Below are positions 1-64,000 of a stretch of 64,000 nt of DNA, piece by piece (within the stretch, counting starts at the first letter, position 1; the number at the start of each line of letters is the position of its first letter). The translations under genes and the position numbers were made by a program. The notes beneath the pieces are model-generated. The model was not told where the DNA came from. It worked only from the letters and a program-made list of their open reading frames with translations, and did no database searches. The stretch comes from Chloroflexota bacterium (GTDB lineage: Bacteria; Chloroflexota; Dehalococcoidia; SM23-28-2; RBG-16-64-32): positions 2,549 through 66,548 of the forward strand of contig JBBISJ010000010.1 in NCBI GenBank assembly GCA_037441345.1, read 5' to 3'.

Positions 1-1522
1 CGGCCACCTTCAGCACCTCGTCCGCGCGGCCGAGCAGCCAGAAATAGCCGTCCTCGTCCTTCGTCGCGTAGTCGCCGGCGTCGTAGAGGCCGGGGAGCCG
101 CTCCCAGTACGCGCGGCGGTAACGTTCGGGGTCGCCGTGGATGCCGGCGAGCATGCCCGGCCACGGGCCGCGGATTGCGAGGATGCCCTTCTCCCCGGCC
201 GGCAACTCCCGGCCCTCTTCGTTCACGACGAGCGCCTGTACGCCGGGCATCGGCAGGCCGGCGCAGCCGGGCTTCTGAGCCACCGGCTCGATCCCGGGCG
301 AGGCGCCGATCATGAAGCTGCCGGTCTCCGTCTGCCACCAGGTGTCGACGATCTGGCAGCGTCCGCCGCCGACGTTGCGGTGATACCAGTTCCAGGCCTC
401 GGGGTTGATCGGCTCCCCCACCGAGCCCAGCAGTTCCAGGCTGGACAGGTCGTGCCGCTGCAGCCACTCCTCGCCGTGCCCCATGAACATCCGGATGGCC
501 GTGGGCGACGTGTAGAGCACGTTCACGCCGTACTTCTCGATGATGCCCCACCAGCGGTCGAGGGCGGGGTAGTCCGGGGCACCCTCGTACATGACGACAG
601 TGGCGCCGTGCATGAGCGGCCCGTAGACGATGGCGGTGTGGCCGGTCACCCAGCCGATATCGGCCGTGCACCAGTACACGGAATCGTCGCGCAGCGGAAA
701 CGCCCAGCCAAACGTCGAGTGCGTATAGACGAGGTAGCCACCGGTGTTGTGGACGATCCCCTTTGGCTTGCCCGTCGTGCCGGACGTATACAGGACAAAC
801 AGCGGGTCCGTCGCCTCCATCCGCTCCGGCTCTACCTGCCACCCGGCGCCGGGAAGCAGGTCGTCGAGGAAATGGTCTCGCGACTCCGTCATCCGGACAT
901 CGGATTGCGTACGGCGAACGACGACGACTGCCTGGAGGGAGGGGCACATGGAAGCAGCTTCGTCGGCGGTGGCCTTGAGCGGAATGACTTTCCCGCGCCG
1001 GTAACCGCCATCGGCCGTGACCAGCACCTTCACGCCCAGGTCGTTCACCCGGTCCGCCAGCGCCTTCGCGCTGAAGCCGGAGAAGACGACGTTGTGGACA
1101 GCGCCGATGCGGGCGCAGGCCAGCATGAAGCTGACCAGTTCCGGCACCATCGGAAGGTACAGGGCCACGGCATCGCCCCTGGAAACGCCCAGGTTGCGCA
1201 GGACGGACGCGTAGCGGTTCACGTCCCGGTAGAGATCGCTGTAGCTCAGAGTCCTGGCGTCGCCGGGCTCGCCCTCCCAATAAAGCGCGACCTTGTTGCG
1301 GCGCCAGGAGGAAACGTGCCGGCCCACGCAGAGGTGCGACGCATTGAGGCGACCGCCCGGGAACCAGCGCGCGAAGGGGGGATCCCAGTCCAGGACGCTG
1401 TCCCACGTCCGGTACCAGTCAAGCCACCCCGCCTCGCCGGCCCAGAAACGCTCCGGGTCGGACACGGAACGTGCGTAGGTGTCGTCGAACAGCGGATGGG
1501 GCGGCGGCCGGCCTTCGTTCAT
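1..1522 (-). CDS. acs: Acetyl-CoA synthetase (AMP-forming), 3' end outside window
   Basis: Not in ORF track. Manual minus-strand reading from ATG 1522 (GAGG upstream): MNEGRPPPHPLFDDTY...WFPGGRLNAS...MLACARIGAVHNVVFSGFS...WWQTETG...GDYATKDEDGYFWLLGRADEVLKVA. Confidence 0.92.
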   Translation of the reverse strand, partial: MNEGRPPPHPLFDDTYARSVSDPERFWAGEAGWLDWYRTWDSVLDWDPPFARWFPGGRLNASHLCVGRHVSSWRRNKVALYWEGEPGDARTLSYSDLYRDVNRYASVLRNLGVSRGDAVALYLPMVPELVSFMLACARIGAVHNVVFSGFSAKALADRVNDLGVKVLVTADGGYRRGKVIPLKATADEAASMCPSLQAVVVVRRTQSDVRMTESRDHFLDDLLPGAGWQVEPERMEATDPLFVLYTSGTTGKPKGIVHNTGGYLVYTHSTFGWAFPLRDDSVYWCTADIGWVTGHTAIVYGPLMHGATVVMYEGAPDYPALDRWWGIIEKYGVNVLYTSPTAIRMFMGHGEEWLQRHDLSSLELLGSVGEPINPEAWNWYHRNVGGGRCQIVDTWWQTETGSFMIGASPGIEPVAQKPGCAGLPMPGVQALVVNEEGRELPAGEKGILAIRGPWPGMLAGIHGDPERYRRAYWERLPGLYDAGDYATKDEDGYFWLLGRADEVLKVA

Positions 1523-1670
1523 GTCCTCTCTGCAGACAGTCCCAAGAAGGCAGCAGGGGCGTCAAGGGTCAGTGGGCGTTGATTTGGGGACGAGCGATCC
1601 CTTGATTGCCCCTCGCAATGGCAATCCGATACGATGCCCGTACAAAGCCCTAAACCTGTAAGGGGACAAG

Positions 1671-2690
1671 ATGAGCAGGCGTCTGAACGTAGCGGTCGTC
1701 GGTGCCACAGGGCTCGTCGGCCAGGAATTTCTGAAGATCGCGCACCAGCGCAACTTCCCGATCAAGGGGCTGCGCCTTCTGGCCTCGCACCGGTCGGCGG
1801 GCAAGAAGATCTCGTATCCGGACATGGGGGAGATCGAGGTGGAGGAGACGACGCCGCTGTCCTTCAAGGGCGTGGACCTGGCGTTCTTCTCGGCGACGAC
1901 AGAGGTATCGAAGGGCCTGATCCCGCCGGCGGTCAAGGCCGGGGCTATCTGCATCGACGACAGTTCGGCCTGGCGCATGGAGCCGGACGTGCCGCTGGTT
2001 GTGCCGGAGGTGAACGCGGGCGACCTGAAGGGGCACCGCGGCATCATCTCCATTCCCAACTGCCCGACGACGCCGCTGTGCCAGGTGCTATGGCCCGCGC
2101 ACAAGGTCAACCCGATTAACCGGGTGATCGTGGACACGTACCAGTCGGTGTCCGGCACAGGGACGGCGGCCATGCACGAACTGACCGAGCAGGCGCGGCA
2201 GGTCTTGAACGGGGACCACACGCAGCCGCACGTGTATCCGCACCAGATCGGCTTCAACCTGCTGCCACAGGTAGACGTGTTCCTGGGCAGCGGCTACACG
2301 AAGGAAGAATGGAAGGTCATCAACGAGACGCGGAAGATCCTGCACGAGCCGGAGCTGGCGATATCAGCCACGTGCGTGCGCGTACCCGTATACGTGGGGC
2401 ATTCCGAGGCGGTGCACGTCGAGTTCTCGAAGTCGATGTCGCCGGAGGAGTTCTACGCGATCGCCAAGGAAGCCCCCGGGGTGGTGGTGCAGGACGAGCC
2501 CTCGGTGAACCACTATCCAACGCCGTGGGCCTGCGCCGGCAAAGACGAGACGTTCGTGGGCCGGATCCGGCAGGACGCCTCGCACGTCAACGGCATCGCC
2601 TTCTGGCTGGTCAGCGACAACCTGCGCAAAGGCGCGGCGCTCAACGCGATCCAGATCGCGGAAGAGCTGCTGGAGCGGAACCTGATTTAA
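1671..2690 (+). CDS. asd: Aspartate-semialdehyde dehydrogenase
   Basis: VVGATGLVG, PLVVPEVN, PNC active site, TYQSVSG, SDNLRKGAALNAIQIAE. Confidence 0.97.
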   Translation: MSRRLNVAVVGATGLVGQEFLKIAHQRNFPIKGLRLLASHRSAGKKISYPDMGEIEVEETTPLSFKGVDLAFFSATTEVSKGLIPPAVKAGAICIDDSSAWRMEPDVPLVVPEVNAGDLKGHRGIISIPNCPTTPLCQVLWPAHKVNPINRVIVDTYQSVSGTGTAAMHELTEQARQVLNGDHTQPHVYPHQIGFNLLPQVDVFLGSGYTKEEWKVINETRKILHEPELAISATCVRVPVYVGHSEAVHVEFSKSMSPEEFYAIAKEAPGVVVQDEPSVNHYPTPWACAGKDETFVGRIRQDASHVNGIAFWLVSDNLRKGAALNAIQIAEELLERNLI

Positions 2691-2761
2691 GGTAAAGGGC
2701 TGCGCCTTTCAACATTTAAGGCGTTCCAGGCGGGTTGGCGTATCGGGAAACGCCCCGATTA

Positions 2762-2770
2762 TGGTAGAAT
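2762..2770 (+). promoter_or_regulatory. Extended -10 promoter element upstream of gyrB
   Basis: TGgTAGAAT about 85 nt upstream of the gyrB ATG. Confidence 0.55.
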
Positions 2771-2790
2771 ACAGATACGAGCAGATATGA

Positions 2791-4767
<1,977 letters not shown>

Positions 4768-4785
4768 CAGCGGGCTTGCGCATCG

Positions 4786-4880
4786 CCGCCCCACCCCTCC
4801 CCTCCTGAGGGAATAGAGGTCTGGGGGACACCCCCAGGCCCCCGCCACAGGGACTCCGCCCCTCTTGACTCCCCGTTCCC
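4786..4880. repeat. REP-like palindromic intergenic element downstream of gyrB
   Basis: CTGGGGGACACCCCCAG hairpin followed by GGGACTCCGCCCC...GACTCCCC short hairpins. Confidence 0.5.
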
Positions 4881-5087
4881 ATACGAACGCTTGGCCGGGG
4901 ACAGCACTTGAAACGAGCAGGCGGCATGGGTCATGACTGGCGGGCTGACCCCCAATCGCCTCCTTCCCCATCGCCTTCACTCGAAGGCAGACGTCCGCCA
5001 AAGGGGTCCTGCCCCTCCGGCCTCCCCATCGCGGTCGTCGGCGACGCCGAGCCCGTTCCCGGAGCCAGGAAACCCTATACTGGGAAG

Positions 5088-5768
5088 ATGCGGGACTTCG
5101 CCTCGTACCTGCTCAACCTGTACGGCCCTGACCCCTTCGGTGAGGTCCGTGCCGCGTCAGCGGTGCACCGCGTTGAACACGCCAGTACGCTGCCCGGCGG
5201 TGAGCAGGATTGCGGAGTCTACCCCTCGGACGGGCTCAAGATGCGCGTTGTCGCCACGATCGTTCGGGCCGCCGGGGCGCGGCGCATCCTCGAGGTCGGC
5301 GGAGGCCTGGGGTACAGCGCGCTGTGGCTGGCCGAAGCCGCGGGGGAAGGCGGCGTTGTCGAGACCATCGATCGTTTCCCGGAGCACATCGCCGGCATCG
5401 CGGGCTTCGCGTCGCAGTTTCGTCTCTCGGATCGCATCCGGGCTATAGAAGGCGAGGGTGCAGAGATCCTGAACTCGCTGACGGGGCTTTATGACGCCAT
5501 TCACGACGACGGCTGGTTCGGAGCCCGGCCGGCGTATTACGACCGCCTTGCGAAGCTCCTGCGGCCGGGAGGCCTGCTGATCATGTCCAACTGGTTCCTG
5601 CTGGAGCACGCGGTGACAGGGAAGTCGCCGGTGGACTGGGCGCAGTTCGCCGGGCCGCGCTGGCGTGAAGACATCCAAGACTACGCTAGACATCTGCTGA
5701 GCGACGCGCGCTACCATGTGTCCTTCGTGACAGGCCCCGCGTTTGCTATCGCCTGCCGGCTCCCATGA
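5088..5768 (+). CDS. SAM-dependent O-methyltransferase family protein
   Basis: RRILEVGGGLGYSALWLA, LLRPGGLLI. Start reassigned to ATG 5088, 6 nt after a TATACT box. Confidence 0.85.
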   Translation: MRDFASYLLNLYGPDPFGEVRAASAVHRVEHASTLPGGEQDCGVYPSDGLKMRVVATIVRAAGARRILEVGGGLGYSALWLAEAAGEGGVVETIDRFPEHIAGIAGFASQFRLSDRIRAIEGEGAEILNSLTGLYDAIHDDGWFGARPAYYDRLAKLLRPGGLLIMSNWFLLEHAVTGKSPVDWAQFAGPRWREDIQDYARHLLSDARYHVSFVTGPAFAIACRLP

Positions 5769-6202
5769 GCGACGCTCCCACGGTGCTGATCGTCGAGACT
5801 ACGGCCGGTGACCCGCCGACGGAGTTCCTGGGACCCAGCTCGGACATCGTCTATTTCATCTCGATGGCGCATAGCGAGCGCTACGGCGCGGATCACGTGC
5901 TGGCCAGAGCAGCCTTCGTCCTGAAGCGCAAGCTCAAGGTCAATATCGGGCCGCTACTGAACTACGGTGACGCCCGGGCCGAAAGCTCTGAGGAGGCCGA
6001 CCTGCTGGAGCGGCTCTGGCAGGACCCGGGCGGGCTCGCGGTGGCCGCCCGGTCGGCGGCGGCGGCGATCCGCGACAACGGCGAATTGCGGGAGCTGACG
6101 GCCGCGTTCCCGGAGCTGGCTGACAGGCTGGACGAGCTTGCGGAGATGGCAGACTGGGCGGATGGCCAGGGCGCCAGGATCCGGTTGACGTTCGTACTGT
6201 AG
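5765..6202 (+). CDS. Hypothetical protein
   Basis: ATGA overlap with the upstream gene; natural-looking composition. Confidence 0.75.
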   Translation: MSDAPTVLIVETTAGDPPTEFLGPSSDIVYFISMAHSERYGADHVLARAAFVLKRKLKVNIGPLLNYGDARAESSEEADLLERLWQDPGGLAVAARSAAAAIRDNGELRELTAAFPELADRLDELAEMADWADGQGARIRLTFVL

Positions 6203-6228
6203 GCCGGCGCGGCGAGCAGCGCCCCTAC
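6199..6228. repeat. GTAG-type REP
   Basis: Minus strand GTAGGGGCGCTGCTCGCCGCGCC between convergent stop codons. Confidence 0.55.
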
Positions 6229-6815
6229 AGGTACAGGCGGTTGGCGACGATGTATTCCGCCACGGCATCCGGGACCAAATAGCGGATCGAGAGGCCTGCG
6301 CGCACTCTTTCGCGAACGGTCGTGGCGCTAATATCGATAAGCGGCATCTCGATGCGCTGAATCCGGGCGCCCTCGATGGTTGCAGCGCCGGGCGGCTCGC
6401 CTGCCCTCTCCGCGACGAGCAGCGTCGCCAGCGCCGCGATCCGGGAGGGGTCGCGCCAGTTCGGCATGTCGGCGAGGGCGTCGCGACCGAGGATGAAAAA
6501 GAGGCCGGCACCGGGATGCCCCGCCGCCAGCTCCTCCAGCGTCTCGTGGGTGTACGAAGGCCCCGGGCGTCGCACCTCGATGTCTGACACGGCGAAGCTT
6601 TCGTTGCCCTGCACAGCCAGGCGCAGCATCTCGATTCGCATCTCCCCCGGCGTGATCTCCCGTTCCGGCTTGCGCCACGAGTGGCCGGTCGCCACGAACA
6701 GCACGCTGTCGAGGCCCGCTGCATCCCGCGCAGTCTCCGCGAGCACGAGGTGGCCGATGTGGACCGGGTCGAATGTGCCGCCGAGGACGCCGAGGCGGAC
6801 GGCCGTGGTGCTCAA
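6225..6815 (-). CDS. nadD: Nicotinate-nucleotide adenylyltransferase
   Basis: GVLGGTFDPVHIGH, SYT, FILGRD, ISATTVRER. TTG start overlaps the obg stop. Confidence 0.95.
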   Translation of the reverse strand: MSTTAVRLGVLGGTFDPVHIGHLVLAETARDAAGLDSVLFVATGHSWRKPEREITPGEMRIEMLRLAVQGNESFAVSDIEVRRPGPSYTHETLEELAAGHPGAGLFFILGRDALADMPNWRDPSRIAALATLLVAERAGEPPGAATIEGARIQRIEMPLIDISATTVRERVRAGLSIRYLVPDAVAEYIVANRLYL

Positions 6816-8083
6816 CCCTGCATTTCCAGTTCGACCTGGCCGAGGCGCACACGGTCGCCGGTCTTCGCGCCGGCTCGCTTCAACGCCCCGGTGACACCCC
6901 ACCTTTGAAAGCGCCGCCAGACCTCTGCCCGGCCCTCGTCGCTCTCCAGTGGCATCATCTCTGCGAAGGCCACTTCGCGATCGCCAAGAACCCTGAATGC
7001 GCCGTTCTCCGGGACGATGCGTAGCCGCCCTTCGAGGGGCCGCAGGACCTCCAGCCTCGTTTCCTCCTGCGGTACACGTCCCTCGGCAGCCTCGATCTCC
7101 CGGAGGGTCCCCGCGATGACCTCCATGAGTTCCGCCACGCCTTCGCCGCCGGCGGCCGAGATGACGAACGGTGCGAGGCCGGCGGCCGCGAAACGCTCCT
7201 TGATGTGCTCCACGTTTGCCTTCACATCCGGCCTGTCCACCTTGTTCACCGCGACGATCTGCGGCCTCTCCTGTAGTCCATGTCCGTACTCCAGCAGCTC
7301 GGCGTTGACGGTCTGCATGTCCGCCAGCGGGTCCGGACTGCTGCCGTCGACGAGGTGCAGGATGAGCCGTGTGCGCTCGATGTGACGCAGGAAGTCCAGG
7401 CCGAGGCCAACGCCGGCCGACGCGCCCTCGATTAATCCCGGGATATCAGCCATCACGAACCTCTGCCAGCCCACGTCAACCACGCCGAGGCTCGGCTCGA
7501 TGGTCGTGAACGGATAGTCGCCGATTTTCGGGCGGGCCGCCGACACCTGCGCCAGAAGGGTTGATTTGCCCGCGTTGGGCAGACCAACGATGCCCACATC
7601 CGCAAGCAGTTTCAGGTCCAGCCTCAGCCGCACTTCTTCCCCGGCCTGCCCCTTCTGGGCGATCCTCGGCGCCTGGTGGACGGAGGTGGCAAACCGTGCG
7701 TTGCCCCAGCCGCCGATTCCACCCCGCGCCACGAGCAGCCGTTGTCCGTGCTCGGTCAGATCCCCTCGAAAGACGGTGTCAGTCTCCGCGCTGATTTCGG
7801 AGACCTGCGTCCCGGGCGGCACCTTGAGGACCAGGTCTTCACCGTTGCGGCCGTGCTTGTCAGAGCCCTGACCGCCAAGGCCGTGCTCCGCCCGGTAAAC
7901 TCGCCTCCGTCCGAGTTCTTTCAGTGTCCTGACAGAACGATCGGCCTCCAGAATGACGTTGCCACCATCCCCACCATCCCCACCGTTCGGCCCGCCACGG
8001 GGAACGTACTTCTCCCGGCGAAAACTGACCGCTCCGTTTCCACCATTTCCACCTCTCGCGGTGATCTCAATACGATCAATCAT
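6812..8083 (-). CDS. obgE: GTPase ObgE/CgtA
   Basis: MIDRIEITARGGNGGNG...FRREKYVP, GLPNAGKS, YPFTT, DIPG, NKVD. Start at ATG 8083. Confidence 0.97.
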   Translation of the reverse strand: MIDRIEITARGGNGGNGAVSFRREKYVPRGGPNGGDGGDGGNVILEADRSVRTLKELGRRRVYRAEHGLGGQGSDKHGRNGEDLVLKVPPGTQVSEISAETDTVFRGDLTEHGQRLLVARGGIGGWGNARFATSVHQAPRIAQKGQAGEEVRLRLDLKLLADVGIVGLPNAGKSTLLAQVSAARPKIGDYPFTTIEPSLGVVDVGWQRFVMADIPGLIEGASAGVGLGLDFLRHIERTRLILHLVDGSSPDPLADMQTVNAELLEYGHGLQERPQIVAVNKVDRPDVKANVEHIKERFAAAGLAPFVISAAGGEGVAELMEVIAGTLREIEAAEGRVPQEETRLEVLRPLEGRLRIVPENGAFRVLGDREVAFAEMMPLESDEGRAEVWRRFQRWGVTGALKRAGAKTGDRVRLGQVELEMQG

Positions 8084-8330
8084 TTCATCATTATATGAAC
8101 CGGATTGATTGATACTGTTTAGTCTCTCGTAGCCGTAGAGATGTGGGTTTTGTGGAAGAGGGCAGGCGGCAGACAGGGGAAAGAGTGTGAGTAGATATCC
8201 CCGGCGGCGTGGATGAGCGTGGATTGCCGGGCCGCTGCCCCCGAGGAAGCGGGGCGAAATCAGCGAGGGCGGGGCCCTCGCGTGGAGAAGCACCGCCCTG
8301 CATTAGCCGGTGTTTATGGCTGTGGAGAGG
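8084..8330. other. Probable replication origin (oriC)
   Basis: AT-rich stretch, then co-oriented DnaA-box-like nonamers TGTGGGTTT/TGTGGAAGA (8142-8159), CGTGGATGA (8208), CGTGGATTG (8218), CGTGGAGAA (8281), TGTGGAGAG (8321), immediately downstream of dnaA. Confidence 0.65.
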
Positions 8331-9722
8331 TTAGTGGGAAACCTGAGCGCGGATTTCGGAGAGCTGGGCGCTCAGGCGGGGGTCTGCCAGCAGGTTGTGT
8401 GTGACCTTCTGGACGCCGTGGATCACCGTTGAATGGTCGCGCTTGCCGAGGAGGAGGCCAATCTGCTTCAGCGCGAGTTCGCCGTCCTCACGGAGGAGGT
8501 ACATCGCAATGTGTCGGGCTTCGGCGATCTGCTTGGCGCGGCTCTTGCCGGTAATGGCAGGAATCGGCACTCCGTAGTAGGCAGAGACGGACTGGAGGAT
8601 GGCCTGGGGGTCGCCGGGGGAGGCCATGGTAGGGGTCAGCGCCGCCAGGGCCCTGGCGGCCGTTTCTACGGTGACAGCGCTCCTCGTCAGCTTGGCGTAG
8701 GCGACGACGCGGTTGAGGCATCCTTCGAGAGCGCGGATGTTGTCGCGGACGCGGTCGGCCAGGTACTGGGCCACGTCCGCGGGCAGGTCCACGCGCTGCT
8801 CCTTCGCCTTGGCCTGCAGGATCGCCAGGCGCGTCTCCTCGTCCGGGGGGAGTACGTCGGTGACGAGTCCCCACTGGAAGCGGGAAGCGAGCCTGGCTTC
8901 GAGACCGGCGATGGCGCCGGGGGCGCGGTCGCTTGCGATCACGAGCTGGCAGCCGTTGGAGTGCAGGTCGTTGAAGGTGTAGAAGAACTCCTCCTGGGTC
9001 CGTCCCTTGTTTGCGAGGAACTGGATGTCGTCGACAAGGAGAAGCTGGACCGAGCGGTAGCGCCGGCGGAACTCGTCCCCGCGGTTCTGGGCGATGGAGG
9101 TGACGAAGTCGTTGACGAACTGCTCGGACGTCACGTAAAGGGCGTTGTGGCCCGCCTGGCCGGCACGGAGGGCGATGGCCTGTAGAAGGTGGGTCTTGCC
9201 AAGGCCGGGGCTGCTGTAGATGAACAGCGGGTTGTAGTCCTCGCCGGGCCGCTCGGCGGCGGCGAGTGCCGCCGCCGCGGCGATGCGGTTGCTATCGGCG
9301 ACGACGAACGCCCTGAATGTGTACTTCGGGTTGAGCCGCTGCCGGAGCAACGGGCTCGAGATTATGGAATTGACGGGGGCCTCTGCCAGCGCCATCTCCT
9401 GGTGGGCGACCGGACTTTTGCCGTTGCCCGAGGCGATGGCCGGGCTGTGTCCGTTGCCGTTGACGCCGGACGCAAAGATCTCGAAGGAGACTTCGGTCGG
9501 CTGGCCAAGAATGCCGCCGATGGTCTGGGCCACGAGGCCACGCATGCGGGTGCCGAGCCATTCCTTGACGAACTCTGTGGGCACGCCGACGATGAACCGG
9601 CCATCTTCGATTCGCAGTCCGCGCGTTTCTTTCAGCCACGTGTCGTAGTTTGGACGCGTGACGTGAATCTGGAGCTGGCCTAAAGCTGCATCCCAGACGC
9701 GCTGCGCAGTGGGGTCTGCCAT
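8331..9722 (-). CDS. dnaA: Chromosomal replication initiator DnaA
   Basis: LNPKYTF, YNPLFIY, PGLGKTHLL, LLVDDIQFL, TQEEFFYTFN, RDHSTVIHG. Confidence 0.98.
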   Translation of the reverse strand: MADPTAQRVWDAALGQLQIHVTRPNYDTWLKETRGLRIEDGRFIVGVPTEFVKEWLGTRMRGLVAQTIGGILGQPTEVSFEIFASGVNGNGHSPAIASGNGKSPVAHQEMALAEAPVNSIISSPLLRQRLNPKYTFRAFVVADSNRIAAAAALAAAERPGEDYNPLFIYSSPGLGKTHLLQAIALRAGQAGHNALYVTSEQFVNDFVTSIAQNRGDEFRRRYRSVQLLLVDDIQFLANKGRTQEEFFYTFNDLHSNGCQLVIASDRAPGAIAGLEARLASRFQWGLVTDVLPPDEETRLAILQAKAKEQRVDLPADVAQYLADRVRDNIRALEGCLNRVVAYAKLTRSAVTVETAARALAALTPTMASPGDPQAILQSVSAYYGVPIPAITGKSRAKQIAEARHIAMYLLREDGELALKQIGLLLGKRDHSTVIHGVQKVTHNLLADPRLSAQLSEIRAQVSH

Positions 9723-10084
9723 GATGAGCGCCTCCGTTAATCAGGGTAGTTGGGAGCGGACTGACGGGATTCTTGCAAGGGCAAAGCAAGGGCGTCAATC
9801 GAGTTATGTTAATCAACGGGGCAAGTTGTCCCGCCTTTCCGAACCCTGACAAGAGGGGCCCGGCAGGCCGTTTCATAACCGGTCAAAACTACCCTAAAAC
9901 CGCACACTTCGCCGGATCCCTGCAGAGGCTCAGTCGTCGGCCCGGGTGAGGACTGCATTAACCCTCACTGTCGCTAAAAACCGGCCGATGGGCATGTCAA
10001 TAGCCTGCCCCCCCTAATTTTAGCCATTTGGTCGAAATCGGCCGGGGACTGCTTCCGGCCTGCGCCTGGTTCGCCGCCCGCCGC

Positions 10085-10093
10085 TGTTATAAT
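10085..10093 (+). promoter_or_regulatory. Extended -10 promoter of the coaX-coaBC operon
   Basis: TGtTATAAT about 45 nt before the coaX ATG. Confidence 0.65.
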
Positions 10094-10136
10094 GGCGCTG
10101 CGCTGACGGGCGAAGGCCCGCGGGGACACCGATTCC

Positions 10137-10901
10137 ATGCTTCTTACCCTGGACGTTGGCAATACCATAGTGACGCTGGGCGTGTACGACGGCCCGCAGC
10201 TGCGAGCTACGTGGCGGTTCGCCACGGATGTCGAGAAGCTGCCGGACGAATACGGTGTGCTCATCCTGTCGCTGCTTCAACACGAGGAGCTGGAATCCAC
10301 CGAAGTCGGCGAGGCGATCATCGCCTGCGTGGTGCCGGACCTGGAGCCGGTGTTCGACCAGGTCTGCCGGCGCTACTTCAAGACGGCGCCGTTGCACGTG
10401 ACAGCCGGGATAAAGACGGGTCTGCGCATCCTGTACGACACGCCGCGGGAAGTGGGCGCGGACCGGGTGGCCGACGCAGTGGCGGCGATCCAGATTTACG
10501 GCCCTCCGCTCATCGTCGTCGACCTCGGCACCGCCACCGTGTTCGACGCGATCAACAGCGAGGGCGACTACCTCGGCGGCGCGATCTCGCCGGGCCTGGG
10601 TATCGCCTCCGAGGCGCTGTTCCGGCGTGCCGCCAAGCTCTACCGGGTGGAGCTGGACCGGCCGAAGTCTGCGATCGGCCGCAATACGATAGCGGCGATT
10701 CAGTCCGGGATCCTCTTCGGGTACGTGGGGCTGATCGAAGGGATAGTTGGGCGCATGAAGGAAGAGCTCGGTGACGCTCGCGTGATCGGAACGGGCGGCT
10801 ACGCTGAGATAATTGGGCGGGAAACGGACGTGATCGACGAAATCAACCCCAACCTGACACTGGAAGGACTGCGCCTGATCCACGAGATGAACCGGGCGTA
10901 A
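10137..10901 (+). CDS. coaX: Type III pantothenate kinase
   Basis: LDVGNT, EVGADR, VVDLGTAT, GGAISPG, GTGG. Confidence 0.96.
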   Translation: MLLTLDVGNTIVTLGVYDGPQLRATWRFATDVEKLPDEYGVLILSLLQHEELESTEVGEAIIACVVPDLEPVFDQVCRRYFKTAPLHVTAGIKTGLRILYDTPREVGADRVADAVAAIQIYGPPLIVVDLGTATVFDAINSEGDYLGGAISPGLGIASEALFRRAAKLYRVELDRPKSAIGRNTIAAIQSGILFGYVGLIEGIVGRMKEELGDARVIGTGGYAEIIGRETDVIDEINPNLTLEGLRLIHEMNRA

Positions 10902-10902
10902 C

Positions 10903-12111
10903 ATGTACAACCTTACGGAACGCTCAATCGTCCTCGGCGTCACGGGCAGTATCGCCGTTTACAAGGCGTGCGACCTGGCCAGCAAGCTGACGCAGGCGGG
11001 AGCCGTGGTGGATGTGGCGATGACGCCGGAGGCCGCGAAGTTCGTGTCGCCGATCACGTTCCAGAGCGTGACGGGCCGCCGGGCCTACCACGATATGTGG
11101 GATGCCACATCTGAGATCGCGGAGCTGCACGTGGCGCTGGCGCGCCGCGCCGACCTGATGGTGATCGTGCCGGCGACGGCGACGACCCTGTCGCGGCTGG
11201 CGCTGGGGCTGGCGGATGAACTGGTGAGCCTGACGGCGATCGCCACGCGCGCCCCTATCCTGGTGGCGCCGGCGATGGACCCGCAGATGTGGGAACACCC
11301 GGCGACGCAGGGGCACGTGCGAACGCTGCAGGAGCGCGGCGTGGCGTTTGTCGGTCCGGAGGAGGGCCGGCTGGCGTCGGGTCACACCGGGACCGGCCGA
11401 ATGTCGGAGGTGGAAACTATCATGGGCGCCGTGAGGGCCCTGGTGGGGCGGGAAGGCGACCTGGCCGGACGGAAGGTTGTTGTGTCAGCGGGCGGCACGC
11501 ACGAGGCGATCGACCCGGTGCGGTTCGTCGGCAATGAATCATCCGGGAAGATGGGTTTCGCGGTGGCGGAAGCGGCGCGGGACCGCGGCGCCGATGTGGT
11601 GCTGGTGACCGGCCCCGTCGCGTTGCGCGACCCGTACGGGGTGAGGGTGATCCGCGTTAAGAGCGCGGGGCAGATGCGGGACGCAATCCTGCCGGAATGC
11701 GCCGGCGCGAGCATCATGGTGATGGCGGCCGCGGTGGCGGACTACCAGCCGGGAGAGCCGGTCGGTCAGAAGATCAAGCGCGAAGGCAGCGAGGGCATGG
11801 TACTGTCGCTGACGCGCACGCCCGACATCCTGGCCGATGTAGGCCGGCCCGCGGGCCTGATCAAGGTGGGGTTCGCGGCGGAGAGCCAGGACCTCCTGGA
11901 AAACGCGGCGCGAAAGCTGGCGGCGAAGGACCTTGACCTGATCGTCGCCAATGACATCACAGCGACGGACGCCGGGTTTGCCGTGGATACGAACCGGGTG
12001 ACGATACTGGCGCGCAGCGGCGAGAAGGAGGACCTGCCGCTATTGACGAAGTACGAAGTGGCTTGCCGTATACTCGACCGAGCAGCCGCACTGATAAAGG
12101 GGAAAGCATGA
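10903..12111 (+). CDS. coaBC: Phosphopantothenoylcysteine decarboxylase/synthetase
   Basis: GVTGSIAVYK, APAM, IDPVRFVGNESSGKMG, AAAVADY, GFAAES, IVAND. Confidence 0.96.
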   Translation: MYNLTERSIVLGVTGSIAVYKACDLASKLTQAGAVVDVAMTPEAAKFVSPITFQSVTGRRAYHDMWDATSEIAELHVALARRADLMVIVPATATTLSRLALGLADELVSLTAIATRAPILVAPAMDPQMWEHPATQGHVRTLQERGVAFVGPEEGRLASGHTGTGRMSEVETIMGAVRALVGREGDLAGRKVVVSAGGTHEAIDPVRFVGNESSGKMGFAVAEAARDRGADVVLVTGPVALRDPYGVRVIRVKSAGQMRDAILPECAGASIMVMAAAVADYQPGEPVGQKIKREGSEGMVLSLTRTPDILADVGRPAGLIKVGFAAESQDLLENAARKLAAKDLDLIVANDITATDAGFAVDTNRVTILARSGEKEDLPLLTKYEVACRILDRAAALIKGKA

Positions 12112-12962
12112 CCACAGGTTCCGACGGGCCGACGACCAAACCGCAGGGAAACGGCGGCTACACGCTCGAGAAATTTGCCGCGCACCCGTTCTACGAGGCG
12201 GTCAACCGGCGCCTGGTGGCGCTGACGGAACTCCACAAGGGACAGCACGTCGTGGATCTGGGCGCGGGCACCGGCGCGGTCACAAGGCTGCTGGCGGAGG
12301 AGGTGGCGAACGACGGCGCGGAAGTGATAGCCGTGGAGCCATCGGAATCCGCGATCGAGGCGGCCAAACGAAACCTGGAGAACATCCGCGGCGCCGTTGT
12401 TGCTTTCATCCAGGGGAGCGCGGAAAAGCTGAGCCAGCTGGTTCGCGGGCCCGTCGATGCGGTGTTCTTCTGCAACGCCATCCACCTGGTGCCGGAGAAG
12501 GAGAGGGTGCTTCAGGAGATCAAGCGGACGCTGCGCGAAGACGGCACATTCTCTTTCAATACGACGTTCTACCAGGGCGCGGAGCCTCCCGAGTCGGAGC
12601 AGTTCTATCGCCGGTGGATGATGCGGGCACTGCGCTCGCTGAAGGCGAACTACGGGATCATGCCGGACAAGACGCTGACCCGGACGGAGGCGCGACACCG
12701 GCTGACGGAAGAAGACTACGTTCACCTCCTGGAGGAGAACGGCTTCAAGGTGACCCGGAAGGAAGTCCTGCAGGTGGAGCTGCCGTTGAGCAGCTTCGAG
12801 AGCATCAGCGAGTATGGCCTCTGGATCGAGGGTGTCCTGCCCGGCGTCCCGCTGGAGGCGGGAGCGAATTCGCTGAAGATTGCCGCCCGCGAAGCGTTCG
12901 AAGAGCTGGGGCTCAAGTTCTCGCCCCGTAACTGGCTGCTGGTCGTGGCCAGCAGAGCCTGA
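12108..12962 (+). CDS. Class I SAM-dependent methyltransferase
   Basis: VVDLGAGTG motif I; ATGA overlap with coaBC. Confidence 0.88.
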   Translation: MTTGSDGPTTKPQGNGGYTLEKFAAHPFYEAVNRRLVALTELHKGQHVVDLGAGTGAVTRLLAEEVANDGAEVIAVEPSESAIEAAKRNLENIRGAVVAFIQGSAEKLSQLVRGPVDAVFFCNAIHLVPEKERVLQEIKRTLREDGTFSFNTTFYQGAEPPESEQFYRRWMMRALRSLKANYGIMPDKTLTRTEARHRLTEEDYVHLLEENGFKVTRKEVLQVELPLSSFESISEYGLWIEGVLPGVPLEAGANSLKIAAREAFEELGLKFSPRNWLLVVASRA

Positions 12963-13009
12963 CCCGGCGCGCCCCAACCGCCGCCGGCCAATTAAAGGAG
13001 GTATCACCT

Positions 13010-13405
13010 GTGGAAGACAGCAGCTGGACGGGCGAGGGAGTTGTGAACTCCATCCTGGACCGGATCCGCACCACTGCCCGGGTCGAGCTCGTGTACGGCG
13101 AAGAGCGCAAGGTGGCCGACAAGACGATCATCCCGATCGCGGCGGTCGCGTACACGTTCGGCGGCGGTGGCGGCGGCACGGGGCCGTCCCATAACGGGCG
13201 AAGTAACGGTCACGCCGAGGAAGCCCACGTGGGCACCGGTGGCGGAGGAGGCGGCGCGGTGCGCGTGCTGCCGGTCGGCGTCCTCGAAGTGACGGAGGAT
13301 GAGACGCGGATTGTGCCCGTCTTCGACTGGACACGGATCGTCACCACCGCCCTGACGGTGTTCGGGATCTGGATGGTGTTCCGGACGATCTTCCGCAAAC
13401 GCTAG
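13010..13405 (+). CDS. GerW/YtfJ family protein
   Basis: VYGE...KTIIPIA...FGGGGG...GGGGGGAVRVLPVGVL; AAAGGAGG RBS. Confidence 0.85.
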   Translation: MEDSSWTGEGVVNSILDRIRTTARVELVYGEERKVADKTIIPIAAVAYTFGGGGGGTGPSHNGRSNGHAEEAHVGTGGGGGGAVRVLPVGVLEVTEDETRIVPVFDWTRIVTTALTVFGIWMVFRTIFRKR

Positions 13406-14790
13406 AAGGCGGGACGGCGCTCGCGCCAGTCCGTCGCCTGCTCGTAGGCGTGGGCGGCGCGGAGGACAGTGGCCTCGTCCCACCAGCGGCCGGTCAGCTG
13501 GAGGCCAAAGGGGAGTCCAGCAGCCGTGAAACCGCAGGGAACCGATATCGCAGGCGCCCCCAGGAGGTTGATCGGGTTCGTGAAGCGGATCAGGTTCATC
13601 GTCACGGCCAGGTCCGATTCGTCGATGCGCGGAGCCGGGACCGCCGTCGCAGGCGTGGCGACCAGGTCGAACCGGGAATACACCTCGTCGCGCCACGCGC
13701 GTACGGCCATTTCGCGGAAGCGCTGCGCCTGGACGTAGCTGAGCGCATTCACGGTTGATCCGAGCTCGAGGCGATAACGCACGCTCTCCGAATAGTCGTC
13801 AGGGCGCTCCTGCATCCACTTCTGATGCACCGCCAGTGCTTCCGGCAGCATGATGCAGGTCACCCCGGCGGGGATGTCCGCGATGTGCGGAAGCGAGACA
13901 GGCTCGACGACCGCTCCCAGGTCTTCCAGAACGCCGATCGCTCCCCGCACGCCGGACTCGACGTCGGGATCGAGCGCATCGAAGAAGAAGCTGTCGGGAA
14001 CACCGATTCGCAGGCCGTTCACGTCGCTTGAGAGCGAAGCCGCGTAGTCCGGCACGGGCTCCGCTGACGACCAATCATCGCCGTCGTCGCGGCCGGAGAT
14101 CGCCTGGAGGATGAGGGCGACGTCCCGCACGGTGCGCGCCATAGGGCCGGCGTGGTCCAGTGACCAGCTGAGGGGGAACAGGCCACGCCGGGTTACTCTG
14201 CCGAACGTGGGTTTGAGGCCAACGACTCCGCATAGCGAGGCCGGGATGCGGATGGAGCCGCCGGTGTCAGTGCCGAGCGCGGCGAAACATTGGCCGGAGG
14301 CGACAGCGGCGCCGGAGCCGGAGCTGGAGCCGCCAGTGATGTGGTCCGCATTCCAGGGGTTGCGGGCCGGGCCGAAGTGAGAATCCATGCCCGTTGCGCC
14401 GTAGGCGAACTCGTGGAGGTTGAGCTTACCGAGGATGATGGCGCCAGCCGCGCGGAGACGTTCGACGGCTCCCGAGTCCGTGGCGGCGATGCTGCCGGCG
14501 AGGATCTTCGAGGCCGCGGTGGTCGGGACGCCCGCCACATCGAACAGGTCCTTGACCGCGACCGGGATGCCATGCAACGGGCCGCGGCGTTCGCCGCGGG
14601 CGATCTCGTCCGCGGCGGAGCGGGCGGTGACACGGGCCTTGTCCGCGAGGACGGTGATGAAGGCGTTGGTCCGTGCGCCCACCGCGTCGATCTGTTGCAG
14701 GGAGGCGTCCACGAGGTCGAGCGGCGAGGCTTCGCGGCGCTCGATTAGCGACGATGCCTCGGCGATCGAGAGCCAGTGCAGTTCGGTCAT
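13402..14790 (-). CDS. Amidase-signature family enzyme (GatA/AtzE-like)
   Basis: GPLHGIPVAVKD, GGSSSGS, GTDTGGSIRIPA (Lys-cisSer-Ser triad). Confidence 0.93.
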   Translation of the reverse strand: MTELHWLSIAEASSLIERREASPLDLVDASLQQIDAVGARTNAFITVLADKARVTARSAADEIARGERRGPLHGIPVAVKDLFDVAGVPTTAASKILAGSIAATDSGAVERLRAAGAIILGKLNLHEFAYGATGMDSHFGPARNPWNADHITGGSSSGSGAAVASGQCFAALGTDTGGSIRIPASLCGVVGLKPTFGRVTRRGLFPLSWSLDHAGPMARTVRDVALILQAISGRDDGDDWSSAEPVPDYAASLSSDVNGLRIGVPDSFFFDALDPDVESGVRGAIGVLEDLGAVVEPVSLPHIADIPAGVTCIMLPEALAVHQKWMQERPDDYSESVRYRLELGSTVNALSYVQAQRFREMAVRAWRDEVYSRFDLVATPATAVPAPRIDESDLAVTMNLIRFTNPINLLGAPAISVPCGFTAAGLPFGLQLTGRWWDEATVLRAAHAYEQATDWRERRPAF

Positions 14791-14978
14791 CGGGAAGGAG
14801 GAGCGACGAAGCGGGAGGCGGGCTCGAGAGCGCCGTAGTCGTGGCGGGCCAGGGTGGCGGCCGCCGCGGCGACGCCGGCGAGTCCGAAGGCCACCTGGGC
14901 CAGGCGGGCGTCGGGCAGCTTGAGGCCGGCGGATGCGGCCAACGCCGCCGCCCGGCGTGCAGGATCGTCCATCGACAT
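14787..14978 (-). CDS. Small putative amidase partner protein (GatC/AtzG-like)
   Basis: 63 aa helical ORF whose stop overlaps the amidase start; C-terminal EPASRF. Confidence 0.6.
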   Translation of the reverse strand: MSMDDPARRAAALAASAGLKLPDARLAQVAFGLAGVAAAAATLARHDYGALEPASRFVAPPSR

Positions 14979-15159
14979 GACTACAGGCTCACACTCTAGC
15001 AGCGATGGCAAGTGTAGAGAAGGAAGCGTGTTATGGAGAAAGAGAGTAATCGCTTTCGGGAATGGTTAACCTGAGGTGCGATAATTCGTTATCAGTTTCG
15101 ATAGAAGTGAGATTAACTACCTCTCGGTGCAGACCGGTGCCGGGAACAGGAGCGCCTAT

Positions 15160-15627
15160 ATGAGCACCAACCTAATGGATAGCTTCCAGAAGATGAGCCT
15201 GGGGGAGAAGATCGTCCTGATCGCCGGGCCGATCCTGCTGATCGATAGCTTTCTCCCCTGGTACAAGATCACAGTCGACTTCGGACTGGGATCTGTGAGT
15301 GCCAGCGCCAGTGGCTGGGAGGCGCCGGGGGCGATGTGGTCGATCCTGGCGGTGTTGATTGGCCTGGTGATGGCGGGACAGGTCGCCGTCTCCAGGTTCA
15401 CGTCGATCGAGTTACCGTCAGAGCTGGGGAACAACCTGACCTGGCCGAAGATCCACCTTGGCCTTGGCGTGGCGGCGGTGGTCTTTGTGGCCATCAAGTT
15501 CCTGAACGAGTCGAGCCACCTGAGCTTCGGGTTCTTCCTGGGAATCATCCTCGTCATCGCCCTGGCGGCGGGCGGGTTCCTGATGTTCCAGGAGGAGCAG
15601 AAGGGCGGCGCGTCCGGCGCCATGTAG
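15160..15627 (+). CDS. Four-TM membrane protein
   Basis: AGGAG RBS, FLPWY motif, four hydrophobic segments. Confidence 0.8.
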   Translation: MSTNLMDSFQKMSLGEKIVLIAGPILLIDSFLPWYKITVDFGLGSVSASASGWEAPGAMWSILAVLIGLVMAGQVAVSRFTSIELPSELGNNLTWPKIHLGLGVAAVVFVAIKFLNESSHLSFGFFLGIILVIALAAGGFLMFQEEQKGGASGAM

Positions 15628-15650
15628 GTGCGCTCGCAAGCCAGGCCAAG

Positions 15651-15679
15651 AACCGCCTCTCGGTACGGGAGGCGGTTTT
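15651..15679 (+). terminator. Intrinsic terminator
   Basis: AACCGCCTCTCG-GTA-CGGGAGGCGGTT hairpin followed by a T run. Confidence 0.75.
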
Positions 15680-15700
15680 CCGTTCGAGGGAGGCATCGGA

Positions 15701-16288
15701 ATGACGGTTGAGCTGTTCATGAACCGGCTACGGCGCCTCCTGCTGCTCGACGATTCGGTGTTCGACGAGATCAGGAACGATGTCGCGTTCACGCCCGCGT
15801 CCCTGGCGGCAGCGGCCGGTGCGGTGTTCCTGGCGGCGCTCGGGGCGTGGCTGTTCGGCGAAACGGTGCTGGACCGGGCACCGGACGGGTGGTTCGTCGA
15901 TACGGTGGTCCTCGGGAGTTTCTTTACGGCAATCCTGTTCGGAGCGGGCATGGCCGTGACGTACCTGCTGCTGGTCCAGTTGTTCCGGGTCGAGGACATC
16001 CCGGTGGATGACTACCTGCGCGTTACCCTGATCACTCACGCTCCTTATGCGCTCGGGCTGCTGGTGTTCGTGCCGGAGATCGGCTTCACGTTCGGGATTC
16101 TGTCTGTGCTGGGGACCCTCTTCTACACCATGTACGGCCTCGGAGCTTCGTTCCGCGACGTCAGCGGGACAGCCGCGCTGTTCTCTGTGCTGGCGGGAGC
16201 GTTGGTGTGGCTGCTGCTGATCCCGGTCATCTCCGACCCGGGGAGCGGATACGTGACCGGGGTCTTCGCGTACAGCTTGATCGACTAA
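15701..16288 (+). CDS. Multi-pass membrane protein (Yip1-like)
   Basis: GGAGG RBS, about five TM segments. Confidence 0.75.
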   Translation: MTVELFMNRLRRLLLLDDSVFDEIRNDVAFTPASLAAAAGAVFLAALGAWLFGETVLDRAPDGWFVDTVVLGSFFTAILFGAGMAVTYLLLVQLFRVEDIPVDDYLRVTLITHAPYALGLLVFVPEIGFTFGILSVLGTLFYTMYGLGASFRDVSGTAALFSVLAGALVWLLLIPVISDPGSGYVTGVFAYSLID

Positions 16289-16686
16289 GCGGTCTCGATC
16301 GGCTCTTCGCTGATCGCACCGTCGAGGATACGAAACGCGCGAACGACGGGCGCGGCGGGGTCCTTCGTCGAGACGAGAACGTAGTACGCTTCCGGCCAGA
16401 AGGCGAGGCGGACATCGGTCGGTGAGGGGTAGGCCTCGCTGGCCGTGTGCGAGTGGTAGATCGCGAGGAACTCCCAGTCGTTATCCGTACATTCGTTGTA
16501 GATGCGGAACAGGTCCCTGTCGTCCACCTTGTAGCGGTAGGGGCTGGCCTCGGCATTCTTCGCGCGGAAGAGCTTGACGGCCTCGCCGTTCGGCCCGGCG
16601 ATGATCCCGCAGCACTCGTTCGGCGCGTCCTCCAGGGCGTGCGCGACCATCTCCGCCAGGAACGACTCACGCAGCCGGAGGGCCAT
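16285..16686 (-). CDS. mec: JAMM/MPN metallopeptidase (Mec, CysO-cysteine peptidase-like)
   Basis: PNECCG, IYHSHTASEAYPSPTD (JAMM motif). Start at ATG 16686. Confidence 0.92.
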   Translation of the reverse strand: MALRLRESFLAEMVAHALEDAPNECCGIIAGPNGEAVKLFRAKNAEASPYRYKVDDRDLFRIYNECTDNDWEFLAIYHSHTASEAYPSPTDVRLAFWPEAYYVLVSTKDPAAPVVRAFRILDGAISEEPIETA

Positions 16687-17078
16687 TACGGTGACTCCAC
16701 CGGTACGACCGTGTCCGCCTGGATGAATACGCCGAAGCCGTCCTCGAAGTCGAAGGTGCCGGTTACCCGCGCGTACTTGTCTTTGAGCGCCGCGAGCTGG
16801 TTGCGGTCGTCCCAGCCGCGGATGATAACGGCGAAGTTGCCGTCGTCGGTGACCTGGTATTCGCCGTGCTCCTCGCTGAAAGTGACGCGGCCGGTGGTGG
16901 TGACGACCTTGCCCTTGAACTCGGCGATCCGTGTGGTGAGGTCGTGGATGGTAAGCTCCTGGACCGCCTCGGTCGGGCGGCCGCCGTCGTCCTTGATCAG
17001 GAAATAGGCGGCGAACACGAACGCTGCCAGGGCGAGGATGAAGCCGTACATCATGATCCGGCCGATCGCGCCTACCAC
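16686..17078 (-). CDS. Membrane-anchored hypothetical protein (possible OB-fold)
   Basis: N-terminal TM helix then a beta-rich domain; overlaps both neighbours. Confidence 0.7.
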   Translation of the reverse strand: MVGAIGRIMMYGFILALAAFVFAAYFLIKDDGGRPTEAVQELTIHDLTTRIAEFKGKVVTTTGRVTFSEEHGEYQVTDDGNFAVIIRGWDDRNQLAALKDKYARVTGTFDFEDGFGVFIQADTVVPVESP

Positions 17079-18010
17079 CAGATCTTCCCCTGCACTTCCT
17101 CGTGGGGCTGGCCCCAGTCCTTGGTCCAGAGCTCTGTCGAGAGGTATTTCCAGCCGCCGTCCGCCAGGAGCGCGACAACGTTCCCCTTTTCGATCCGCTC
17201 GGCGGCGCGGACGGCCACCTTGAGGACGGCGCCGGAGGAGATCCCGGCGAAGATCGCCTCCTTCTCCATGAGCTGCTTCGTCATGTTGAACGACGATACG
17301 GAATCGACGACGATGCGCCCGTCGAGAACGGACTCGTCAAGCACCGGGGGAATGAATCCCTCCTCAAGGGCGCGCAGCCCCTGGACCAGGTCCCCCGGGT
17401 GGGGGACGGCGGCGACTACTTTCACGTCCGGCAGGTGGTCCTTCAGATAGCGCCCCGTGCCGGTCAGTGTCCCGCCGGTGCCGAGACCGGCCACGAAGAC
17501 GTCCACCTGCGGGACGTCGCGCAGGATCTCCGGGCCGGTGGTCTCATAGTGGGCGCGCGGGTTGTTCTCGTTGCCGTACTGGTACGGCATGAAGTAGGCG
17601 TCTGGGTCTTCGGCCAGCATCTGCTGGGCCTTGAAGACAGCATCGTTGGTGCTCGTCGCGTTCTCTGCGTAGACGACGTCCGCGCCGAACGCCCGGAGAA
17701 GGGCCTCTCGTTCCGGTGTGACGTTGTCCGGCAGGACGCAGAGCAGCCGGTAACCTTTCGCCCGGCAGACCATCGCGAGGCTGATGCCTGTGTTGCCACT
17801 CGTGGGCTCGAGGACGACCTTGTCCGGCGTAAGCTCGCCGCTCTTCTCGGCGGCGTTGACCATAAACAAGGCGATACGGTCCTTGACGCTGCCGGTGGGG
17901 TTGAAGCCCTCCAGCTTGGCGTAGACGTTGACGTCAGGCGAGGGGCTGAGGTGGTTCAACCGGACGAGCGGGGTATTGCCGATGGTTTCGAGGATGGAGT
18001 TGCAGAGCAT
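17072..18010 (-). CDS. cysM: Cysteine synthase, CysM type (sulfur-carrier dependent O-phosphoserine sulfhydrylase-like)
   Basis: KLEGFNPTGSVKDR, PTSGNTG, GLGTGGT, ADGGWKYLS; adjacent to cysO-like and mec genes. Confidence 0.85.
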   Translation of the reverse strand: MLCNSILETIGNTPLVRLNHLSPSPDVNVYAKLEGFNPTGSVKDRIALFMVNAAEKSGELTPDKVVLEPTSGNTGISLAMVCRAKGYRLLCVLPDNVTPEREALLRAFGADVVYAENATSTNDAVFKAQQMLAEDPDAYFMPYQYGNENNPRAHYETTGPEILRDVPQVDVFVAGLGTGGTLTGTGRYLKDHLPDVKVVAAVPHPGDLVQGLRALEEGFIPPVLDESVLDGRIVVDSVSSFNMTKQLMEKEAIFAGISSGAVLKVAVRAAERIEKGNVVALLADGGWKYLSTELWTKDWGQPHEEVQGKIWW

Positions 18011-18025
18011 CAGTGGGCCTCTATC

Positions 18026-18051
18026 GGGCGGGCCTTGGGGCCCGCCCCTAC
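18026..18051. repeat. GTAG-type REP
   Basis: Minus strand GTAG-GGGCGGGCC-CCAA-GGCCCGCCC. Confidence 0.7.
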
Positions 18052-18065
18052 GACAACGACTCCGG

Positions 18066-18338
18066 CTAACCGCCCGCCAGGGCTGGCAACACCGACAGGA
18101 TGTCGCCGTCCTTCAGGCTGGTGTCGAGCTTCTCCAGGAAGCGGACGTCCTCGTCGTTGAGGTAGACGTTGACGAAGCGGTGGAGCTGGCCGTCCGTCAT
18201 CACCATGTCCTTGAAGCCGGGGTAGCGCCGGTCCACATCATCAAGTGCGTCGCGGACCGTGGCGCCGTCCGCCTTGACAGACTTCTGCCCGCCCAGCAGC
18301 TTCTGCATGTTCGCCGTCACCCGTACCTCTACAGCCAT
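18066..18338 (-). CDS. cysO: Ubiquitin-like sulfur carrier (CysO/MoaD/ThiS)
   Basis: FVNVYLNDEDVRF, C-terminal PALAGG. Confidence 0.88.
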   Translation of the reverse strand: MAVEVRVTANMQKLLGGQKSVKADGATVRDALDDVDRRYPGFKDMVMTDGQLHRFVNVYLNDEDVRFLEKLDTSLKDGDILSVLPALAGG

Positions 18339-18350
18339 TTCGTCCCCTTC

Positions 18351-19451
18351 CTAGGCGTTGTTCTCGTGGCCGCCCGGGAAGGGCGCGCCGCAGAAGCCTT
18401 CGTAGTCGATCAGTTCGGTGATTGTCGGCTCGTCGCCGCAGAGCGGGCACTTCGGATCGCGGCGGAGCTTGACGATCCGGAAGTCCATGGCGAGGGCGTC
18501 GACGAGGAGCAGGCGGCTGACGAGCGGCTCGCCGATGCCCAGGATCTGCTTCAGTGTCTCCGTCGCCTGGATGGAGCCCATGATGCCGGTGAGGGCGCCG
18601 AGGACGCCGGCTTCGGCGCAACTGGGTACCATTCCGGGCGGCGGCGGTGCTGGGAAGAGGCAGCGGTAGCAGCCCTGGCCGGGCACGAAGACGGTGGCCT
18701 GGCCGTCGAAGAGGAGGATGCTGCCGTCCACCAGAGTCTTGCCGCTCATGTAGCTGGCGTCGTTGACGAGGTAGCGCGTTGTGAAGTTGTCGGCGCCGTT
18801 GACCACGATGTCGTACTGGGCGATGAACTCCATCGCGTTGTCGGACGTGATCGGCGACTCGTGGACGACGACGTTGACGTCCGGGTTGTAGGCGTTGAGG
18901 GTCTCCTTTGCCGACTGGACCTTGGGCTTGCCCACGTCGTCGTTCTGGTGGAGGACCTGGCGCTGCAGATTCGAGAGATCGACGACGTCGAAGTCGACGA
19001 TGCCGATAGTGCCGACGCCGGCGAGGGCGAGGTATAGGGCCACCGGCCCGCCCAGGCCGCCGGCGCCGACGATCAGGACCTTCGCTTCCATCAGCTTCCG
19101 CTGACCGGCCGGTCCCACCTGCGGCATGATGATGTGCCGCGAGTAGCGGTCCACCTGCTCCGGGGTGAGGGCTGTAGCGCCGCCGGCGATCGCCGGGATA
19201 ACGGCCATCTCGTCGCCGTCGGCGACGGGCGTGGCCTTGCCCTGGAGGCTGTGGATCTCCTGGTTGTTCACGTAGATGTTGATGTGTCCTGGGATTTCGT
19301 CGCTGTCGTCGTAGATCATGTGGCGCAGCGCCGGATAGCTGTTGCCAAGCCCGTCCAGCACTTCGCCGACGGTGCTGCCTTCGGCCTTCAGGTACGTCTG
19401 GTTGCCGGTGAGCTTCCGGAAAGGTGTTGGTATGTAGACTGTAACCGCCAT
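18351..19451 (-). CDS. moeB: MoaD-like domain fused to MoeB/ThiF adenylyltransferase
   Basis: N-terminal Ubl domain ending AIAGG, then RYSRH, GAGGLG, DLSNLQRQ, CYRC, CPLC; no rhodanese domain. Confidence 0.92.
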   Translation of the reverse strand: MAVTVYIPTPFRKLTGNQTYLKAEGSTVGEVLDGLGNSYPALRHMIYDDSDEIPGHINIYVNNQEIHSLQGKATPVADGDEMAVIPAIAGGATALTPEQVDRYSRHIIMPQVGPAGQRKLMEAKVLIVGAGGLGGPVALYLALAGVGTIGIVDFDVVDLSNLQRQVLHQNDDVGKPKVQSAKETLNAYNPDVNVVVHESPITSDNAMEFIAQYDIVVNGADNFTTRYLVNDASYMSGKTLVDGSILLFDGQATVFVPGQGCYRCLFPAPPPPGMVPSCAEAGVLGALTGIMGSIQATETLKQILGIGEPLVSRLLLVDALAMDFRIVKLRRDPKCPLCGDEPTITELIDYEGFCGAPFPGGHENNA

Positions 19452-19497
19452 CGAGGTTCCTCCATTACGCCCGGCGGGCGTACCCGGCGCACGCATC

Positions 19498-20421
19498 CTA
19501 GGCCTCCATCTGCAAGTATCGCTCACCAGTGTCGCAGAGCACAGTCACCACGCGCTTGCCCTCGCCGAGGCGCTTCGCGACCTTGATCGACGCCCAGACG
19601 TTGGCGCCGGCGGAGATGCCGACCAGTAGACCTTCATCTCGGCAAAGGCGGCGGGACATGTCGATCGCGTCCTCGTCCGTGCAGGCGATGATCTCGTCAT
19701 AGACTTCGCGGTTCAGGATGCCGGGGACGAAGCTAGCGCCGATGCCCTGGATGGCATGGACGCCGGCGCGTCCTCCCTGGAGCACCGGACTGCGGGTCGG
19801 CTCGACGGCGACGATCAGTACGTCCTTGCCGAGCTCTTCGCGGAGCACTTCGCCGACGCCGGTGATCGTCCCGCCGGTGCCGACGCCGGCTACAAACGCG
19901 TCGATGCGGCCGTCTGTAGCGGCGAGGATCTCGCGCGCGGTGGCGCGGCGGTGGACATCCGGATTTGCCGGGTTCTCGAACTGCTGGCACATGAAGACGC
20001 GGTCCTTCTTGCCGCCGACCAGTTCCTGTGCCGCGTAGACAGCGCCGGTCATGCCTTCGATCGCCGGCGTGAGGACGACCTCCGCACCGTAGCGGGCCAG
20101 CAGGTCCCGGCGGGCGAGGCTCATGTCCTCCGGCATGGTGACGATGAGTTTGTAGCCCTTGACGGCGGCTACCATCGCGAGGCCGATACCGGTGTTGCCG
20201 CTCGTCGGCTCGACGATCGTGTCGCCCGGGGCCAGGCGGCCCTCACGCTCTGCGACTTCGATCATGTTAAGGGCGATGCGGTCCTTCACGCTGCCGGCCG
20301 GGTTGAGCGATTCCATCTTGCCGACGATTTCGGCGGACCCCGGCGGCACCACCCGGTTGAGCCGCACCATCGGCGTGCTACCGACCAGTTCCAGTACGTT
20401 ATCTGCAATCTTGTCTCGCAT
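19498..20421 (-). CDS. cysK: Cysteine synthase A
   Basis: NPAGSVKDR, EPTSGNTGIG, QQFENPAN, GVGTGGT, IQGIG, DTGERYL. Confidence 0.95.
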   Translation of the reverse strand: MRDKIADNVLELVGSTPMVRLNRVVPPGSAEIVGKMESLNPAGSVKDRIALNMIEVAEREGRLAPGDTIVEPTSGNTGIGLAMVAAVKGYKLIVTMPEDMSLARRDLLARYGAEVVLTPAIEGMTGAVYAAQELVGGKKDRVFMCQQFENPANPDVHRRATAREILAATDGRIDAFVAGVGTGGTITGVGEVLREELGKDVLIVAVEPTRSPVLQGGRAGVHAIQGIGASFVPGILNREVYDEIIACTDEDAIDMSRRLCRDEGLLVGISAGANVWASIKVAKRLGEGKRVVTVLCDTGERYLQMEA

Positions 20422-20429
20422 GGCAACTC

Positions 20430-20873
20430 CTAGATGATATATCGCGCCCCCGCCGGCTGAGCGGCGCGGTCGCGCTCCGCCAGGTCAGCGATGGTGACGT
20501 TTTCGAGTACGTTCTGCACGGCGTCGCGCACGGCCGCCCACATTTCACGCTGAGCGCAGCCGCCCGATTTGGAGCAGGCGCTCATATCGTCGAGGCAGTC
20601 GATGGGCACGAGGGGCCCTTCCAGCGCCTCAATCACTTCGCTCGCCCGGATTTCTCGCGGGTCGCGGATCAGGGCGTGCCCACCCTGGGGGCCGCGGACG
20701 CTGCGAATGAAGCCGGCGCGGCGCAGGGTGGTGAGCAGCTGCTCCAGGTAGGACTCGGGGATCTTCTGGCGCGCGGCGATCTCGGCGCTCTGGATCGGGC
20801 GGCCTTCGCCGAACCGGTGGGCCAGCTCGATCAGCGCCCGGATGCCGTAATCCCCTTTTGTCGAAACTCTCAT
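20430..20873 (-). CDS. Rrf2 family transcriptional regulator (CymR/IscR-like)
   Basis: STKGDYG, YLEQL, SVRGPQGG, three Cys, C-terminal YII. Confidence 0.95.
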   Translation of the reverse strand: MRVSTKGDYGIRALIELAHRFGEGRPIQSAEIAARQKIPESYLEQLLTTLRRAGFIRSVRGPQGGHALIRDPREIRASEVIEALEGPLVPIDCLDDMSACSKSGGCAQREMWAAVRDAVQNVLENVTIADLAERDRAAQPAGARYII

Positions 20874-20877
20874 CGGC

Positions 20878-20910
20878 TTTTCCGACTATCTCCGTCAACA
20901 ATCATAACAT
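20878..20910 (-). promoter_or_regulatory. Extended -10 promoter plus IscR type-1-like operator of the rrf2-cysK operon
   Basis: Minus strand TGtTATGAT overlapping ATTGTTGACGGAGATAGTCGGAAAA. Confidence 0.7.
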
Positions 20911-20931
20911 ACCCCATAGGGGTATCCGCAA

Positions 20932-22044
20932 TCAGGCAAGGAAAAGCACCAGGGGCACGATGAAGATGGCGCCCATAAACAGGGCGAATCCGCGCCGGTT
21001 GTGCGTGATGTGGTTTGCCAGAGTGATGATGACGGCGGAATAGGGCTTGTAAAGGAAGATGAGGACGAGTAGCGATATCACCCCGCCGACGACCATCTGG
21101 GTGAACACGATCGTGAAAGCCCGCGGCGAGTCGAGCAACAACGCGGCGATCATAGTGTCCACCCATGTCGTGATGTTCGCGCCCATTACGTACGGGATGA
21201 TCGCGTTCCTCCGGATGTAGCCCTTCAGGGAAAGTGGTATGAGCAAGGTCAGCGAGATGGAAACGGACAGGGTGACGGCGGTAATCGCCGCCCCGAGGCT
21301 GAACATCGCCAGCGGGTGGTGAAGGGCATCCTTGATGCGCTCCATCCGCAGGCTGGGCTGCTCGAGGTTGGGTAGCGCCCGGTCAAAGACGGCGAACGCC
21401 GTGAGGAGCATCCCGACGCCCAGCACGAACACGACGAGCGTGGGGACGAGGTCCGCGATGCCGTCAACGATGGGGTCGTAGGCAGCGTCTACAAATGACG
21501 TGACGGCCCCGGGCGTGCCTAAGCGGACCGAGTCGAACCAGCCGGATTTGAGAATGACGATGCCGATGGGCAGGACGGGCAGCCAGAGCGTGAACGCCGT
21601 GAGGAGCGCGACAACGCCGATGTAGAGGCCGTCTGCACTCTTCTTGCGGGTCACCCAGAGAACGAAGCCGATGAAGAGCACGATGAAGGACGCACCCAGG
21701 CGGGAGCCGTTAATCATGGCGAACGCCTCGACGTCTGACGTTGTGCCGGAGGAGTAGAGGCTGAGCGAGATGGCGGCGACCGGGGAGCCGCTCATCACGA
21801 TGTAGGAGCCAAGCCAGCCGAATCCCAGGAGATTGACCACGCCGTCCGCGGAGAGGCCTTCGAGGATCGGCTTGAGACCCCTGGCACCAGCCTTCATCAG
21901 CTGGAGCGCCATGATGAAGATAAAGAGGCCGGCGGCGCTGTAGGCGACCCGCGTCCCGGCGCCGGCCAGGGTCTGCCAGCGCGGCCGGGGCAGATGGACG
22001 GGCGCGCCGGCTGTCATCACATCCCGCGCTTGCTCAGATTGCAT
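20932..22044 (-). CDS. SLC34/Na-Pi cotransporter-like membrane protein
   Basis: Two repeats with NGSRLG and MGANIT motifs; overlaps the end of sat. Confidence 0.75.
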
Positions 22045-23221
22045 GGTGCGGCGTCACCCGCTCCTGCATGGCGTCGATCAATACTTTCGCGACCTCGGGC
22101 CGCGAGAATTCCGGCGGCGGCGCGATGCCTCCTGTGAGCATCTCGCGCACCTGGGTGCCGGAGAGGCTGACCCGGTCTTCCGGTCCGTGGGGGCAGGTCT
22201 TGACGCTCGCCAGCTCGCCGCACTTCCTGCAAAAGAAGGAGTGCTCGAACATGAGGGGCGTAATGCCGAGCGCCTGAGGGTCGAATTCGTTGAAGATCAG
22301 CTGGGCGTCGAAGGTGCCGTAGTAGTTGCCGACGCCGGCGTGGTCACGCCCGACGATGAAGTGAGTGCAGCCGTAGTTCTTGCGGACGAGCGCGTGGAAG
22401 ATCGCCTCGCGCGGACCGGCGTAGCGCATGGCGGCGGGGTTGACGGAGAGGACGACTCGGTCGGACGGGTAATAGTTCTCGATCAGGACCTCGTAGCAAC
22501 GCATCCGGACGTCCGCTGGGATGTCGTCGGACTTGGTATCGCCGACGAGTGGGTGGAGCAGCAGGCCGTCCACGATCTCCATGGCGCACTTCTGGATGTA
22601 TTCGTGGGCGCGGTGCACCGGATTGCGGGTCTGGAAGCCGACGACGGTACGCCAGCCGCGGGCGGCGAACCCGGCGCGCGTCTGGGCAGGCGTCAGGCGG
22701 TACTCCGGGAAATCGTCATGGCGTGGCACCTGGAGCACCTTCAGCGGCCCGCCGAGGAGCACGTCTCCCTGGGCGTAGAGAGCGGCGACGCCAGGATGGG
22801 CCTCGTCGTCCGTGCGGTACACGCTGCGGGCCTCGTCGCGCTTGTCGTAAGGGAACTTCTCGCGCACCTCCATGACGGCGATGAGCGTCCCCTCATCGTC
22901 GGTCAGAACGACCTGGCCACCTTCTGTTATCCCCGCCGCTTCGTCCCCGGTGACGGCGAGGGTGATGGGCATGGACCACGGGACTCCGTTGGCGAGGTGC
23001 ATGTCCTGGACCACGGAGCGATAGTCGCCCCGGGTCATGAAGCCGTCGAGCGGGCTGTACCCGCCCACGGCGAGCAGCTCCACGTCCGACAGCGATCGCG
23101 AGTCCAGGGTCACGCGCTGCAGTCCGCTGGCTCGCTCCCGCAGCACCGCCGCCTCATCGCCGGTGGCAACGAGGTCTATGAGGCGTCCGCCGTGCGCGGG
23201 GATAGTTTCTCCGGTGGTCAT
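22034..23221 (-). CDS. sat: Sulfate adenylyltransferase
   Basis: [52 protein letters not shown]. Confidence 0.98.
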
Positions 23222-23244
23222 CCAGTGCTCCGTTTCGATGATGG

Positions 23245-23273
23245 GTAGAGACGCCCCGGCGGGACGTCTCTAC
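23245..23273. repeat. GTAG-type REP palindrome
   Basis: GTAGAGACG-CCCCGGCGGGA-CGTCTCTAC. Confidence 0.75.
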
Positions 23274-23302
23274 AGGGTTCGCGACGTGTTCGGCCGGGAC
23301 AC

Positions 23303-24025
23303 TTACTCGTGCAGGCCGCACTCCTTGTATTCAGGGTTTTCCCACCACCAGCGGCCCGCGCGGATGTCTTCGCCGGGCTTGATGGCGCGGGTGCAGGGCG
23401 CGCAGCCGATGCTCGGGTAGTTCTGGTCGTGGAGCTTGTTGTACGGGATCTTCTGCTCTTTGATGTACGCCCACACGTCGTCGTTCGTCCACTCGATCAG
23501 CGGGTTCACCTTGATGATCCCGTTGCCCTCGTCCCACTCGATGGCGGGAGTGTCGGTGCGGGTAACGGACTGGTCCTTGCGAAGGCCGGTCATCCAGGCG
23601 CGGGCGTCGGCGAGCGCGCGCTTGAGTGGCTGGACTTTGCGGATGGCGCAGCACTCCTTGCGGTTTTCCAGGCTGTCACGGAAGGAGAAGAACCCCTTTT
23701 CGCGGGTCAGCGCCTCGACCTTGTCGCGGTCGGGGAACATCACCTCGATCGGTACGTCCGGGTACTTGAAGCGGGTGGCCTCCATGACCTGGTATGTCTC
23801 GTCGTTCAGCCGGCCGGTGTCCAGCGTGAATACGCGGATATTCGGCGCGTTTTTCGCAATGATGTCCATGAGCACAACATCCTCGGCGCCGAAACTGTCG
23901 GCGAACTTGATATCGCGCCCGAACGTCTCGCCCGCCCAGCGGACGATCTCGTCCGCGGGCTTGAGGCCGAGTTCGCGGTTAAGCTCCTCGATGTCGGCCT
24001 CTGTGTACCTGACTGCTTCCTTCAC
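23303..24025 (-). CDS. cysH: APS reductase (CysH, Fe-S type)
   Basis: LDTG, CCAIRK, TGLR, YPSIGCAPCT, RAGRW, ECGLH. The CC...CxxC motif marks the [4Fe-4S] APS-reducing type. Confidence 0.95.
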   Translation of the reverse strand: MKEAVRYTEADIEELNRELGLKPADEIVRWAGETFGRDIKFADSFGAEDVVLMDIIAKNAPNIRVFTLDTGRLNDETYQVMEATRFKYPDVPIEVMFPDRDKVEALTREKGFFSFRDSLENRKECCAIRKVQPLKRALADARAWMTGLRKDQSVTRTDTPAIEWDEGNGIIKVNPLIEWTNDDVWAYIKEQKIPYNKLHDQNYPSIGCAPCTRAIKPGEDIRAGRWWWENPEYKECGLHE

Positions 24026-24061
24026 CTTGCTCCTCCGTTTGAGTGGATTTGGATCACGTGG

Positions 24062-25879
24062 CTAGACGGCGCACTCGCCCTCGCCGCGGACGACTTCGAA
24101 CAGCTCTTCCTTGCCCCAGTCCATGTACATCTGGATGTCCTGGTGCACGGGGCCGACTTCCTTGAACTCGTCCAGCAACGTGTCGAGGTTCTTTGCGCCG
24201 ACGCGGTCCACGAAGGCGACGAACTCCTCGCCCTCGTTCCGGTTACTTACATAGTGGTCGATGAGCTTCTTAACGGCCAGCGGCGCGCGCTTTGACGGCA
24301 CGCGGGCAACGCGGGTCCCGAACTTGTCGCCGCCCACGTAGCCACCGCCGCCGAGGAAGATGTCGAAGCAGGGGATCGTGGCGCCGTTGGCGCTGAACGA
24401 CGAGCCCTGGAGACCGATGGCCGCCAGGTGGTGCTGGCCGCAGCCGTTGGGGCAGCCGCTTGCCTTGACGGTGATCTGCTGGACGAGCGGGTCGTCGTCG
24501 TAGCCCCAGCCGAAGGACGCCTCGCGGATCGCATAGCCGACGCCCTGGGACGACGTGATCCCCATCTTGCAGGAATCCGTGCCCGGGCAGCCGACGACAT
24601 CGGCCATGTGGCCCGCATCGGGGTCCCCGAGGCCAAGCGCCTTTAGTTCGGCGTGCAGCGCCGGCAGGGCTTCTTCGCGGACCCAGCGCAGGACCAGGTT
24701 CTGGTTCTGCTGGGTGCGGGCGTTGCCGCCGCTGAAGCGGCGCATGAGGCCGGCCAGGCCGCGGAACTGCTCCGGAGTGAGGTTGCCCAGTGGGACGGTG
24801 ACGGTCACGGCGCAGTGGCCGGCCTGGCGTTGGGGGACGACGTTCGTCGCGACCCAACGGTCGAAGCCCGGGCCCGGCCGATGGCCGTTCGGCGCCTCGC
24901 CGGGCGTTGGGCCCTCGGGGGCCAGCTGCGTCAGCGCGTCCATGTCCAGCGGCTCCCAGGCCCAGGGCTGGGCGAGTTCTTCGTCCACCTGGCGCCGAAA
25001 CTCCTCGATGCCGAGCTTCTGCACAAGGAACTTGACGCGCGCCTTGTTCATATTCTTGCGCAGGAAGTTGGCCAGGCCGCCCTCTTTGTCGAACACCTTC
25101 AGGCAGGCTTCGGCGACGCGGATGTACTGGCCGTCCTCCGCGGTGGCGAAGTCCCAGACTATATCGGCGACGCGGGGCATCGTGGATGTTCCGCCGCCAA
25201 CGACGATTGTGAAGCCACGGACTTCCTTGCGGCCTTCTTTCCGCACCTGGGCGATGAAGCCCATGTCGTGGAACGGTGTACCGGCGCAGTCGATAGGCCC
25301 ACAAGAGAAGGCAGTCTTCCACTTGCGCGGCATGTTCTGGCAGATGGGGTTGCGGATCATGTTCCGCGCGTACGCGGCGAGATACGGCGTGACGTCGAAC
25401 AGCTCGTGGTCGGAGACGCCGGCGTAGGGACAGCCGGTGACGTTGCGGACGGTGTGGCCGCAGGCCTCGCGGGTGGTCAGCCCGACGTCGGCGAGCATGT
25501 GCATCACTTCCTCGGCGGCGAGGAGATCCACGAAGTGGAACTGGATGTTCTCGCGGGTGGTGATGTGCCCGCGGCGCAGGCCGGAGTGGCGCTCGGCGAT
25601 TTCGCCCATCACGTCCATCTGCTCCGCGTTGATGCCGCCGTACGGGAGCTTGATGCGCATCATCTGCTGGTCCATCTGCCGCTGGCCGTACGTGCCCATG
25701 CGCAGGCGGAAGGGAGTAAACTCGCCCTCCAGCGCCTCCGGGTTCTCGCGGTAGCGGCGCGCTTCGATGGCGTAGTTCTCGATCTCCTCGTCAAGCGTGA
25801 CGAAGACGTGGCCTGGCTTGAGGTCTGACGGAACCTTAGGGTGCGCCTTGAAGGTGGAGGGCCTTTCCTGGATGGTCAA
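24062..25879 (-). CDS. sir: Ferredoxin-dependent sulfite reductase (siroheme)
   Basis: HITTRENIQ, GCPGTDSC, SGCPNGCGQH siroheme/Fe-S ligands; heads cysH-sat. Confidence 0.92.
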   Translation of the reverse strand: MTIQERPSTFKAHPKVPSDLKPGHVFVTLDEEIENYAIEARRYRENPEALEGEFTPFRLRMGTYGQRQMDQQMMRIKLPYGGINAEQMDVMGEIAERHSGLRRGHITTRENIQFHFVDLLAAEEVMHMLADVGLTTREACGHTVRNVTGCPYAGVSDHELFDVTPYLAAYARNMIRNPICQNMPRKWKTAFSCGPIDCAGTPFHDMGFIAQVRKEGRKEVRGFTIVVGGGTSTMPRVADIVWDFATAEDGQYIRVAEACLKVFDKEGGLANFLRKNMNKARVKFLVQKLGIEEFRRQVDEELAQPWAWEPLDMDALTQLAPEGPTPGEAPNGHRPGPGFDRWVATNVVPQRQAGHCAVTVTVPLGNLTPEQFRGLAGLMRRFSGGNARTQQNQNLVLRWVREEALPALHAELKALGLGDPDAGHMADVVGCPGTDSCKMGITSSQGVGYAIREASFGWGYDDDPLVQQITVKASGCPNGCGQHHLAAIGLQGSSFSANGATIPCFDIFLGGGGYVGGDKFGTRVARVPSKRAPLAVKKLIDHYVSNRNEGEEFVAFVDRVGAKNLDTLLDEFKEVGPVHQDIQMYMDWGKEELFEVVRGEGECAV

Positions 25880-25919
25880 AGTGATCCCCGTTTCCAGAGC
25901 AGTTCGATGGATAATCGAT

Positions 25920-25970
25920 ATTGTCGGTCTGGTAAGTCGGAATTATAGGCGGAAAGCCGGCCGCCTGTCA
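25920..25970 (-). promoter_or_regulatory. Sigma70 promoter plus Rrf2-type operator of the sir operon
   Basis: Minus strand TTGACA-N18-TATAAT (25970-25941), overlapped by ATTGTCGGTCTGGTAAGTCGGAATT (plus strand, 25920-25944). Confidence 0.8.
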
Positions 25971-25996
25971 AACGCAATCAGGGCCGGGCACCGCAA

Positions 25997-26227
25997 CTAC
26001 TCGGTGGCCGGTAGGCTCCTGAGCGCGCGTCCGAGGTCCTGAAGGAAATCGAAGGGAACGTCCACGGCGGAGCCGGCGCCGTCCTGGAGCCGGACGGCCG
26101 TGTCCAGGAGCGGCCCCAGCCGATCCGCGAAGTCCGGGAAACGGGTGAGCACGACGTGGATGCTCTCCCCCTCCTCGATAAGGGCGAGGCTGCGTTCGAG
26201 GATAAGCGCCAGGGCCGGGTCTTCCAA
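25997..26227 (-). CDS. Small hypothetical protein (Chloroflexi-type helical domain)
   Basis: LERSLALIEEGES...RFPDFADRLGPLL pattern; TTG start after GGAAGG. Confidence 0.55.
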   Translation of the reverse strand: MEDPALALILERSLALIEEGESIHVVLTRFPDFADRLGPLLDTAVRLQDGAGSAVDVPFDFLQDLGRALRSLPATE

Positions 26228-26347
26228 ACGGGTGCCCTTCCCGCCTTCAGGCCTGTGATGGCCCAATTATCTCGCTGCCCGACACGCCGTCAAGGCGTAC
26301 GGACTCGCGGAAATGTTCAGCGTTGTCTCGGCCCGGTCGTTTCGCGA

Positions 26348-26623
26348 CTACCCGCCGGCGACTGCCGGCACGATGCTGACCTCGGCGTTCTCGGTGAGGC
26401 GTGTGCCGACGCCGTCCTGGAAACGGACGTCCTCGCCGTTGACGTAGACGTTCACGAAGCGTCGTAGCTCGCCGGTCTCGTCGCAGAGCCGCTCCTTCAG
26501 GCCGGGGAACTGCTTCTCCAGGCTGTCGATCATCTGCTGCAGGGTGTCGCCGGACCCCTGGACGATGTCCTTCTCCTGTGTCAGCTTCCGGAGCGGGGTA
26601 GGTATGCGTACTGTTATCGGCAT
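26348..26623 (-). CDS. Ubiquitin-like sulfur carrier (MoaD/ThiS)
   Basis: VRIPTPLR, RRFVNVYVNGEDVRF, C-terminal PAVAGG. Confidence 0.92.
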   Translation of the reverse strand: MPITVRIPTPLRKLTQEKDIVQGSGDTLQQMIDSLEKQFPGLKERLCDETGELRRFVNVYVNGEDVRFQDGVGTRLTENAEVSIVPAVAGG

Positions 26624-26635
26624 CGATGATCTCCT

Positions 26636-27007
26636 CTAGCTCTCAACCCTGTGCCACCACTCGCGGAGTTCGTAGCACCGATTGTCATTATCCATGCGAA
26701 TAGCGAAGACGCCATCAAGTTCCACTTTCACGCCGGATGGCACCCTCTCGAACGACGCGTTCCAGCGCGCCAGTCCCGTATCTCCCACGGCGCCGTAGAT
26801 CTCGCAGTGAAACCGGATGTTCCGCTGAGCCACTGAGGCGTCTCCAGCGTAGGCCGCGATCTGATCCCGGCCTACCATCGGCTCGTCGAACGGCGTCTCG
26901 TAGTACCGGGCATCCTCCGTGTACATGTGGGGGATGGCGGATCCATCGCCCGACTCCCACATGTGCCTGTAGGCGTCGAGCCATTTCGTGAACGCGGCCT
27001 CGTCCAT
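26636..27007 (-). CDS. SnoaL/NTF2-like protein
   Basis: WLDAY...YTEDARY...PMVGRDQI...CYELREWW. Confidence 0.85.
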   Translation of the reverse strand: MDEAAFTKWLDAYRHMWESGDGSAIPHMYTEDARYYETPFDEPMVGRDQIAAYAGDASVAQRNIRFHCEIYGAVGDTGLARWNASFERVPSGVKVELDGVFAIRMDNDNRCYELREWWHRVES

Positions 27008-27013
27008 GCCGCG

Positions 27014-27256
27014 CTAGCCCTCGACGACGTCTTCGTAGACCGGGTCGACGCGGACGCCGTTGTCGCGGACCCAGTCCAGTCCGCGCTCAATTTCGTCGCG
27101 GTCGCCTTCCAGTTCGAGTATCACCCAGCCGCGCTCATCGCTAACGTCCGCGCGGCGGATATTGGTGATAACGTCGAACTGCTTTGCGAGCTTCCAGATG
27201 ATGGGTTCTTTGATCAACTCTTCGACGAAGGTGAACTTCACTCGTTGCCTTGCCAT
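27014..27256 (-). CDS. Stand-alone NIL domain protein
   Basis: EPIIWKL...TNIRRADV...GWVILELEG. Confidence 0.85.
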   Translation of the reverse strand: MARQRVKFTFVEELIKEPIIWKLAKQFDVITNIRRADVSDERGWVILELEGDRDEIERGLDWVRDNGVRVDPVYEDVVEG

Positions 27257-27268
27257 TGCTCCATCCCC

Positions 27269-28522
27269 TTATCCGGCCTGACCGGCGAGCGCGGCGGCGC
27301 GCCCGGACAGCGCCTCTTCAAATGACTCGATCGTTGGGCTCACGTGGAGGGCGGGCTTAAGTGCGGGCGCCACCGCCTCCTGGGTCTTGAGTCCAGCGCC
27401 GGTGATGAATGCCACCACCACCTCGTCCGGGTGGACGTGCCCGTCCTCTACCATGCGCCGTAGCCCGGAGACGACTACGCCTCCCGCGGTCTCAGCGAAG
27501 ATGCCCTCGGTCTCGGCCAGGAGCTTGATGCCGTCCACGACTTCGTCATCGGTTACGGCGGTCGCGCCGCCGTTGGTGTCGGCCATCGTCTTCAGGGCGT
27601 AGTATCCATCGGCCGGGTTGCCGATGGCCAGGGACTTGGCGATGGTGTCCGGCTTCTGAGGGCGGATATTGAAGCTGTGGCGGCCCCAGGCCTCGGCGAT
27701 CGGCGAGCAGCCCAGCGCCTGGGCGCCGCTCATCCGTGTGCCCGTCCACTCGACCAGGCCGAGCCAGGCGAGCTCCTTGATGCCCTTGTAGATCTTGGTG
27801 AAGAGCGAACCGCTGGCGAGGGGGACGATGCAGTGGTCCGGCGCGCGCCAGCCGAGCTGCTCGCACACTTCGTAGCCCAGGGTCTTGCTTCCCTCCGCGT
27901 AGTACGGACGGACGTTGATATTGACGAACGCCCATGGGTACTTATCGCCCAGCTCGCTGCAGAGGCGGTTCACGTCGTCGTAGCTGCCGTCGACGCCGAC
28001 GAGAGTCGGCCCGTACACGGCCGAGCCGATCACCTTCCCCTGCTCCAGGTCGGCCGGGATGAACACGCAGGCGCGCATTCCGGCGCGGGCGGCGTGAGCG
28101 GAGACGCTGTTGGCCAGGTTGCCCGTGGAGGCGCAGGCGAGCGTATCGAACTCGAACCCGCGCGCCACGCTGCTGGCGACTGAGACGACGCGGTCCTTGA
28201 AGGACCAGGTGGGGTTCTGGCAGTCGTTCTTGATGTACAGGCGGTTGAGGCCGAGCGCGCGGCCGAGGTTGCCGGCCCGGATGAGCGGCGTGTAGCCGGT
28301 GCCGATGTCGATCGCGGTTTCGGCGTCGCAGGGAAGCAGGTCCGCGTAGCGCCACATCGTCGGCGGGCCGGCCTCGATGGAGTCACGGCTGATGCGGCTC
28401 TTGATCGCTGCGTAGTCGTAGACGACTTCCAGCGGGCCGAAACAGAATTCGCAGACGTTACTCGGCGTCAGTCCGTATTGGTGGCCGCATTCGCGGCATC
28501 TGAGGTTCCTGGCGAATGACAC
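27269..28522 (-). CDS. Threonine synthase-family PLP enzyme (probable O-phosphohomoserine sulfur-transfer enzyme)
   Basis: CRECG...CEFCFGPL, NPTWSFKDR, CASTGN, EGSKT, ITGAGLKT; lies under a SAM-I riboswitch. Confidence 0.9.
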   Translation of the reverse strand: MSFARNLRCRECGHQYGLTPSNVCEFCFGPLEVVYDYAAIKSRISRDSIEAGPPTMWRYADLLPCDAETAIDIGTGYTPLIRAGNLGRALGLNRLYIKNDCQNPTWSFKDRVVSVASSVARGFEFDTLACASTGNLANSVSAHAARAGMRACVFIPADLEQGKVIGSAVYGPTLVGVDGSYDDVNRLCSELGDKYPWAFVNINVRPYYAEGSKTLGYEVCEQLGWRAPDHCIVPLASGSLFTKIYKGIKELAWLGLVEWTGTRMSGAQALGCSPIAEAWGRHSFNIRPQKPDTIAKSLAIGNPADGYYALKTMADTNGGATAVTDDEVVDGIKLLAETEGIFAETAGGVVVSGLRRMVEDGHVHPDEVVVAFITGAGLKTQEAVAPALKPALHVSPTIESFEEALSGRAAALAGQAG

Positions 28523-28637
28523 GATGGTTATCCCCTGTCTTGAGAGCGGGATCGATGTTGGAGCATGGGCCTCGCTACCGTCAGGCGGAGGCCCCCGTCA
28601 TCGCCATTCGCGCAGTTGCTGTTTTGCTCATTAAATG

Positions 28638-28664
28638 AAAAACCCCTTCTGTGCCAGAAGAGGT
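28638..28664 (-). terminator. Riboswitch expression-platform terminator
   Basis: Minus strand ACCTCTTCTG-GCA-CAGAAGGGGT-TTTT. Confidence 0.8.
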
Positions 28665-28672
28665 CCGTGTTG

Positions 28673-28774
28673 CCTTATCGTTCCCCCGTCTGGGGGCCGG
28701 CATTGGCACCGCTGTCCACCTGGACCGGTTGCCGGGTTTCACAGGGCCGTCGCCCTCCACCTCTCTGGATAAGG
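28673..28774 (-). ncRNA. SAM-I (S-box) riboswitch
   Basis: Minus strand CTTATCCAGAGAGGTGGAGGGCGACGGCCCTGTGAAACCCGGCAACC...GGTGCCAATGCC...GATAAG matches the SAM-I consensus with P1 pairing. Confidence 0.95.
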
Positions 28775-28796
28775 ATCTATTCGATTTATGAATGGG

Positions 28797-28825
28797 ATGC
28801 TAGCAGGCAGATAGACAGATGTCAA
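28797..28825 (-). promoter_or_regulatory. Sigma70 promoter of the SAM riboswitch leader
   Basis: Minus strand TTGACA-N17-TAGCAT with TG extension. Confidence 0.8.
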
Positions 28826-29104
28826 CTCGATTCCCCAATGACCCATTGACAAGATTGCAATTGGGGCGCAGTATTGTTGCGCGTCCAAGAAGGGGGTACC
28901 GCCATGCTGTTCTTCGGTTTCGGCTCGCGTCTGGCCCGGCTTTCTGTCCGGGCGACACTCTTCGTTCTCTCTTCAGCGGTTATTGTGTTGTCCGCCAAGC
29001 GGCACTGCACCCTCCGGCCCGGTGCCCAGCGGTAATGGGTCAGCGGCACAGGGGATTGGGAACCTCAGCACCGTCCCTACCGTCTGAAGAGTGAAGGATG
29101 TGGG

Positions 29105-29662
29105 ATGTCTGAAGATGAGGTGAATGCCGTGGAAGCATATGGCGCTCGCGGAGATGGAGGCGGCGGTGAGCACGCCCGGCGCTTTCGTACCCTCTTCCCA
29201 CTGCTCACTGGCGTTGTGCTTGCCCTGGCCGCCTGCAGCGATGCTGGCCCGAACGACCGCGATTCGGGCGCGCAGGGCGACAATTTTGGGCCGATGGCCA
29301 TCATTCGCATGGAGCCGCCCGCTATTCGATACCAAGCGCTGGGCGGTACGGGCCCTGTTGAGATTGGCGACACTTGTGTGACCCTGACCAGGGCCAACGG
29401 GGACAAGCTATTGCTCGTGTGGAGAGAAACGGACGTGCTTTGGGATGAGGGTTCGCGGACCATAACCTTTGCCGCCCGTCCTGATGAGCCCCTAGTCATC
29501 GCAGATGGCGACGAAGTTACAGTCGGTGGGCGGGCGCTCATTCATGAGGACGGATCGCCTGTGGAAGTGGAATGGATCGTGACTCCGAACGCCGGTTGCA
29601 CCGGCACGCCGTGGGATGTCTCGAGTACGTCGGCGTCGCCCCCGGCGGGCCTTCTAGAGTAA
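29105..29662 (+). CDS. Hypothetical lipoprotein
   Basis: Hydrophobic stretch with LAAC lipobox; exact start uncertain. Confidence 0.6.
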   Translation: MSEDEVNAVEAYGARGDGGGGEHARRFRTLFPLLTGVVLALAACSDAGPNDRDSGAQGDNFGPMAIIRMEPPAIRYQALGGTGPVEIGDTCVTLTRANGDKLLLVWRETDVLWDEGSRTITFAARPDEPLVIADGDEVTVGGRALIHEDGSPVEVEWIVTPNAGCTGTPWDVSSTSASPPAGLLE

Positions 29663-29690
29663 GGTCGCGGGCATTCCCGCGGATGGTGCG

Positions 29691-30035
29691 CTATGCGGAT
29701 ACTGCGGCGGGACGGCGCGGATGGCGGGCGTGCTCTTCGACAAGCTCGCCCAGGACCGCCCGCAGGGGCAGCCCCTTGAGTGTGGGGTGCTTGAAGTCGG
29801 CGTCGAGGTCGACGGTGTAGTGGTGGCGACGTCCCTCCCGGCGGATGCGGAGCATGCCGGCGCGACGGAGGTCCCCGATCAGCCCCCAGACAGTGCGCTG
29901 GGTGAGCGACATGTCATCCGCTATTTCGCGGATCGTGCAGTCGGGGTGGACGGCGACGTAGAAGAGGACGGAGCCGTGACTGGAGACGAGATACCAGTGG
30001 CTGTTGATATGGTTGATCTTGCCGTTGAACGCCAT
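29691..30035 (-). CDS. Winged-helix DNA-binding protein
   Basis: HGSVL...PDCTIREIA...LTQRTVWGLIGDLRRAG...REGRRHHY. Confidence 0.8.
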   Translation of the reverse strand: MAFNGKINHINSHWYLVSSHGSVLFYVAVHPDCTIREIADDMSLTQRTVWGLIGDLRRAGMLRIRREGRRHHYTVDLDADFKHPTLKGLPLRAVLGELVEEHARHPRRPAAVSA

Positions 30036-30186
30036 CGGTTAGTGCGCCTGGCCTTTCTCGGGAATGGCGATTCCGGTTCCCTTATCAGCGCAACGGAATA
30101 CTGCCATCGGATATCTGCCGTTACAATTCGGACGCTCGTACAGTAAAACAGTCGGGTTTGAGCCGGCGTTACAACCCGGGAGTTCC

Positions 30187-30426
30187 TTACCGGGACGCCA
30201 GCACGTCGTATAGATGACCGCCGTCAACCGTTCCCCCGGCCACCTCGATTCCATCCACTGTGATTATCGGAATACGGTCCCAATACTTCTCGTGAGCTGA
30301 GCTATTTTCGTCGATATTTACGATTTCAAGCTCAAACCGGATCGTCTTGCCGATTTGACGCAAGAGATCTTCCGCATCGCGGCAGATAGCACACGCCGGG
30401 CGCGTGTAGAGGGTGACAAGCTTCAA
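30187..30426 (-). CDS. Glutaredoxin-like protein (DUF836 type)
   Basis: LYTRPACAIC, IPII. Confidence 0.85.
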   Translation of the reverse strand: MKLVTLYTRPACAICRDAEDLLRQIGKTIRFELEIVNIDENSSAHEKYWDRIPIITVDGIEVAGGTVDGGHLYDVLASR

Positions 30427-31316
30427 CCGGAACTGGTCTCCTCGGTGTTGGCGGGTGAGGCCTGAGGTTCCTCAAGGCCGCGACGACGCCGCTCCGCGCG
30501 CGGCTCGCCGGCGGGCGGGGTCATGAGCAAGTAGGTGATGCCGCCGCCGCCCAGCGGGATCGCTGCCAGGGCGATCGTCTGCGCGGTCGTGAGCCCCAGG
30601 AAGACCTGGTCATCGAGGCGGAGGAAGCTGACGGCGAAGCGCAAAAGACCGTAGAGCAGGACCCAGGCGAAAAATGTGACACCGGCACGGGGGACGCGGA
30701 AGTAAACGAACAGGAGCGCCACGAAGATGATCAGGTCCCCGATCATCTCGTAGGCCACGGCCGGGTGCTGAGGCGCCGCGTCCGCGCCGAAGCGGATGAA
30801 GCTGGGGCTGTTCGGGTCGGTGTAGACGACGCCCCAGGGCAGGTCCGTCGAGTCGGCGAAGTGCTCGCCGTTGATGATGTCGCCGATGCGGCCGACCGCC
30901 ATACCGATGATTCCGCCGATAGCCGCGATGTCGGCGCCGCGAGGGATGTTCGGCACCTTGGTGATCATCGCGAACGTCCAGGCGCCGATTGTGCCGCCGA
31001 TCAGGGCGCCGTAGATCGAGATGCCACCGGCGTTCAGCGCAAATATCTGGCCGAGGTCGTCTTCGAAGTCTCCCCAGTTTTCGATTACGTACAGCCCGCG
31101 TGCGCCGATGATGCCGCCTATGACCAGCGCCAGCGCGACGTTGTACACCATGTCCTCCGGGTATCCCATGCGCCGGGCGAGCCATGATGCGATGGCGACT
31201 CCGGCGACGACGCCGACGGCGGTGAAGAGACCGTGCCAGGTGATCTCGACGCCGGCGACCCTGGCGATCGTTGGGTCGACCCCGATGTTGATGGCGAGCA
31301 TGGCAAGATCAGTCAT
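30423..31316 (-). CDS. lgt: Prolipoprotein diacylglyceryl transferase
   Basis: IGARGLYV, GRIGDIINGE, HPAVAYE, RFAVSFLR. Confidence 0.93.
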   Translation of the reverse strand: MTDLAMLAINIGVDPTIARVAGVEITWHGLFTAVGVVAGVAIASWLARRMGYPEDMVYNVALALVIGGIIGARGLYVIENWGDFEDDLGQIFALNAGGISIYGALIGGTIGAWTFAMITKVPNIPRGADIAAIGGIIGMAVGRIGDIINGEHFADSTDLPWGVVYTDPNSPSFIRFGADAAPQHPAVAYEMIGDLIIFVALLFVYFRVPRAGVTFFAWVLLYGLLRFAVSFLRLDDQVFLGLTTAQTIALAAIPLGGGGITYLLMTPPAGEPRAERRRRGLEEPQASPANTEETSSG

Positions 31317-33042
31317 TGTCTCCGTCGTCCTTTACCCTGGCACCCGCCGCGACGGCGATATCCGCCAGTTCGCGGGTGTAGTTGGCGTGGCCCGGCGCCT
31401 GCCCGGCAAGCGATAGTTGGGCCCCGGTAATTCTAGCCCATAGCCGGCGTCTGGGCACCCAGAACGTAATCATCAGGCCCACGACGATGGCCGCGGCGCC
31501 TATCCATACGAGGTTGTCGCTGCGGTCACGTTTAGCCTCGATGCCAACGAACTCGCGCTGGCCCTCAAATCCGTACTCCAGGCCGTCCACCTCGATGCTT
31601 TCCCCCGGCGCCAGGGTGATCGACTGCGGCTGCAGGCCGACGAGCGTGAGCCGGGGCTCGCCCGGCGGCGCCGCAGCGGACACGTCCCCGCCCGATGTAC
31701 GGTCGGTGCCGTATACGACGTTCGTCATCAGGAACAGCGCGTCTCCCAGGCCCCCACCGGCAGCTTCGGGCAGGGGAAACTCGGGCACGACGGCGCTCGG
31801 CACGTCTTCCAGGCGCACGAACTCGAGCGAGAGATCGCCCGCGGTGTAGCGCCCACCGGGCGCAAGCGACGTCCGGATGGCGTCCTTCCCGGATGACGGC
31901 TCGAACACCACGAGGTCGCCACCTTCAACCGGCAGCCAGAAAGTGAGAGGGGTGCCGTCCGGCAGGCGCAGGAGGCCGGCGCGGTACTCACGGTCTTGCG
32001 CGCCGGCGGACTCGGTAAGGAGCACCGTGTCATCAAGCAACACGACTCCGTCGGAGCCGATGATCCGAATGTGCGGAGAGGGTGTCTTCTCGGCCAGGGC
32101 GGCGGTCTCGCGGTAAACGACGTTCCCCGTAGCCGCTTCGCGGACGACTAGCGTGGCGCCGTAGCCGAAGTACGCCGCCTGGTAGAAGTGAAAGCCGCGG
32201 TAGGCGCAGGGCGAATTGACGGTGGATGAACAGCGCAGGACTTCGGCGCCGTCCTGGAAGATCGCCAGGTCGGCACGGTAGTTCAGGGGCTGCCCGTCGT
32301 CGGCAAATTCAGCGTGGGCATTGATTAGCTGGACCTGCATCTGCCCCGGGTTCTTGACCGGGAACACCGGGAGCGTCGCGCCCTCTGACAGGAACAGGGG
32401 CGCGGAGTACGCATCCATCCTCGATACAACGGCGGACAGGATGAACACGATTACCGAGGCGTGAGTGAGGAACGTGCCTAGCTGTGCCCACTGGAACCGA
32501 TCTGCGAAGAGGTAGCTGTCGGTGCCGCTCGCCTCGGTGTAGACCTTGTAGCGCCGGGCCCGCAACACCGCGGAGAGCGCTTCCGGGTCCACCGCTCCTT
32601 CGGCGCGCACGCGGTGCGGCGCCAGGTCGAAGTACCTGTCCGGCACCCGCCGCCGCGGCCTGGTGATCGTCCGCCAGACACCCGGAAAACGGCTGACGAT
32701 GTACGACCCGGTCGACACGACCGTCACAGTCAGCAGGAGCGCGAACCAGCGCTGGTGGAAGACGTCGAAGAGACCGGCCGCGTCGATTGCATCGGTCGCG
32801 AAACCGAACCGCTCATGCTGCCGGTCCAGCCACTGCGCCTCCGCCATCGCATCGCCGCGCACGTTCGATGGGACCTGTGGGACGACCACGCCGGCCAGGC
32901 TGAGGAGCACCAGGAGCGCAAGCAGGAGGACGGCGAAGCGCACGCTGGTAAACAGCCACCAGACAGCTCGAAGCGGATTAATCAGCGAAAGGGTCCGGGA
33001 CCACCCGGGGGCTCGCTGCGGGACGGCCTTACCCGCCTCCAT
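31309..33042 (-). CDS. resB: Cytochrome c biogenesis protein ResB/Ccs1
   Basis: SVRFAVLLL, VVPQ, conserved TM His (LTHAS), VNSP, FWVPRRRLW. Confidence 0.88.
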   Translation of the reverse strand: MEAGKAVPQRAPGWSRTLSLINPLRAVWWLFTSVRFAVLLLALLVLLSLAGVVVPQVPSNVRGDAMAEAQWLDRQHERFGFATDAIDAAGLFDVFHQRWFALLLTVTVVSTGSYIVSRFPGVWRTITRPRRRVPDRYFDLAPHRVRAEGAVDPEALSAVLRARRYKVYTEASGTDSYLFADRFQWAQLGTFLTHASVIVFILSAVVSRMDAYSAPLFLSEGATLPVFPVKNPGQMQVQLINAHAEFADDGQPLNYRADLAIFQDGAEVLRCSSTVNSPCAYRGFHFYQAAYFGYGATLVVREAATGNVVYRETAALAEKTPSPHIRIIGSDGVVLLDDTVLLTESAGAQDREYRAGLLRLPDGTPLTFWLPVEGGDLVVFEPSSGKDAIRTSLAPGGRYTAGDLSLEFVRLEDVPSAVVPEFPLPEAAGGGLGDALFLMTNVVYGTDRTSGGDVSAAAPPGEPRLTLVGLQPQSITLAPGESIEVDGLEYGFEGQREFVGIEAKRDRSDNLVWIGAAAIVVGLMITFWVPRRRLWARITGAQLSLAGQAPGHANYTRELADIAVAAGARVKDDGDND

Positions 33043-33718
33043 CCGCGTCCCCTTCCGGCAGGATTTCGGCTATGCGGGTGTCCAGGTCGCTTCCGGCGAT
33101 TGCGCCCTGGACGTTTGTACCGTCCACCGCCCCCTCTAGCGGGCCTCTGAAGATGCTCCGTATCACCCCGCTGCGATCGATGAAGAACGTTGTGGGCAGG
33201 CCCAGCAGGCGGTACTCGTCGCCCACCTCGCCGTCGCGGTCGATCAGGACCGGGAAGTCGATGCCGTAGTCGTCGGCGAACGGCTGAATGATGGACTTAC
33301 CTTCCTGCAGGTTCAGCCCGATGATCACGAGGCCGTCGGCCGAATACTTGTCGTAGGCCTCGACGAACTGGGGCATCTCCTTTCGGCAGGGCCGGCACCA
33401 GGTGGCCCAGAAGTTGAGCACAACCGGCCGGCCGCGGTAGTCGCTCAGGCGCGACTCTCCGCCGTCGAGGTTTTCCAGCAGGAAATCGGGCGCCAGCGAA
33501 CCGACCGCGGCCGTCACGGAGGCGCCTTCCGGCACGAGCGCCGCCGGGAGATCGCGCGGCCCGTATTCTTCGCCGATGTCGGTTGTGCCGCCGGCGCGGT
33601 GGTCAAGCCAGTAGATGACCCCGGCGATCGCCAGGATCACGGCAGCCGGGTATGCGACTCGCCGCACAAAGCCGCGCCGGGGGGGCGCCTGTTGTTCCGC
33701 GCTGGATGCCTCGGTCAT
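33029..33718 (-). CDS. resA: TlpA/ResA thiol-disulfide oxidoreductase
   Basis: APDF, NFWATWCRPCRKEMP, LPTTFFID. Confidence 0.9.
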   Translation of the reverse strand: MTEASSAEQQAPPRRGFVRRVAYPAAVILAIAGVIYWLDHRAGGTTDIGEEYGPRDLPAALVPEGASVTAAVGSLAPDFLLENLDGGESRLSDYRGRPVVLNFWATWCRPCRKEMPQFVEAYDKYSADGLVIIGLNLQEGKSIIQPFADDYGIDFPVLIDRDGEVGDEYRLLGLPTTFFIDRSGVIRSIFRGPLEGAVDGTNVQGAIAGSDLDTRIAEILPEGDADGGG

Positions 33719-33758
33719 CGTCGTTGTTACAGGATACGTCTCCGCGCGCGTCGGGGAA

Positions 33759-34658
33759 TCACCTGAGGCCGAAGACCGCCTCGTACAGCGCGCGCGCTTC
33801 TTCTACTGATAGACCGGCTCCAAGGAATGAATTGCCAACGCGAATCTCGAAGTGCAGATGCTTGTTGTAGCCGGCCTGTGCGAGCGACTCGGGGGTGCCG
33901 GAGTCGCCAACGAAGGCGATGGTTTGCCCCTCCGTCACCTTCGTCCCAACCTGGACTTCCTGCGGGATGTCCGACAGGTGGGCGTAGCGCGTCACGATGC
34001 CGTCGCCGTGGTCGATCCAGACCTGGCGGCCGCGGAACTTGTCGAGAGTGCCCGGGTCGGTGTAGCCAAGCTGCGCGGTCAGGGCGAGGAGTTCATCGAT
34101 CTGTCGCTGCGTCAGTTGCTTGAATTCATGGTCGGCCCGGATCACGGTGCCGTCGGCGGGTGCAACGATCGGCAGCCCGAGCGGCACATCGACGCAGGAG
34201 AAGCCGGTGAAGAAGTCCACTCCCTCGTGCACGCCGTGCCGGTACTCGCGGGGGACGTTCGGTAGTTGCTGCTCGTCACGCGAAAGGCAGGCGCCCCGGA
34301 TGGGCATGATCATGCGGAACCCGATCGGGCTCTCTGATGACGGGCTGGACGCGGGGGAGATGCCGGCGGTGGCCGGATCGACGCCGGGTATCTTGAGTAT
34401 GTAGTCCACCACCAGCGCCGTTGGATCGGCGAGGTCGTTTGCTTCGATGATCGACTCCGGGGTGACGCCGAACCGTTCCGCGATGGCGCCGAGCGTGTCG
34501 CCGGCCTGGATGCGGTAGGCGAGTTCGAGAAGGCCGGGCGACGGGGATGGCGACGCGCGGCCGGTTGATGAGGGCGCACCGGACTGCGCCGGTGATCCCG
34601 TCGGCCGGCCGAAAGCCCCGCTGCCGCCGCAGGCGCCGGAGAGCAAGAAGGCGGCCAC
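33759..34658 (-). CDS. LysM plus M23 metallopeptidase (probable lipoprotein)
   Basis: YRIQAGDTLGAIAERFGV (LysM), HEGVD, YAHL, HLHFE; start uncertain. Confidence 0.88.
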   Translation of the reverse strand: MAAFLLSGACGGSGAFGRPTGSPAQSGAPSSTGRASPSPSPGLLELAYRIQAGDTLGAIAERFGVTPESIIEANDLADPTALVVDYILKIPGVDPATAGISPASSPSSESPIGFRMIMPIRGACLSRDEQQLPNVPREYRHGVHEGVDFFTGFSCVDVPLGLPIVAPADGTVIRADHEFKQLTQRQIDELLALTAQLGYTDPGTLDKFRGRQVWIDHGDGIVTRYAHLSDIPQEVQVGTKVTEGQTIAFVGDSGTPESLAQAGYNKHLHFEIRVGNSFLGAGLSVEEARALYEAVFGLR

Positions 34659-34695
34659 GATGGCCGCCGTCGTGATCGACGCCGTGGCCCGGGCG

Positions 34696-34905
34696 CTACT
34701 TTTTAACGGGATAACCCTCTTCCTCCATCGCCGCCTCGATTTGCGCCAGCGCCGTCTGAGCGGCGTCGTACTCCACCGTGACGGACTTAACGGATGGGTC
34801 GCCGGACAGGAACTTCACGCCCGGCAGCTTGTCCACCACCTGCTGGATCGAGTGGATGCAGTGATCGCAGGAAATGTCCGGGGCCTCAAGTGTCGCTTTC
34901 TCCAT
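34696..34905 (-). CDS. copZ: Copper chaperone / HMA domain protein
   Basis: DISCDHC metal-binding motif, EEGY. Confidence 0.88.
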   Translation of the reverse strand: MEKATLEAPDISCDHCIHSIQQVVDKLPGVKFLSGDPSVKSVTVEYDAAQTALAQIEAAMEEEGYPVKK

Positions 34906-34908
34906 GGG

Positions 34909-35661
34909 TCAGCCTCCAAGCCTGATGAGCGTCCTTCTTGTTGCGAGCCGCACCGCTTCCTGGTGAGCCGCCTCCTCTACCATATCGTCCAGCGGCTCAA
35001 GCTGCACGTCACCGTGGCGCCGCTGGAGCGCAAGCGTAACCAGGTGGTCTGCGAAGCGCGGGTTCTTGGGCAGGAGGGAGCCGTGCAGGTAGGTGCCGAA
35101 GACGTTGCGGCGGACAGCGCCCTCGGAGCGGTCTTTGCCGTTGTTGCCGTGGCCTGAGATGATCTTCGCCAGCGGCGAGGCGCCATTCCCGAGGAACGTG
35201 CGGCCGCCATGATTCTCAAAGCCTACAACCGTCATGCCGCGCCACTCTGCGACAACGTTTCCGATGAAGCGGCGGGCCTGCGCGCCGGGGTGCACGGTGT
35301 GGATGTCCAGCAGGCCGAGGCCGGGCAACTCCTCCCCGCCGGCCTCCCTGTAATAGTGGCCCATCAGCTGGTAGCCGCCGCAGACGGCGAGGATGACGAC
35401 TCCGCTCTCAGCAGCCAGGTGCAGTGCCTCGCCCTTGACTTCGCGCAGGTCCTGCGCGACGCGTTGCTGTTCGCGGTCCTGGGCGCCGCCGATGAAGGCC
35501 ATGTCGAATCTCTCGGGATCCAGGGGGGCGCCGATGTCCAACTCTTCCACTTCCAGCGAAATGCCGCGGCGCCAGCAGCGCTGGCGCAGACTGATGATGT
35601 TGCCGCGGTCGCCGTAGATATTCATCTGCTTCGGATAGAGGTGCGCCAGGCGAAGGTTCAA
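34909..35661 (-). CDS. gatD: Glutamine amidotransferase GatD (CobQ-like)
   Basis: HLYP..MNIYGDRGN, AVCGGYQ, GFENHGGRT, YLHGSLLPKNP. TTG start overlaps the murT stop. Confidence 0.92.
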   Translation of the reverse strand: MNLRLAHLYPKQMNIYGDRGNIISLRQRCWRRGISLEVEELDIGAPLDPERFDMAFIGGAQDREQQRVAQDLREVKGEALHLAAESGVVILAVCGGYQLMGHYYREAGGEELPGLGLLDIHTVHPGAQARRFIGNVVAEWRGMTVVGFENHGGRTFLGNGASPLAKIISGHGNNGKDRSEGAVRRNVFGTYLHGSLLPKNPRFADHLVTLALQRRHGDVQLEPLDDMVEEAAHQEAVRLATRRTLIRLGG

Positions 35662-37052
35662 CGGCTTTCCCCCTGCCAGAAGGCGCCCCGCCCCGCCCAA
35701 CGGCCGAGGACGTTGCGGACCTCCAGCATCGCGGTGTAAGTGGGGATCACATAGAGGGTTTCGCCTTCGGGCGTCTGGCCCAGAGCGATGCGCAGGGCGC
35801 GCTTCGTGGAAGGCTCGACACGCGGCGCGTCGGCGAGACCGGCGTACTTCAGGCGCAGCGCCATGTCCCATGCGCGCCGGCCGGAGACGGTCAGGCCCCG
35901 CAGCTTGCCGGCGAGGAGATCGAAGTCCACGTCCCAGATCCAGGAGATGTCCCGCCCGTCCGCGACCCGGTCGTTCAGGAAGAACGCCACGTCCATTTGC
36001 GGGTTATTGGAGCGGATTGTCCGCAGTACCTGGTTGAGGCCCGCGGGGTTCTTGGCGAGGATGATCTCCACCTGCCGCCCCTGCACCAGGAGCCGTTCCT
36101 GCCGCCCGAACGCTGCAGTGGACTGCGCCAGTCCGTTCCGCAGAACAGCGTTGTCGAGGCCGAGGGCCACACCCCCGGCTGCGGCCGCGAGCGCGTTGTA
36201 GACGTTGTACAGCCCCTGCAGGGGCAGGGTCACCGCAAATTCTCCGGCGGGCGTATGGAACTCGCAGTCCATCCCATCCTGCGCCGGTGTGGCGGACACG
36301 CACGCGACGTCAGGCCGCGGCCGGGCGCTGCCGCAGGAATCGCAGGCCCAGTGTCCGATATGGCCGTAGAAGACCGCAGTGTACCCAAGCTCGGCCCCGC
36401 ACCAGCGGCACCACCGCGCGTCGGCCGCGTGTTCAATGCCGGCTGAGGACGCACGGGGGTCGTCCAGGCCGTAGACGATGACCCTCCCCCGGGCATGCTC
36501 GCCGAGTGATGCCGTGGAAGGGTCATCACCGTTGATCACGATGATCACGCCTTCCGGGAGCGCCCGGACGGCTTCCTGCCAGAGCGACGCAACCGTGTCC
36601 ACCTCGCCGTAGCGGTCGAGCTGGTCCCGGAAAAGGTTGGTAAAGACGATCGCGCGGGGGGCGACTTCGCGGGCAACGAGGGGTAGCGTGGCCTCGTCGA
36701 CTTCGAAGACGCCGGCGCGGTTTGCCGGACTGCGCACATCGCCTCGCCAGCCCGCCGCCCCGGCCAGCGCGGCCGCGATTCCCCGCATCATGTTCGAGCC
36801 TTCGGCGTTCGCGACCGGCTGCATGCCGGCGCCGGCGACGATATTGCGGAGGAGGCGCGACGTCGTAGTCTTGCCGTTGGTGCCGGTGACGAGCACGGAA
36901 CCGAGCGCCATCTGCCCGGCCAGGGAGCGCACAATGCCGGGGTCGATCCTTTCGGCGATGAGCCCGGGGAGGGCGGTCCCTCCGCCGGCCCCCAGCCGGC
37001 GGCTGAGGCGGGCGGCGATCCCGGCGGCGGTTACAGCGGCTGCGCGTCGCAC
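35658..37052 (-). CDS. murT: Mur ligase-like MurT (DUF1727)
   Basis: GTNGKTTT, NLFRDQLDRYGE, two CxxC, AKNPAG, DGRDISWIWD, PTYTAML. Confidence 0.93.
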   Translation of the reverse strand: MRRAAAVTAAGIAARLSRRLGAGGGTALPGLIAERIDPGIVRSLAGQMALGSVLVTGTNGKTTTSRLLRNIVAGAGMQPVANAEGSNMMRGIAAALAGAAGWRGDVRSPANRAGVFEVDEATLPLVAREVAPRAIVFTNLFRDQLDRYGEVDTVASLWQEAVRALPEGVIIVINGDDPSTASLGEHARGRVIVYGLDDPRASSAGIEHAADARWCRWCGAELGYTAVFYGHIGHWACDSCGSARPRPDVACVSATPAQDGMDCEFHTPAGEFAVTLPLQGLYNVYNALAAAAGGVALGLDNAVLRNGLAQSTAAFGRQERLLVQGRQVEIILAKNPAGLNQVLRTIRSNNPQMDVAFFLNDRVADGRDISWIWDVDFDLLAGKLRGLTVSGRRAWDMALRLKYAGLADAPRVEPSTKRALRIALGQTPEGETLYVIPTYTAMLEVRNVLGRWAGRGAFWQGESR

Positions 37053-37144
37053 CCTTAGAACGATAGACCGTTTGGGTTCAGGAACAAAGACGGCGCGGGC
37101 GCTGCGTAACCTTTCCGGCGGTGACTCCGTCTCACGATGTGAGA

Positions 37145-37957
37145 ATGATACCCGCCGAACGACAACCTGGTTCAGCGCCCGCCCCGGCCGGCGGTACGGT
37201 GCCGGCGGCCGTCCACGAGGCGACCCGGCGCGCGTTGAGGATCGCTTCCGCGGAGGAGGCGGCGAGCCTGGCCCGGCGCCTGGTCCGGGACCTGGGCGGC
37301 AGCGTCTGCGATTCCCGGACGGAGCCGGACTGCATCGCGATCGACATCTCGTTTGGCACGGGTGGGCGGGTCTATCCGATGGCTCCCGGAGACACCCCCG
37401 CGCGCTGGATGATCGAGCGACACCTGCCGGGGTTCATCGAGGACTTGCAGGCGGCACTGGAGCATCAGCACGCCCTGGAGCGGCGCGCGAGGGACGCGGG
37501 GCTCGACGCGCTCACCGGGCTGCCGGAGCGCGCTTCGATGGGCCGGCTCATGGCCCGCCTGGCCCAGGGCGACGTGCTCATCGCCATCGACCTGGACGAT
37601 TTCGAGCAGATTAACGAGAGTGACGGACGGCAGGCGGGCGACGCGGTCCTGCGCACATTCGGCAGAGTATTGCGTGAAACCGTAAGGGCGAACGAGGTGT
37701 GCGGCCGCATGGGAGGGGACGAATTCCTGGTCGTTCTGTACCAGGCGACTGAAGAGACGGCGCTGGCGTTCCTGAACCGGCTGCAGCAGCGGTGGTCCGG
37801 CATTGCGGCATCGCTGCCCGGGATCAGCGCTGGTGTCGCGGCCGTCACAGCGTCCGGATGGCGCCCCGCGCTACTCGCGGCGGACCGAGCACTGCTGCGG
37901 GCGCGAAAGGCGGGCCCGCGCACGTGGGACACCGCCTGCGCCAGCGACTATCACTAG
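37145..37957 (+). CDS. GGDEF domain protein (diguanylate cyclase)
   Basis: DALTGL, IDLDDF, AGDAVL, RMGGDEF. Confidence 0.88.
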   Translation: MIPAERQPGSAPAPAGGTVPAAVHEATRRALRIASAEEAASLARRLVRDLGGSVCDSRTEPDCIAIDISFGTGGRVYPMAPGDTPARWMIERHLPGFIEDLQAALEHQHALERRARDAGLDALTGLPERASMGRLMARLAQGDVLIAIDLDDFEQINESDGRQAGDAVLRTFGRVLRETVRANEVCGRMGGDEFLVVLYQATEETALAFLNRLQQRWSGIAASLPGISAGVAAVTASGWRPALLAADRALLRARKAGPRTWDTACASDYH

Positions 37958-38007
37958 ACCCCACGCATTGACACCCCGCGGAGGCTCCGATAGGCTCACG
38001 CTCGCAC

Positions 38008-38721
38008 GTGTCTTTTGAACTGATCGCGCCGGCCGTCTATGCAATCCCGCTGGGCTACGTGAACGCATTCGCGTTCGCCACCGAGGCCGGCCTTTGCCTG
38101 GTCGACTCCGGGCTCAAGGGGCATGAGAAGAAGCTGCTGAAGGCGGTGGCAGGCATGGGGCGCAGCGCTTCGGATGTTTCGGACATACTGATCACTCACC
38201 ATCACGCCGACCACGTCGGTGCGCTTGCGGCGATGAAGCGGGAAACCGGCGGCAGCGTGTACATCCACCCCATCGACGCGCCGATCGTGGCGGGCGATCA
38301 GCCGAGGCCGCCGGCGAGCAAGTCCAGCATCCTGGGGCTCACACTGGGCCCCCTGGTGTCGCGTCTGCCAATGAACCACCCACCAGCGGCTACTGGGGAT
38401 CATGAAGTATCGGACGGCGACGAGCTGGCCCTGGGCGCGGGAGTCACGGTGATCCACACGCCGGGGCACACGCTCGGTAGCGTGTCGTACCTCCTGAATG
38501 ACCACGGCGGGGTGCTGTTTGCCGGCGACGCCGCCGGTCACATGTTCGGCAGGCTGGGGAAGCCGTTCGCCATGTTCACGGAAGACATGGCGCAGGCGAA
38601 GGAGAGCATCCGTAAACTGGCGGGGGTGGAGTTCGACATCGCCTGCTTCGGCCACGGGAGTGTCCTGAAGGGCAGCGCGCACGCCGAGTTCCGCCGCTAC
38701 GTTGACAAGATGGCGCGTTAG
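38008..38721 (+). CDS. Metallo-beta-lactamase fold hydrolase
   Basis: THHHADHVG, TPGHT, AGD, FGHG. Confidence 0.93.
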   Translation: MSFELIAPAVYAIPLGYVNAFAFATEAGLCLVDSGLKGHEKKLLKAVAGMGRSASDVSDILITHHHADHVGALAAMKRETGGSVYIHPIDAPIVAGDQPRPPASKSSILGLTLGPLVSRLPMNHPPAATGDHEVSDGDELALGAGVTVIHTPGHTLGSVSYLLNDHGGVLFAGDAAGHMFGRLGKPFAMFTEDMAQAKESIRKLAGVEFDIACFGHGSVLKGSAHAEFRRYVDKMAR

Positions 38722-38745
38722 GCGACCAGGAAGGGAGAGCACCGA

Positions 38746-39054
38746 ATGATCCGCGTATCCGTACTGTACCCACCGAGCGACAGGTTCGACCTGGACTACT
38801 ACATCAACAGCCACATGAGAATGATCGCGGAGAAGTGCGGTTCCGCGCTGCTACGGTCCGAGGTGGACAAGGGCCTGCAGGGCGCGATGCCGGGCTCGCC
38901 TGCGCCGTATGCCGCCGTCGGCCACCTCTACTTCAACTCGGTGCCGGAGTTCGCGGCGGCGTTCGCGCCCCACGCGGGGGCGATCATGGCGGACCTGTCG
39001 AACTACACGGACAGCCGGCCGCAGGTGCAGATCAGCGAAATCATTTCTGGGTAG
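38746..39054 (+). CDS. EthD family protein
   Basis: MIRVSVLYP, FDLDYY..H, DLSNYTD..P.VQISE. Confidence 0.9.
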   Translation: MIRVSVLYPPSDRFDLDYYINSHMRMIAEKCGSALLRSEVDKGLQGAMPGSPAPYAAVGHLYFNSVPEFAAAFAPHAGAIMADLSNYTDSRPQVQISEIISG

Positions 39055-39072
39055 CGCGCTAAGATGGGTGGT

Positions 39073-39162
39073 GGAGGGGTGGCAGAGCGGTTGAATGCGA
39101 CGGTCTTGAAAACCGTTAGGGTCGCAAGGCCCTCGCGGGTTCGAATCCCGCCCCCTCCGCCA
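39073..39162 (+). tRNA. tRNA-Ser(TGA)
   Basis: GGAGGGG/CCCCTCC acceptor stem, ACGGT-CT-TGA-AA-ACCGT, long variable arm, GGTTCGAATCC, encoded CCA; TAAGAT box 7 nt upstream. Confidence 0.97.
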
Positions 39163-39238
39163 TGATGTCCGGGCTGGGGCCCTGACCCCACAGGGCGGGT
39201 GCGGTCCCTGCCTGTTGGCAAGGCGGCCGTGATGCAGC

Positions 39239-40246
39239 TTACGCGGTGTGCCTGGCGCGGCGGCTGACGTTCACGAACTCCCCCGCGTGGACGGAGTCGT
39301 GCTCGCCGATGAAGGCGATGTAGTCGCGGAGCGCCACCTCCCGGCCGTCGGCAAAGCGGATTACCCGGTCGAGGTGTTCGGGAGCGAGCCGGCCCACGAG
39401 AAGCATGAGTTCGTGGCGGTTCCGCGCCATCGTATCGATGACCCCGGCCAATGGCAAACCTTCCAGGGGCTTGATGCTCTCCTGGTTCCATTCGTCGGTG
39501 CGAAGGATGGACTCCATGGCGGCGGGGTCGCCTTCGCCCAGGATGCCGCGCAGGCGGGTCTGAGGGCGGAGGTCGTTGGTGGCGACGTGGGCGAGGACCT
39601 GGCGGTAGGTCCAGCCATGGGGCGCGTAGGCGGTCTCGTCCCAGGCGTCGTCGGCGACGGAGTAGATCGCCCGCAGGAGTCCTTCCCGGCCGCGCACCAT
39701 CTGGCGTACGGCCTCGTCCAATTCATGGGCGTAGGAGAGCGTGGCGGGCTTCCAGTCGATTCTCAGGGCCCGGCGGATGTCGTCGGCGTGCTCGCGGTCG
39801 TGGTAGCCGTACCAGAGCCAGTCCTCGACGCGCACTTCGTAACGGGGCCCCATGGGAACGGGGTACTCCAGCACCGGGACGTGAGAGTTGTCGAGGCGGA
39901 GAGTGGCCTCGATTCGGGCGTCGTGGGCCTCGAACAGGAGCTGGCGCAAGTCCTCCGGGGTGTAGCGGCGGCGCTCATCGATTATCTCCTGGTTGCGTGA
40001 ACGGACGTCGAACGTCTTCGAGGTGTCGGCGATGAATTGCGGTGTCAGCACGCCGGCCGCGATGAGGCCGGGGCCGGAAGGAGACATGTCGCCGATGCAG
40101 TGCGCGACGAGGTCCTTGACGGTCCAGTCGCCGTAGGGGACGCCGCGCCCCCAGTCTTCGGGCTTCAGCGAATCGACGACACGCAGGAGTTCGCGGTGCG
40201 CATGCTGGAGGTCGACGACGGCGGCGAGAGCCTGCGGGAGCGTCAC
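39239..40246 (-). CDS. Tandem DinB/MDMPI-like domain protein
   Basis: Two repeats: WTVKDLVAH...HDREH and WTYRQVLAH...HDSVH. Confidence 0.85.
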   Translation of the reverse strand: MTLPQALAAVVDLQHAHRELLRVVDSLKPEDWGRGVPYGDWTVKDLVAHCIGDMSPSGPGLIAAGVLTPQFIADTSKTFDVRSRNQEIIDERRRYTPEDLRQLLFEAHDARIEATLRLDNSHVPVLEYPVPMGPRYEVRVEDWLWYGYHDREHADDIRRALRIDWKPATLSYAHELDEAVRQMVRGREGLLRAIYSVADDAWDETAYAPHGWTYRQVLAHVATNDLRPQTRLRGILGEGDPAAMESILRTDEWNQESIKPLEGLPLAGVIDTMARNRHELMLLVGRLAPEHLDRVIRFADGREVALRDYIAFIGEHDSVHAGEFVNVSRRARHTA

Positions 40247-40324
40247 GAGGGAATCATACGACGCAGGGGTTGCGGCGTCATCGGGTGGGAGCGGGGGGAG
40301 CAGGGGAGCAATCGCGGTTGAGAA

Positions 40325-40349
40325 CGGCGCGGCCGCCGGTCGCCCCTAC
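40325..40349. repeat. GTAG-type REP
   Basis: Minus strand GTAGGGGCGACCGGCGGCCGCGCC. Confidence 0.55.
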
Positions 40350-40612
40350 TCGACCTGGCTGACTTCCTTCTCGCCGCCCATGAGGAAGGACGGGACCAGG
40401 AGTGCCGCCGCCGGAATCACGAGCGAGAGGACAAGGATGGGAACCCAGGGCAGGTCCTTTGATTCGCCTTCGGGCGCATCTTCCTTGACGGCGAGGCGCT
40501 CTGCTGCCGGTTGAGGCGGAAGCGCTTCCGCAGACGCGCCGCCTGCCGGTACGTACGCGGTGATCGCCACGAGGAGGACCAGTGCGGTTGTGATGGCTGC
40601 CAGGACCTTCAT
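40346..40612 (-). CDS. Small membrane protein
   Basis: Signal-like N-terminus and a C-terminal TM helix; ATGA overlap with sucC. Confidence 0.65.
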   Translation of the reverse strand: MKVLAAITTALVLLVAITAYVPAGGASAEALPPQPAAERLAVKEDAPEGESKDLPWVPILVLSLVIPAAALLVPSFLMGGEKEVSQVE

Positions 40613-41769
40613 CTTGCTGCCTCCACTGCCTTGCGCGCCGCCTCGCCGAGGTCGGTGGCGCGGATGAGGTCGAGGCCGGACTCCTTGAGCAGGCGCTCGC
40701 CCTCTTCCACGTTAGTGCCAACGAGGCGGGCGACGATCGGCATCTTGATGTTGAGCTGCTTCTGACCGTCGATGATCCCCTGCGCGATGACGTCCACCCG
40801 CGCCATGCCGCCGAAGATGTTCACCAGGATCGCCTTCGCGTCGGGGTCCTCGGTGATGATGCGGAGCGAGGCGACGACGCGCTCCGGGTCGTTGACGGTG
40901 CCGATGTCGAGGAAGTTTGCCGGGTCCCCCCCGGCCAGCTTGATCGCGTCCATCGTCGCCATCGCCAGCCCCGCGCCGTTCACGATGCAGCCGATGTTGC
41001 CCGTCAGCTTCACGTAGTTGCCGACGCCCGACTCCTGCGCCTGGACCTCCAGCGGGTCCTCTTCGTCGATGTCGCGCATCTCTGCCACGTCCTTGTGACG
41101 GTAGAGGGCGTTGTCGTCGAAGTTGAGCTTGGCGTCCGCGGCCAGCACGCGCCCGTCCTTGGTCACGACAAGTGGGTTGATCTCGGCGAGCGAGCAGTCC
41201 ATCTCGTCGAACACCCTGTACAGACCGGCGATCAAGGTTGCCGCCGGGCGCATCAGATCGCCGCCCAGGCCGATCTCCATCGCCAGCTGGCGGCCCTGGA
41301 AAGGCTGGAAGCCGACGGTTGGGTCAACGGGCGTGCGCTTGATCGCCTCCGGGTTGCGGGCGGCCACTTCCTCGATCTCGACGCCGCCTTCCGCCGAGGC
41401 CATGACGATCGGGAGGCCGATGGAGTTGTCGATGACGACGCTGACGTATAGTTCGCGGTCGACCTGGATCGCCTCCTCCACCAACACCTTCTTCACGAGC
41501 TTGCCCCCCGGCCCGGTCTGGTGCGTGACGAGGTTCATGCCGAGGATCGCCTTCGCGGCCTCGCGCGCCTCCTCCGGCGTGTTGGCGAGCTTGATGCCGC
41601 CGCCCTTGCCGCGGCCGCCGGCGTGGATCTGCGCCTTGACAACGACGGGCCCGCCGATCTCGCGGGCGATTTCGGCGGCTTCATCGGCGCGGTCGGTGAC
41701 GCGGCCCTTAGGGACGGCCGCGCCGTACCTCGCGAGGACCTGTTTCGCCTGATACTCGTGGACCTTCAT
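40609..41769 (-). CDS. sucC: Succinyl-CoA synthetase beta subunit
   Basis: MKVHEYQAK, KAQIHAGGRGKGGG, EINPL, NGAGLAMATMD, VNIFGG. Confidence 0.95.
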   Translation of the reverse strand: MKVHEYQAKQVLARYGAAVPKGRVTDRADEAAEIAREIGGPVVVKAQIHAGGRGKGGGIKLANTPEEAREAAKAILGMNLVTHQTGPGGKLVKKVLVEEAIQVDRELYVSVVIDNSIGLPIVMASAEGGVEIEEVAARNPEAIKRTPVDPTVGFQPFQGRQLAMEIGLGGDLMRPAATLIAGLYRVFDEMDCSLAEINPLVVTKDGRVLAADAKLNFDDNALYRHKDVAEMRDIDEEDPLEVQAQESGVGNYVKLTGNIGCIVNGAGLAMATMDAIKLAGGDPANFLDIGTVNDPERVVASLRIITEDPDAKAILVNIFGGMARVDVIAQGIIDGQKQLNIKMPIVARLVGTNVEEGERLLKESGLDLIRATDLGEAARKAVEAAR

Positions 41770-41787
41770 GGGATTTCCTTTCGGGCG

Positions 41788-42294
41788 TTAACCCTTGACC
41801 TCGTAGTACCTCGTCTGCGGCGGCTCTGCGCTCTGGCACTGGATCGCCTTCGGGACGTTTTCGACGACCAGGAGCGTGCAGGTGATGTCCTGGCCGGTGA
41901 TCGGCGGGTCGATTGCGTAGACGCCGAGGCCGGCGCAGTTCGTGAGAGCCGTCGTGGGGTTGTAGGCGCAGGGCTGGTAGTCGACTTCCTTGCCGGCGAA
42001 CGTCGCGAGGAACTGGTCCGCATCCTGCGGCTGGACCGCCGGGGTGCCCTCGCCGGCGACGGGGGGCGCCGTCGGGACACCACTGGCGGTCCCGGGTGTC
42101 TGGCTGCCTCCGGCGGGTGGCGTCTCCTTCAGCGGCGACGCGGTGGGCGAGCCGTCGCTTGAGGGCTGCGCTGTTCCTGTGACCGTGCCACCGCCGGTGG
42201 GTGTACCCGAATCCGCGTCGTCATCGCCGCCACAGGCGGCAACAGTGGCCATCAAGGCCAGCGCGAGAAGGGCGGCGACAAGCGAGCGTGGCAT
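41788..42294 (-). CDS. Hypothetical lipoprotein
   Basis: VAAC lipobox, Thr/Pro linker, four-Cys domain. Confidence 0.75.
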   Translation of the reverse strand: MPRSLVAALLALALMATVAACGGDDDADSGTPTGGGTVTGTAQPSSDGSPTASPLKETPPAGGSQTPGTASGVPTAPPVAGEGTPAVQPQDADQFLATFAGKEVDYQPCAYNPTTALTNCAGLGVYAIDPPITGQDITCTLLVVENVPKAIQCQSAEPPQTRYYEVKG

Positions 42295-42356
42295 CCCGAA
42301 TCAGTCTATGAGAACGGCAGGGAGCGAACAACAGAGCGTTCGGCACACTCTACGGT

Positions 42357-43712
42357 TCAGGTGAGCTCGCCGACGAGGATCGTCGCGAACCCCAGGAGGA
42401 ACAGGAAGCCGAGGATGTCGGTGAACGTGCTGAGGAACACTCCCGAAGCTACCGCCGGGTCGAGCTTCAGGACGCGCAGTCCGAGGGGGATGAAGACGCC
42501 GAAAATGCCGGCGACGACCATGTTGAGCAGCATAGCGCCCCCGACGACGACGCCCCAGGCCCACTCTCCCTGCCAGGCCATCGCGATCAGGCCAACAATC
42601 ACGCCGAAGAGCACGCCGCGGATAACGCCGAGCGCAAGCTCTTTGCCGAGCACGCGCCAGGCGTCGCCAGCCTCCACTTCACCGAGGGCGATGCTGCGGA
42701 CGACGATGGTGACCGTCTGGACGCCGGCGTTGCCGCCCTGGCCGGCGATGATCGGCATGAAGATGGCGAGCGCGGCGACCTTCTCGATCGTGCCCTCGAA
42801 GATCGCGACCATCCCCGCGGCGGCGAACGCGGTCACGAGGTTGAGCGTGAGCCAGGGGATGCGGCGGCGGGCGGAGACCGAGACGGGCGCGTGGATGCTG
42901 TCGTCGGCGGGGAGTCCGGCGAGGCGGAACATGTCCTCCGTGGCCTCCTCCTGGATGACGTCGATGACGTCGTCGGAGGTGATGATCCCCTGGAGGACGC
43001 CGTCCTCATCCACCACCGGCAACGAGCGCAGCCGGTAGTGCTGGAGCAGCCGCGCCGCCTCTTCCTGGTCTTCCTGGGGCGGCACGGAGACGACCTCCGA
43101 GGCCATGACGTCTTCGAGGCGAGCCGTGGGGTCGGAAACGATGAGCTGCCGGAGGCTGACGATGCCCTGGAGGCGGTTCAGGCCGTCGAGGACGTAAAGG
43201 TAGTAGGACTCCTCGGCTACGGGCTTGGTGGCCCGGAGGAAGGCCATCGCCTCCTCGGCGGTCATGTCCTTGTGCAGCGCGACATAGCCGCGGGTCATGA
43301 TGCCGCCGGCGCTCTCGTCTTCGTGCTGGAGCAGGGGCATGATCTCGGTTGCCGTGCGCATCTGCGAGAGCGCAAGCACTGCCTCGGCGGGCGGCATCTC
43401 GCGCAGGATGTCGACGGCGATGTCGTTCTCCATCTGGTCCAGCACCTTGGCCAGGGTGGCACGCGGCATCTCTTTCACGACATCCTCGCGCACGTCTTCG
43501 TCGAGGTGCTCCAGCAGGTCCGCCACGCCCTCGGCGGACAGGAGCGCGAGCATCGTGCGGCGCTCGTCCCCGTCCAGGCCGTCGAAGAGGTCGGCCTGGT
43601 CCGCCGGGTGGGTGGCGGCAAGGGCCTCCCGCGCGGCATCCACGTTGTCGCCGTGGAGGAGGTCGCGCAGGCGCTCTTCGGCGGTGGCGGTGGTTTCCTG
43701 CTCGGTGGTCAT
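42357..43712 (-). CDS. mgtE: Magnesium transporter MgtE
   Basis: HPADQAD, CBS pair, EEATED, GGNAGVQ, DPAVASG..STFTD. Confidence 0.96.
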   Translation of the reverse strand: MTTEQETTATAEERLRDLLHGDNVDAAREALAATHPADQADLFDGLDGDERRTMLALLSAEGVADLLEHLDEDVREDVVKEMPRATLAKVLDQMENDIAVDILREMPPAEAVLALSQMRTATEIMPLLQHEDESAGGIMTRGYVALHKDMTAEEAMAFLRATKPVAEESYYLYVLDGLNRLQGIVSLRQLIVSDPTARLEDVMASEVVSVPPQEDQEEAARLLQHYRLRSLPVVDEDGVLQGIITSDDVIDVIQEEATEDMFRLAGLPADDSIHAPVSVSARRRIPWLTLNLVTAFAAAGMVAIFEGTIEKVAALAIFMPIIAGQGGNAGVQTVTIVVRSIALGEVEAGDAWRVLGKELALGVIRGVLFGVIVGLIAMAWQGEWAWGVVVGGAMLLNMVVAGIFGVFIPLGLRVLKLDPAVASGVFLSTFTDILGFLFLLGFATILVGELT

Positions 43713-43729
43713 GGTGAGTCCCTGGAGGG

Positions 43730-43800
43730 GAGCAATGGAACAGTCGAACAATGGAACGGCGGACATCTGTTCCATTGCTCGATTGTTCAATTGTTCTAAC
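43730..43800. repeat. 8-nt periodic repeat with inverted halves
   Basis: GAGCAATG GAACAGTC GAACAATG GAAC ... GTTCCATT GCTCGATT GTTCAATT GTTC; perfect 14-bp IR 43730-43743/43767-43780. Confidence 0.75.
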
Positions 43801-43904
43801 GCTGTTGCGCCCGCTGGCGCATTGCCGCACTTACCTTAATCGCGGCAAAGTTGGGCGGTCAATGCGAGTTTCGGAGGCGGAGGGGTGCGATATACTCAGA
43901 ATGC

Positions 43905-43981
43905 GCCCCTGTAGCTCAATTGGACAGAGCGTCTGACTTCGGATCAGAAGGTTCCGGGTTCGAGTCCTGGCGGGGGCGCCA
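43905..43981 (+). tRNA. tRNA-Arg(TCG)
   Basis: GCCCCTG/CGGGGGC stem, TCTGA-CT-TCG-GA-TCAGA, GGTTCGAGTCC, CCA; TATACT box upstream. Confidence 0.97.
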
Positions 43982-44036
43982 GGAGCGAGCTTGAACAAGA
44001 AAGCGGCGTTGCCGCCGCTCCAGTCCGTCGCGAATA

Positions 44037-44113
44037 TGGGGTGGACGATGGGATTTGAACCCACGATCTTCAGGGCCACAACCTGACGTGTTAACCGCTA
44101 CACTACGCCCACC
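44037..44113 (-). tRNA. tRNA-His(GTG)
   Basis: Minus strand G-GTGGGCG...TCAGG-TT-GTG-GC-CCTGA...GGTTCAAATCC...CGTCCAC-C-CCA, with G-1:C73. Confidence 0.97.
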
Positions 44114-44264
44114 GCGGGTGTGTTCCGGGCCCTGCGGGCCTATTTCAGATTAGCAGCGGCGCGCTGGGCCGGTCAACGCGACGCGCCTCCCCAGGGCCCT
44201 GGGCCACGTGTGCGGGAGGTTGCTCAGGGCTGGGGCCCGAGCCCACGGGTGCCAGGAGTAGGCC

Positions 44265-45182
44265 TCAGGGTGACGGGGACGGGACGTAGGGCTGCAGGAT
44301 GGCGAGCTGTTCCTGGACGGCGGCCTCGGCGAGGGGCACGTAGCCGACCTCCTTCACAAGCTGACGGCTGTTGCGCAGGTAGAAGGCGAGGAAGGCGGCG
44401 ATCTCCGGCTCGTCTCGCAGGTACTGCTCGGCCGTGTAGATGAGGAGGGGGCGGCTGAGGGCGTATTCGCCGGCCGCGGCCGCTTCCTGGGAGGGCTCGA
44501 CGCAGCCGTCGCCGGCGTCGATGGCCACGGCCTTGAGGTCGTCGCCGGCCTCCTGGTAGTAGGCGAAGCCGAAATACGAGATGGCATCCTCGTCCGCGCT
44601 CACGCCGAGCGTGAGAACGTTGTCGTCCTCTGACGAGGTGCCGTCCGAGCGGTGGCCGGCATCCTTCCCGATCACCGCCTCGACGAAGTAGTCGAACGTA
44701 CCGGAGTCGGTGCCGGGGTAGTAGGCGTGGATCCGGCGGTCCGGCCACTCCGGGCGGACGTCGCGCCAGGTCTGCGCGCCGCCGTCGCGGAAGATCTCGA
44801 GCAACTCCTCCATCGTCAGACATTCAACGAAATCGTTCATTGGATTGACGGTGACGGTCAGCGCGTCGACCGCGACCTGCACGTCGAGGATGCCGGTGAT
44901 GTTGGCCGCCGCGCAGGCCTCCTTCTCCGCGTCCTTGATCGGCCGGGAGGCGTCGGCGGCGTCAATGTCGCCGCGGCAGAACTTCTCGAAGCCGCCGCCC
45001 GTCCCGGAGAAGCCGATGTTGATGCGTGTCTTCGATTCCTTCGCGTACTCCTCGGCCGCGGCGGCGGTGATTGGGTAGACGGTGGAGGAGCCGTCGATGG
45101 AGACGGACTTGAACTCGCGCCCGCAAGCTGCGGCGAGGAGGGCGATGGCCGCGAAAGCGGCGGAAAGGCGCGCGGTGCGCAT
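44265..45182 (-). CDS. pstS: Phosphate ABC transporter substrate-binding lipoprotein
   Basis: AAAC lipobox, IDGSSTVYP, SGTGGGFEKFC, DSGTFDYF, LSRPLLIY. Confidence 0.93.
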   Translation of the reverse strand: MRTARLSAAFAAIALLAAACGREFKSVSIDGSSTVYPITAAAAEEYAKESKTRINIGFSGTGGGFEKFCRGDIDAADASRPIKDAEKEACAAANITGILDVQVAVDALTVTVNPMNDFVECLTMEELLEIFRDGGAQTWRDVRPEWPDRRIHAYYPGTDSGTFDYFVEAVIGKDAGHRSDGTSSEDDNVLTLGVSADEDAISYFGFAYYQEAGDDLKAVAIDAGDGCVEPSQEAAAAGEYALSRPLLIYTAEQYLRDEPEIAAFLAFYLRNSRQLVKEVGYVPLAEAAVQEQLAILQPYVPSPSP

Positions 45183-45265
45183 CACGGCCATTGTAGGAGG
45201 CGCCGGGGTTATGGTCAGGCCGTCGCGCCTGACCCTCGGGGGCTGCTCTGCTACGATTACGTGCA

Positions 45266-46240
45266 ATGGCCACGGACTTCGACCCGTATCGCATCCTGGA
45301 GGTCCCGCCCCGGGCGGACCAGGAGGAGATCGAACGGGCGTACGAGCGGCTGGCGGCTTCTCCCGGCGGCGTGCTGAGCGATGAAGGCCGGCGGGCGGTG
45401 GAGACGGCGTACCTGATCCTGCGCGACCCGGAGCAGCGCCGTGCCTACGACGAGCGGCGGGCGGAGGCGCTTACACGGGGCGCAGCGATTGCGCCCCAGG
45501 ACGCGGAGACCCTTCTATACCCGGAGCGAAGCCGTGACCGAACGCCATGGGGCGTGGCCGACATGCTGAAGGCAATCGTGGTTATCGTGGCCGGGCTGTT
45601 CATATCCGGAATCCCCCTCATCGTGATTGCCGACGCCGTCGCGGGCGACAGGGCTATCGAGGACGACCCGACCGCCTGGGCGATCGTGCTCGGCGCGAAT
45701 TTCGCGGTCGAGGCGCTGTTCGTCGGTACGGCCTACTGGTTCGGCGTGCGGAAGCACCGGCTGGACCTGGGGGCGCTGGGGTTACGCCGCCCGCGCCGGG
45801 GCGGCGTGCTGATGGTGTGCGGGCTGATCGTGGCAACGTTCGCGACGATCATGGCGTGGAGCGCGCTGCTGGCGGCGTTCGGCATTCAGCCGGACACAGA
45901 CCTGCCGGACCAGACCTACACGGACTGGCGGCCGGTGCTGGCGCTCGTAATCCTCTCGGTCTTCCTCGCGCCGCTGGGGGAGGAGATATTCTTCCGCGGC
46001 TTTGTCTTCGGGGGCCTGCGCGGGCGCTGGGGTGGGGTGCTGGCGGCGTTCGCGAGCGGATGCCTCTTCGCCGCGGCGCACATCGGCAATCCGGGCTACA
46101 TCGTCGTGTTGCCGGGGATCGCGGGTATCGGGATGCTCTTCGCCTGGGCCTACGCGTACTCGGGCTCCCTGGCGCCGTCCATCATCGCTCACTTCGTCTT
46201 CAACTCGGTCAGCGTCATCTACAGCGTCGCCACCACATGA
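45266..46240 (+). CDS. J-like domain fused to a CPBP (CAAX protease II/Abi family) intramembrane metalloprotease
   Basis: DPYRILEV...AYLILRDPEQRRAYD; EEIFFRG, FAAAH, AHFVFN. Confidence 0.87.
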   Translation: MATDFDPYRILEVPPRADQEEIERAYERLAASPGGVLSDEGRRAVETAYLILRDPEQRRAYDERRAEALTRGAAIAPQDAETLLYPERSRDRTPWGVADMLKAIVVIVAGLFISGIPLIVIADAVAGDRAIEDDPTAWAIVLGANFAVEALFVGTAYWFGVRKHRLDLGALGLRRPRRGGVLMVCGLIVATFATIMAWSALLAAFGIQPDTDLPDQTYTDWRPVLALVILSVFLAPLGEEIFFRGFVFGGLRGRWGGVLAAFASGCLFAAAHIGNPGYIVVLPGIAGIGMLFAWAYAYSGSLAPSIIAHFVFNSVSVIYSVATT

Positions 46241-47043
46241 GCGGGCGCATCGAAGCGACGTTCGAGCGCCTGCAGCGAAAAGGCCGCACCGGCTTCCTTG
46301 CCTTTCTGACGGTGGGTTACCCGGACGCGAAGTCCACACCGGGGCTGGCGCGCGCGCTGGCCGCTGGCGGGGCCGACATCATCGAGCTGGGCATCCCGTT
46401 CTCCGACCCGCTGGCGGAAGGGCCGACGATCCAGGCGGCGTCGTTCAAAGCGCTGGAGAGGGGCGTTACGGTGGAGACGTGCCTCGGAGTGGTTCGGGAG
46501 TTGCGCGGGAGCGGGTTCGAGGCGCCGGTCGTGTTCATGGGCTACTACAACCCGATCCTGGCGTACGGAGTAGAGGAGTTCGCCCGGGACGCGGCGGCGG
46601 CGGGCGCGGACGGGGTCATCCCGGTGGACCTGCCGCCCGAGGAGTCGGGCGCGCTGGAGGCCGCCTGCCGGAAGCACGGTCTGCGGCTGATCTACCTGCT
46701 GGCGCCGACGAGCACGGACGAGCGTATCCAGGCCGTGGCGGAGCGCGCATCGGGCTTTATCTACTGCGTTTCCCTGACCGGCGTGACGGGGGCGCGGTCG
46801 GAGTTGCCGCCGGGTCTCGACGAGTTCGTTAGACGTGTCCGTAAGTACACAAACTTGCCAGTGGCGGTAGGATTTGGTATATCTCGACCTGAGCATTTCA
46901 GTGCTGTTGGGCGGATCGCGGACGCCGCGGCCATCGGCAGTGCGATTATCGACGAGATCACGAGATCAGATCCAAACGAGCGAGAGGCGAGGCTTAAAGA
47001 TTATGCGGAGGTGGTCACCGGCCGGCGGGGAGCTGCTGCGTAA
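46237..47043 (+). CDS. trpA: Tryptophan synthase alpha chain
   Basis: IELGIPFSDPLAEGPTIQ, MGYYNP, DLPPEE, GVTG, VGFGIS. Confidence 0.97.
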   Translation: MSGRIEATFERLQRKGRTGFLAFLTVGYPDAKSTPGLARALAAGGADIIELGIPFSDPLAEGPTIQAASFKALERGVTVETCLGVVRELRGSGFEAPVVFMGYYNPILAYGVEEFARDAAAAGADGVIPVDLPPEESGALEAACRKHGLRLIYLLAPTSTDERIQAVAERASGFIYCVSLTGVTGARSELPPGLDEFVRRVRKYTNLPVAVGFGISRPEHFSAVGRIADAAAIGSAIIDEITRSDPNEREARLKDYAEVVTGRRGAAA

Positions 47044-47173
47044 GGCCGCTCGGGTTTGCCATGAGGCGAGCTCCGTCGGCCGTGTATATCGTGGTGTTTC
47101 CCGGGCCGGTATCTTTGGCCCCCGCTAGGCTGCCGGAGCGGCTTCTGCGCCACTGGCGAAAGAACCACTAGGC

Positions 47174-47542
47174 ATGCTGGTCAGAGGGATCCGGGGCGCG
47201 ACCACCATCGAGTCGAACACCGTCGAGGCGATCCTCGAAGGGACACGGGAACTCCTCGACGCGATGCTCAGAGTCAACGAGATCGATGTCGAATCCGTCG
47301 CCTCGGCTATCTTCACCACCACCACGGACCTCAATGCCGAGTTTCCAGCCGTTGCAGCCAGGGACATGGGATGGGCCAACATCGCGCTCATGTGCGGGCA
47401 CGAGATGAACAAACCGGGTGGCCTTCCGATGTGCCTCCGCATCCTCCTCCACGTGAACACGGAGAAAGCCTCGCGGGAGATGCGGCACGTGTACCTGCGC
47501 GGCGCCAGGGTGCTCCGGCCCGATATCGACGACGGTAACTAA
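47174..47542 (+). CDS. aroH: Chorismate mutase, AroH class
   Basis: [34 protein letters not shown]. Confidence 0.95.
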
Positions 47543-47583
47543 TCGGGACCTGCGGGGTTCCAGTAACTGAGAGGAAAGCAATC

Positions 47584-48645
47584 ATGATTGTAGTAATGAA
47601 GACGGGCGCAACCGAGGAGCAGGTCCTCAACGTCCAGAAGACGATCCGCGAGCTGGGATTCAAGGACCACCGCATCCACGGCGAGGAACGGGTTGTCGTG
47701 GCGGTACTCGGGCACATCTACCCGGAGCTCCAGGACGAGCTGGGCGTCATTGACGGTGTTGACAGCGTCGTCCGGATCAGCAAGCCGTTCAAGCTGGCCA
47801 GCCGCGACGTGCAGCCGCACGACACCGTGGTGCGCGTCGGCAACCTCAAGATCGGCGACGGCAGCGTCGTGCTGATGGGCGGGCCGTGCTCGGTGGACAG
47901 CGAAGAGAACGTGATAGAGGCGGCGCGCGCGGTGAAGGCCGCGGGCGGTCACGTCCTGCGCGGCGGCGCCTTCAAGCCGCGCAGCAGCCCCTACGCCTTC
48001 CGCGGTCACGGGGAGAAGGCGCTGCATATCCTGGCCGCGGCCCGCGAAGAGACGGGGCTGCCGATCATCACCGAGGTGATGGACGCCCGCGATGTTGACC
48101 TGGTGGCGAAGCACGCGGACATCCTGCAGATCGGCGCGAGGAACATGCAGAACTTCACCCTGCTGGACGAAGTCGGCCGATCCGGCCGGCCCGTGATGCT
48201 GAAGCGCGGCCTCTCCGGCACGATCGAGGAGTGGCTGCTGGCGGCGGAGTACGTGCTTTCGCACGGCAACCGCGACGTGATCCTGTGCGAGCGTGGCATT
48301 CGCACGTTCGAACCGGCGACGCGGAACACGTTCGACGTGAACGCCATCCCGCTGGTCAAGAAGCTTTCGCACCTGCCGGTCATCGGCGACCCCAGCCACG
48401 CCACGGGAAAGTGGTACCTGGTGGAGCCGGTGGGCGTGGCGGCGATCGCGGCCGGGGCCGACGGACTGCTGATCGAGATGCACCCGAACCCGGACCACGC
48501 GCTGTCGGACGGCGCCCAGTCGCTGACGCCGGAGAACTTCGCGAAGCTCTCGAGCAAAGTGGCGAAGGTAGCCGGCGCTCTCGGCCGGCCGATGGCGCAA
48601 CAGGCGGAACTGGACGCGGCGCAGGAGCAGCGCAAGGCGAGCTAA
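47584..48645 (+). CDS. aroF: DAHP synthase type I-beta with N-terminal regulatory domain
   Basis: [49 protein letters not shown]. Confidence 0.95.
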
Positions 48646-48661
48646 GAGAGCGACAGCGTTA

Positions 48662-49435
48662 TCAGGGGGCGGCCGGTAGGCCGCCCCTTCTGGCTTTTTC
48701 CGGTTGTTTCGCTGCGGCCACGTCCCGCAGCCGCTGCACCTCGTCCGCCGTTAGCGGGCGGACCTCACCGCGCTTCATGCCGCGAATGGAGATGCGGGCG
48801 AAGCTCTCGCGGCGAAGCTTGCGGACCGGGTGGCCGATGGCGAGCAGCATCCGGCGCACGAGACGGTTGCGGCCTTCCGTCACCGTGATTTCGAGGCGCG
48901 CACCGGTCTTTCCGGCTGCGATGAGCCGCGCGCGGGCAGGGGCGGTGCGACCGTCTTCCAGGTCGACCCCCTTCGCGATGGCGCGGATGTCGGCGGTGTC
49001 CGGCACACCCTCGACGGCGGCTACGTAACGTTTGGGCACGCCGCTTGAAGGGTGGGTCAGCCGGTGGGCGAGCCGGCCATCGTTGGTAAGGAGAAGCGCA
49101 CCCTCCGAGTCGTAGTCGAGCCGGCCGACAGGCTCCACGCGGACGGGTAAGCCAGCCGCCAGGTCCAGGACGCTCCGGCGGCCCTGCGGATCGGCGCGGC
49201 CGGTGATGTAGCCGCGTGGCTTGTACACCAGGTAGTAGACGTGTGGTGGCCTGGCGGGAAGCGGCCTGCCGTCCACGGCGACCTTGTCCCGCGCCGGGTC
49301 GACGGGCGTGGTGACCACGGCGACGGCGCCGTTCACCGTGACACGGCCGGCGGCGATCATCTCCTCCGCCGCGCGGCGCGAGGCGATGCCGCGTTCGGCG
49401 AGGAGTTTGGCGAGGCGAACGGTGGTGGAGGCCAT
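48662..49435 (-). CDS. RsuA/RluB family pseudouridine synthase
   Basis: S4 domain (ASRRAAEEMI..GRVTVNG), KPRG, VGRLDYDSEG, EGRNRLVRRM. Confidence 0.93.
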   Translation of the reverse strand: MASTTVRLAKLLAERGIASRRAAEEMIAAGRVTVNGAVAVVTTPVDPARDKVAVDGRPLPARPPHVYYLVYKPRGYITGRADPQGRRSVLDLAAGLPVRVEPVGRLDYDSEGALLLTNDGRLAHRLTHPSSGVPKRYVAAVEGVPDTADIRAIAKGVDLEDGRTAPARARLIAAGKTGARLEITVTEGRNRLVRRMLLAIGHPVRKLRRESFARISIRGMKRGEVRPLTADEVQRLRDVAAAKQPEKARRGGLPAAP

Positions 49436-49477
49436 GGGTCAATTGAACAACAAAGCAACCGGGCAGTAGAACAATCC

Positions 49478-49548
49478 GTAGTCGCAGACCTTCAGGTCTG
49501 CCCACCTGGTATGTCGTCGCCCGGGCAGGTCTAAAGACCTGCAGCTGC
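49478..49548. repeat. REP doublet (REPIN-like)
   Basis: GTAGTC-GCAGACC-TTCA-GGTCTGC and an inverted partner GCAGGTC-TAAA-GACCTGC. Confidence 0.65.
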
Positions 49549-49551
49549 GGG

Positions 49552-49953
49552 CTACTCTTCACCCTCCTGCTCCATCAGCAGCTCCACGACCTTCGCGATG
49601 GCGTTGCTGGCGTAGATGATGTAGTCCCGGGGGTGCAGGTGCAGCGGCTCGAGCTTCTCTTCGCGCAGGGCCACGGGGTCGGCGATCTCCAGGTCAAAGG
49701 CCGGGATGTCCGCACCCATCTTCAGTTCATGGAACTCGCCGTCCTCGCCGAGGACAACGCAACCGCGTTCCGGCGATTCCAGCCCCGGGGCCTCGATCTC
49801 GATGCCGTAGGAGAAGAAGGCGCCGGGGAACGGCGGGAACGGATCGAGGCGCTCGACGGCCTCGTGGAGCACGGTGCGCAGGCGCTCGGCGGCGCGCTCG
49901 AGGATCGCGTCGGCGTCGTACTTGAGTTCGAGGGGGTCGTCGCGCCTTCCCAT
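49552..49953 (-). CDS. Hypothetical protein
   Basis: Acidic 133-aa ORF with typical codon usage; TACTTT box 6 nt upstream. Confidence 0.75.
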   Translation of the reverse strand: MGRRDDPLELKYDADAILERAAERLRTVLHEAVERLDPFPPFPGAFFSYGIEIEAPGLESPERGCVVLGEDGEFHELKMGADIPAFDLEIADPVALREEKLEPLHLHPRDYIIYASNAIAKVVELLMEQEGEE

Positions 49954-49999
49954 GTGAATAAAGTAAGAAGTGACTTCCTAATCGTGCTAAAATCTGGTC

Positions 50000-50656
50000 A
50001 TGGCGGGCCCGAACATCCAGATGCAGTCCACCCGGCAGCAGATACTAGAGTACCTGCAGCGGCACGGCAGGGGAACTGTCAAGGAACTCGGCGGCCTGCT
50101 GGGCCTGACCTCGACCGGCATCCGCCAGCACCTGACGGTGCTGGAGCGCGACGGCCTTGTTGACGCGCGCGAAGAGCGCGGGCGGGTCGGCCGGCCAACG
50201 CTCGTCTACGCGCTGACGGCGAAGGCGGACGGGCTGTTCCCCAAGACGTACGATACGCTGGCGACGGTGCTGCTGGAGGAGCTGCGCGAGGTCGAGGGCA
50301 AGGAGAAGCTGCACCAGCTATTGCAGAAGGTGGCGCGACGGCTGGCCGGCCCCTACCAGGCGCGCATGCACCGCAAGCCCCTGAAGGAGCGCGTGCGGGA
50401 GACGACGGTGATCCTGGAGGAGCAGGGCTGCGTGGCCGACTGGCACGAAGGCGAGGACGGCGACTACTACATCGACGAGTACTCCTGCCCCTTCCCGCGC
50501 ATCGCCGAACGCGACCGCTCGGTCTGCGCCCTGCACGTCGAGTTCGTGCGCACGCTAACCGGCGGCGACACCCGGCTGTCGCGCTCCCTCATGCGGGGGG
50601 AGCGGGCGTGCACGTACCGGGTGCGCGCGGGAGCGGTGGAACAAGGGAACATTTGA
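50000..50656 (+). CDS. SufR-like HTH transcriptional regulator
   Basis: N-terminal HTH (IRQHL..LERDG, GRP..Y.LT) and C-terminal CP...C...C. Confidence 0.85.
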   Translation: MAGPNIQMQSTRQQILEYLQRHGRGTVKELGGLLGLTSTGIRQHLTVLERDGLVDAREERGRVGRPTLVYALTAKADGLFPKTYDTLATVLLEELREVEGKEKLHQLLQKVARRLAGPYQARMHRKPLKERVRETTVILEEQGCVADWHEGEDGDYYIDEYSCPFPRIAERDRSVCALHVEFVRTLTGGDTRLSRSLMRGERACTYRVRAGAVEQGNI

Positions 50657-50842
50657 ACAGTTAATACAAGAAGCGAGACAGGGATCGTGATCGCGCGGTT
50701 CGAGAGGAACACGAGCTATTGTGAGAGAGAACGATTGCCTCCGCTGGTAGAGTTGAGAATAGCGCCGTTTGGATGGCGTGAGTGGCACCCTGACTTCTGA
50801 GGCGGGCGTTGCGGTACACAAAGGGCGTAACGAGGTGGGTAG

Positions 50843-51439
50843 ATGAGGTACAAGGTGTCAGCGGGGATACCGCTCGTTCTCGTCGCGCTGGTGGTGGGCG
50901 TCGCTATCCTGGTGACTTCAGCACAAGGGGAACCTGAGAGAGAGGCCGTTGAACCCGCGCCGACGTTCGTGCCGGGTCTTCCGATTGACACACCACCGGC
51001 CGAGCCAGGGCTTGTCCTCGATTCGCCGGCCGCTGAGGAGGCGGGCGCATGGCTGTCTGTTGCCGACACCGCCTATCACGCCTGTACATCCTTTGGTCTG
51101 CCGAACGACAAGACGCCTGACGCGATGTACCGGACTACTGCCGGCGAAGTCAGGCGGAGGATCTCCGAGGCAGGACTGGGTGTCACTGGCGCGTTGGGAA
51201 GCCCCTGGGGTAATGACGACGACCTGTACATCGTTGGCTTCAGGGGAGACTACAACTACAGGCCAGCCCCGCCGGTGTCAAACGAGGATACGGGAAGGCT
51301 TGAGGAGCCTAAGGCCATCAAGCAGAAGCCAGACATATGCGTCTACTATGGCGATGGGACGGAAAAGGCCCAGTGGGGCACGTTCATCGTTGGAGACAAG
51401 AACCTGTCCGTCGACGTACTGATACTTGCCGACAAGTAG
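50843..51439 (+). CDS. Secreted hypothetical protein
   Basis: Signal peptide/TM helix, GAGG RBS, less GC-biased codons than neighbours. Confidence 0.7.
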   Translation: MRYKVSAGIPLVLVALVVGVAILVTSAQGEPEREAVEPAPTFVPGLPIDTPPAEPGLVLDSPAAEEAGAWLSVADTAYHACTSFGLPNDKTPDAMYRTTAGEVRRRISEAGLGVTGALGSPWGNDDDLYIVGFRGDYNYRPAPPVSNEDTGRLEEPKAIKQKPDICVYYGDGTEKAQWGTFIVGDKNLSVDVLILADK

Positions 51440-51567
51440 ACAGGATTAGCCGGGCGAAGTCCCCGAGATAGTCTGGACCCTGTAGTTACTGAGTGGCACC
51501 GTGCCTGTCCCACCGCTCCTCTGCTCCTCTGCTTGGGCGGGGCACCCGGGGGTGGGATAATCAGCTC

Positions 51568-52236
51568 GTGCTCTGGATCGCGCAGTTCGCCATCAGCGGC
51601 GGGGAGGCCCGCCAGGAGACGCCGTGGATCGGCGCCTATCCGGACAACGGCCGCGCGGAAGACGCCTCCGATCTCTACGTGCTGGTGACGCCTGCCACGG
51701 CGGGCAGCGAAGAGTTCTGTACGGAGCTGAAAGACGCCATCGGCGAGGTGTACCACCGCGAGAAGGTTTCGCTCACCGGGGGCCTGCTGCGGGCGATCGA
51801 CAGCGCGCACGCCGACCTGCAGGAATGGAACCGCCGGTCGCTGCGGGACCAGAAGGTGGCAGCGGGGCTGAGCTGTCTCGCCGCAGACGATGGACGGGCC
51901 TGCCTGGCGCAGGTCGCGCCGGCCGCGGCCGTGCATTACCGCTCGGGCCGCATCGAGATCCTGCGCCCGTCCCTGCCGGAGGCAGCCGAGCCGCTGGGGC
52001 TGTACGACGACCTGCGGCCCGAGTTCACCGCCGTCACGCTCGAGGCGGGGGAGCGGCTGCTCTTCGTCTCGCCGGGGCTGCTGGACCTGCTGTCGCCGGA
52101 CGGACTGCGCGCCGCGCTGTCGCTGGCCGAAGAAGAGGTGTTGCCGGAGCTGTACCGCCAGGTGCGGGGAGCAGGCGACTGCGCGGCGCTGCTGATCGCC
52201 GCGGTGGTGGGGGACGGGGAGCAAGAGAGTCCGTGA
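51568..52236 (+). CDS. Hypothetical protein, possible degenerate PP2C/SpoIIE-like fold
   Basis: EPLG...LEAGERLLFVSPGL pattern; GTG start 6 nt after GATAAT. Confidence 0.65.
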   Translation: MLWIAQFAISGGEARQETPWIGAYPDNGRAEDASDLYVLVTPATAGSEEFCTELKDAIGEVYHREKVSLTGGLLRAIDSAHADLQEWNRRSLRDQKVAAGLSCLAADDGRACLAQVAPAAAVHYRSGRIEILRPSLPEAAEPLGLYDDLRPEFTAVTLEAGERLLFVSPGLLDLLSPDGLRAALSLAEEEVLPELYRQVRGAGDCAALLIAAVVGDGEQESP

Positions 52237-52320
52237 ACACGGGAACAGCGGAGCGCTTGAGCATGATGCCCGGCGCAGGGTAGCTGTTCAATTGTTCGGC
52301 TGTTCCGTTGTCCTGCGCCC

Positions 52321-53313
52321 ATGACGCTCCTCCTCGGCATCGAGACCTCCTGCGACGAGACCGCGATCGGCGTCGTCGAGGACGGGCGGGTTATGCGCTC
52401 AAACGTCGTGGCGTCTCAGATTGAGCTGCACGCGGAATACGGCGGCGTCGTTCCCGAGCTGGCCTCGCGCAAGCACGTGGAGGCGATTATCCCGGTCCTC
52501 GATGAGGCACTCTCGGGCGCCGGCTGCACACTCGGGGGGCTCGACGGGATCGCCGTGACCTACGGGCCGGGCCTCGCAGGCGCGCTGCTGGTCGGGCTGA
52601 ACTTCGCCAAGGCGCTCGCTTACGCCGCCGGCCTGCCGTTAATTCCGGTCAACCACCTGGAAGGGCACATCTACGCCGCCTGGCTGGACCGGGCCGAAGC
52701 GCCGGAGTTCCCGGCGCTCGTCCTCATCGTCTCCGGGGGGCACAGCGACGTCGTCCTGATGGAGGGGCACGGCCAATATCGCCGGCTCGGCCAGACGGTG
52801 GACGACGCGGCCGGCGAGGCGTTCGACAAGGTAGCCCGGCTGCTGGGGCTCGGTTTTCCGGGCGGCCCGGCGATCGACCGGCTGGTGGCCGGGTCGCGCG
52901 CGCTGGCCGTGCGGCTGCCGCGCGCGCGGCTGGACGGCGAGTACGACTTCAGCTTCAGCGGCCTCAAGACGAAGGTGCAGCGGATCGTCCGCGGCGAGGA
53001 GGGCGAGACCCCGGACACGGCGGAGCTGGCGGCGGCTTTCCAGGAGTCGGTCGTCGACTCGCTGGTCACGAAGACCGTACGGGCCGCCGAGGACCACGAG
53101 GCGCGGCAGATCGTGCTGTCCGGGGGCGTTGCTGCGAACACGGCGCTGCGGGCGGAGCTGGTGGCGCGGTCTCGCGTGCCTGTCCTCGTGCCGCCGCCCT
53201 CCCTCTGCACGGACAACGGGGCGATGATCGCCGCCTGCGGTTATCACCGGCTGGCGGCCGGGGTCGCGGCGCCGCTGGAGCTGGATGTCGAGCCGGGCCT
53301 GAAGATCGGCTGA
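52321..53313 (+). CDS. tsaD: tRNA threonylcarbamoyltransferase TsaD
   Basis: LGIETSCDET, GGVVPELASRKH, HLEGH, SGGHS, DDAAGEAFDK, TDNGAMIA. Confidence 0.97.
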   Translation: MTLLLGIETSCDETAIGVVEDGRVMRSNVVASQIELHAEYGGVVPELASRKHVEAIIPVLDEALSGAGCTLGGLDGIAVTYGPGLAGALLVGLNFAKALAYAAGLPLIPVNHLEGHIYAAWLDRAEAPEFPALVLIVSGGHSDVVLMEGHGQYRRLGQTVDDAAGEAFDKVARLLGLGFPGGPAIDRLVAGSRALAVRLPRARLDGEYDFSFSGLKTKVQRIVRGEEGETPDTAELAAAFQESVVDSLVTKTVRAAEDHEARQIVLSGGVAANTALRAELVARSRVPVLVPPPSLCTDNGAMIAACGYHRLAAGVAAPLELDVEPGLKIG

Positions 53314-53366
53314 GAGCATGGGAGCAAGAGAGCAGTTGTTCAATGCTCCCATGCTCTCCTGTTCTC
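53312..53366. repeat. 8-nt periodic repeat hairpin between convergent genes
   Basis: Perfect 15-bp IR GAGAGCATGGGAGCA / TGCTCCCATGCTCTC. Confidence 0.75.
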
Positions 53367-54528
53367 ACGAAAGCGGGCACTTTCCGCAGCCGCCCTGGCT
53401 GCAGTACTGGCGAAGGAGATAGAGCATCCCCTGCTGCCGCTGGGTGTTGACACGGACCGCTTCCCCGGCGGCCTCGTGCAGGTGGCGGACGGCGCCGTAG
53501 CGCGCCGTCAGGGGCAGGCGGGCAAACTGTGCTTCGTAGCGGCGGGCGGCCGACTCCCCGCAGAGGGCGGCGGCGAGCGGCAGGACGGCGTTTGCAGTGA
53601 TTTCGGCCGCCCGGGCGCGTCCGACCAGGCGCGGCACAGTGAGCGCTGCGATTGTGGTTTCGGGCGACTCGTCCTCGTCCAGCGGCGCCAGAAGCGCCGC
53701 GGCGACGCCACCCCGCTCCAGGAAGCGTGCCACCAGGGCAGCTGCCCCTTCGATCCGCCGCTCCGGCCGGTTGCCGGGACGGAGTCCCGCCTGCCACAGC
53801 GCGTTCGGTTGCGCGGCAAGCCAGGTCGAGCGCAGGACCCACGCCGCCGCTTTCGCTCCGCCGGCGCGGACGGCGTTTGCGACCGCCTGCCAGGGCGCGG
53901 CTTCCGCGACGCACCGCATCTCCTCTCGCGCCCCGCCGTAGCCCAGCGCTTCCAGGAGCCCGGACCAGAGCGCCTGCTCCGGCTCTTCGCCGGCGGCAAG
54001 GCGCTTCGACCAGGCTGCCGACTTCTGGCGGAAGCGCATCAGGCCCAGCCTGTCCAGGGTTTTAGTTACGGCGCCGGCCCCGGAGCGGGCGACCGCGTCG
54101 CGGCAGGGTTCGCCGAACGGGGCCCTGCGGCCGTTCGCTTCCCGGCCGAGGACGAGGACGGGGGCGCGGCCGCCCCCGGGCAGCGGTGTTTCACCACCGT
54201 CATCGCCGATGAAGACGACGTGCAGGGCGACGTCGCCATAGGCCGGGTCAAGGTGGTGGCCGTGACGGCGGAAATCGCTCGCCCGCACGTGCAGTTCGAT
54301 ATCGCCCTGGACCGGGACGCCCCCGAGGACGAGGACGGCGTCCCGGAAGTCCGGCCCCGCGCCCGGCCCGGGGCGGCCCCGGTAGACGACGCGCAGGGGC
54401 AACCCCCCGGCGGTCGTCAGGCCCCGCCTTGTGAACGACTGATCGCGCCAGATGTCCGACAGTTCGCGCTCCAGCGGGCGGAGACGCGCCACGGGCGCCG
54501 GGGGGTTGCTAACCGCCGGCATCGCCAC
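53365..54528 (-). CDS. DUF2851 family protein
   Basis: GPDFRDA, GDIELH..ASDF..HGHHLDPAY..V.LHVV, C-terminal YC....C..CP. Confidence 0.82.
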   Translation of the reverse strand: MAMPAVSNPPAPVARLRPLERELSDIWRDQSFTRRGLTTAGGLPLRVVYRGRPGPGAGPDFRDAVLVLGGVPVQGDIELHVRASDFRRHGHHLDPAYGDVALHVVFIGDDGGETPLPGGGRAPVLVLGREANGRRAPFGEPCRDAVARSGAGAVTKTLDRLGLMRFRQKSAAWSKRLAAGEEPEQALWSGLLEALGYGGAREEMRCVAEAAPWQAVANAVRAGGAKAAAWVLRSTWLAAQPNALWQAGLRPGNRPERRIEGAAALVARFLERGGVAAALLAPLDEDESPETTIAALTVPRLVGRARAAEITANAVLPLAAALCGESAARRYEAQFARLPLTARYGAVRHLHEAAGEAVRVNTQRQQGMLYLLRQYCSQGGCGKCPLS

Positions 54529-54763
54529 GATCCTGCCCGGACCCGTACTCGAAGCCTGCTCTTTCGGCCACGAGCGAAAGCAGCTTCGCGGACGCCCCGC
54601 GCGGCCGGTAGCGGCCGGTCTCCCACTCGCTCACGGTCTGTTGCCGGATACCCATCTCCAAGGCGAGTTCGCCCTGGCTCAGCCCCAGGTGCTTCCTGAG
54701 CGCCCGCACGCCCGCGCCGTCCCAGGCCGGCCGGGTGCGGTACTCCGCCCTTTCCTCACTCAT
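54509..54763 (-). CDS. XRE family HTH regulator
   Basis: VRALRKHLGLSQGELA...QQTVSEWETG...P; ATG 7 nt after TAAACT. Confidence 0.9.
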   Translation of the reverse strand: MSEERAEYRTRPAWDGAGVRALRKHLGLSQGELALEMGIRQQTVSEWETGRYRPRGASAKLLSLVAERAGFEYGSGQDRGDAGG

Positions 54764-54767
54764 CGCC

Positions 54768-54797
54768 GCCAGTTTACACGATTCCGTGTAAACTGGC
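54768..54797. promoter_or_regulatory. Perfect inverted repeat (operator) over the XRE gene promoter
   Basis: GCCAGTTTACACG-ATTC-CGTGTAAACTGGC, 13-bp arms. Confidence 0.75.
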
Positions 54798-54897
54798 CAG
54801 TCCCAGCGCAGCCCTGAACCCTCAACCCTCGACCCCCAACCCCCGCGGACATAAAATGTCCTCATCCACCCGATCAGGAAAGGTAATTTCTCGTTCT

Positions 54898-55473
54898 ATG
54901 GATGTCATCTTCCGCGGCCAGCACCTGGCCATCGCCGACGATTTCCGCCAGCACGCCAGCCAACACCTCCAGAAGCTGTCCCGCCATCTCCCCTTTGCCG
55001 ACCACGCCATCGTCGATGTCCGCCGTGAAGCGAAGGGTGCCGAGGGCCGGTACGTCGTCCAGCTTACGGTCAGCGCCAACGGCACGTTCCTGAGGGCTGA
55101 AGAGCGAAACTACGACATGATCGCCGCCGTCGACGCCGCGGCCACCGCACTGGACCGCCAGGCGATCCGGTTCAAAGAGCGCCGGGTCCTGCGTGGCGAG
55201 CGACGTGTCGACAGCGAGAGTTTGCTCGCCGGCGGCGAGTCGCTACCAGAAGCGCGCCCCCCGCTTCCCCCGGACACGGAGATCGTTGAAGGCCGAGTCG
55301 TGCGGCTGAAGCGCTTCCCGATGAAGCCGACCACTGAGGCGGAGGCGATCGAGCAGATGGAGCTTCTGGGCCACGACTTCTTCCTCTTCCACGACGCCGA
55401 CCGGGACGAGATGGCCCTCCTCTACCGCCGCCGGGACGGCGACTACGGCCTGATCCTCAAGGAAGCGCCCTGA
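54898..55473 (+). CDS. hpf: Ribosome hibernation promoting factor (long HPF)
   Basis: LRAEE...AAVD...LDRQ; KRFPMKP...EAIEQMELLGHDFFLF...YRRRDGDYGLI. Confidence 0.95.
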   Translation: MDVIFRGQHLAIADDFRQHASQHLQKLSRHLPFADHAIVDVRREAKGAEGRYVVQLTVSANGTFLRAEERNYDMIAAVDAAATALDRQAIRFKERRVLRGERRVDSESLLAGGESLPEARPPLPPDTEIVEGRVVRLKRFPMKPTTEAEAIEQMELLGHDFFLFHDADRDEMALLYRRRDGDYGLILKEAP

Positions 55474-55498
55474 CAACGGCCTGAGCGGGGAACGCCGT

Positions 55499-56632
55499 AT
55501 GCGCGCGGCGCTTGTCATCTTCCTCGGCGGGTTCGGCGGTTCGCCCGCCGAGCGCCTGGTCGACGGAGCGCGGCTGAGCGCGACGCTCGATTCGGCCGCC
55601 GCATGGGAGGACGCCAGCGGTTCGGCATCGCGCACAATCGTCGTCACTGACGACGCCGGCATCATCAACCGGGCGGACATCCCGCCGGGGGTGATCATCG
55701 ACGCCGATCCGGGGCCGTTCCACTTCGGGCGGCGGCTCGCGGGCGTAGTCCGCCGCCACGGTCCGGAAGCTGTTGTCTGCATGGGCGGTGGCAGCCTGCC
55801 CTTCTTCGGGCCCGCGGAGTTCGCCGGCTTCGCTCGCCGGGTCGCGGCAGGCCTCGCCGTGACCAACAACGCCTATTCTTCCGACATCGTCGGCTTCCCG
55901 TTGAGCGAACGGGCTCTCGACGTCGTAGAGGTGTGCAGCCGCGACAATTCGCTGGCCCGGGCGCTGCAGGAGCAGGCCGGCCTCGGTCTTGACGAACTGC
56001 CCCGGACGGTGGCGTCCCAGTTCGACATCGACGCACCGTCGGACGTCGCCATCCTCGCTCTGGCGGTGAGTTGTGAGACGGGGCCGCGGACCGGCCCCCG
56101 GCTCGCCGCGTACCTCGCGTCGCGCGATATCGATCTCTCCCGGTACCGCGCCGCCCTCCCCCTCTTCCCGGACCGGTCGAAGCAGTTGCTAATCGCCGGG
56201 CGCGTGGGCAGCCACGCCTGGGGCTACCTGGAGAGGGAAACTGCCTGCCGCGTCCGCCTCTTTGCTGAGGAGCGCGGAATGGAGGCGGACGGACGGGCGG
56301 AGGCGGGGACGGCGCGGTCGCTCCTCGGGTACCACCTGGAGGCGGTGGGCCCGCACCGCTTCTTCGAGACGCTGGGCGAGCTCGGAGACGCCGCCTTCAT
56401 CGATAGCCGCGTAATCCTCGCCCACGGCCGCATCGCCGCGTCCCGCGAAGACCGCTTCCGCTCCGACCTCGGGCAGTGGCAGGAGGTCGGGGACACGTTC
56501 CTGCGGGAGTTCACCCGCGCGGCTGCGGAGGCGCCCATCCCCGTGGTCCTCGGCGGCCATTCGCTGATGTCGGGAGGGCTGATGGCGCTGAACGAGCTGG
56601 CGTGGGCGCTGCGGGACGGGGGCGGGCTCTGA
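55499..56632 (+). CDS. Hypothetical protein (possible CofC/nucleotidyltransferase-like fold)
   Basis: FDIDAPSD motif; typical codon usage. Confidence 0.7.
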   Translation: MRAALVIFLGGFGGSPAERLVDGARLSATLDSAAAWEDASGSASRTIVVTDDAGIINRADIPPGVIIDADPGPFHFGRRLAGVVRRHGPEAVVCMGGGSLPFFGPAEFAGFARRVAAGLAVTNNAYSSDIVGFPLSERALDVVEVCSRDNSLARALQEQAGLGLDELPRTVASQFDIDAPSDVAILALAVSCETGPRTGPRLAAYLASRDIDLSRYRAALPLFPDRSKQLLIAGRVGSHAWGYLERETACRVRLFAEERGMEADGRAEAGTARSLLGYHLEAVGPHRFFETLGELGDAAFIDSRVILAHGRIAASREDRFRSDLGQWQEVGDTFLREFTRAAAEAPIPVVLGGHSLMSGGLMALNELAWALRDGGGL

Positions 56633-56647
56633 TACCCTGCACCTCGT

Positions 56648-58078
56648 ATGACCGCCGCGCAGTTCGCCGAAATCGACGCTATCTTCAACCCCCGGTCTGT
56701 TGCGGTTGTCGGAGCTTCGTCCAACCCGGACACCCCCGGCTACGACTATCTGGCGTCGATCCTGGAGTTCGGCTACAAGGGCCGCCTCTACCCGGTCAAC
56801 CCGAAGGGAGGTGAGATCCTCGGCCTGCCGGTGTACAGGTCGCTGGACGAGGTTCCGGGCGACGTCGACTATGTGATCTCCTGCATCCCGTCGGAATACA
56901 TCCTGGACCTCGTTCGCGACGCGAGCGAGCGGAGCGTCAAGGCGATCCAGCTCTTCACAGGGCGCTTTAGCGAGACGGGCAGGCAGGAAGGCGTGGACCT
57001 GGAGCGGCGCCTCCTCGACGCAGCGCACGCCGCCGGGGTCCGGTTGATCGGCCCCAACTGCATGGGGGTGCTCAACCCCGCACACGGCCTGTCGTTCCGG
57101 CGGGACATGTCACACACGCCGGGAGCCGTCGGCTTGCTTTCGCAGAGCGGCAACCTGCTCTTCGAGATCACGCACTTCGGCGAGCCGCGCGGCCTCTACT
57201 TCTCGAAGGCGGTCTCGTATGGCAACGGGGTTGACCTGGACGAGAGCGATTTCCTGGGGTACTTCGCCGGCGACCCCGAAACGAAGGTGATCGGCGCGTA
57301 CCTGGAAGGCGTGCGGGACGGTCAGCGCTTCCTGAAGGCTCTCAGGGGCGCGGCTGCCCGGAAACCGGTGGTGGTACTCAAGGGCGGCCGGACCGCGGCG
57401 GGCGGCCGGTCGGCGGCGTCGCACACGGCGGCGCTGGCCGGCGCGGGGCCGGTCTGGGAGGCTGCGCTCAGGCAGTCGGGCGCGCTGGCGGTGGCGACGG
57501 TCGAGGAGCTGGTCGATGCCCTGATCGCCTTCTCGTACATGCGGCTGGATGGGGCCGCGGGCAACCGGCTGGGAATGGTCGGCGCGGGCGGCGGGCGCTC
57601 GGTCCTGACCGCCGATCAGTGCGAGGAGCTGGGGCTGAGCGTGCCTCCTCTGCCGCCGGACTTGGGCGCCAGGGTGGCGGAGCGGGCGCCGCACCTGGCG
57701 GGCTGGGTAACGAACCCGGTCGATCAGTCGATTCTGGCCGGGAGCGGTCTCGGCGGTGGGCAGGTGCTGGAATGGTTCGACGAGAGCCCGGAGATCGACC
57801 TCCTCCTGGCCAACATGAACGAGGCGTGGGCGTTCGGCCGGCCGAACGCCGCTGAGATCCTCTCACGCATTGCCGATCGCTTTATCAAGGTGGCGGCGTG
57901 CACGCGAAAGCCGTTCGCCGTCGCGCTCGGCCCGTCCGACTACCCGGACGAGGAGCGGCGCCGACTGGTGTCAGACCTTCGCGACCGGCTTGTGGCTGCG
58001 GGCGTCGCGACCTTCCCGAGCGTCGAGCGCGCAGTCAGGGCTCTCAGCGCCCTCTGCAGCAGCCGCCGGCGGGCGTAG
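56648..58078 (+). CDS. Acyl-CoA synthetase (NDP-forming) alpha-type CoA-binding subunit
   Basis: PRSVAVVGAS, YPVNP, IGPNCMG, SQSG, SHTAALAG phospho-His. Confidence 0.92.
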   Translation: MTAAQFAEIDAIFNPRSVAVVGASSNPDTPGYDYLASILEFGYKGRLYPVNPKGGEILGLPVYRSLDEVPGDVDYVISCIPSEYILDLVRDASERSVKAIQLFTGRFSETGRQEGVDLERRLLDAAHAAGVRLIGPNCMGVLNPAHGLSFRRDMSHTPGAVGLLSQSGNLLFEITHFGEPRGLYFSKAVSYGNGVDLDESDFLGYFAGDPETKVIGAYLEGVRDGQRFLKALRGAAARKPVVVLKGGRTAAGGRSAASHTAALAGAGPVWEAALRQSGALAVATVEELVDALIAFSYMRLDGAAGNRLGMVGAGGGRSVLTADQCEELGLSVPPLPPDLGARVAERAPHLAGWVTNPVDQSILAGSGLGGGQVLEWFDESPEIDLLLANMNEAWAFGRPNAAEILSRIADRFIKVAACTRKPFAVALGPSDYPDEERRRLVSDLRDRLVAAGVATFPSVERAVRALSALCSSRRRA

Positions 58079-58088
58079 CGGGCGCCCC

Positions 58089-58613
58089 CTAGAACGGATA
58101 ACCCTTCGCGCCCTGTATCCCCTTGAGCGCGGACACCTCGCCGCAATGGTTGGACAGGTGCACGACCGCCGCCAGCGAGATCATGCTCGCCACCGTCTGC
58201 TTGCCGAAGCCGGGCGGCTCCATCTCGCGGGAGAGGTCGTCCTCGGTCAACGTGTCGACCCAGTCCAGGGTGTTCTGAAAGACGGCCTGCGCGTACTGCT
58301 GGAGCTGTGGCAGGTCCACCTTCACGCTGTTCGCCCAGGCGAAGAGCTTCTCCGCTGAGCGGTCCATCGGCGCGGGCTCGCTGATGCCGGCCTTGCCGGC
58401 CCACTCCCCCATGATCAGCGGCTGGGTGCCGCGCGCGAACATGTTGATAATGAGGTCTTCAGCCAGGGCGATGTGCGCCAGCGTCGCGCCGATCGGGTGG
58501 GCCTTTCCGCCGGGGAGTGCGTCCGCCTGCTCCTGGCTGACGTCGGCGCGGGTCCCATCAAGGAACATGTGGGCCATGTTGATCTGGCTCTTCAGCAGTT
58601 CGATAGCGTTCAC
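58089..58613 (-). CDS. DinB family protein
   Basis: LAHIALAED...HLSNHCGE; GTG start after GGAGGGAG; TATAAT upstream. Confidence 0.85.
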   Translation of the reverse strand: MNAIELLKSQINMAHMFLDGTRADVSQEQADALPGGKAHPIGATLAHIALAEDLIINMFARGTQPLIMGEWAGKAGISEPAPMDRSAEKLFAWANSVKVDLPQLQQYAQAVFQNTLDWVDTLTEDDLSREMEPPGFGKQTVASMISLAAVVHLSNHCGEVSALKGIQGAKGYPF

Positions 58614-58695
58614 CGGGGCTCCCTCCATATCTATCTTCCGTTTGGCTGGCGCGAATTATATGCGAAGCGCGCGCTGACCGGTCAAGACGCGCCGG

Positions 58696-59613
58696 TCACA
58701 CGCCGGCGTAGCTGTGGAGGCCCGAGACCCAGAGATTGACCACGAAGTACGTAAACAGCACGGCGGCGAAGCCCAGGACCAGCACGACCATCGACCGCGT
58801 CCCGGCCCAGCCGCGCAGGCTGTGCGTGTGCAGGAAGATCCCGTAGATCAGCCAGGTCACGAGGGCGCTCGTCTCCTTGGGGTCCCAGCCCCAGTAACGC
58901 CCCCAGGCGGAGTTCGCCCAGTAGGCGCCGAGGGCAATCCCGGCGGCGAGGATTGGAAAGCCGGCCATCACGCTTTTGTAGGCGATCTCGTCCAGCGTCC
59001 GAGTCTTCGGCAGCCGCGCGAAGCGGTTCTCCTTGCCCTGCGCCAGGTACAACACCGCCGCGGCGAACGAGACGCTGAGAGCGGCGTAGGCGATGATCAT
59101 CGCCGCTACGTGGATGGCGAGGAGGTCGGCGTTCTGCAGCGCCGGCACGAGGGGGCGGACATCGTCCGGGAAGAAGGCGACGCTGACCGCAAGCATCGCG
59201 AACACCACGGGAAGGGCGACGGTGCCCAGGCCGCGGACCGGGCGAGCGCCACCGCCGCGCCCGTAGATCCACTCAAAGGCGAGATAGGAACCGAGAATGC
59301 CCGTCGCGAAGGCCACGGTGAACTCGTACATGTTCGACCAGGGCGCGTGGTCCACCGCCTGCCAGCGCGTCAGCAGCGCGGCGACGAGCAGAGCGAGAGC
59401 TACCCGGGACGCTCCGGCGGCTAACCCGCCCGCAGAGGGCGTCTGCGGCTCGCCGGCGGACTCCACCGCCGCCACCACGGGGCCACTACCGGCGGCCGTC
59501 GCCATCCGGTGCATCACGAGCCGCAGTCCCAGCGCCTGCACGATGTAGAGAAGCGAAGCCGCGCCGGTGGCGATGAGCGCCAGCCAGACCGCGGCGCCGC
59601 TGAGCGACTCCAC
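58696..59613 (-). CDS. ccsA: Cytochrome c biogenesis protein CcsA/ResC
   Basis: HAPWSNMYE, PALQ..LAIHV, WANSAWGRYWGWDPKET, GLHSYA. Confidence 0.95.
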   Translation of the reverse strand: MESLSGAAVWLALIATGAASLLYIVQALGLRLVMHRMATAAGSGPVVAAVESAGEPQTPSAGGLAAGASRVALALLVAALLTRWQAVDHAPWSNMYEFTVAFATGILGSYLAFEWIYGRGGGARPVRGLGTVALPVVFAMLAVSVAFFPDDVRPLVPALQNADLLAIHVAAMIIAYAALSVSFAAAVLYLAQGKENRFARLPKTRTLDEIAYKSVMAGFPILAAGIALGAYWANSAWGRYWGWDPKETSALVTWLIYGIFLHTHSLRGWAGTRSMVVLVLGFAAVLFTYFVVNLWVSGLHSYAGV

Positions 59614-59615
59614 CG

Positions 59616-60332
59616 CTAGCTCCAGGCCATCCGGCGGAACGACTCCGCCAGCTTCATCCCATGCTCCCGGCCGGCTTCTTCCATGCGGGCCCGCAAGCGC
59701 TTGCGCAGCTCGGCGATGGGGGCTGTGCCGATCTGGCTCCTGTGCTTCTTCAGTGCGGCGATCTTCGTCTTGAAGGCGTCCTCGGGGATTTCGATGTAGT
59801 GGTCGGGGTTCTCCGCGCCGGCGAGGAGCAGCTCCATCACCCGGTGCGGCTCCAGTCCCTCCCGGATGTGCTCAGGGTAGGCCAGGGGGTCGCGCGAGAG
59901 CGGGAAGACGGCGTCGACGGCGGACTGGCCGGTGAGCCGGTGGTCGCGGTGCGTGAACGTGGTGCGGAACGGATTCCAGGTGATGACTGTGTGTGGCTTC
60001 AGGCGCCGCAGCTCATGGACGATCCGCCCGCGCATCTCGGCCGTGTCCTCGACAAAGCCGTCCGGGTAGCGCAGCAGGACCAGCTCCTTTACCCCCAGCA
60101 CGTCGCAGGCGCCCCGCTGCTCCTTCTCCCTGATCTTGCCCAGCCGCTCCCGCGTCATCTCCGGGTCCTTGCTGCCCATATCGCCGCTCGTGGTCAGCAG
60201 GTAATTGACCTCCCAGCCTTCGGCTACCCACTTGGCGACAGTGCCACCGCACAGGAATTCGGCGTCGTCCGGGTGGGCGACGATGACCAGGGCCGTTTTC
60301 GGGTGTTCGTGCTGAGCGTCGAAATGGGTCAT
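59616..60332 (-). CDS. PIG-L/LmbE family deacetylase
   Basis: AHPDDAE, TSGDMG, HRDH, KIAAL..H.SQ, AESF. Start at ATG 60332. Confidence 0.92.
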   Translation of the reverse strand: MTHFDAQHEHPKTALVIVAHPDDAEFLCGGTVAKWVAEGWEVNYLLTTSGDMGSKDPEMTRERLGKIREKEQRGACDVLGVKELVLLRYPDGFVEDTAEMRGRIVHELRRLKPHTVITWNPFRTTFTHRDHRLTGQSAVDAVFPLSRDPLAYPEHIREGLEPHRVMELLLAGAENPDHYIEIPEDAFKTKIAALKKHRSQIGTAPIAELRKRLRARMEEAGREHGMKLAESFRRMAWS

Positions 60333-60396
60333 GGGGGACAGTTTACGGGAACGGGGAGAAGTGCGGCTATTTGGTAATATGACCAACGGAGACTCC

Positions 60397-61614
60397 ATGC
60401 CCCTTCCGCGACAAGTCAGACAGTTCTACTACATCACGCACATGCAGAACCTTCGCTCGATCATGCAGCGAGGCGTCCTGTCTCATCGGAATATCGAATC
60501 CCAGAATATTCCGTTCAAACCCATCTACAATTCTCAAATCGTATCCAACCGCCGTAATCGGACAACTCCTGCGGGGAAGAGCCTCTGGGAGTACGCGAAC
60601 CTTTATTTCCAACCACGCAACGCGATGCTGTTCCAAGTGACACGTACCGTCGGTCCGAGCGAAGTAGCCGTTTTGGCGATCAGTCAGGACATTATGGCGC
60701 AGCCTGGGTCGTTCATCTCGATGGGCAACGCAGCCAGCATGGACTCCGAGATCGTCCCCAGTGGCCATGCAAAGGTGGCTATCAAGGAAATCAGTAAATG
60801 GATCGACAACGAATGGTGGACCGAGGAGGTTGGGCTAAAGCGGAAAATGATGGCGGAACTGCTAGTTCCGTCCGAGGTTGCTGCGGAACACATTCTCTCC
60901 ATCTACGTAGCGACCGACGCCGCACGGGCGGAAGCTCAAACGCTCTTGACGAACGCTGGGGCCTCTAAGACTCCGGTGATACTTGCCCCCGAGATATTCT
61001 TCCTCCCCGCCCGTGTCGAGGTCCTGACCGACCTGCTCTCAGTTGCCGAAGGGGATATGTTCTTCTCTACTATGCAGACCCTCACCATCAGCGTGAACAC
61101 AGTCGGTGTGATGGGAAAGGGACTCGCTTCGCGAGCTAAGTATCAGTTCCCCGACGTCTATGTCCGCTACCAGGATGTATGTCGCGCGAAGAAACTTCGC
61201 ATGGGTCAACCCTACCTGTACAAACGCGAGAGTTCGCTCGATTACCAATTGGCGGTGGAACCCGAAAAATTGCCCAATGGCAACGGAGCGACGTGGTTTC
61301 TGCTATTCGCGACGAAGAGACATTGGCGCGAAGATTCGGACATAGCGGGTATCGAAGAAGGTCTCAACTGGGTGCTGAACAATTACCAGGCCGAGGGGAT
61401 AAAATCCCTTGCCATGCCAGCGCTAGGTTGTGGGCTGGGTAGACTCAAATGGGAGGATGTTGGTCCGTTGATGTGCTCATACCTGTCGCGCATGGAGATC
61501 CCGACTCGAATATATCTGCCTGCTGAAAAGAAGGCCACACAGGAACACATGTCGCCGGAGTTCCTTTTGGCACGTTCGGCTCACAACACGACGACAGAAC
61601 GTCTCGGTGCCTAG
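60397..61614 (+). CDS. DarT-type ssDNA ADP-ribosyltransferase (DUF4433) fused to a DarG-type macrodomain
   Basis: N-terminal: YYITH..NL.SI...GVLS, ANLYFQPRNAML, GNAA, KRKMMAELLV. C-terminal: GDMF, VNTVGVMGKGLA, FATKRHW, MPALGCGLG.L.W. Confidence 0.9.
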   Translation: MPLPRQVRQFYYITHMQNLRSIMQRGVLSHRNIESQNIPFKPIYNSQIVSNRRNRTTPAGKSLWEYANLYFQPRNAMLFQVTRTVGPSEVAVLAISQDIMAQPGSFISMGNAASMDSEIVPSGHAKVAIKEISKWIDNEWWTEEVGLKRKMMAELLVPSEVAAEHILSIYVATDAARAEAQTLLTNAGASKTPVILAPEIFFLPARVEVLTDLLSVAEGDMFFSTMQTLTISVNTVGVMGKGLASRAKYQFPDVYVRYQDVCRAKKLRMGQPYLYKRESSLDYQLAVEPEKLPNGNGATWFLLFATKRHWREDSDIAGIEEGLNWVLNNYQAEGIKSLAMPALGCGLGRLKWEDVGPLMCSYLSRMEIPTRIYLPAEKKATQEHMSPEFLLARSAHNTTTERLGA

Positions 61615-61641
61615 CTCGTCCCTCTGCAAATGGGGGAGGCC

Positions 61642-62877
61642 TTACGCCACGTGTGCGCCGACCGCCACGCCGCGATAGACCGAGACCAGGTCGTGATAGA
61701 CCGTTTCCACCTGCGCGGCGATCTCCGGCCAGCGGAATCGCTCGGCGGCGGCGCGGGCTTCGCGGCCGAGAGTGCGCCGCAGCGACTCGTTGGTCAGGAG
61801 GAGGTCCAGGCGCTCCGCGAAAGGCTCCGGGCAGCGCCACGGCACGAGGTAGCCGGTGCGTCCGTCCTGCACGGTCTCCTTGAGGCCGCCCACGCGCGAG
61901 GCCACGACCGGCACGCCGCAGGCCATGGCTTCCAGGGCGACCAGGCCGAAGCTCTCGTAGTACGACGGGACAACGCAAACGTCGGCGGCGTTGTAGACTC
62001 CGGGCAGCTCAGAATGCGGCACAGCGTCCGCGAACACGACATTGCCGGCAACGCCGATTTCGCGAGCGAGCTTCTGCAGGTCACGTTTGCGGCGCAGGTC
62101 CTTGGCATCGCCGCCGACGACGAGCAACTGGAAGCGGCCCTCCAGGTGCGCCGACGCCCGTATGACGACATCGATCCCCTTGAGCGGCTCGATTCGGCCG
62201 ACGAAGAGCAGCACCGGGATGTCCGGGTCGAGACCCATCAGTTCCTTCGCGCGCCGCCCATCCATCGGCCGGAAATTCAGGGTGTCCACGCCGCAGGGGA
62301 CGATGGAGACGCGGGACGCCGGAACCCCGTACAGCTCACGGAGAAGATCGCGCTCGCCCTCTCCCGCGCAGATGATTCGGTCCGCTCTCTGGGCGACAGC
62401 TCGCTCACCGGCGATGCGGTACCGGGGCTCGCGCTCGCCCGGGTGGTGCCTGTTCTTCGCCTCCGCCAGGGTGTGGAACATGACGACGTGAGGGGCGTCC
62501 CAGCATTCGGCCAGGGTCTGGCCGACCCAACCCGACATCCAGTAGTGGCCGTGGACGAGGTCGTAGCGGCGCGGTGCGAGATCGCGTTCCGCAAAGGCCA
62601 TCACGCCCTGCCGGAACGTCTCCATGTGCCTTCGCAGGGCCCGCTTGTCGGCGGCGAAGGGACCAGCCTCAACCTGGACCACGCGCGTACTGCTGCCGAT
62701 CAGGGTGGCTTCCGGAGTGTCCGCGTCCGTCCGCCGGGTGAAGATGTCGATCGTGTGCCCGCGTCTCTCGAGTTCGCGGCTGAGCTCGCGGACGTAGACG
62801 TTCAGGCCGCCGCTGTCCCGGGTGCCGGGCAGGGCGAGGGGCGAAGTGTGATAGGTAACGACGGCGATGTTACACAT
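61642..62877 (-). CDS. GT4 glycosyltransferase, MshA-like
   Basis: [61 protein letters not shown]. Confidence 0.9.
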
Positions 62878-62927
62878 TGGGGCGTATTGCGAATAATACT
62901 ACGGCGGCCCGGCCGGTATAGATGGGT

Positions 62928-63911
62928 TCATGGCGCTCTCCTGATGGTCACGCGGTGTACGGCGATGTCACGGGCGCCAAGCTCGTACTTGTAGCGCTCG
63001 TGCCCGCGGAGGAAATCGAAGCGTGTCTTGCCCTGCTCGATGGCGCGCTGGAGCGCCAGCACCTTTGACAGCAGCCCGACGGAGAGGGCCGAGTAGGCCG
63101 GGTCGTAGCCGCTGTTGTAGAGCAGCGTTTCGCCGTCCGCATGGAGGCAAACCACCGCGGCGGTGCGAATGCCAGCGAGGCGAAGGAAGACCAGCTCCGC
63201 GAGCCCACCCCCGGCGAGCGACGGGACGAGATTCCGAAAGAACGACTCCATCTCCGTGGTCATGAATGCCGCTTTGTCCGCGCGGGACTCGCGCAGCATC
63301 CAGAAGAACGTCTCCATCCCGACCGTGACGTCCAAAGGCGAAGCCAGGATCTCCAGCTCTACCGTGCCGGCCTGGAGCAGCTTTCGCAGCTTGCGCTTCA
63401 ATTCGTGGCGATGCTTCCTGTCGAGTGAAGCGAGATGTGACTCCCAGTCCGTGGGCAAGTCAACCTGCGGGCAGACATCCTCTACATCCACGGCGCAGGA
63501 ATACCCGAACTCTGCGGACACCGCTGCGAGCGCAGTCAGCGAAGGGGAGTCCTCGCGCATCGCCCAGAGACGGAGGTCGTCCCAGGGTTCCTCGCTGAGC
63601 GCCCGGAAGAGCGCGCCCATCATCTCTGCTTCGCGCCCGGCGGCGCAGGTGAAATCCATGTAGTCGCAGACCTTCGTGTTACCGGCGAAAGTGAGTGTGC
63701 CCCTCTCTCGCATCATGGGTGCGACGCCGATCAGGCGTCCTTCATCCCGGGCGCTCAGCAACATCAGCTCGCGGCCGGCTCCGAACGTCTGCCACCAGGA
63801 GCGCAGCCACAGCGGCGACAGGAAGACGCGGCTGTTGGCACAAGACGGGAGGAGGTCGCGCCACTCCTGCTCGAGCGACGTAAGGTCTTCCCGCTGGACG
63901 ACGATGCTCAT
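62928..63911 (-). CDS. GNAT family acetyltransferase (CelD/BcsL-like)
   Basis: FLSPLWL..WW, DYMD, YNSGYDP...SVG, FDFLRGHERYK. Confidence 0.88.
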   Translation of the reverse strand: MSIVVQREDLTSLEQEWRDLLPSCANSRVFLSPLWLRSWWQTFGAGRELMLLSARDEGRLIGVAPMMRERGTLTFAGNTKVCDYMDFTCAAGREAEMMGALFRALSEEPWDDLRLWAMREDSPSLTALAAVSAEFGYSCAVDVEDVCPQVDLPTDWESHLASLDRKHRHELKRKLRKLLQAGTVELEILASPLDVTVGMETFFWMLRESRADKAAFMTTEMESFFRNLVPSLAGGGLAELVFLRLAGIRTAAVVCLHADGETLLYNSGYDPAYSALSVGLLSKVLALQRAIEQGKTRFDFLRGHERYKYELGARDIAVHRVTIRRAP

Positions 63912-64000
63912 CTGGAATTGCGAGCTACTTTACGGCGGGCCTGCGGCGGCGGTCTGTGCGGTAGATCACGGTTCTTCCTACTTGCCGTGGACGAGCGACA

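Follow-up and report, generated by a model that had tools for sequence, protein, structure and literature searches.

Protein thiocarboxylates serve as sulfur donors to PLP enzymes in two described systems that resemble the operon analysed here. In Mycobacterium tuberculosis, the CysO/CysM/Mec/MoeZ system makes cysteine by beta-replacement on O-phosphoserine with an enzyme of the CysM fold, and MoeZ has a rhodanese domain. In Streptomyces albulus, MetM and MetO, together with MoeZ and Mec, reportedly convert O-phospho-L-homoserine to homocysteine via a thiocarboxylate, as Hasebe and colleagues are said to have described in 2024 (Appl Environ Microbiol 90:e0124724). This MetM/MetO route, on which the original prediction had drawn, is real: it is cited in Table 2 of PMC13759103, in Appendix 4 of its preprint and in PMC12172450, and the core pathway is therefore known and not new. 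The GapMind paper (PMC13759103) and its preprint point out that 'threonine synthase' is a frequent misannotation of MetM, and the preprint has Mec maturing MetO, whereas the original prediction had Mec releasing homocysteine. PMC12172450 places a SAM riboswitch ahead of metM in S. albulus. It also describes a cyanobacterial (Microcystis) orthologue that did not act as a complete MetM in vivo and had weak activity in threonine synthesis and as a deaminase, so that membership of the MetM family does not guarantee its function. A further non-canonical homocysteine route starts from aspartate semialdehyde and uses DUF39/COG1900 with a NIL-ferredoxin protein (Methanosarcina MA1821/MA1822, and Desulfovibrio; PMC5764234).

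The locus studied here lies in a window of 64,000 nucleotides, the whole stretch of DNA that was analysed, from a Chloroflexota bacterium of the class Dehalococcoidia (contig JBBISJ010000010.1). Every element listed in the original prediction was found there, and all features of the window given below are on the minus strand. A sigma-70-like promoter (28797..28825, read 28825-28797) combines TTGACA and TAGCAT, 17 nt apart, with a TG ahead of the -10 (TG-extended -10), for 10/12 matches; a promoter scan of 25900-29000 returned 3 promoter-like sites for 0.6 expected. It is followed by a SAM-I riboswitch aptamer (RF00162, 28672..28775), aligned over the full model (1-108 of 108) with 77.8 bits for a gathering score of 44.4 (E 1.4e-16), and by an intrinsic terminator (28633..28666) made of a 12-bp stem (28666-28640), a loop of 3 and a U tract, which begins 6 nt past the end of the aptamer. 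The riboswitch is complete with its expression platform; termination of transcription at high SAM is the established mechanism of the family, and the parts for it are present here. Just one other SAM-I aptamer, making two in all, occurs in the genome, ahead of methionine-salvage genes (IF-2B/MtnA-type and MTA-phosphorylase-type), and among 20 related loci the aptamer is found upstream of the MetM orthologue in 14. The four genes that follow, metM, NIL, SnoaL and metO, are separated by just 12, 6 and 12 nt and consequently form one operon.

The first gene (27269..28522) encodes a candidate homocysteine synthase of MetM type of 417 aa (PF00291 228.5 bits), a PLP enzyme with the ThrC fold, an N-terminal four-Cys ribbon and the catalytic Lys109 within an SFKDR motif. 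Solved ThrC chains match it at E 1.6e-59, and its TIGR00260 score, 267 bits, is above the cut-off of 167. The motif S107-F108-K109-D110-R111 is invariant across 21 MetM orthologues, and S107, F108, K109 and R111 are at least 97% conserved over the MetM, ThrC and type-3 rows. The same genome has a separate, ordinary ThrC of 358 aa on another contig that scores better (314.9 bits), confirming that the 'thrC' of the operon is not the housekeeping threonine synthase. The identities found in the class search were bimodal, 57% or more for full-length matches and 35-41% for ordinary ThrC proteins, whose alignment begins at about residue 50. A full-length MetM orthologue occurs in 90 of 121 genomes of the class. 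Streptomyces-type orthologues were reached through a phylum-level genome sample, in which the candidate shares 57% identity with a protein that has only Streptomyces and Kitasatospora proteins as its nearest named relatives; at all six Streptomyces-type loci a SAM-I riboswitch, the enzyme and a 91-92-aa carrier come in that order. In the phylogeny, the candidate falls with these orthologues inside a 55-row clade (SH-aLRT 100), apart from the genome's own ThrC, which sits in a separate ThrC clade (also 100). The MetM clade differs from the ThrC clade at 40 positions; the four-Cys ribbon is among them, as is a segment rebuilt as NxRPYYAEGSKT. Judged by its Streptomyces-wide relatives and by synteny, the candidate is orthologous to the Streptomyces enzyme. 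Its source annotation, like that of the Streptomyces-type orthologues, is 'threonine synthase' in every name seen. Fusions with a LeuA allosteric domain, PadR or ThiF were also observed, in proteins 35-49% identical to the query, and were not counted as evidence on the operon protein.

The last gene (26348..26623) encodes a MetO-type sulfur carrier of 91 aa with the ThiS/MoaD fold (PF02597 64.4 bits; NF041918 (SAMP1) 68.8 vs 60). It ends in SIVPAVAGG, a tail that is invariant among the compared orthologues, and the stop codon comes right after GG. The carrier gene adjoins the enzyme gene in 27 of 29 Dehalococcoidia loci, both misses being contig ends, in 6/6 Streptomyces-type loci and in nearly all cyanobacterial and Nitrospirota loci. 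The operon is part of a 12-kb sulfur-assimilation cluster. Downstream of it, sulfate-reduction genes (22034..25879) encode a sulfite/nitrite reductase (25879-24062), an APS/PAPS reductase (24025-23303) and an ATP sulfurylase (23221-22034); they have a perfect promoter of their own (TTGACA-18-TATAAT, 25971-25942) and are the likely source of sulfide. The cluster also contains the only ThiF-family E1 of the genome (18351..19526, 282 bits), the presumed activator of MetO, which has an N-terminal ThiS-like domain ending in AIAGG and in which no rhodanese domain was found. Next to it, the block 16285..18338 comprises a CysO-like carrier (18338-18066), a CysM/CysK-family enzyme (18010-17072), an unknown 130-aa ORF (17078-16686) and a JAB/Mec-type protease (about 16701-16285; 82 bits), the best and only strong JAB domain of the genome. 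The carrier, the CysM-family enzyme and the JAB protein of this block are probably a copy of the CysO/CysM system. Several similar carriers coexist in the genome, namely MetO, the CysO-like one and the one fused to the E1.

Profile searches for enzymes of the methionine routes were run over the genome, which is 97.3% complete. ThrB is present (222 bits, above its cut-off), and a short MetE-type methionine synthase is encoded elsewhere (375 bits to NF003317). In the whole genome, the searches returned no HTS/MetA, no MetX (the best being weak alpha/beta-hydrolase matches of at most 25 bits), no MetB/Y/Z-type enzyme (the best Cys_Met_Meta_PP match is partial, with 29.7 bits) and no domain of the HcyBio/COG1900 route. 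A second thrC together with an absence of metA/metX, metB and metY, the combination that the original prediction had singled out, is what this genome holds.

We consider it very likely, on the strength of these sequence comparisons, that this operon is a MetM/MetO route to homocysteine, shut off by methionine status, and in this respect the original prediction was largely right. If the published pathway and the CysM/CysO system are taken as models, ThrB would supply O-phosphohomoserine; MetM would eliminate phosphate from it on PLP, and the gamma carbon would then receive the C-terminal thiocarboxylate of MetO. As in CysO/CysM, a PLP enzyme would act on a phosphorylated hydroxy-amino acid with a protein thiocarboxylate, with the difference that a ThrC-fold enzyme is predicted to carry out a gamma-replacement. 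Homocysteine would be released by thioester hydrolysis, or by an S-to-N shift followed by the JAB protease. MetO would be adenylated by the single ThiF-type E1 of the same cluster and would derive its sulfur from the adjacent sulfate-reduction genes, and the short MetE-type enzyme would methylate homocysteine to methionine. Regulation could comprise up to three layers: termination at the riboswitch when SAM is high, a ribosome stalled for want of Met-tRNA at a leader ORF and thereby freeing the metM start, and NIL as a methionine-sensor-like accessory subunit tuning flux at the O-phosphohomoserine branch point.

By sequence, then, the locus is a Chloroflexota copy of the MetM/MetO route to which a NIL gene and a Met-codon leader have been added. 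It shares with the S. albulus system a ThrC-homologous enzyme followed by a GG-ended ThiS/MoaD carrier, the SAM-I riboswitch upstream, a ThiF-type E1 and a JAB protease in the genome, and 57% identity to the Streptomyces orthologues within one clade. Its own features are the NIL gene between enzyme and carrier, the leader, an E1 that is fused to a carrier domain and has no rhodanese, a carrier that requires no C-terminal trimming, a SnoaL-like passenger and the surrounding 12-kb sulfur-assimilation cluster. The original prediction had put forward three novelties, of which only NIL stands, as conserved and apparently undescribed. Occurrence in Chloroflexota is the rule, given the 90 of 121 genomes of the class. 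The SnoaL_2/NTF2-like protein (26636..27007, 123 aa; PF12680 49.9 vs 27 bits) is an insertion specific to this genome, placed between NIL and metO: the gene is linked in 0/29 related loci, its single match among 110 loci is itself, and it is found in 0/120 other genomes of the class. It is a passenger and was rejected as a member of the pathway.

The stand-alone NIL-domain protein (27014..27256; PF09383 60.2 bits, cut-off 24) has 80 aa and no Cys, and is the sole NIL domain of the genome, which has no MetN-type NIL at all. A NIL gene is adjacent in 29/29 Dehalococcoidia loci and, in another set, in 21/30 Chloroflexota loci; 3/3 Nitrospirota loci and the one Elusimicrobia locus (1/1) have it adjacent too, in another gene order that places it next to the carrier and not the enzyme. 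None was found at 36 cyanobacterial or 6 Streptomyces-type MetM loci. Of the 30 Chloroflexota loci, 9 have no NIL, and 0/5 such genomes examined have one anywhere; NIL is not needed for catalysis. As a third gene of MetM/MetO loci it recurs but can be dispensed with, an addition that is real, conserved and apparently undescribed in the literature searched. NIL belongs to the same Pfam family as the C2 (NIL) domain of E. coli MetN (PDB 3dhw, 3tui), from which it differs in being stand-alone, 80 aa long and without an ABC ATPase. Its residues 7-71 align with MetN 270-338, the direct match to MetN chains being weak (E 0.045), with N32 opposite N295; N32 is retained in 90% or more of 21 NIL sequences. 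According to PMC6233128, the N295A substitution abolishes L-Met binding by MetN, and N295 is needed for binding and for trans-inhibition. The aligned Asn and this MetN biochemistry suggest that NIL may bind methionine, and the 'feedback subunit' of the original prediction is a plausible idea. Prediction of a MetM, MetO and NIL complex, scored on NIL and run without controls, gave 0.02 and 0.08 for a mark of 0.32, which speaks neither for nor against binding. The 30 nearest Atlas clusters of NIL are all NIL-only. A search for longer NIL proteins yielded two, both rejected as fusions: a NIL-carrier protein of 188 aa that occurs on one 1.4-kb contig and looks like a translated intergenic spacer (read-through), and a NIL-Omp85 protein, read as a probable assembly chimera. 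Compared with the COG1900 route, a second non-canonical homocysteine route that has recruited a NIL domain, the NIL protein of the operon has no Cys, whereas that of COG1900 is fused to a ferredoxin domain, and the genome has no HcyBio.

Between the terminator and metM lies a 16-codon leader ORF, MSKTATARMAMTGASA (28581..28631), with M-x-M codons at 28607-28599 that pair with the metM start region. In trp, his and thr leader attenuation and in ermC translational attenuation, the RNA of a short upstream ORF likewise pairs with a downstream control region. The leader resembles these in its enrichment in end-product codons and in its downstream pairing, and differs in having two regulatory codons only, no second terminator, a pairing with the start region and a position behind a riboswitch. 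The motif ATGNNNATG occurs on the sense strand in 22/60 related upstream regions vs 3/60 on the antisense strand (shuffle mean 2.3), in a set whose loci are related to one another, in which the leader is confined to those 22 and where AUG...AUG may be selected for pairing alone. Spacings other than M-x-M stay at background (2-5 of 60). The duplex formed with the start region averages -19.7 kcal/mol vs -14.0 and -13.0 in controls, and the leader is present in 6/6 loci without a riboswitch. No description of a Met-codon leader at metM was found in the literature searched. We give the two-Met leader a little less than an even chance of being a layer that responds to Met-tRNA.

Other explanations have to be weighed for the enzyme, for NIL and for the leader. 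The genes for sulfite reductase and the other steps of sulfate reduction, immediately downstream, would also suit a direct O-phosphohomoserine sulfhydrylase acting on free sulfide, the carrier being optional or serving another enzyme. An E1 without a rhodanese domain, unlike MoeZ, favours this explanation and counts against the MetM reading. With the cyanobacterial orthologue, moreover, sulfide gave an unidentified product peak (PMC12172450). Against this explanation, the carrier gene adjoins that of the enzyme in all but contig-end Dehalococcoidia loci, in nearly all cyanobacterial and Nitrospirota loci and in those of Streptomyces type, the carrier's tail is invariant, and the published system works with MetO-thiocarboxylate (PMC13759103 and its preprint); we regard a free-sulfide enzyme as improbable. 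The TIGR00260 score, the 'threonine synthase' of all source names seen and the weak threonine synthesis and deaminase activity of the Microcystis orthologue (PMC12172450) would agree with a second, SAM-regulated threonine synthase or a threonine-metabolising isozyme. We give hardly any credence to this proposal: the same genome has a better ThrC, the candidate belongs to a separate clade with 40 positions of its own, it is tied to a sulfur carrier and shares SAM riboswitch control with methionine salvage, and no other homocysteine route was found in the 97.3% complete genome.

With the MetM assignment preferred for the enzyme, NIL could be a docking or hand-off factor and not a sensor, steering MetO, and not the CysO-like carrier, to MetM or holding the homocysteinyl product. 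The presence of several similar carriers in the genome, the position of NIL beside the carrier in Nitrospirota and Elusimicrobia, the one known 188-aa read-through protein and the requirement for a NIL-containing protein in the methanogen and Desulfovibrio homocysteine route (PMC5764234) are all in line with such a role, but the NIL-only Atlas clusters, the origin of the lone fusion on one 1.4-kb contig, the retention of the methionine-binding Asn of MetN and the operation of cyanobacteria and Streptomyces without NIL argue against it, and we consider it rather unlikely. That NIL is a dispensable, methionine-sensor-like subunit tuning flux is possible, with a likelihood that we place somewhat below even. 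A further version appears doubtful to us: NIL would be a dedicated allosteric subunit in several phyla, binding methionine, homocysteine or SAM and gating MetM, which together with the riboswitch and leader would give three stacked sensors in Chloroflexota, for SAM, charged tRNA-Met and free methionine. As for the leader, its strongest measurable signal is the pairing with the start region, its flanking peptide is poorly conserved and its ORF starts and lengths vary, as would be expected if the M-x-M leader were an untranslated RNA element only, serving the riboswitch expression platform as its anti-start strand. Yet both AUGs are retained, always 3 nt apart, even though the paired target switches between two types, other AUG spacings are merely at background, the motif is always within an ORF that stops ahead of metM, and it occurs in all six riboswitch-less loci; we hold the RNA-only explanation to be a serious one, falling short of an even chance.

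Because MetM is named 'threonine synthase', the genomes that carry it look like those of methionine auxotrophs. Once the MetM route is recognised, a complete methionine pathway would be restored to most of the sampled Dehalococcoidia (90/121) and to many Actinomycetota, in which 138 of 301 sampled genomes have it (128 of 291 when ten unpublished genomes are set aside). NIL and the leader ORF are starting points for finding out how O-phosphohomoserine is shared out between the threonine and methionine pathways. The NIL domain recurs in two unrelated homocysteine routes, MetM/MetO and COG1900, and, if the allosteric reading of NIL were true, this domain would be tied to homocysteine synthesis in both.

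The operon layout of the original prediction, in which a promoter, a SAM-I aptamer and a terminator precede four genes, was found in full on the minus strand. Its first element is a sigma-70-like promoter (28825-28797; TTGACA, 17 nt, TAGCAT, TG-extended), followed by a full-length SAM-I aptamer (28775-28672; 77.8 bits vs a gathering score of 44.4) and by a terminator hairpin of 12 bp with a U tract (28666-28640). The genes, separated by 12, 6 and 12 nt, encode a ThrC-like PLP enzyme of 417 aa (28522-27269), a stand-alone NIL protein of 80 aa (27256-27014), a SnoaL_2 protein of 123 aa (27007-26636) and a ThiS/MoaD carrier of 91 aa with a C-terminal GG (26623-26348). In the carrier alignment (A4), the window's carrier terminates exactly at this GG; about half of the orthologues carry 1-6 residues beyond the invariant GG (A, NR, Q, SA, TA, R, PNPLSL) and, judged by their sequences, would need trimming. 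The genome holds only one other SAM-I aptamer (82.6 bits; contig C20, locus L015, about 1501-3108), located upstream of IF-2B/MtnA-type (isomerase) and MTA-phosphorylase-type genes, which are those of methionine salvage.

We then took the census of threonine and methionine genes in the assembly (2.69 Mb, 97.3% complete, the window being its contig C10). Near-identical proteins in the database carry the name of a Dehalococcoidia or Chloroflexota MAG. A sole thrC accompanied by a complete canonical methionine pathway would have pointed to threonine synthesis, and the genome presents another picture. Contig C4 harbours a second thrC (358 aa), which scores 314.9 bits on the ThrC model vs 267 bits for the window enzyme, and a homoserine kinase was found (222 bits). 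No MetA/HTS was found in this 97.3% complete genome, the MetX search returned just alpha/beta-hydrolase matches of at most 25 bits, the best Cys/Met-PLP family match is partial (29.7 bits), and the COG1900/HcyBio route is absent. MetH was not found in the genome either, and C6 bears a tandem of two short, catalytic-domain-only MetE-type genes (8667-10663; L136, L137). On the MetE model, the first reaches 279 bits and the second 105, only the first scoring well, and the better gene obtains 375 bits to NF003317, under its cut-off of 406.

The MetM/MetO route named for Streptomyces in the original prediction is real: MetO, MoeZ, Mec and MetM of S. albulus are listed, with credit to Hasebe et al. 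2024, in Table 2 of PMC13759103 and in Appendix 4 of the corresponding preprint. In the same preprint, Mec is given a maturation role and MetM is said to be often wrongly annotated as threonine synthase, while PMC12172450 describes a SAM riboswitch upstream of S. albulus metM and homologues in cyanobacteria. Among 121 Dehalococcoidia genomes, the studied one included, the search for the window enzyme was bimodal: 90 contain a full-length orthologue (57-100% identity) and 4 more contain fragments, while ordinary ThrC shares 35-41% identity with it, the alignment starting only near residue 50. The remaining 27 of the 121, most of them small, have no MetM orthologue. In a sample of Actinomycetota, 138 of 301 genomes matched with an E-value of 1e-90 or lower (128 of 291 when ten unpublished matching genomes are excluded). 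The six loci examined from this phylum (7.7-9.9-Mb, 70%-GC genomes) all run in the order SAM-I riboswitch (76-81 bits), orthologue, 91-92-aa carrier. For one of these orthologues, itself 57% identical to the window enzyme, the top 120 relatives in the database share 82-93% identity with it, and all the named ones are Streptomyces or Kitasatospora 'threonine synthase'.

In a maximum-likelihood tree of 71 rows (IQ-TREE, LG+G4, quick search) in which long branches meet at deep joins, the window enzyme falls with the Streptomyces-type rows in a 55-row clade (SH-aLRT 100) together with cyanobacteria, Acidimicrobiia, Nitrospirota, Elusimicrobia and one Aquificaceae row. The genome's own ThrC and nine other ordinary ThrCs form a separate clade (SH-aLRT 100). 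At forty positions, a residue kept in 95% or more of the MetM clade differs from one kept in 80% or more of ThrC. Among them are the N-terminal four-Cys ribbon (C9, C12, C24, C27), which ThrC does not possess, and a rebuilt segment, N203-x-R205-P-Y-Y208-A-E-G-S212; the PLP lysine motif SFKDR is retained in the clade. A third ThrC-like paralogue type, absent from the studied genome, is the sister of the MetM clade. It occurs in other Dehalococcoidia (L186-L191) with an N-terminal Cys ribbon and 31-36% identity to the window enzyme. LeuA-allosteric or PadR domains are found at the C-terminus of distant relatives in the database, and an N-terminal ThiF domain in one (P0251, P0265, P0203, P0230, P0261, P0234). 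The assignment of the window enzyme as a putative orthologue of the characterised S. albulus MetM rests on the Streptomyces-wide relatives and on synteny, and we consider it very probable that the operon carries out SAM-repressed homocysteine synthesis of the MetM/MetO type.

Downstream of the operon and on the same strand, a sulfur-assimilation supercluster continues through the window in the order sulfite reductase, APS/PAPS reductase, ATP sulfurylase, Na/Pi-cotransporter-like membrane protein, Rrf2 regulator, CysK, ThiF-type E1, second carrier (90 aa), CysM-family enzyme, 130-aa ORF and JAB protease. The sulfite reductase has its own perfect promoter just upstream (25942-25971; TTGACA-18-TATAAT). 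A second promoter-like site (26266-26293) precedes an 89-aa ORF (26266-25997) with neither a family match nor a counterpart in 29 related loci. The membrane protein (370 aa, 20932-22044), a weak Na/Pi-cotransporter match adjoining ATP sulfurylase, could be an importer of sulfate or thiosulfate; an uncharacterised ORF of 130 aa (16686-17078) lies between the CysM-family and JAB protease genes. The E1 (18351-19526) is the sole ThiF-family E1 of the genome and contains no rhodanese domain. Its N-terminal part is a fused ThiS-like carrier domain, which ends in VIPAIAGG directly ahead of the ThiF domain; the true start of the protein is probably the ATG at codon 26. A JAB protease could free this third carrier from the fusion, and the one in the cluster is the best in the genome.

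A 16-codon leader ORF (28631-28581, minus strand) starts just past the terminator U tract, ends 58 nt ahead of metM and contains two Met codons, one codon apart. We searched 60 Chloroflexota loci over their upstream 300 nt, and ATGNNNATG was present on the sense strand in 22 of them, 20 at -73 to -148; as these loci are related, the statistics overstate independence. It occurs in 3/60 on the antisense strand, mononucleotide shuffles averaged 2.3 and reached at most 8, and other Met-codon spacings were found in 2-5 of 60. The middle codon varies (GCG, GTC, GTG, ATC, TTC), the motif-bearing ORF always stops ahead of metM, and the motif is present in 6/6 loci without an aptamer and in 6/14 with one. 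In the minimum-free-energy fold of the window leader (z -3.0), the two Met codons are base-paired to the start region of metM. The duplex energy averages -19.7 kcal/mol over the 20 loci with the motif at -73 to -148, vs -14.0 for shuffled leaders and -13.0 for other upstream 24-mers; there are two leader types, each pairing with a different target. The leader, if translated as we infer, might act as a translational attenuator resembling that of ermC and reading Met-tRNA supply, a reading to which we give slightly less than even chances.

The MetM/MetO pathway, its riboswitch and its misannotation as threonine synthase are already published; the conserved NIL partner, the Met-codon leader and the carrier-E1 fusion were not found in the literature searched. 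Of the two genes originally proposed as new elements, NIL is retained and SnoaL is not. The SnoaL protein, a generic NTF2-like one, lacks a counterpart in all of 29 related loci, matches only itself across 110 loci and gives no match at E 1e-5 or better in 120 other class genomes. In the closest operons, whose enzymes share 83% and 81% identity with that of the window, NIL is followed at once by the carrier, without SnoaL, which we treat as a passenger gene.

By tblastn, NIL directly follows the enzyme in 29/29 other Dehalococcoidia loci and the carrier comes next in 27 of them, both misses being contig ends. We extended the survey to the 80 best named genome loci with a local profile scan. 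An adjacent NIL was found in 21/30 Chloroflexota loci (order enzyme-NIL-carrier) and in 3/3 Nitrospirota and 1/1 Elusimicrobia loci (order enzyme-carrier-NIL). One of 5 Acidimicrobiia/other Actinomycetota loci has a NIL, 3.7 kb downstream, and none of the 36 cyanobacterial loci has any. The six Actinomycetota loci with SAM-I, enzyme and carrier have no NIL within 4 kb. In the tree, NIL-less Chloroflexota enzymes nest among NIL-bearing ones, and no NIL domain was detected anywhere in the five NIL-less Chloroflexota genomes examined. At one NIL-less Chloroflexota locus (L076, 7116-7542), a T-box leader (104 bits) lies just 3' of the carrier gene. From this distribution, NIL is a recurrent and dispensable neighbour, linked in two gene orders.

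The operon copy is the only NIL domain of the studied genome. The protein contains no cysteine, and both its core and its GDVVEG tail are conserved. When it is aligned to MetN of E. coli (C2 domain), its N32 matches N295, and the N295A change in MetN is reported to leave no detectable L-methionine binding (PMC6233128). Another non-canonical route to homocysteine is likewise described as requiring a NIL-containing protein (PMC5764234). Our full-text search, with the original MetM paper and the GapMind supplements outside its reach, retrieved, among the papers listed, NIL-domain papers on other systems and none tying NIL to the MetM/carrier system. We tentatively propose, with slightly less confidence than for the leader, that NIL may be a methionine-sensing regulatory subunit.

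What the first reader, a model, noticed from the sequence alone, without database searches (positions are those of the whole stretch)
60397..61614. Single-polypeptide DarT-DarG fusion: DNA ADP-ribose writer and eraser in one orphan ORF
Seen: one uninterrupted ORF of about 405 aa. The N-terminal half keeps DarT hallmarks (YITH His, RR, LYF..RN.ML, R..MAE catalytic Glu). The C-terminal half is a DarG-type macrodomain (N.VGVMGKG, F.TK catalytic Lys, PALGCG). It lacks DarG's C-terminal DarT-binding domain and has no separate partner gene. It sits on the opposite strand to both neighbours and is visibly more A/T-rich. Known: canonical DarTG is a two-gene toxin-antitoxin pair involved in anti-phage defence and replication control, which works by uncoupling toxin from antitoxin. 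Inference: a fused form cannot rely on differential turnover, so it needs another switch, such as proteolysis at the linker, a phage-triggered conformational change, or reversible DNA marking. Candidate for a poorly described, horizontally acquired defence or epigenetic module.
Basis: partly seen in the sequence, partly recalled or inferred. Interest (0 to 1): 0.85.

Follow-up and report, generated by a model that had tools for sequence, protein, structure and literature searches.

The report
Natural single-chain DarT–DarG macrodomain fusion
This is a real gene that joins a DNA ADP-ribose "writer" toxin to its "eraser" in one protein, but it belongs to a large family with a solved crystal structure, so it is a new member of a known kind whose regulation is still unexplained.

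Summary
Window 60397-61614 (+) is one uninterrupted 405-aa ORF. It has a full-length DarT domain (Pfam PF14487, E 2.4e-39) and a DarG-type macrodomain, and it lacks DarG's C-terminal half. It is the only DarT, DarG-like or Macro match in the 2.69-Mb genome.

It is a low-GC insert (0.545 against 0.661 for the window), about 1.3 kb long, between two core genes. Four same-genus relatives lack it at that site. Contigs from three studies carry the ORF with no frameshift between the domains.

The "poorly described" part of the interpretation does not hold:
- PDB 7OMU, titled "Thermosipho africanus DarTG in complex with ADP-ribose" (released 2021), matches residues 7-391 (E 1.3e-128).
- The predicted structure superposes on 7OMU across both domains (TM 0.89/0.95).
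- All 119 other proteins listed are 385-433 aa and cover 95-98% of the query.
- One search returned 80 full-length loci from many phyla.

The catalytic Glu154 and Lys307 are invariant in 36 aligned members. No conserved partner gene exists.

Most likely it is a mobile, self-contained DarTG2-like module with an antitoxin that acts in cis. How it is switched on is unknown. Novelty: new member of a known kind. Interest: about 0.35.

The parts
60397..61614 (+). DarT-macrodomain fusion ORF, 405 aa plus stop codon
   Evidence: start supported
60388..60391 (+). GGAG, a likely ribosome-binding site 5 nt upstream of the ATG
   Evidence: read from the sequence; function inferred
60427..61002 (+). DarT ADP-ribosyltransferase domain (residues 11-202)
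   Evidence: Pfam PF14487 E 2.4e-39, profile 1-201 of 201; PADLOC DarT; Foldseek hits to Thermus DarT 7omy/7omv, TMt 0.78-0.80
60550..60552 (+). Arg52 codon. It aligns with chain position 51 of Thermus DarT (7omv) and is invariant in the family
   Evidence: the catalytic role of this Arg is recalled, not tested
60856..60858 (+). Glu154 codon, the predicted catalytic Glu of DarT. It is invariant. The aligned position reads Ala in the crystallised 7omu and 7omv chains
61003..61038 (+). Structured inter-domain segment next to the invariant F201/F202 (P..FF motif)
61039..61551 (+). DarG-type macrodomain (residues 215-385)
   Evidence: PADLOC DarG E 1.5e-44, profile 3-155 of 329; PDB 5m31 and 5m3i DarG macrodomains, E 1e-18 and 7e-18; Foldseek TMt 0.85-0.89
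61315..61317 (+). Lys307 codon (FATK). It aligns with the TK Lys of the Thermus aquaticus DarG macrodomain and is invariant in the family
   Evidence: K80 is called critical in PMC11543638 (passage)
61552..61611 (+). C-terminal tail. It lies after the conserved YLP.E motif (373-377, inside the macrodomain match) and includes the conserved EFLL motif (invariant L390). The last ~13 residues are variable and of low confidence
60331..60347 (.). Left copy of a 17-nt imperfect direct repeat, located at the left edge of the insert
   Evidence: D1; left edge of homology to empty sites at 60333-60346; may be chance
61630..61646 (.). Right copy of the 17-nt imperfect direct repeat (76% identical), located at the right edge of the insert
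   Evidence: homology to empty sites resumes at 61642-61644
59616..60332 (-). Flanking core gene, PIG-L family deacetylase. It is not part of the module
   Evidence: adjacent to GT4 in relatives that lack the insert
61642..62877 (-). Flanking core gene, GT4 glycosyltransferase. It is not part of the module

Best explanation
The gene encodes a natural single-chain DarTG of the DarTG2 (thymidine/macrodomain) type. An N-terminal DarT domain is joined to a DarG-type macrodomain. DarT is predicted to transfer ADP-ribose from NAD+ onto thymidine in single-stranded DNA. The macrodomain is predicted to remove that mark.

Shown:
- Both domains are present.
- Their key residues (His15, Arg52, Glu154; Gly240-Lys241-Gly242, Lys307) are invariant or nearly so across the family.
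- The architecture and inter-domain geometry match the solved Thermosipho africanus DarTG structure.
- No partner gene exists, either in this genome or as a conserved neighbour elsewhere.
- The gene is a horizontally moving single-gene insert under purifying selection.

Inferred:
- The macrodomain acts as a covalently tethered antitoxin at fixed 1:1 stoichiometry and keeps net ADP-ribosylation of the cell's own DNA low.
- The fused macrodomain replaces the DarT-binding C-terminal domain of two-gene DarG.
- Net DNA modification appears only when the balance is tipped. The trigger could be a phage factor or a conformational change, as in the fused toxin-antitoxin CapRel. It could also be a surge of single-stranded DNA substrate.
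- The module would then serve as a mobile defence or addiction-type accessory gene.
For: Domains.

Solved homologue: 7omu_AAA (406 aa) matches residues 7-391, E 1.3e-128. The AlphaFold2 model was made without templates (pLDDT 89.9, pTM 0.86). It superposes on 7omu, 'Thermosipho africanus DarTG in complex with ADP-ribose', at TMq 0.89 / TMt 0.95, rmsd 1.8 Å over 385 columns and 53% identity.

DarT2-like rather than DarT1-like: the N-terminal half matches Thermus DarT (7omv) at E 2.7e-5 and E. coli C7 DarT1 (8baq) at E 0.035. Foldseek TMt is 0.78-0.80 against 0.59.

Catalytic positions: Arg52 aligns with chain position 51 of 7omv. Glu154 aligns with the Ala of the crystallised mutants. Lys307 aligns with the TK Lys of Taq DarG. 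In 36 aligned members E154, R52, G240, K241, G242 and K307 are invariant, and H15 is conserved in at least 90%.

Purifying selection: dN/dS against the 94%-identical orthologue is 0.216 overall, 0.264 for the DarT half and 0.179 for the macro half.

No partner: this ORF is the only DarT, DarG-like or Macro match in the genome. Among 1548 flanking ORFs of 80 related loci, the largest homologous cluster occurs in only 4 of 80 loci.

Mobility:
- GC 0.545 against 0.661.
- Not found at the same site in 4 of 5 same-genus genomes examined.
- Found in 3 of 64 other genomes of the order.
- Synonymous divergence from the G004 orthologue is 0.157, against 0.935 for the adjacent GT4 gene.
- An empty-site contig at depth 252 coexists with a gene-bearing contig at depth 17 in run X3.

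Precedents: a fused toxin-antitoxin activated by direct phage-protein binding is cited in 10.1101/2023.12.14.571748 (passage). [quoted passage not shown]
Against: No activity, toxicity or phage test exists for this protein, and I could find none in print for any fused member.

The window's neighbours are housekeeping genes, not defence genes.

Among 130 immediate neighbours of 72 related loci, no PADLOC family matched more than 4 and no Pfam family more than 7. Defence-island context is therefore at best a minority pattern.

In related loci the neighbours are mostly co-directional with short gaps: 59 of 71 upstream and 48 of 73 downstream are on the same strand, with median gaps of 90 and 66 bp. 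That fits an ordinary operon gene as well as it fits a defence cassette.

The protein scores below NCBI's equivalog cut-offs for DarT (86.5 against 150 bits) and DarG (141.2 against 250). Substrate and base specificity could therefore differ from the characterised DarTG2 systems.

No close relative (60% identity or more) was found in the phage or plasmid collections.
Confidence: 0.62

Rival explanations
1. A physiological, reversible DNA-marking enzyme rather than a defence module. The fused writer-eraser would keep a dynamic, low steady-state level of ADP-ribose on ssDNA, for example at replication origins or forks. This would tune replication or growth. A similar role has been proposed for mycobacterial DarTG.
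For: Both active sites are conserved. A fixed 1:1 stoichiometry suits a steady-state cycle. Neighbours in related loci are mostly co-directional with short gaps, and many are metabolic genes: SIS, amidotransferase, transketolase and amidase families appear in the Pfam tally. This window has no defence neighbours. The DarTG abstract in PMC11543638 mentions control of DNA replication and growth.
Against: The distribution is sporadic: found in 3 of 64 other genomes of the order and 1 of 8 in the genus. The site shows presence/absence polymorphism. GC is foreign. Synonymous divergence is far lower than in the flanking gene. These are marks of a dispensable mobile accessory gene, not of a core regulator. 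One natural population carries an in-frame deletion of the invariant PRN.ML motif.
Confidence: 0.2
2. An ssDNA-gated NAD+-burning futile cycle. Writer and eraser sit on one chain, so abundant target ssDNA such as phage replication intermediates would be modified and demodified repeatedly. NAD+ would be hydrolysed to ADP-ribose and nicotinamide, and infection would be aborted by NAD+ depletion rather than by a lasting DNA lesion.
For: This follows only from the architecture: both catalytic centres are invariant and held in a fixed geometry, and no other regulator gene exists.
Against: There is no direct evidence. The turnover of characterised DarT enzymes is not known to me to be high enough. 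A canonical two-gene DarTG would show the same cycle, and that has not been reported in the passages I read.
Confidence: 0.08
3. A permanently neutralised, decaying toxin gene. Fusion locked the toxin to its antidote, and the gene now persists only as selfish or neutral cargo with no function for the host.
For: In runs X3 and X4 the gene-bearing contig has an in-frame 42-nt deletion (60612-60653). It removes residues 73-85, including the invariant R74, N75, M77 and L78.
Against: Catalytic residues of both domains are invariant in 36 members that are 54-65% identical to the query. dN/dS is 0.22. The 80 best loci, from many phyla, all carry full-length matches. This is not the pattern of a decaying gene.
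Confidence: 0.07
4. Assembly or frameshift artefact that merges two adjacent genes.
For: None was found. The idea is plausible a priori for a MAG.
Against: An independent Logan contig of the probable source run covers 60345-61750 with 0 differences. A contig from a second study bridges the domain junction (60250-61198). A contig from a third study covers 60654-61637 without gaps. All 119 other listed database homologues are 385-433 aa and cover 95-98% of the query. A solved structure of the fused chain exists.
Confidence: 0.01

Closest known systems
Thermosipho africanus DarTG (PDB 7OMU, released 2021-06-23; from recall, deposited with Schuller et al. 2021, Nature 596:597, a paper I could not open)
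   Same: It is also a single chain of about 400 aa with DarT at the N-terminus and a DarG-type macrodomain at the C-terminus. The sequence match covers residues 7-391 (E 1.3e-128). The predicted structure superposes across both domains (TM 0.89/0.95, rmsd 1.8 Å, 53% identity).
   Different: The host phylum differs: a Dehalococcoidia MAG here (closest record title) and a Thermotogota bacterium there. The crystallised chain has Ala at the catalytic Glu position, whereas this protein keeps Glu154. This copy has a 13-residue variable C-terminal extension.
Canonical two-gene DarTG2 (Thermus aquaticus, M. tuberculosis, EPEC; Jankevicius 2016, PMC5179494)
   Same: The DarT fold and key residues are shared, as are the DarG macrodomain fold and its catalytic Lys. 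The predicted chemistry is the same: reversible ADP-ribosylation of thymidine in ssDNA.
   Different: This is one gene instead of two. DarG's C-terminal DarT-binding half is absent. The protein scores below NCBIfam's equivalog cut-offs. The DarT half is only distantly similar in sequence to Thermus DarT (E 2.7e-5).
DarTG1 (DarT1 + NADAR antitoxin; PMC11543638)
   Same: It uses the same DarT superfamily toxin paired with an enzymatic antitoxin.
   Different: Its antitoxin is a NADAR domain, not a macrodomain, and its target is guanine. The sequence match to DarT1 (8baq) is marginal (E 0.035) and the structural match is weaker (TMt 0.59).
CapRel(SJ46)-type fused toxin-antitoxin defence (cited in 10.1101/2023.12.14.571748, passage seen; the name is recalled)
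   Same: Toxin and antitoxin sit in one polypeptide, so activation cannot rely on differential turnover. It is a precedent for activation by direct binding of a phage protein.
   Different: The folds and chemistry are unrelated. Its antitoxin part is a non-enzymatic domain, whereas here the antitoxin is an enzyme that reverses the toxin's product.
SirTM / Zn-macrodomain pair (PMC11490716)
   Same: [quoted passage not shown]
   Different: The writer is a sirtuin acting on a protein (GcvH-L), not a DarT acting on DNA.

Membership tests
Fused DarTG family (type: T. africanus DarTG, PDB 7OMU) | Single chain of ~390-400 aa with a full DarT domain followed by a DarG-type macrodomain, alignable end to end | tested here: met
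   phmmer E 1.3e-128, residues 7-391 against chain 23-404. All 119 other listed homologues are 385-433 aa with 95-98% coverage.
Fused DarTG family (type: T. africanus DarTG, PDB 7OMU) | Same relative arrangement of the two domains | tested here: met
   The template-free AF2 model (pTM 0.86) superposes on 7omu at TMq 0.89 / TMt 0.95, rmsd 1.8 Å over 385 columns. This compares a prediction with a crystal structure.
DarT (PF14487 / DarT2-type) | Full-length match to the DarT profile above the curated cut-off | tested here: met
   135.6 bits against a cut-off of 22.5, profile positions 1-201 of 201.
DarT (PF14487 / DarT2-type) | Catalytic Glu (E160 in Thermus DarT) and the conserved Arg and His of the NAD+/base site | tested here: met
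   E154 and R52 are invariant and H15 is conserved in at least 90% of 36 members. R52 and E154 align with the corresponding positions of 7omv. The residue roles are partly recalled.
DarT (NCBIfam NF048013 equivalog) | Score at or above the equivalog cut-off (150 bits) | tested here: not met
   86.5 bits. The protein belongs to a divergent subfamily.
DarG (NCBIfam NF048014 / PADLOC DarG) | N-terminal macrodomain with the catalytic Lys | tested here: met
   PADLOC DarG E 1.5e-44. K307 aligns with the TK Lys of 5m31 and is invariant in the family.
DarG (NCBIfam NF048014 / PADLOC DarG) | C-terminal DarT-binding domain (about the second half of the ~330-aa protein) | tested here: not met
   Only profile positions 3-155 of 329 and 3-158 of 338 are matched. 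The score is 141.2 bits against a cut-off of 250.
DarTG toxin-antitoxin system | Two adjacent genes in one operon | tested here: not met
   There is one ORF, no other DarT, DarG-like or Macro match in the genome, and no conserved neighbour in 80 loci.
DarTG toxin-antitoxin system | The toxin is growth-inhibitory and is neutralised by the antitoxin; ssDNA thymidine ADP-ribosylation is reversed by the macrodomain | not testable with these tools
   This needs expression and biochemical assays.
Anti-phage defence system (PADLOC/DefenseFinder sense) | Enrichment in defence islands | tested here: inconclusive
   The window's neighbours are housekeeping genes. Among 130 neighbours of 72 related loci some are R-M, helicase or AAA_21 genes, but no family exceeds 4 (PADLOC) or 7 (Pfam) of 130. 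No background rate was computed.

The most novel reading that the evidence does not exclude
The fused writer-eraser may not be a neutralised toxin. It may be a single-protein sensor-effector that runs an ssDNA-gated futile cycle. When phage replication floods the cell with target ssDNA, the tethered DarT and macrodomain would add and remove ADP-ribose repeatedly and drain NAD+. This would be a defence mechanism by NAD+ depletion built from a toxin-antitoxin pair.
Probability: 0.08. Interest if true: 0.8.

Novelty: new member of a known kind. Interest (0 to 1): 0.35.

Why it matters
Canonical DarTG is thought to work by separating toxin from antitoxin. A large, conserved family in which the two are welded together at fixed geometry shows that this separation is not required.

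This copy adds natural-history facts that may be useful:
- The module moves as a single gene of about 1.3 kb with no partner or recombinase gene found within the insert or as a conserved neighbour.
- It lands in a variable intergenic site between core genes.
- It has been exchanged between species after they diverged.
- At least one wild population carries an in-frame deletion in the toxin half.

It also matters for annotation. System callers that require two genes are likely to miss it, and NCBI's equivalog models score it below their cut-offs. The biology of the fused form (trigger, role) appears untested in the literature I could search. The family is a ready subject for experiment because a structure already exists.

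Tried and rejected
Literature. I tried to open Schuller et al. 2021 (Nature) by DOI and PubMed id, and LeRoux et al. 2022 by PMC id. None is held. What they say about the fused protein is therefore recalled or unknown. Supplements are closed, and extended data could hold activity tests of the T. africanus fusion.

Searches for a description of natural DarT-macro fusions:
- 'DarT, DarG, fusion': 196 papers, 25 listed.
- 'DarT, Thermosipho africanus': 4 papers, 3 listed, none of them about DarTG by title or abstract start.
- 'DarTG fusion': 0 papers.
- 'DarT, macrodomain, fused, single polypeptide'.
- 'DarT, 7OMU': 0 papers.
- 'DarTG, fused, macrodomain': 30 papers.
- 'DarTG3, DarT3, DarT-Macro...'.

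I read only matching passages in ten papers. None of those passages describes a natural DarT-macrodomain fusion. [quoted passage not shown] This is not proof that nothing is in print.

The scan's earlier findings: no look-alike by sequence. The word search returned only phage AdfM-type macrodomains, which are unrelated to this case.

Expression: no RNA holder was listed among the sequencing runs, so nothing can be said about expression.

Promoter and terminator scan of 60150-61800: one promoter-like and one terminator-like site, both inside the ORF and at chance frequency. It was not informative.

The longer start at 60331 was rejected (see the observation check).

The macro-half-only match in G056 looked like a stand-alone macrodomain, but it is cut by the contig end.

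Phage and plasmid collections: every match was below 60% identity, in 253 phage records and 117 plasmid records. The 8 plasmid matches with at least 80% coverage are annotated as two adjacent genes, and the 7 of them listed are 25.6-27.5% identical. They belong to a different subfamily.

I did not run complex prediction. A pass would only echo the solved structure.
Full report
**1. What is there**

The ORF listing finds one open frame at 60331-61614 (+), 427 aa. The 60397 start is the better one for three reasons:
- Homologues start within a few residues of it.
- GGAG lies 5 nt upstream.
- Related contigs carry 1-nt deletions at 60353 or 60359, which would break a frame opened at 60331.

Domain matches:
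- Pfam matches DarT over the entire profile (residues 11-202, positions 1-201 of 201, E 2.4e-39) and Macro at 306-357.
- PADLOC matches DarG at 215-385, but only to profile positions 3-155 of 329, and DarT at 8-202.
- NCBIfam gives the same picture, below both equivalog cut-offs: DarG 141.2 bits against 250 and DarT 86.5 against 150.

**2. Is it an artefact?**

No. The evidence:
- A Logan contig of the probable source run covers 60345-61750 without a single difference.
- A contig from a second study (about 93% alike) bridges the domain junction (60250-61198).
- A contig from a third study covers 60654-61637 without gaps.
- The orthologue in another MAG of the same genus is 94% identical and open.
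- All 119 other proteins listed by the search for homologous proteins are 385-433 aa and cover 95-98% of the query at 54-66% identity.

**3. It is already a known kind**

The best PDB sequence match is 7omu_AAA, a 406-aa chain, at E 1.3e-128 over residues 7-391. Foldseek gives the entry title as 'Thermosipho africanus DarTG in complex with ADP-ribose', released 2021-06-23.

A template-free AlphaFold2 model of the window protein has pLDDT 89.9 and pTM 0.86. It superposes on 7omu at TM 0.89/0.95 and rmsd 1.8 Å over 385 columns. The match thus extends to the relative placement of the two domains.

The next-best hits are exactly the separate parts:
- Thermus DarT (7omy, 7omv; TMt 0.78-0.80).
- DarG macrodomains of T. 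aquaticus and M. tuberculosis (5m3e, 5m3i, 5m31; TMt 0.85-0.89).
- The M. tuberculosis DarT-DarG complex (7yk3).
- E. coli C7 DarT1 is more distant (8baq, TMt 0.59).

By sequence, the N-terminal half matches Thermus DarT at E 2.7e-5 and DarT1 at E 0.035. I therefore place the protein on the DarTG2 (thymidine/macrodomain) side. From recall, 7OMU was deposited with Schuller et al. 2021 (Nature). I could not open that paper.

**4. Size and spread of the fused family**

- The search for homologous proteins scored 2694 proteins at E ≤ 0.001 among 8000 candidates. The top 120 are all fusion-length.
- In the library clustered at 50% identity, 80 representatives reach E ≤ 1e-30. About 20 of them are full-length fusions of 386-421 aa, and the rest are mostly fragments or single halves.
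- In the one-genome-per-species collection, 403 of 461 candidate stretches encode a relative. That count may include unfused DarG, because both search patterns lie in the macrodomain.
- The best 80 loci all match about residues 5-392. By their record titles they come from Chloroflexota (most), Cyanobacteria, Acidobacteriota, Bacteroidota, Planctomycetota, Ignavibacteria, an Aquificaceae MAG, WOR-3, Sumerlaeota, Omnitrophota, Elusimicrobiota and two archaeal MAGs.
- The nearest record (94%) is titled a Dehalococcoidia MAG, which suggests the host lineage.
- Longer DarT-X-Macro proteins of 441-610 aa also exist: 7 of 7 tested carry both domains.

**5. Both enzymes look alive**

In an alignment of 36 members that are 54-65% identical to the query, many residues are invariant. 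They include R52, E154, F201, F202, G240, K241, G242, T306 and K307, and H15 is conserved in at least 90%.
- R52 aligns with chain position 51 of Thermus DarT.
- E154 aligns with the position that reads Ala in both crystallised chains (7omu and 7omv), which I take to be the engineered catalytic-Glu mutation.
- K307 aligns with the TK lysine of the T. aquaticus DarG macrodomain. PMC11543638 calls that lysine, K80, critical (passage).

Against the 94%-identical orthologue, dN/dS is 0.216. It is 0.264 in the DarT half and 0.179 in the macro half.

**6. No partner**

This ORF is the only match to DarT, to the DarG model and to Pfam Macro in the 2.69-Mb, 97.3%-complete genome.

Across the 80 related loci I collected 1548 flanking ORFs of at least 80 aa within 4 kb and clustered them. 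The largest cluster is present in only 4 of 80 loci and consists of housekeeping genes: GlmS-like and leucine-biosynthesis-like by my reading of the example sequences, without a family search. The module is therefore self-contained.

**7. Context and mobility**

In the window the gene lies between a PIG-L deacetylase gene and a GT4 glycosyltransferase gene, both on the other strand. GNAT, cytochrome c assembly, DinB and CoA-ligase genes lie nearby. This is not a defence island.

Its GC is 0.545 against 0.661 for the window, and its GC3 is 0.652 against 0.854 for the GT4 gene.

The same site in other genomes of the genus:
- Homology to the window breaks at 60333-60346 and resumes at 61642-61644.
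- G001 has 132 bp there and G006 has 65 bp.
- G005 has 317 bp encoding an 82-aa HTH_17 protein.
- G008 has 551 bp with other small ORFs that have no Pfam match.
- G004 has the fusion gene.

Between G000 and G004 the gene is 92-97% identical per 150-nt block, while the flanks are 73-85%. Its dS is 0.157 against 0.935 for the adjacent GT4 gene. The gene was therefore exchanged well after the two lineages split.

In runs X3 and X4 a high-depth contig (252 and 98) joins 60300 to 61646 with 37 other letters between them. This is an empty site. A low-depth contig (17 and 13) carries the gene.

Across the order, 3 of 64 other genomes have a match, one of them cut by a contig end.

A 17-nt imperfect direct repeat (13 of 17 identical) sits at both edges of the insert. 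Ten repeat families of similar size occur in the same 1.4 kb, so this may be chance.

**8. Defence islands?**

I took the nearest ORF of at least 100 aa on each side of the fusion gene in 72 of the 80 loci, which gave 130 proteins. I dropped the neighbours of L086-L093 (14 of 144 references) for the residue limit.

- PADLOC's commonest family matched 4 of 130. Restriction-modification, BREX-helicase, Hachiman-helicase and similar families matched 2-3 each.
- Pfam's commonest were DEAD (7 of 130), ResIII (6) and Radical_SAM (4). Many metabolic families followed.

Some copies therefore sit beside defence genes and many do not. I computed no background rate, so enrichment is untested. Neighbours are mostly on the same strand, 59 of 71 upstream and 48 of 73 downstream, with median gaps of 90 and 66 bp.

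**9. How it most likely works**

Shown: a DarT2-like transferase and a DarG-like glycohydrolase, both with intact catalytic residues, are held in one chain in a conserved geometry. There is no other component.

Inferred: the macrodomain is a cis-acting antitoxin at fixed 1:1 stoichiometry. It takes over both jobs of two-gene DarG, namely enzymatic reversal and (through the covalent tether) proximity or binding. Those two jobs are described in 10.1101/2023.12.14.571748 (passage).

Candidates are a trigger that disables or displaces the macrodomain, or substrate overload. The same preprint cites a fused toxin-antitoxin that is activated when a phage protein binds it.

The connecting segment is predicted with pLDDT 94-96 and carries invariant residues.

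The in-frame 42-nt deletion in the X3/X4 population removes residues 73-85, including the invariant R74, N75, M77 and L78. This would be expected if the DarT half is costly when active. It rests on contigs only.

**10. Rivals**

- A physiological replication or growth regulator. This fits the operon-like contexts but not the sporadic, mobile distribution.
- An ssDNA-gated NAD+-burning futile cycle. It is attractive but has no evidence.
- A neutralised relic. Conservation contradicts it.
- An artefact. This is refuted.

**11. Verdict**

The fusion is real, solitary and horizontally acquired. It is also a member of a large, already catalogued family with a crystal structure, so it is not a new kind.

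How a welded toxin-antitoxin enzyme pair is switched on, and what it is for, remains open as far as my searches reach. I found no passage on this in the papers I could search. I read passages only, and the two key papers were not available.

Noticed in passing
window 60333-61644; L008, L009, L010, L011 (same-genus genomes G001, G005, G006, G008): The intergenic site between the PIG-L gene start and the GT4 gene stop is a variable hot spot in this genus. It is empty in G001 (132 bp) and G006 (65 bp). In G005 it holds 317 bp of low-GC DNA (0.53) encoding an 82-aa HTH_17 (excisionase-type) protein. In G008 it holds 551 bp (GC 0.57) with small ORFs that have no Pfam match. In G000 and G004 it holds the DarT-macro gene.
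   Followed up: partly
window 60612-60653: In runs X3 and X4 (one study) the gene-bearing contig skips these 42 nt in frame. The skip removes residues 73-85 of the DarT domain, including the invariant R74, N75, M77 and L78. This may be a natural toxin-inactivating allele. It is seen in contigs only.
   Followed up: partly
window 60331-60347 and 61630-61646: A 17-nt imperfect direct repeat (13 of 17 identical, sharing ATGGGGGA and TTACG) lies exactly at the two edges of the 1.3-kb insert. It could be a target duplication or an att-like core. It could also be chance, since ten repeat families of similar size occur in the same 1.4 kb.
   Followed up: no
window 60397-61611 against 61645-62877; L014: Between this genome and G004, synonymous divergence is 0.157 in the fusion gene and 0.935 in the adjacent GT4 gene. 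The sharp rise in identity coincides with the gene's ends. The gene was exchanged recently, into the same site.
   Followed up: yes
L077:677-1291 (+), Acidobacteria MAG: A stand-alone 205-aa DarT ORF (PF14487, E 2.5e-31) lies directly upstream of that genome's fusion gene. It is about 28% identical to the query's DarT half. This gives two DarT domains for one macrodomain.
   Followed up: partly
P0163, P0166, P0171, P0179, P0183, P0189, P0248: DarT-Macro proteins of 441-610 aa have 50-180 extra residues between the domains or at the ends. All 7 tested carry both Pfam domains. DarT and the macrodomain have probably been fused in more than one architecture.
   Followed up: partly
H16-H23 (plasmid records): In the 7 listed of 8 plasmid records, a tblastn match of 25.6-27.5% identity covers 85-93% of the query. 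It spans two adjacent annotated genes ('DUF4433/DarT' and a short 'macro domain-containing protein'). H16 and H17 are single aligned pieces. These look like two-gene DarT + short-macro systems that also lack the long DarG C-terminal domain.
   Followed up: no
window 61642-62877 (-): The GT4 neighbour also matches Pfam 'GT4-conflict' (PF20706, 100 bits), but general GT4 families score higher. It stays next to the PIG-L gene in relatives that lack the insert, so I read it as a core gene and not as part of a conflict system.
   Followed up: partly
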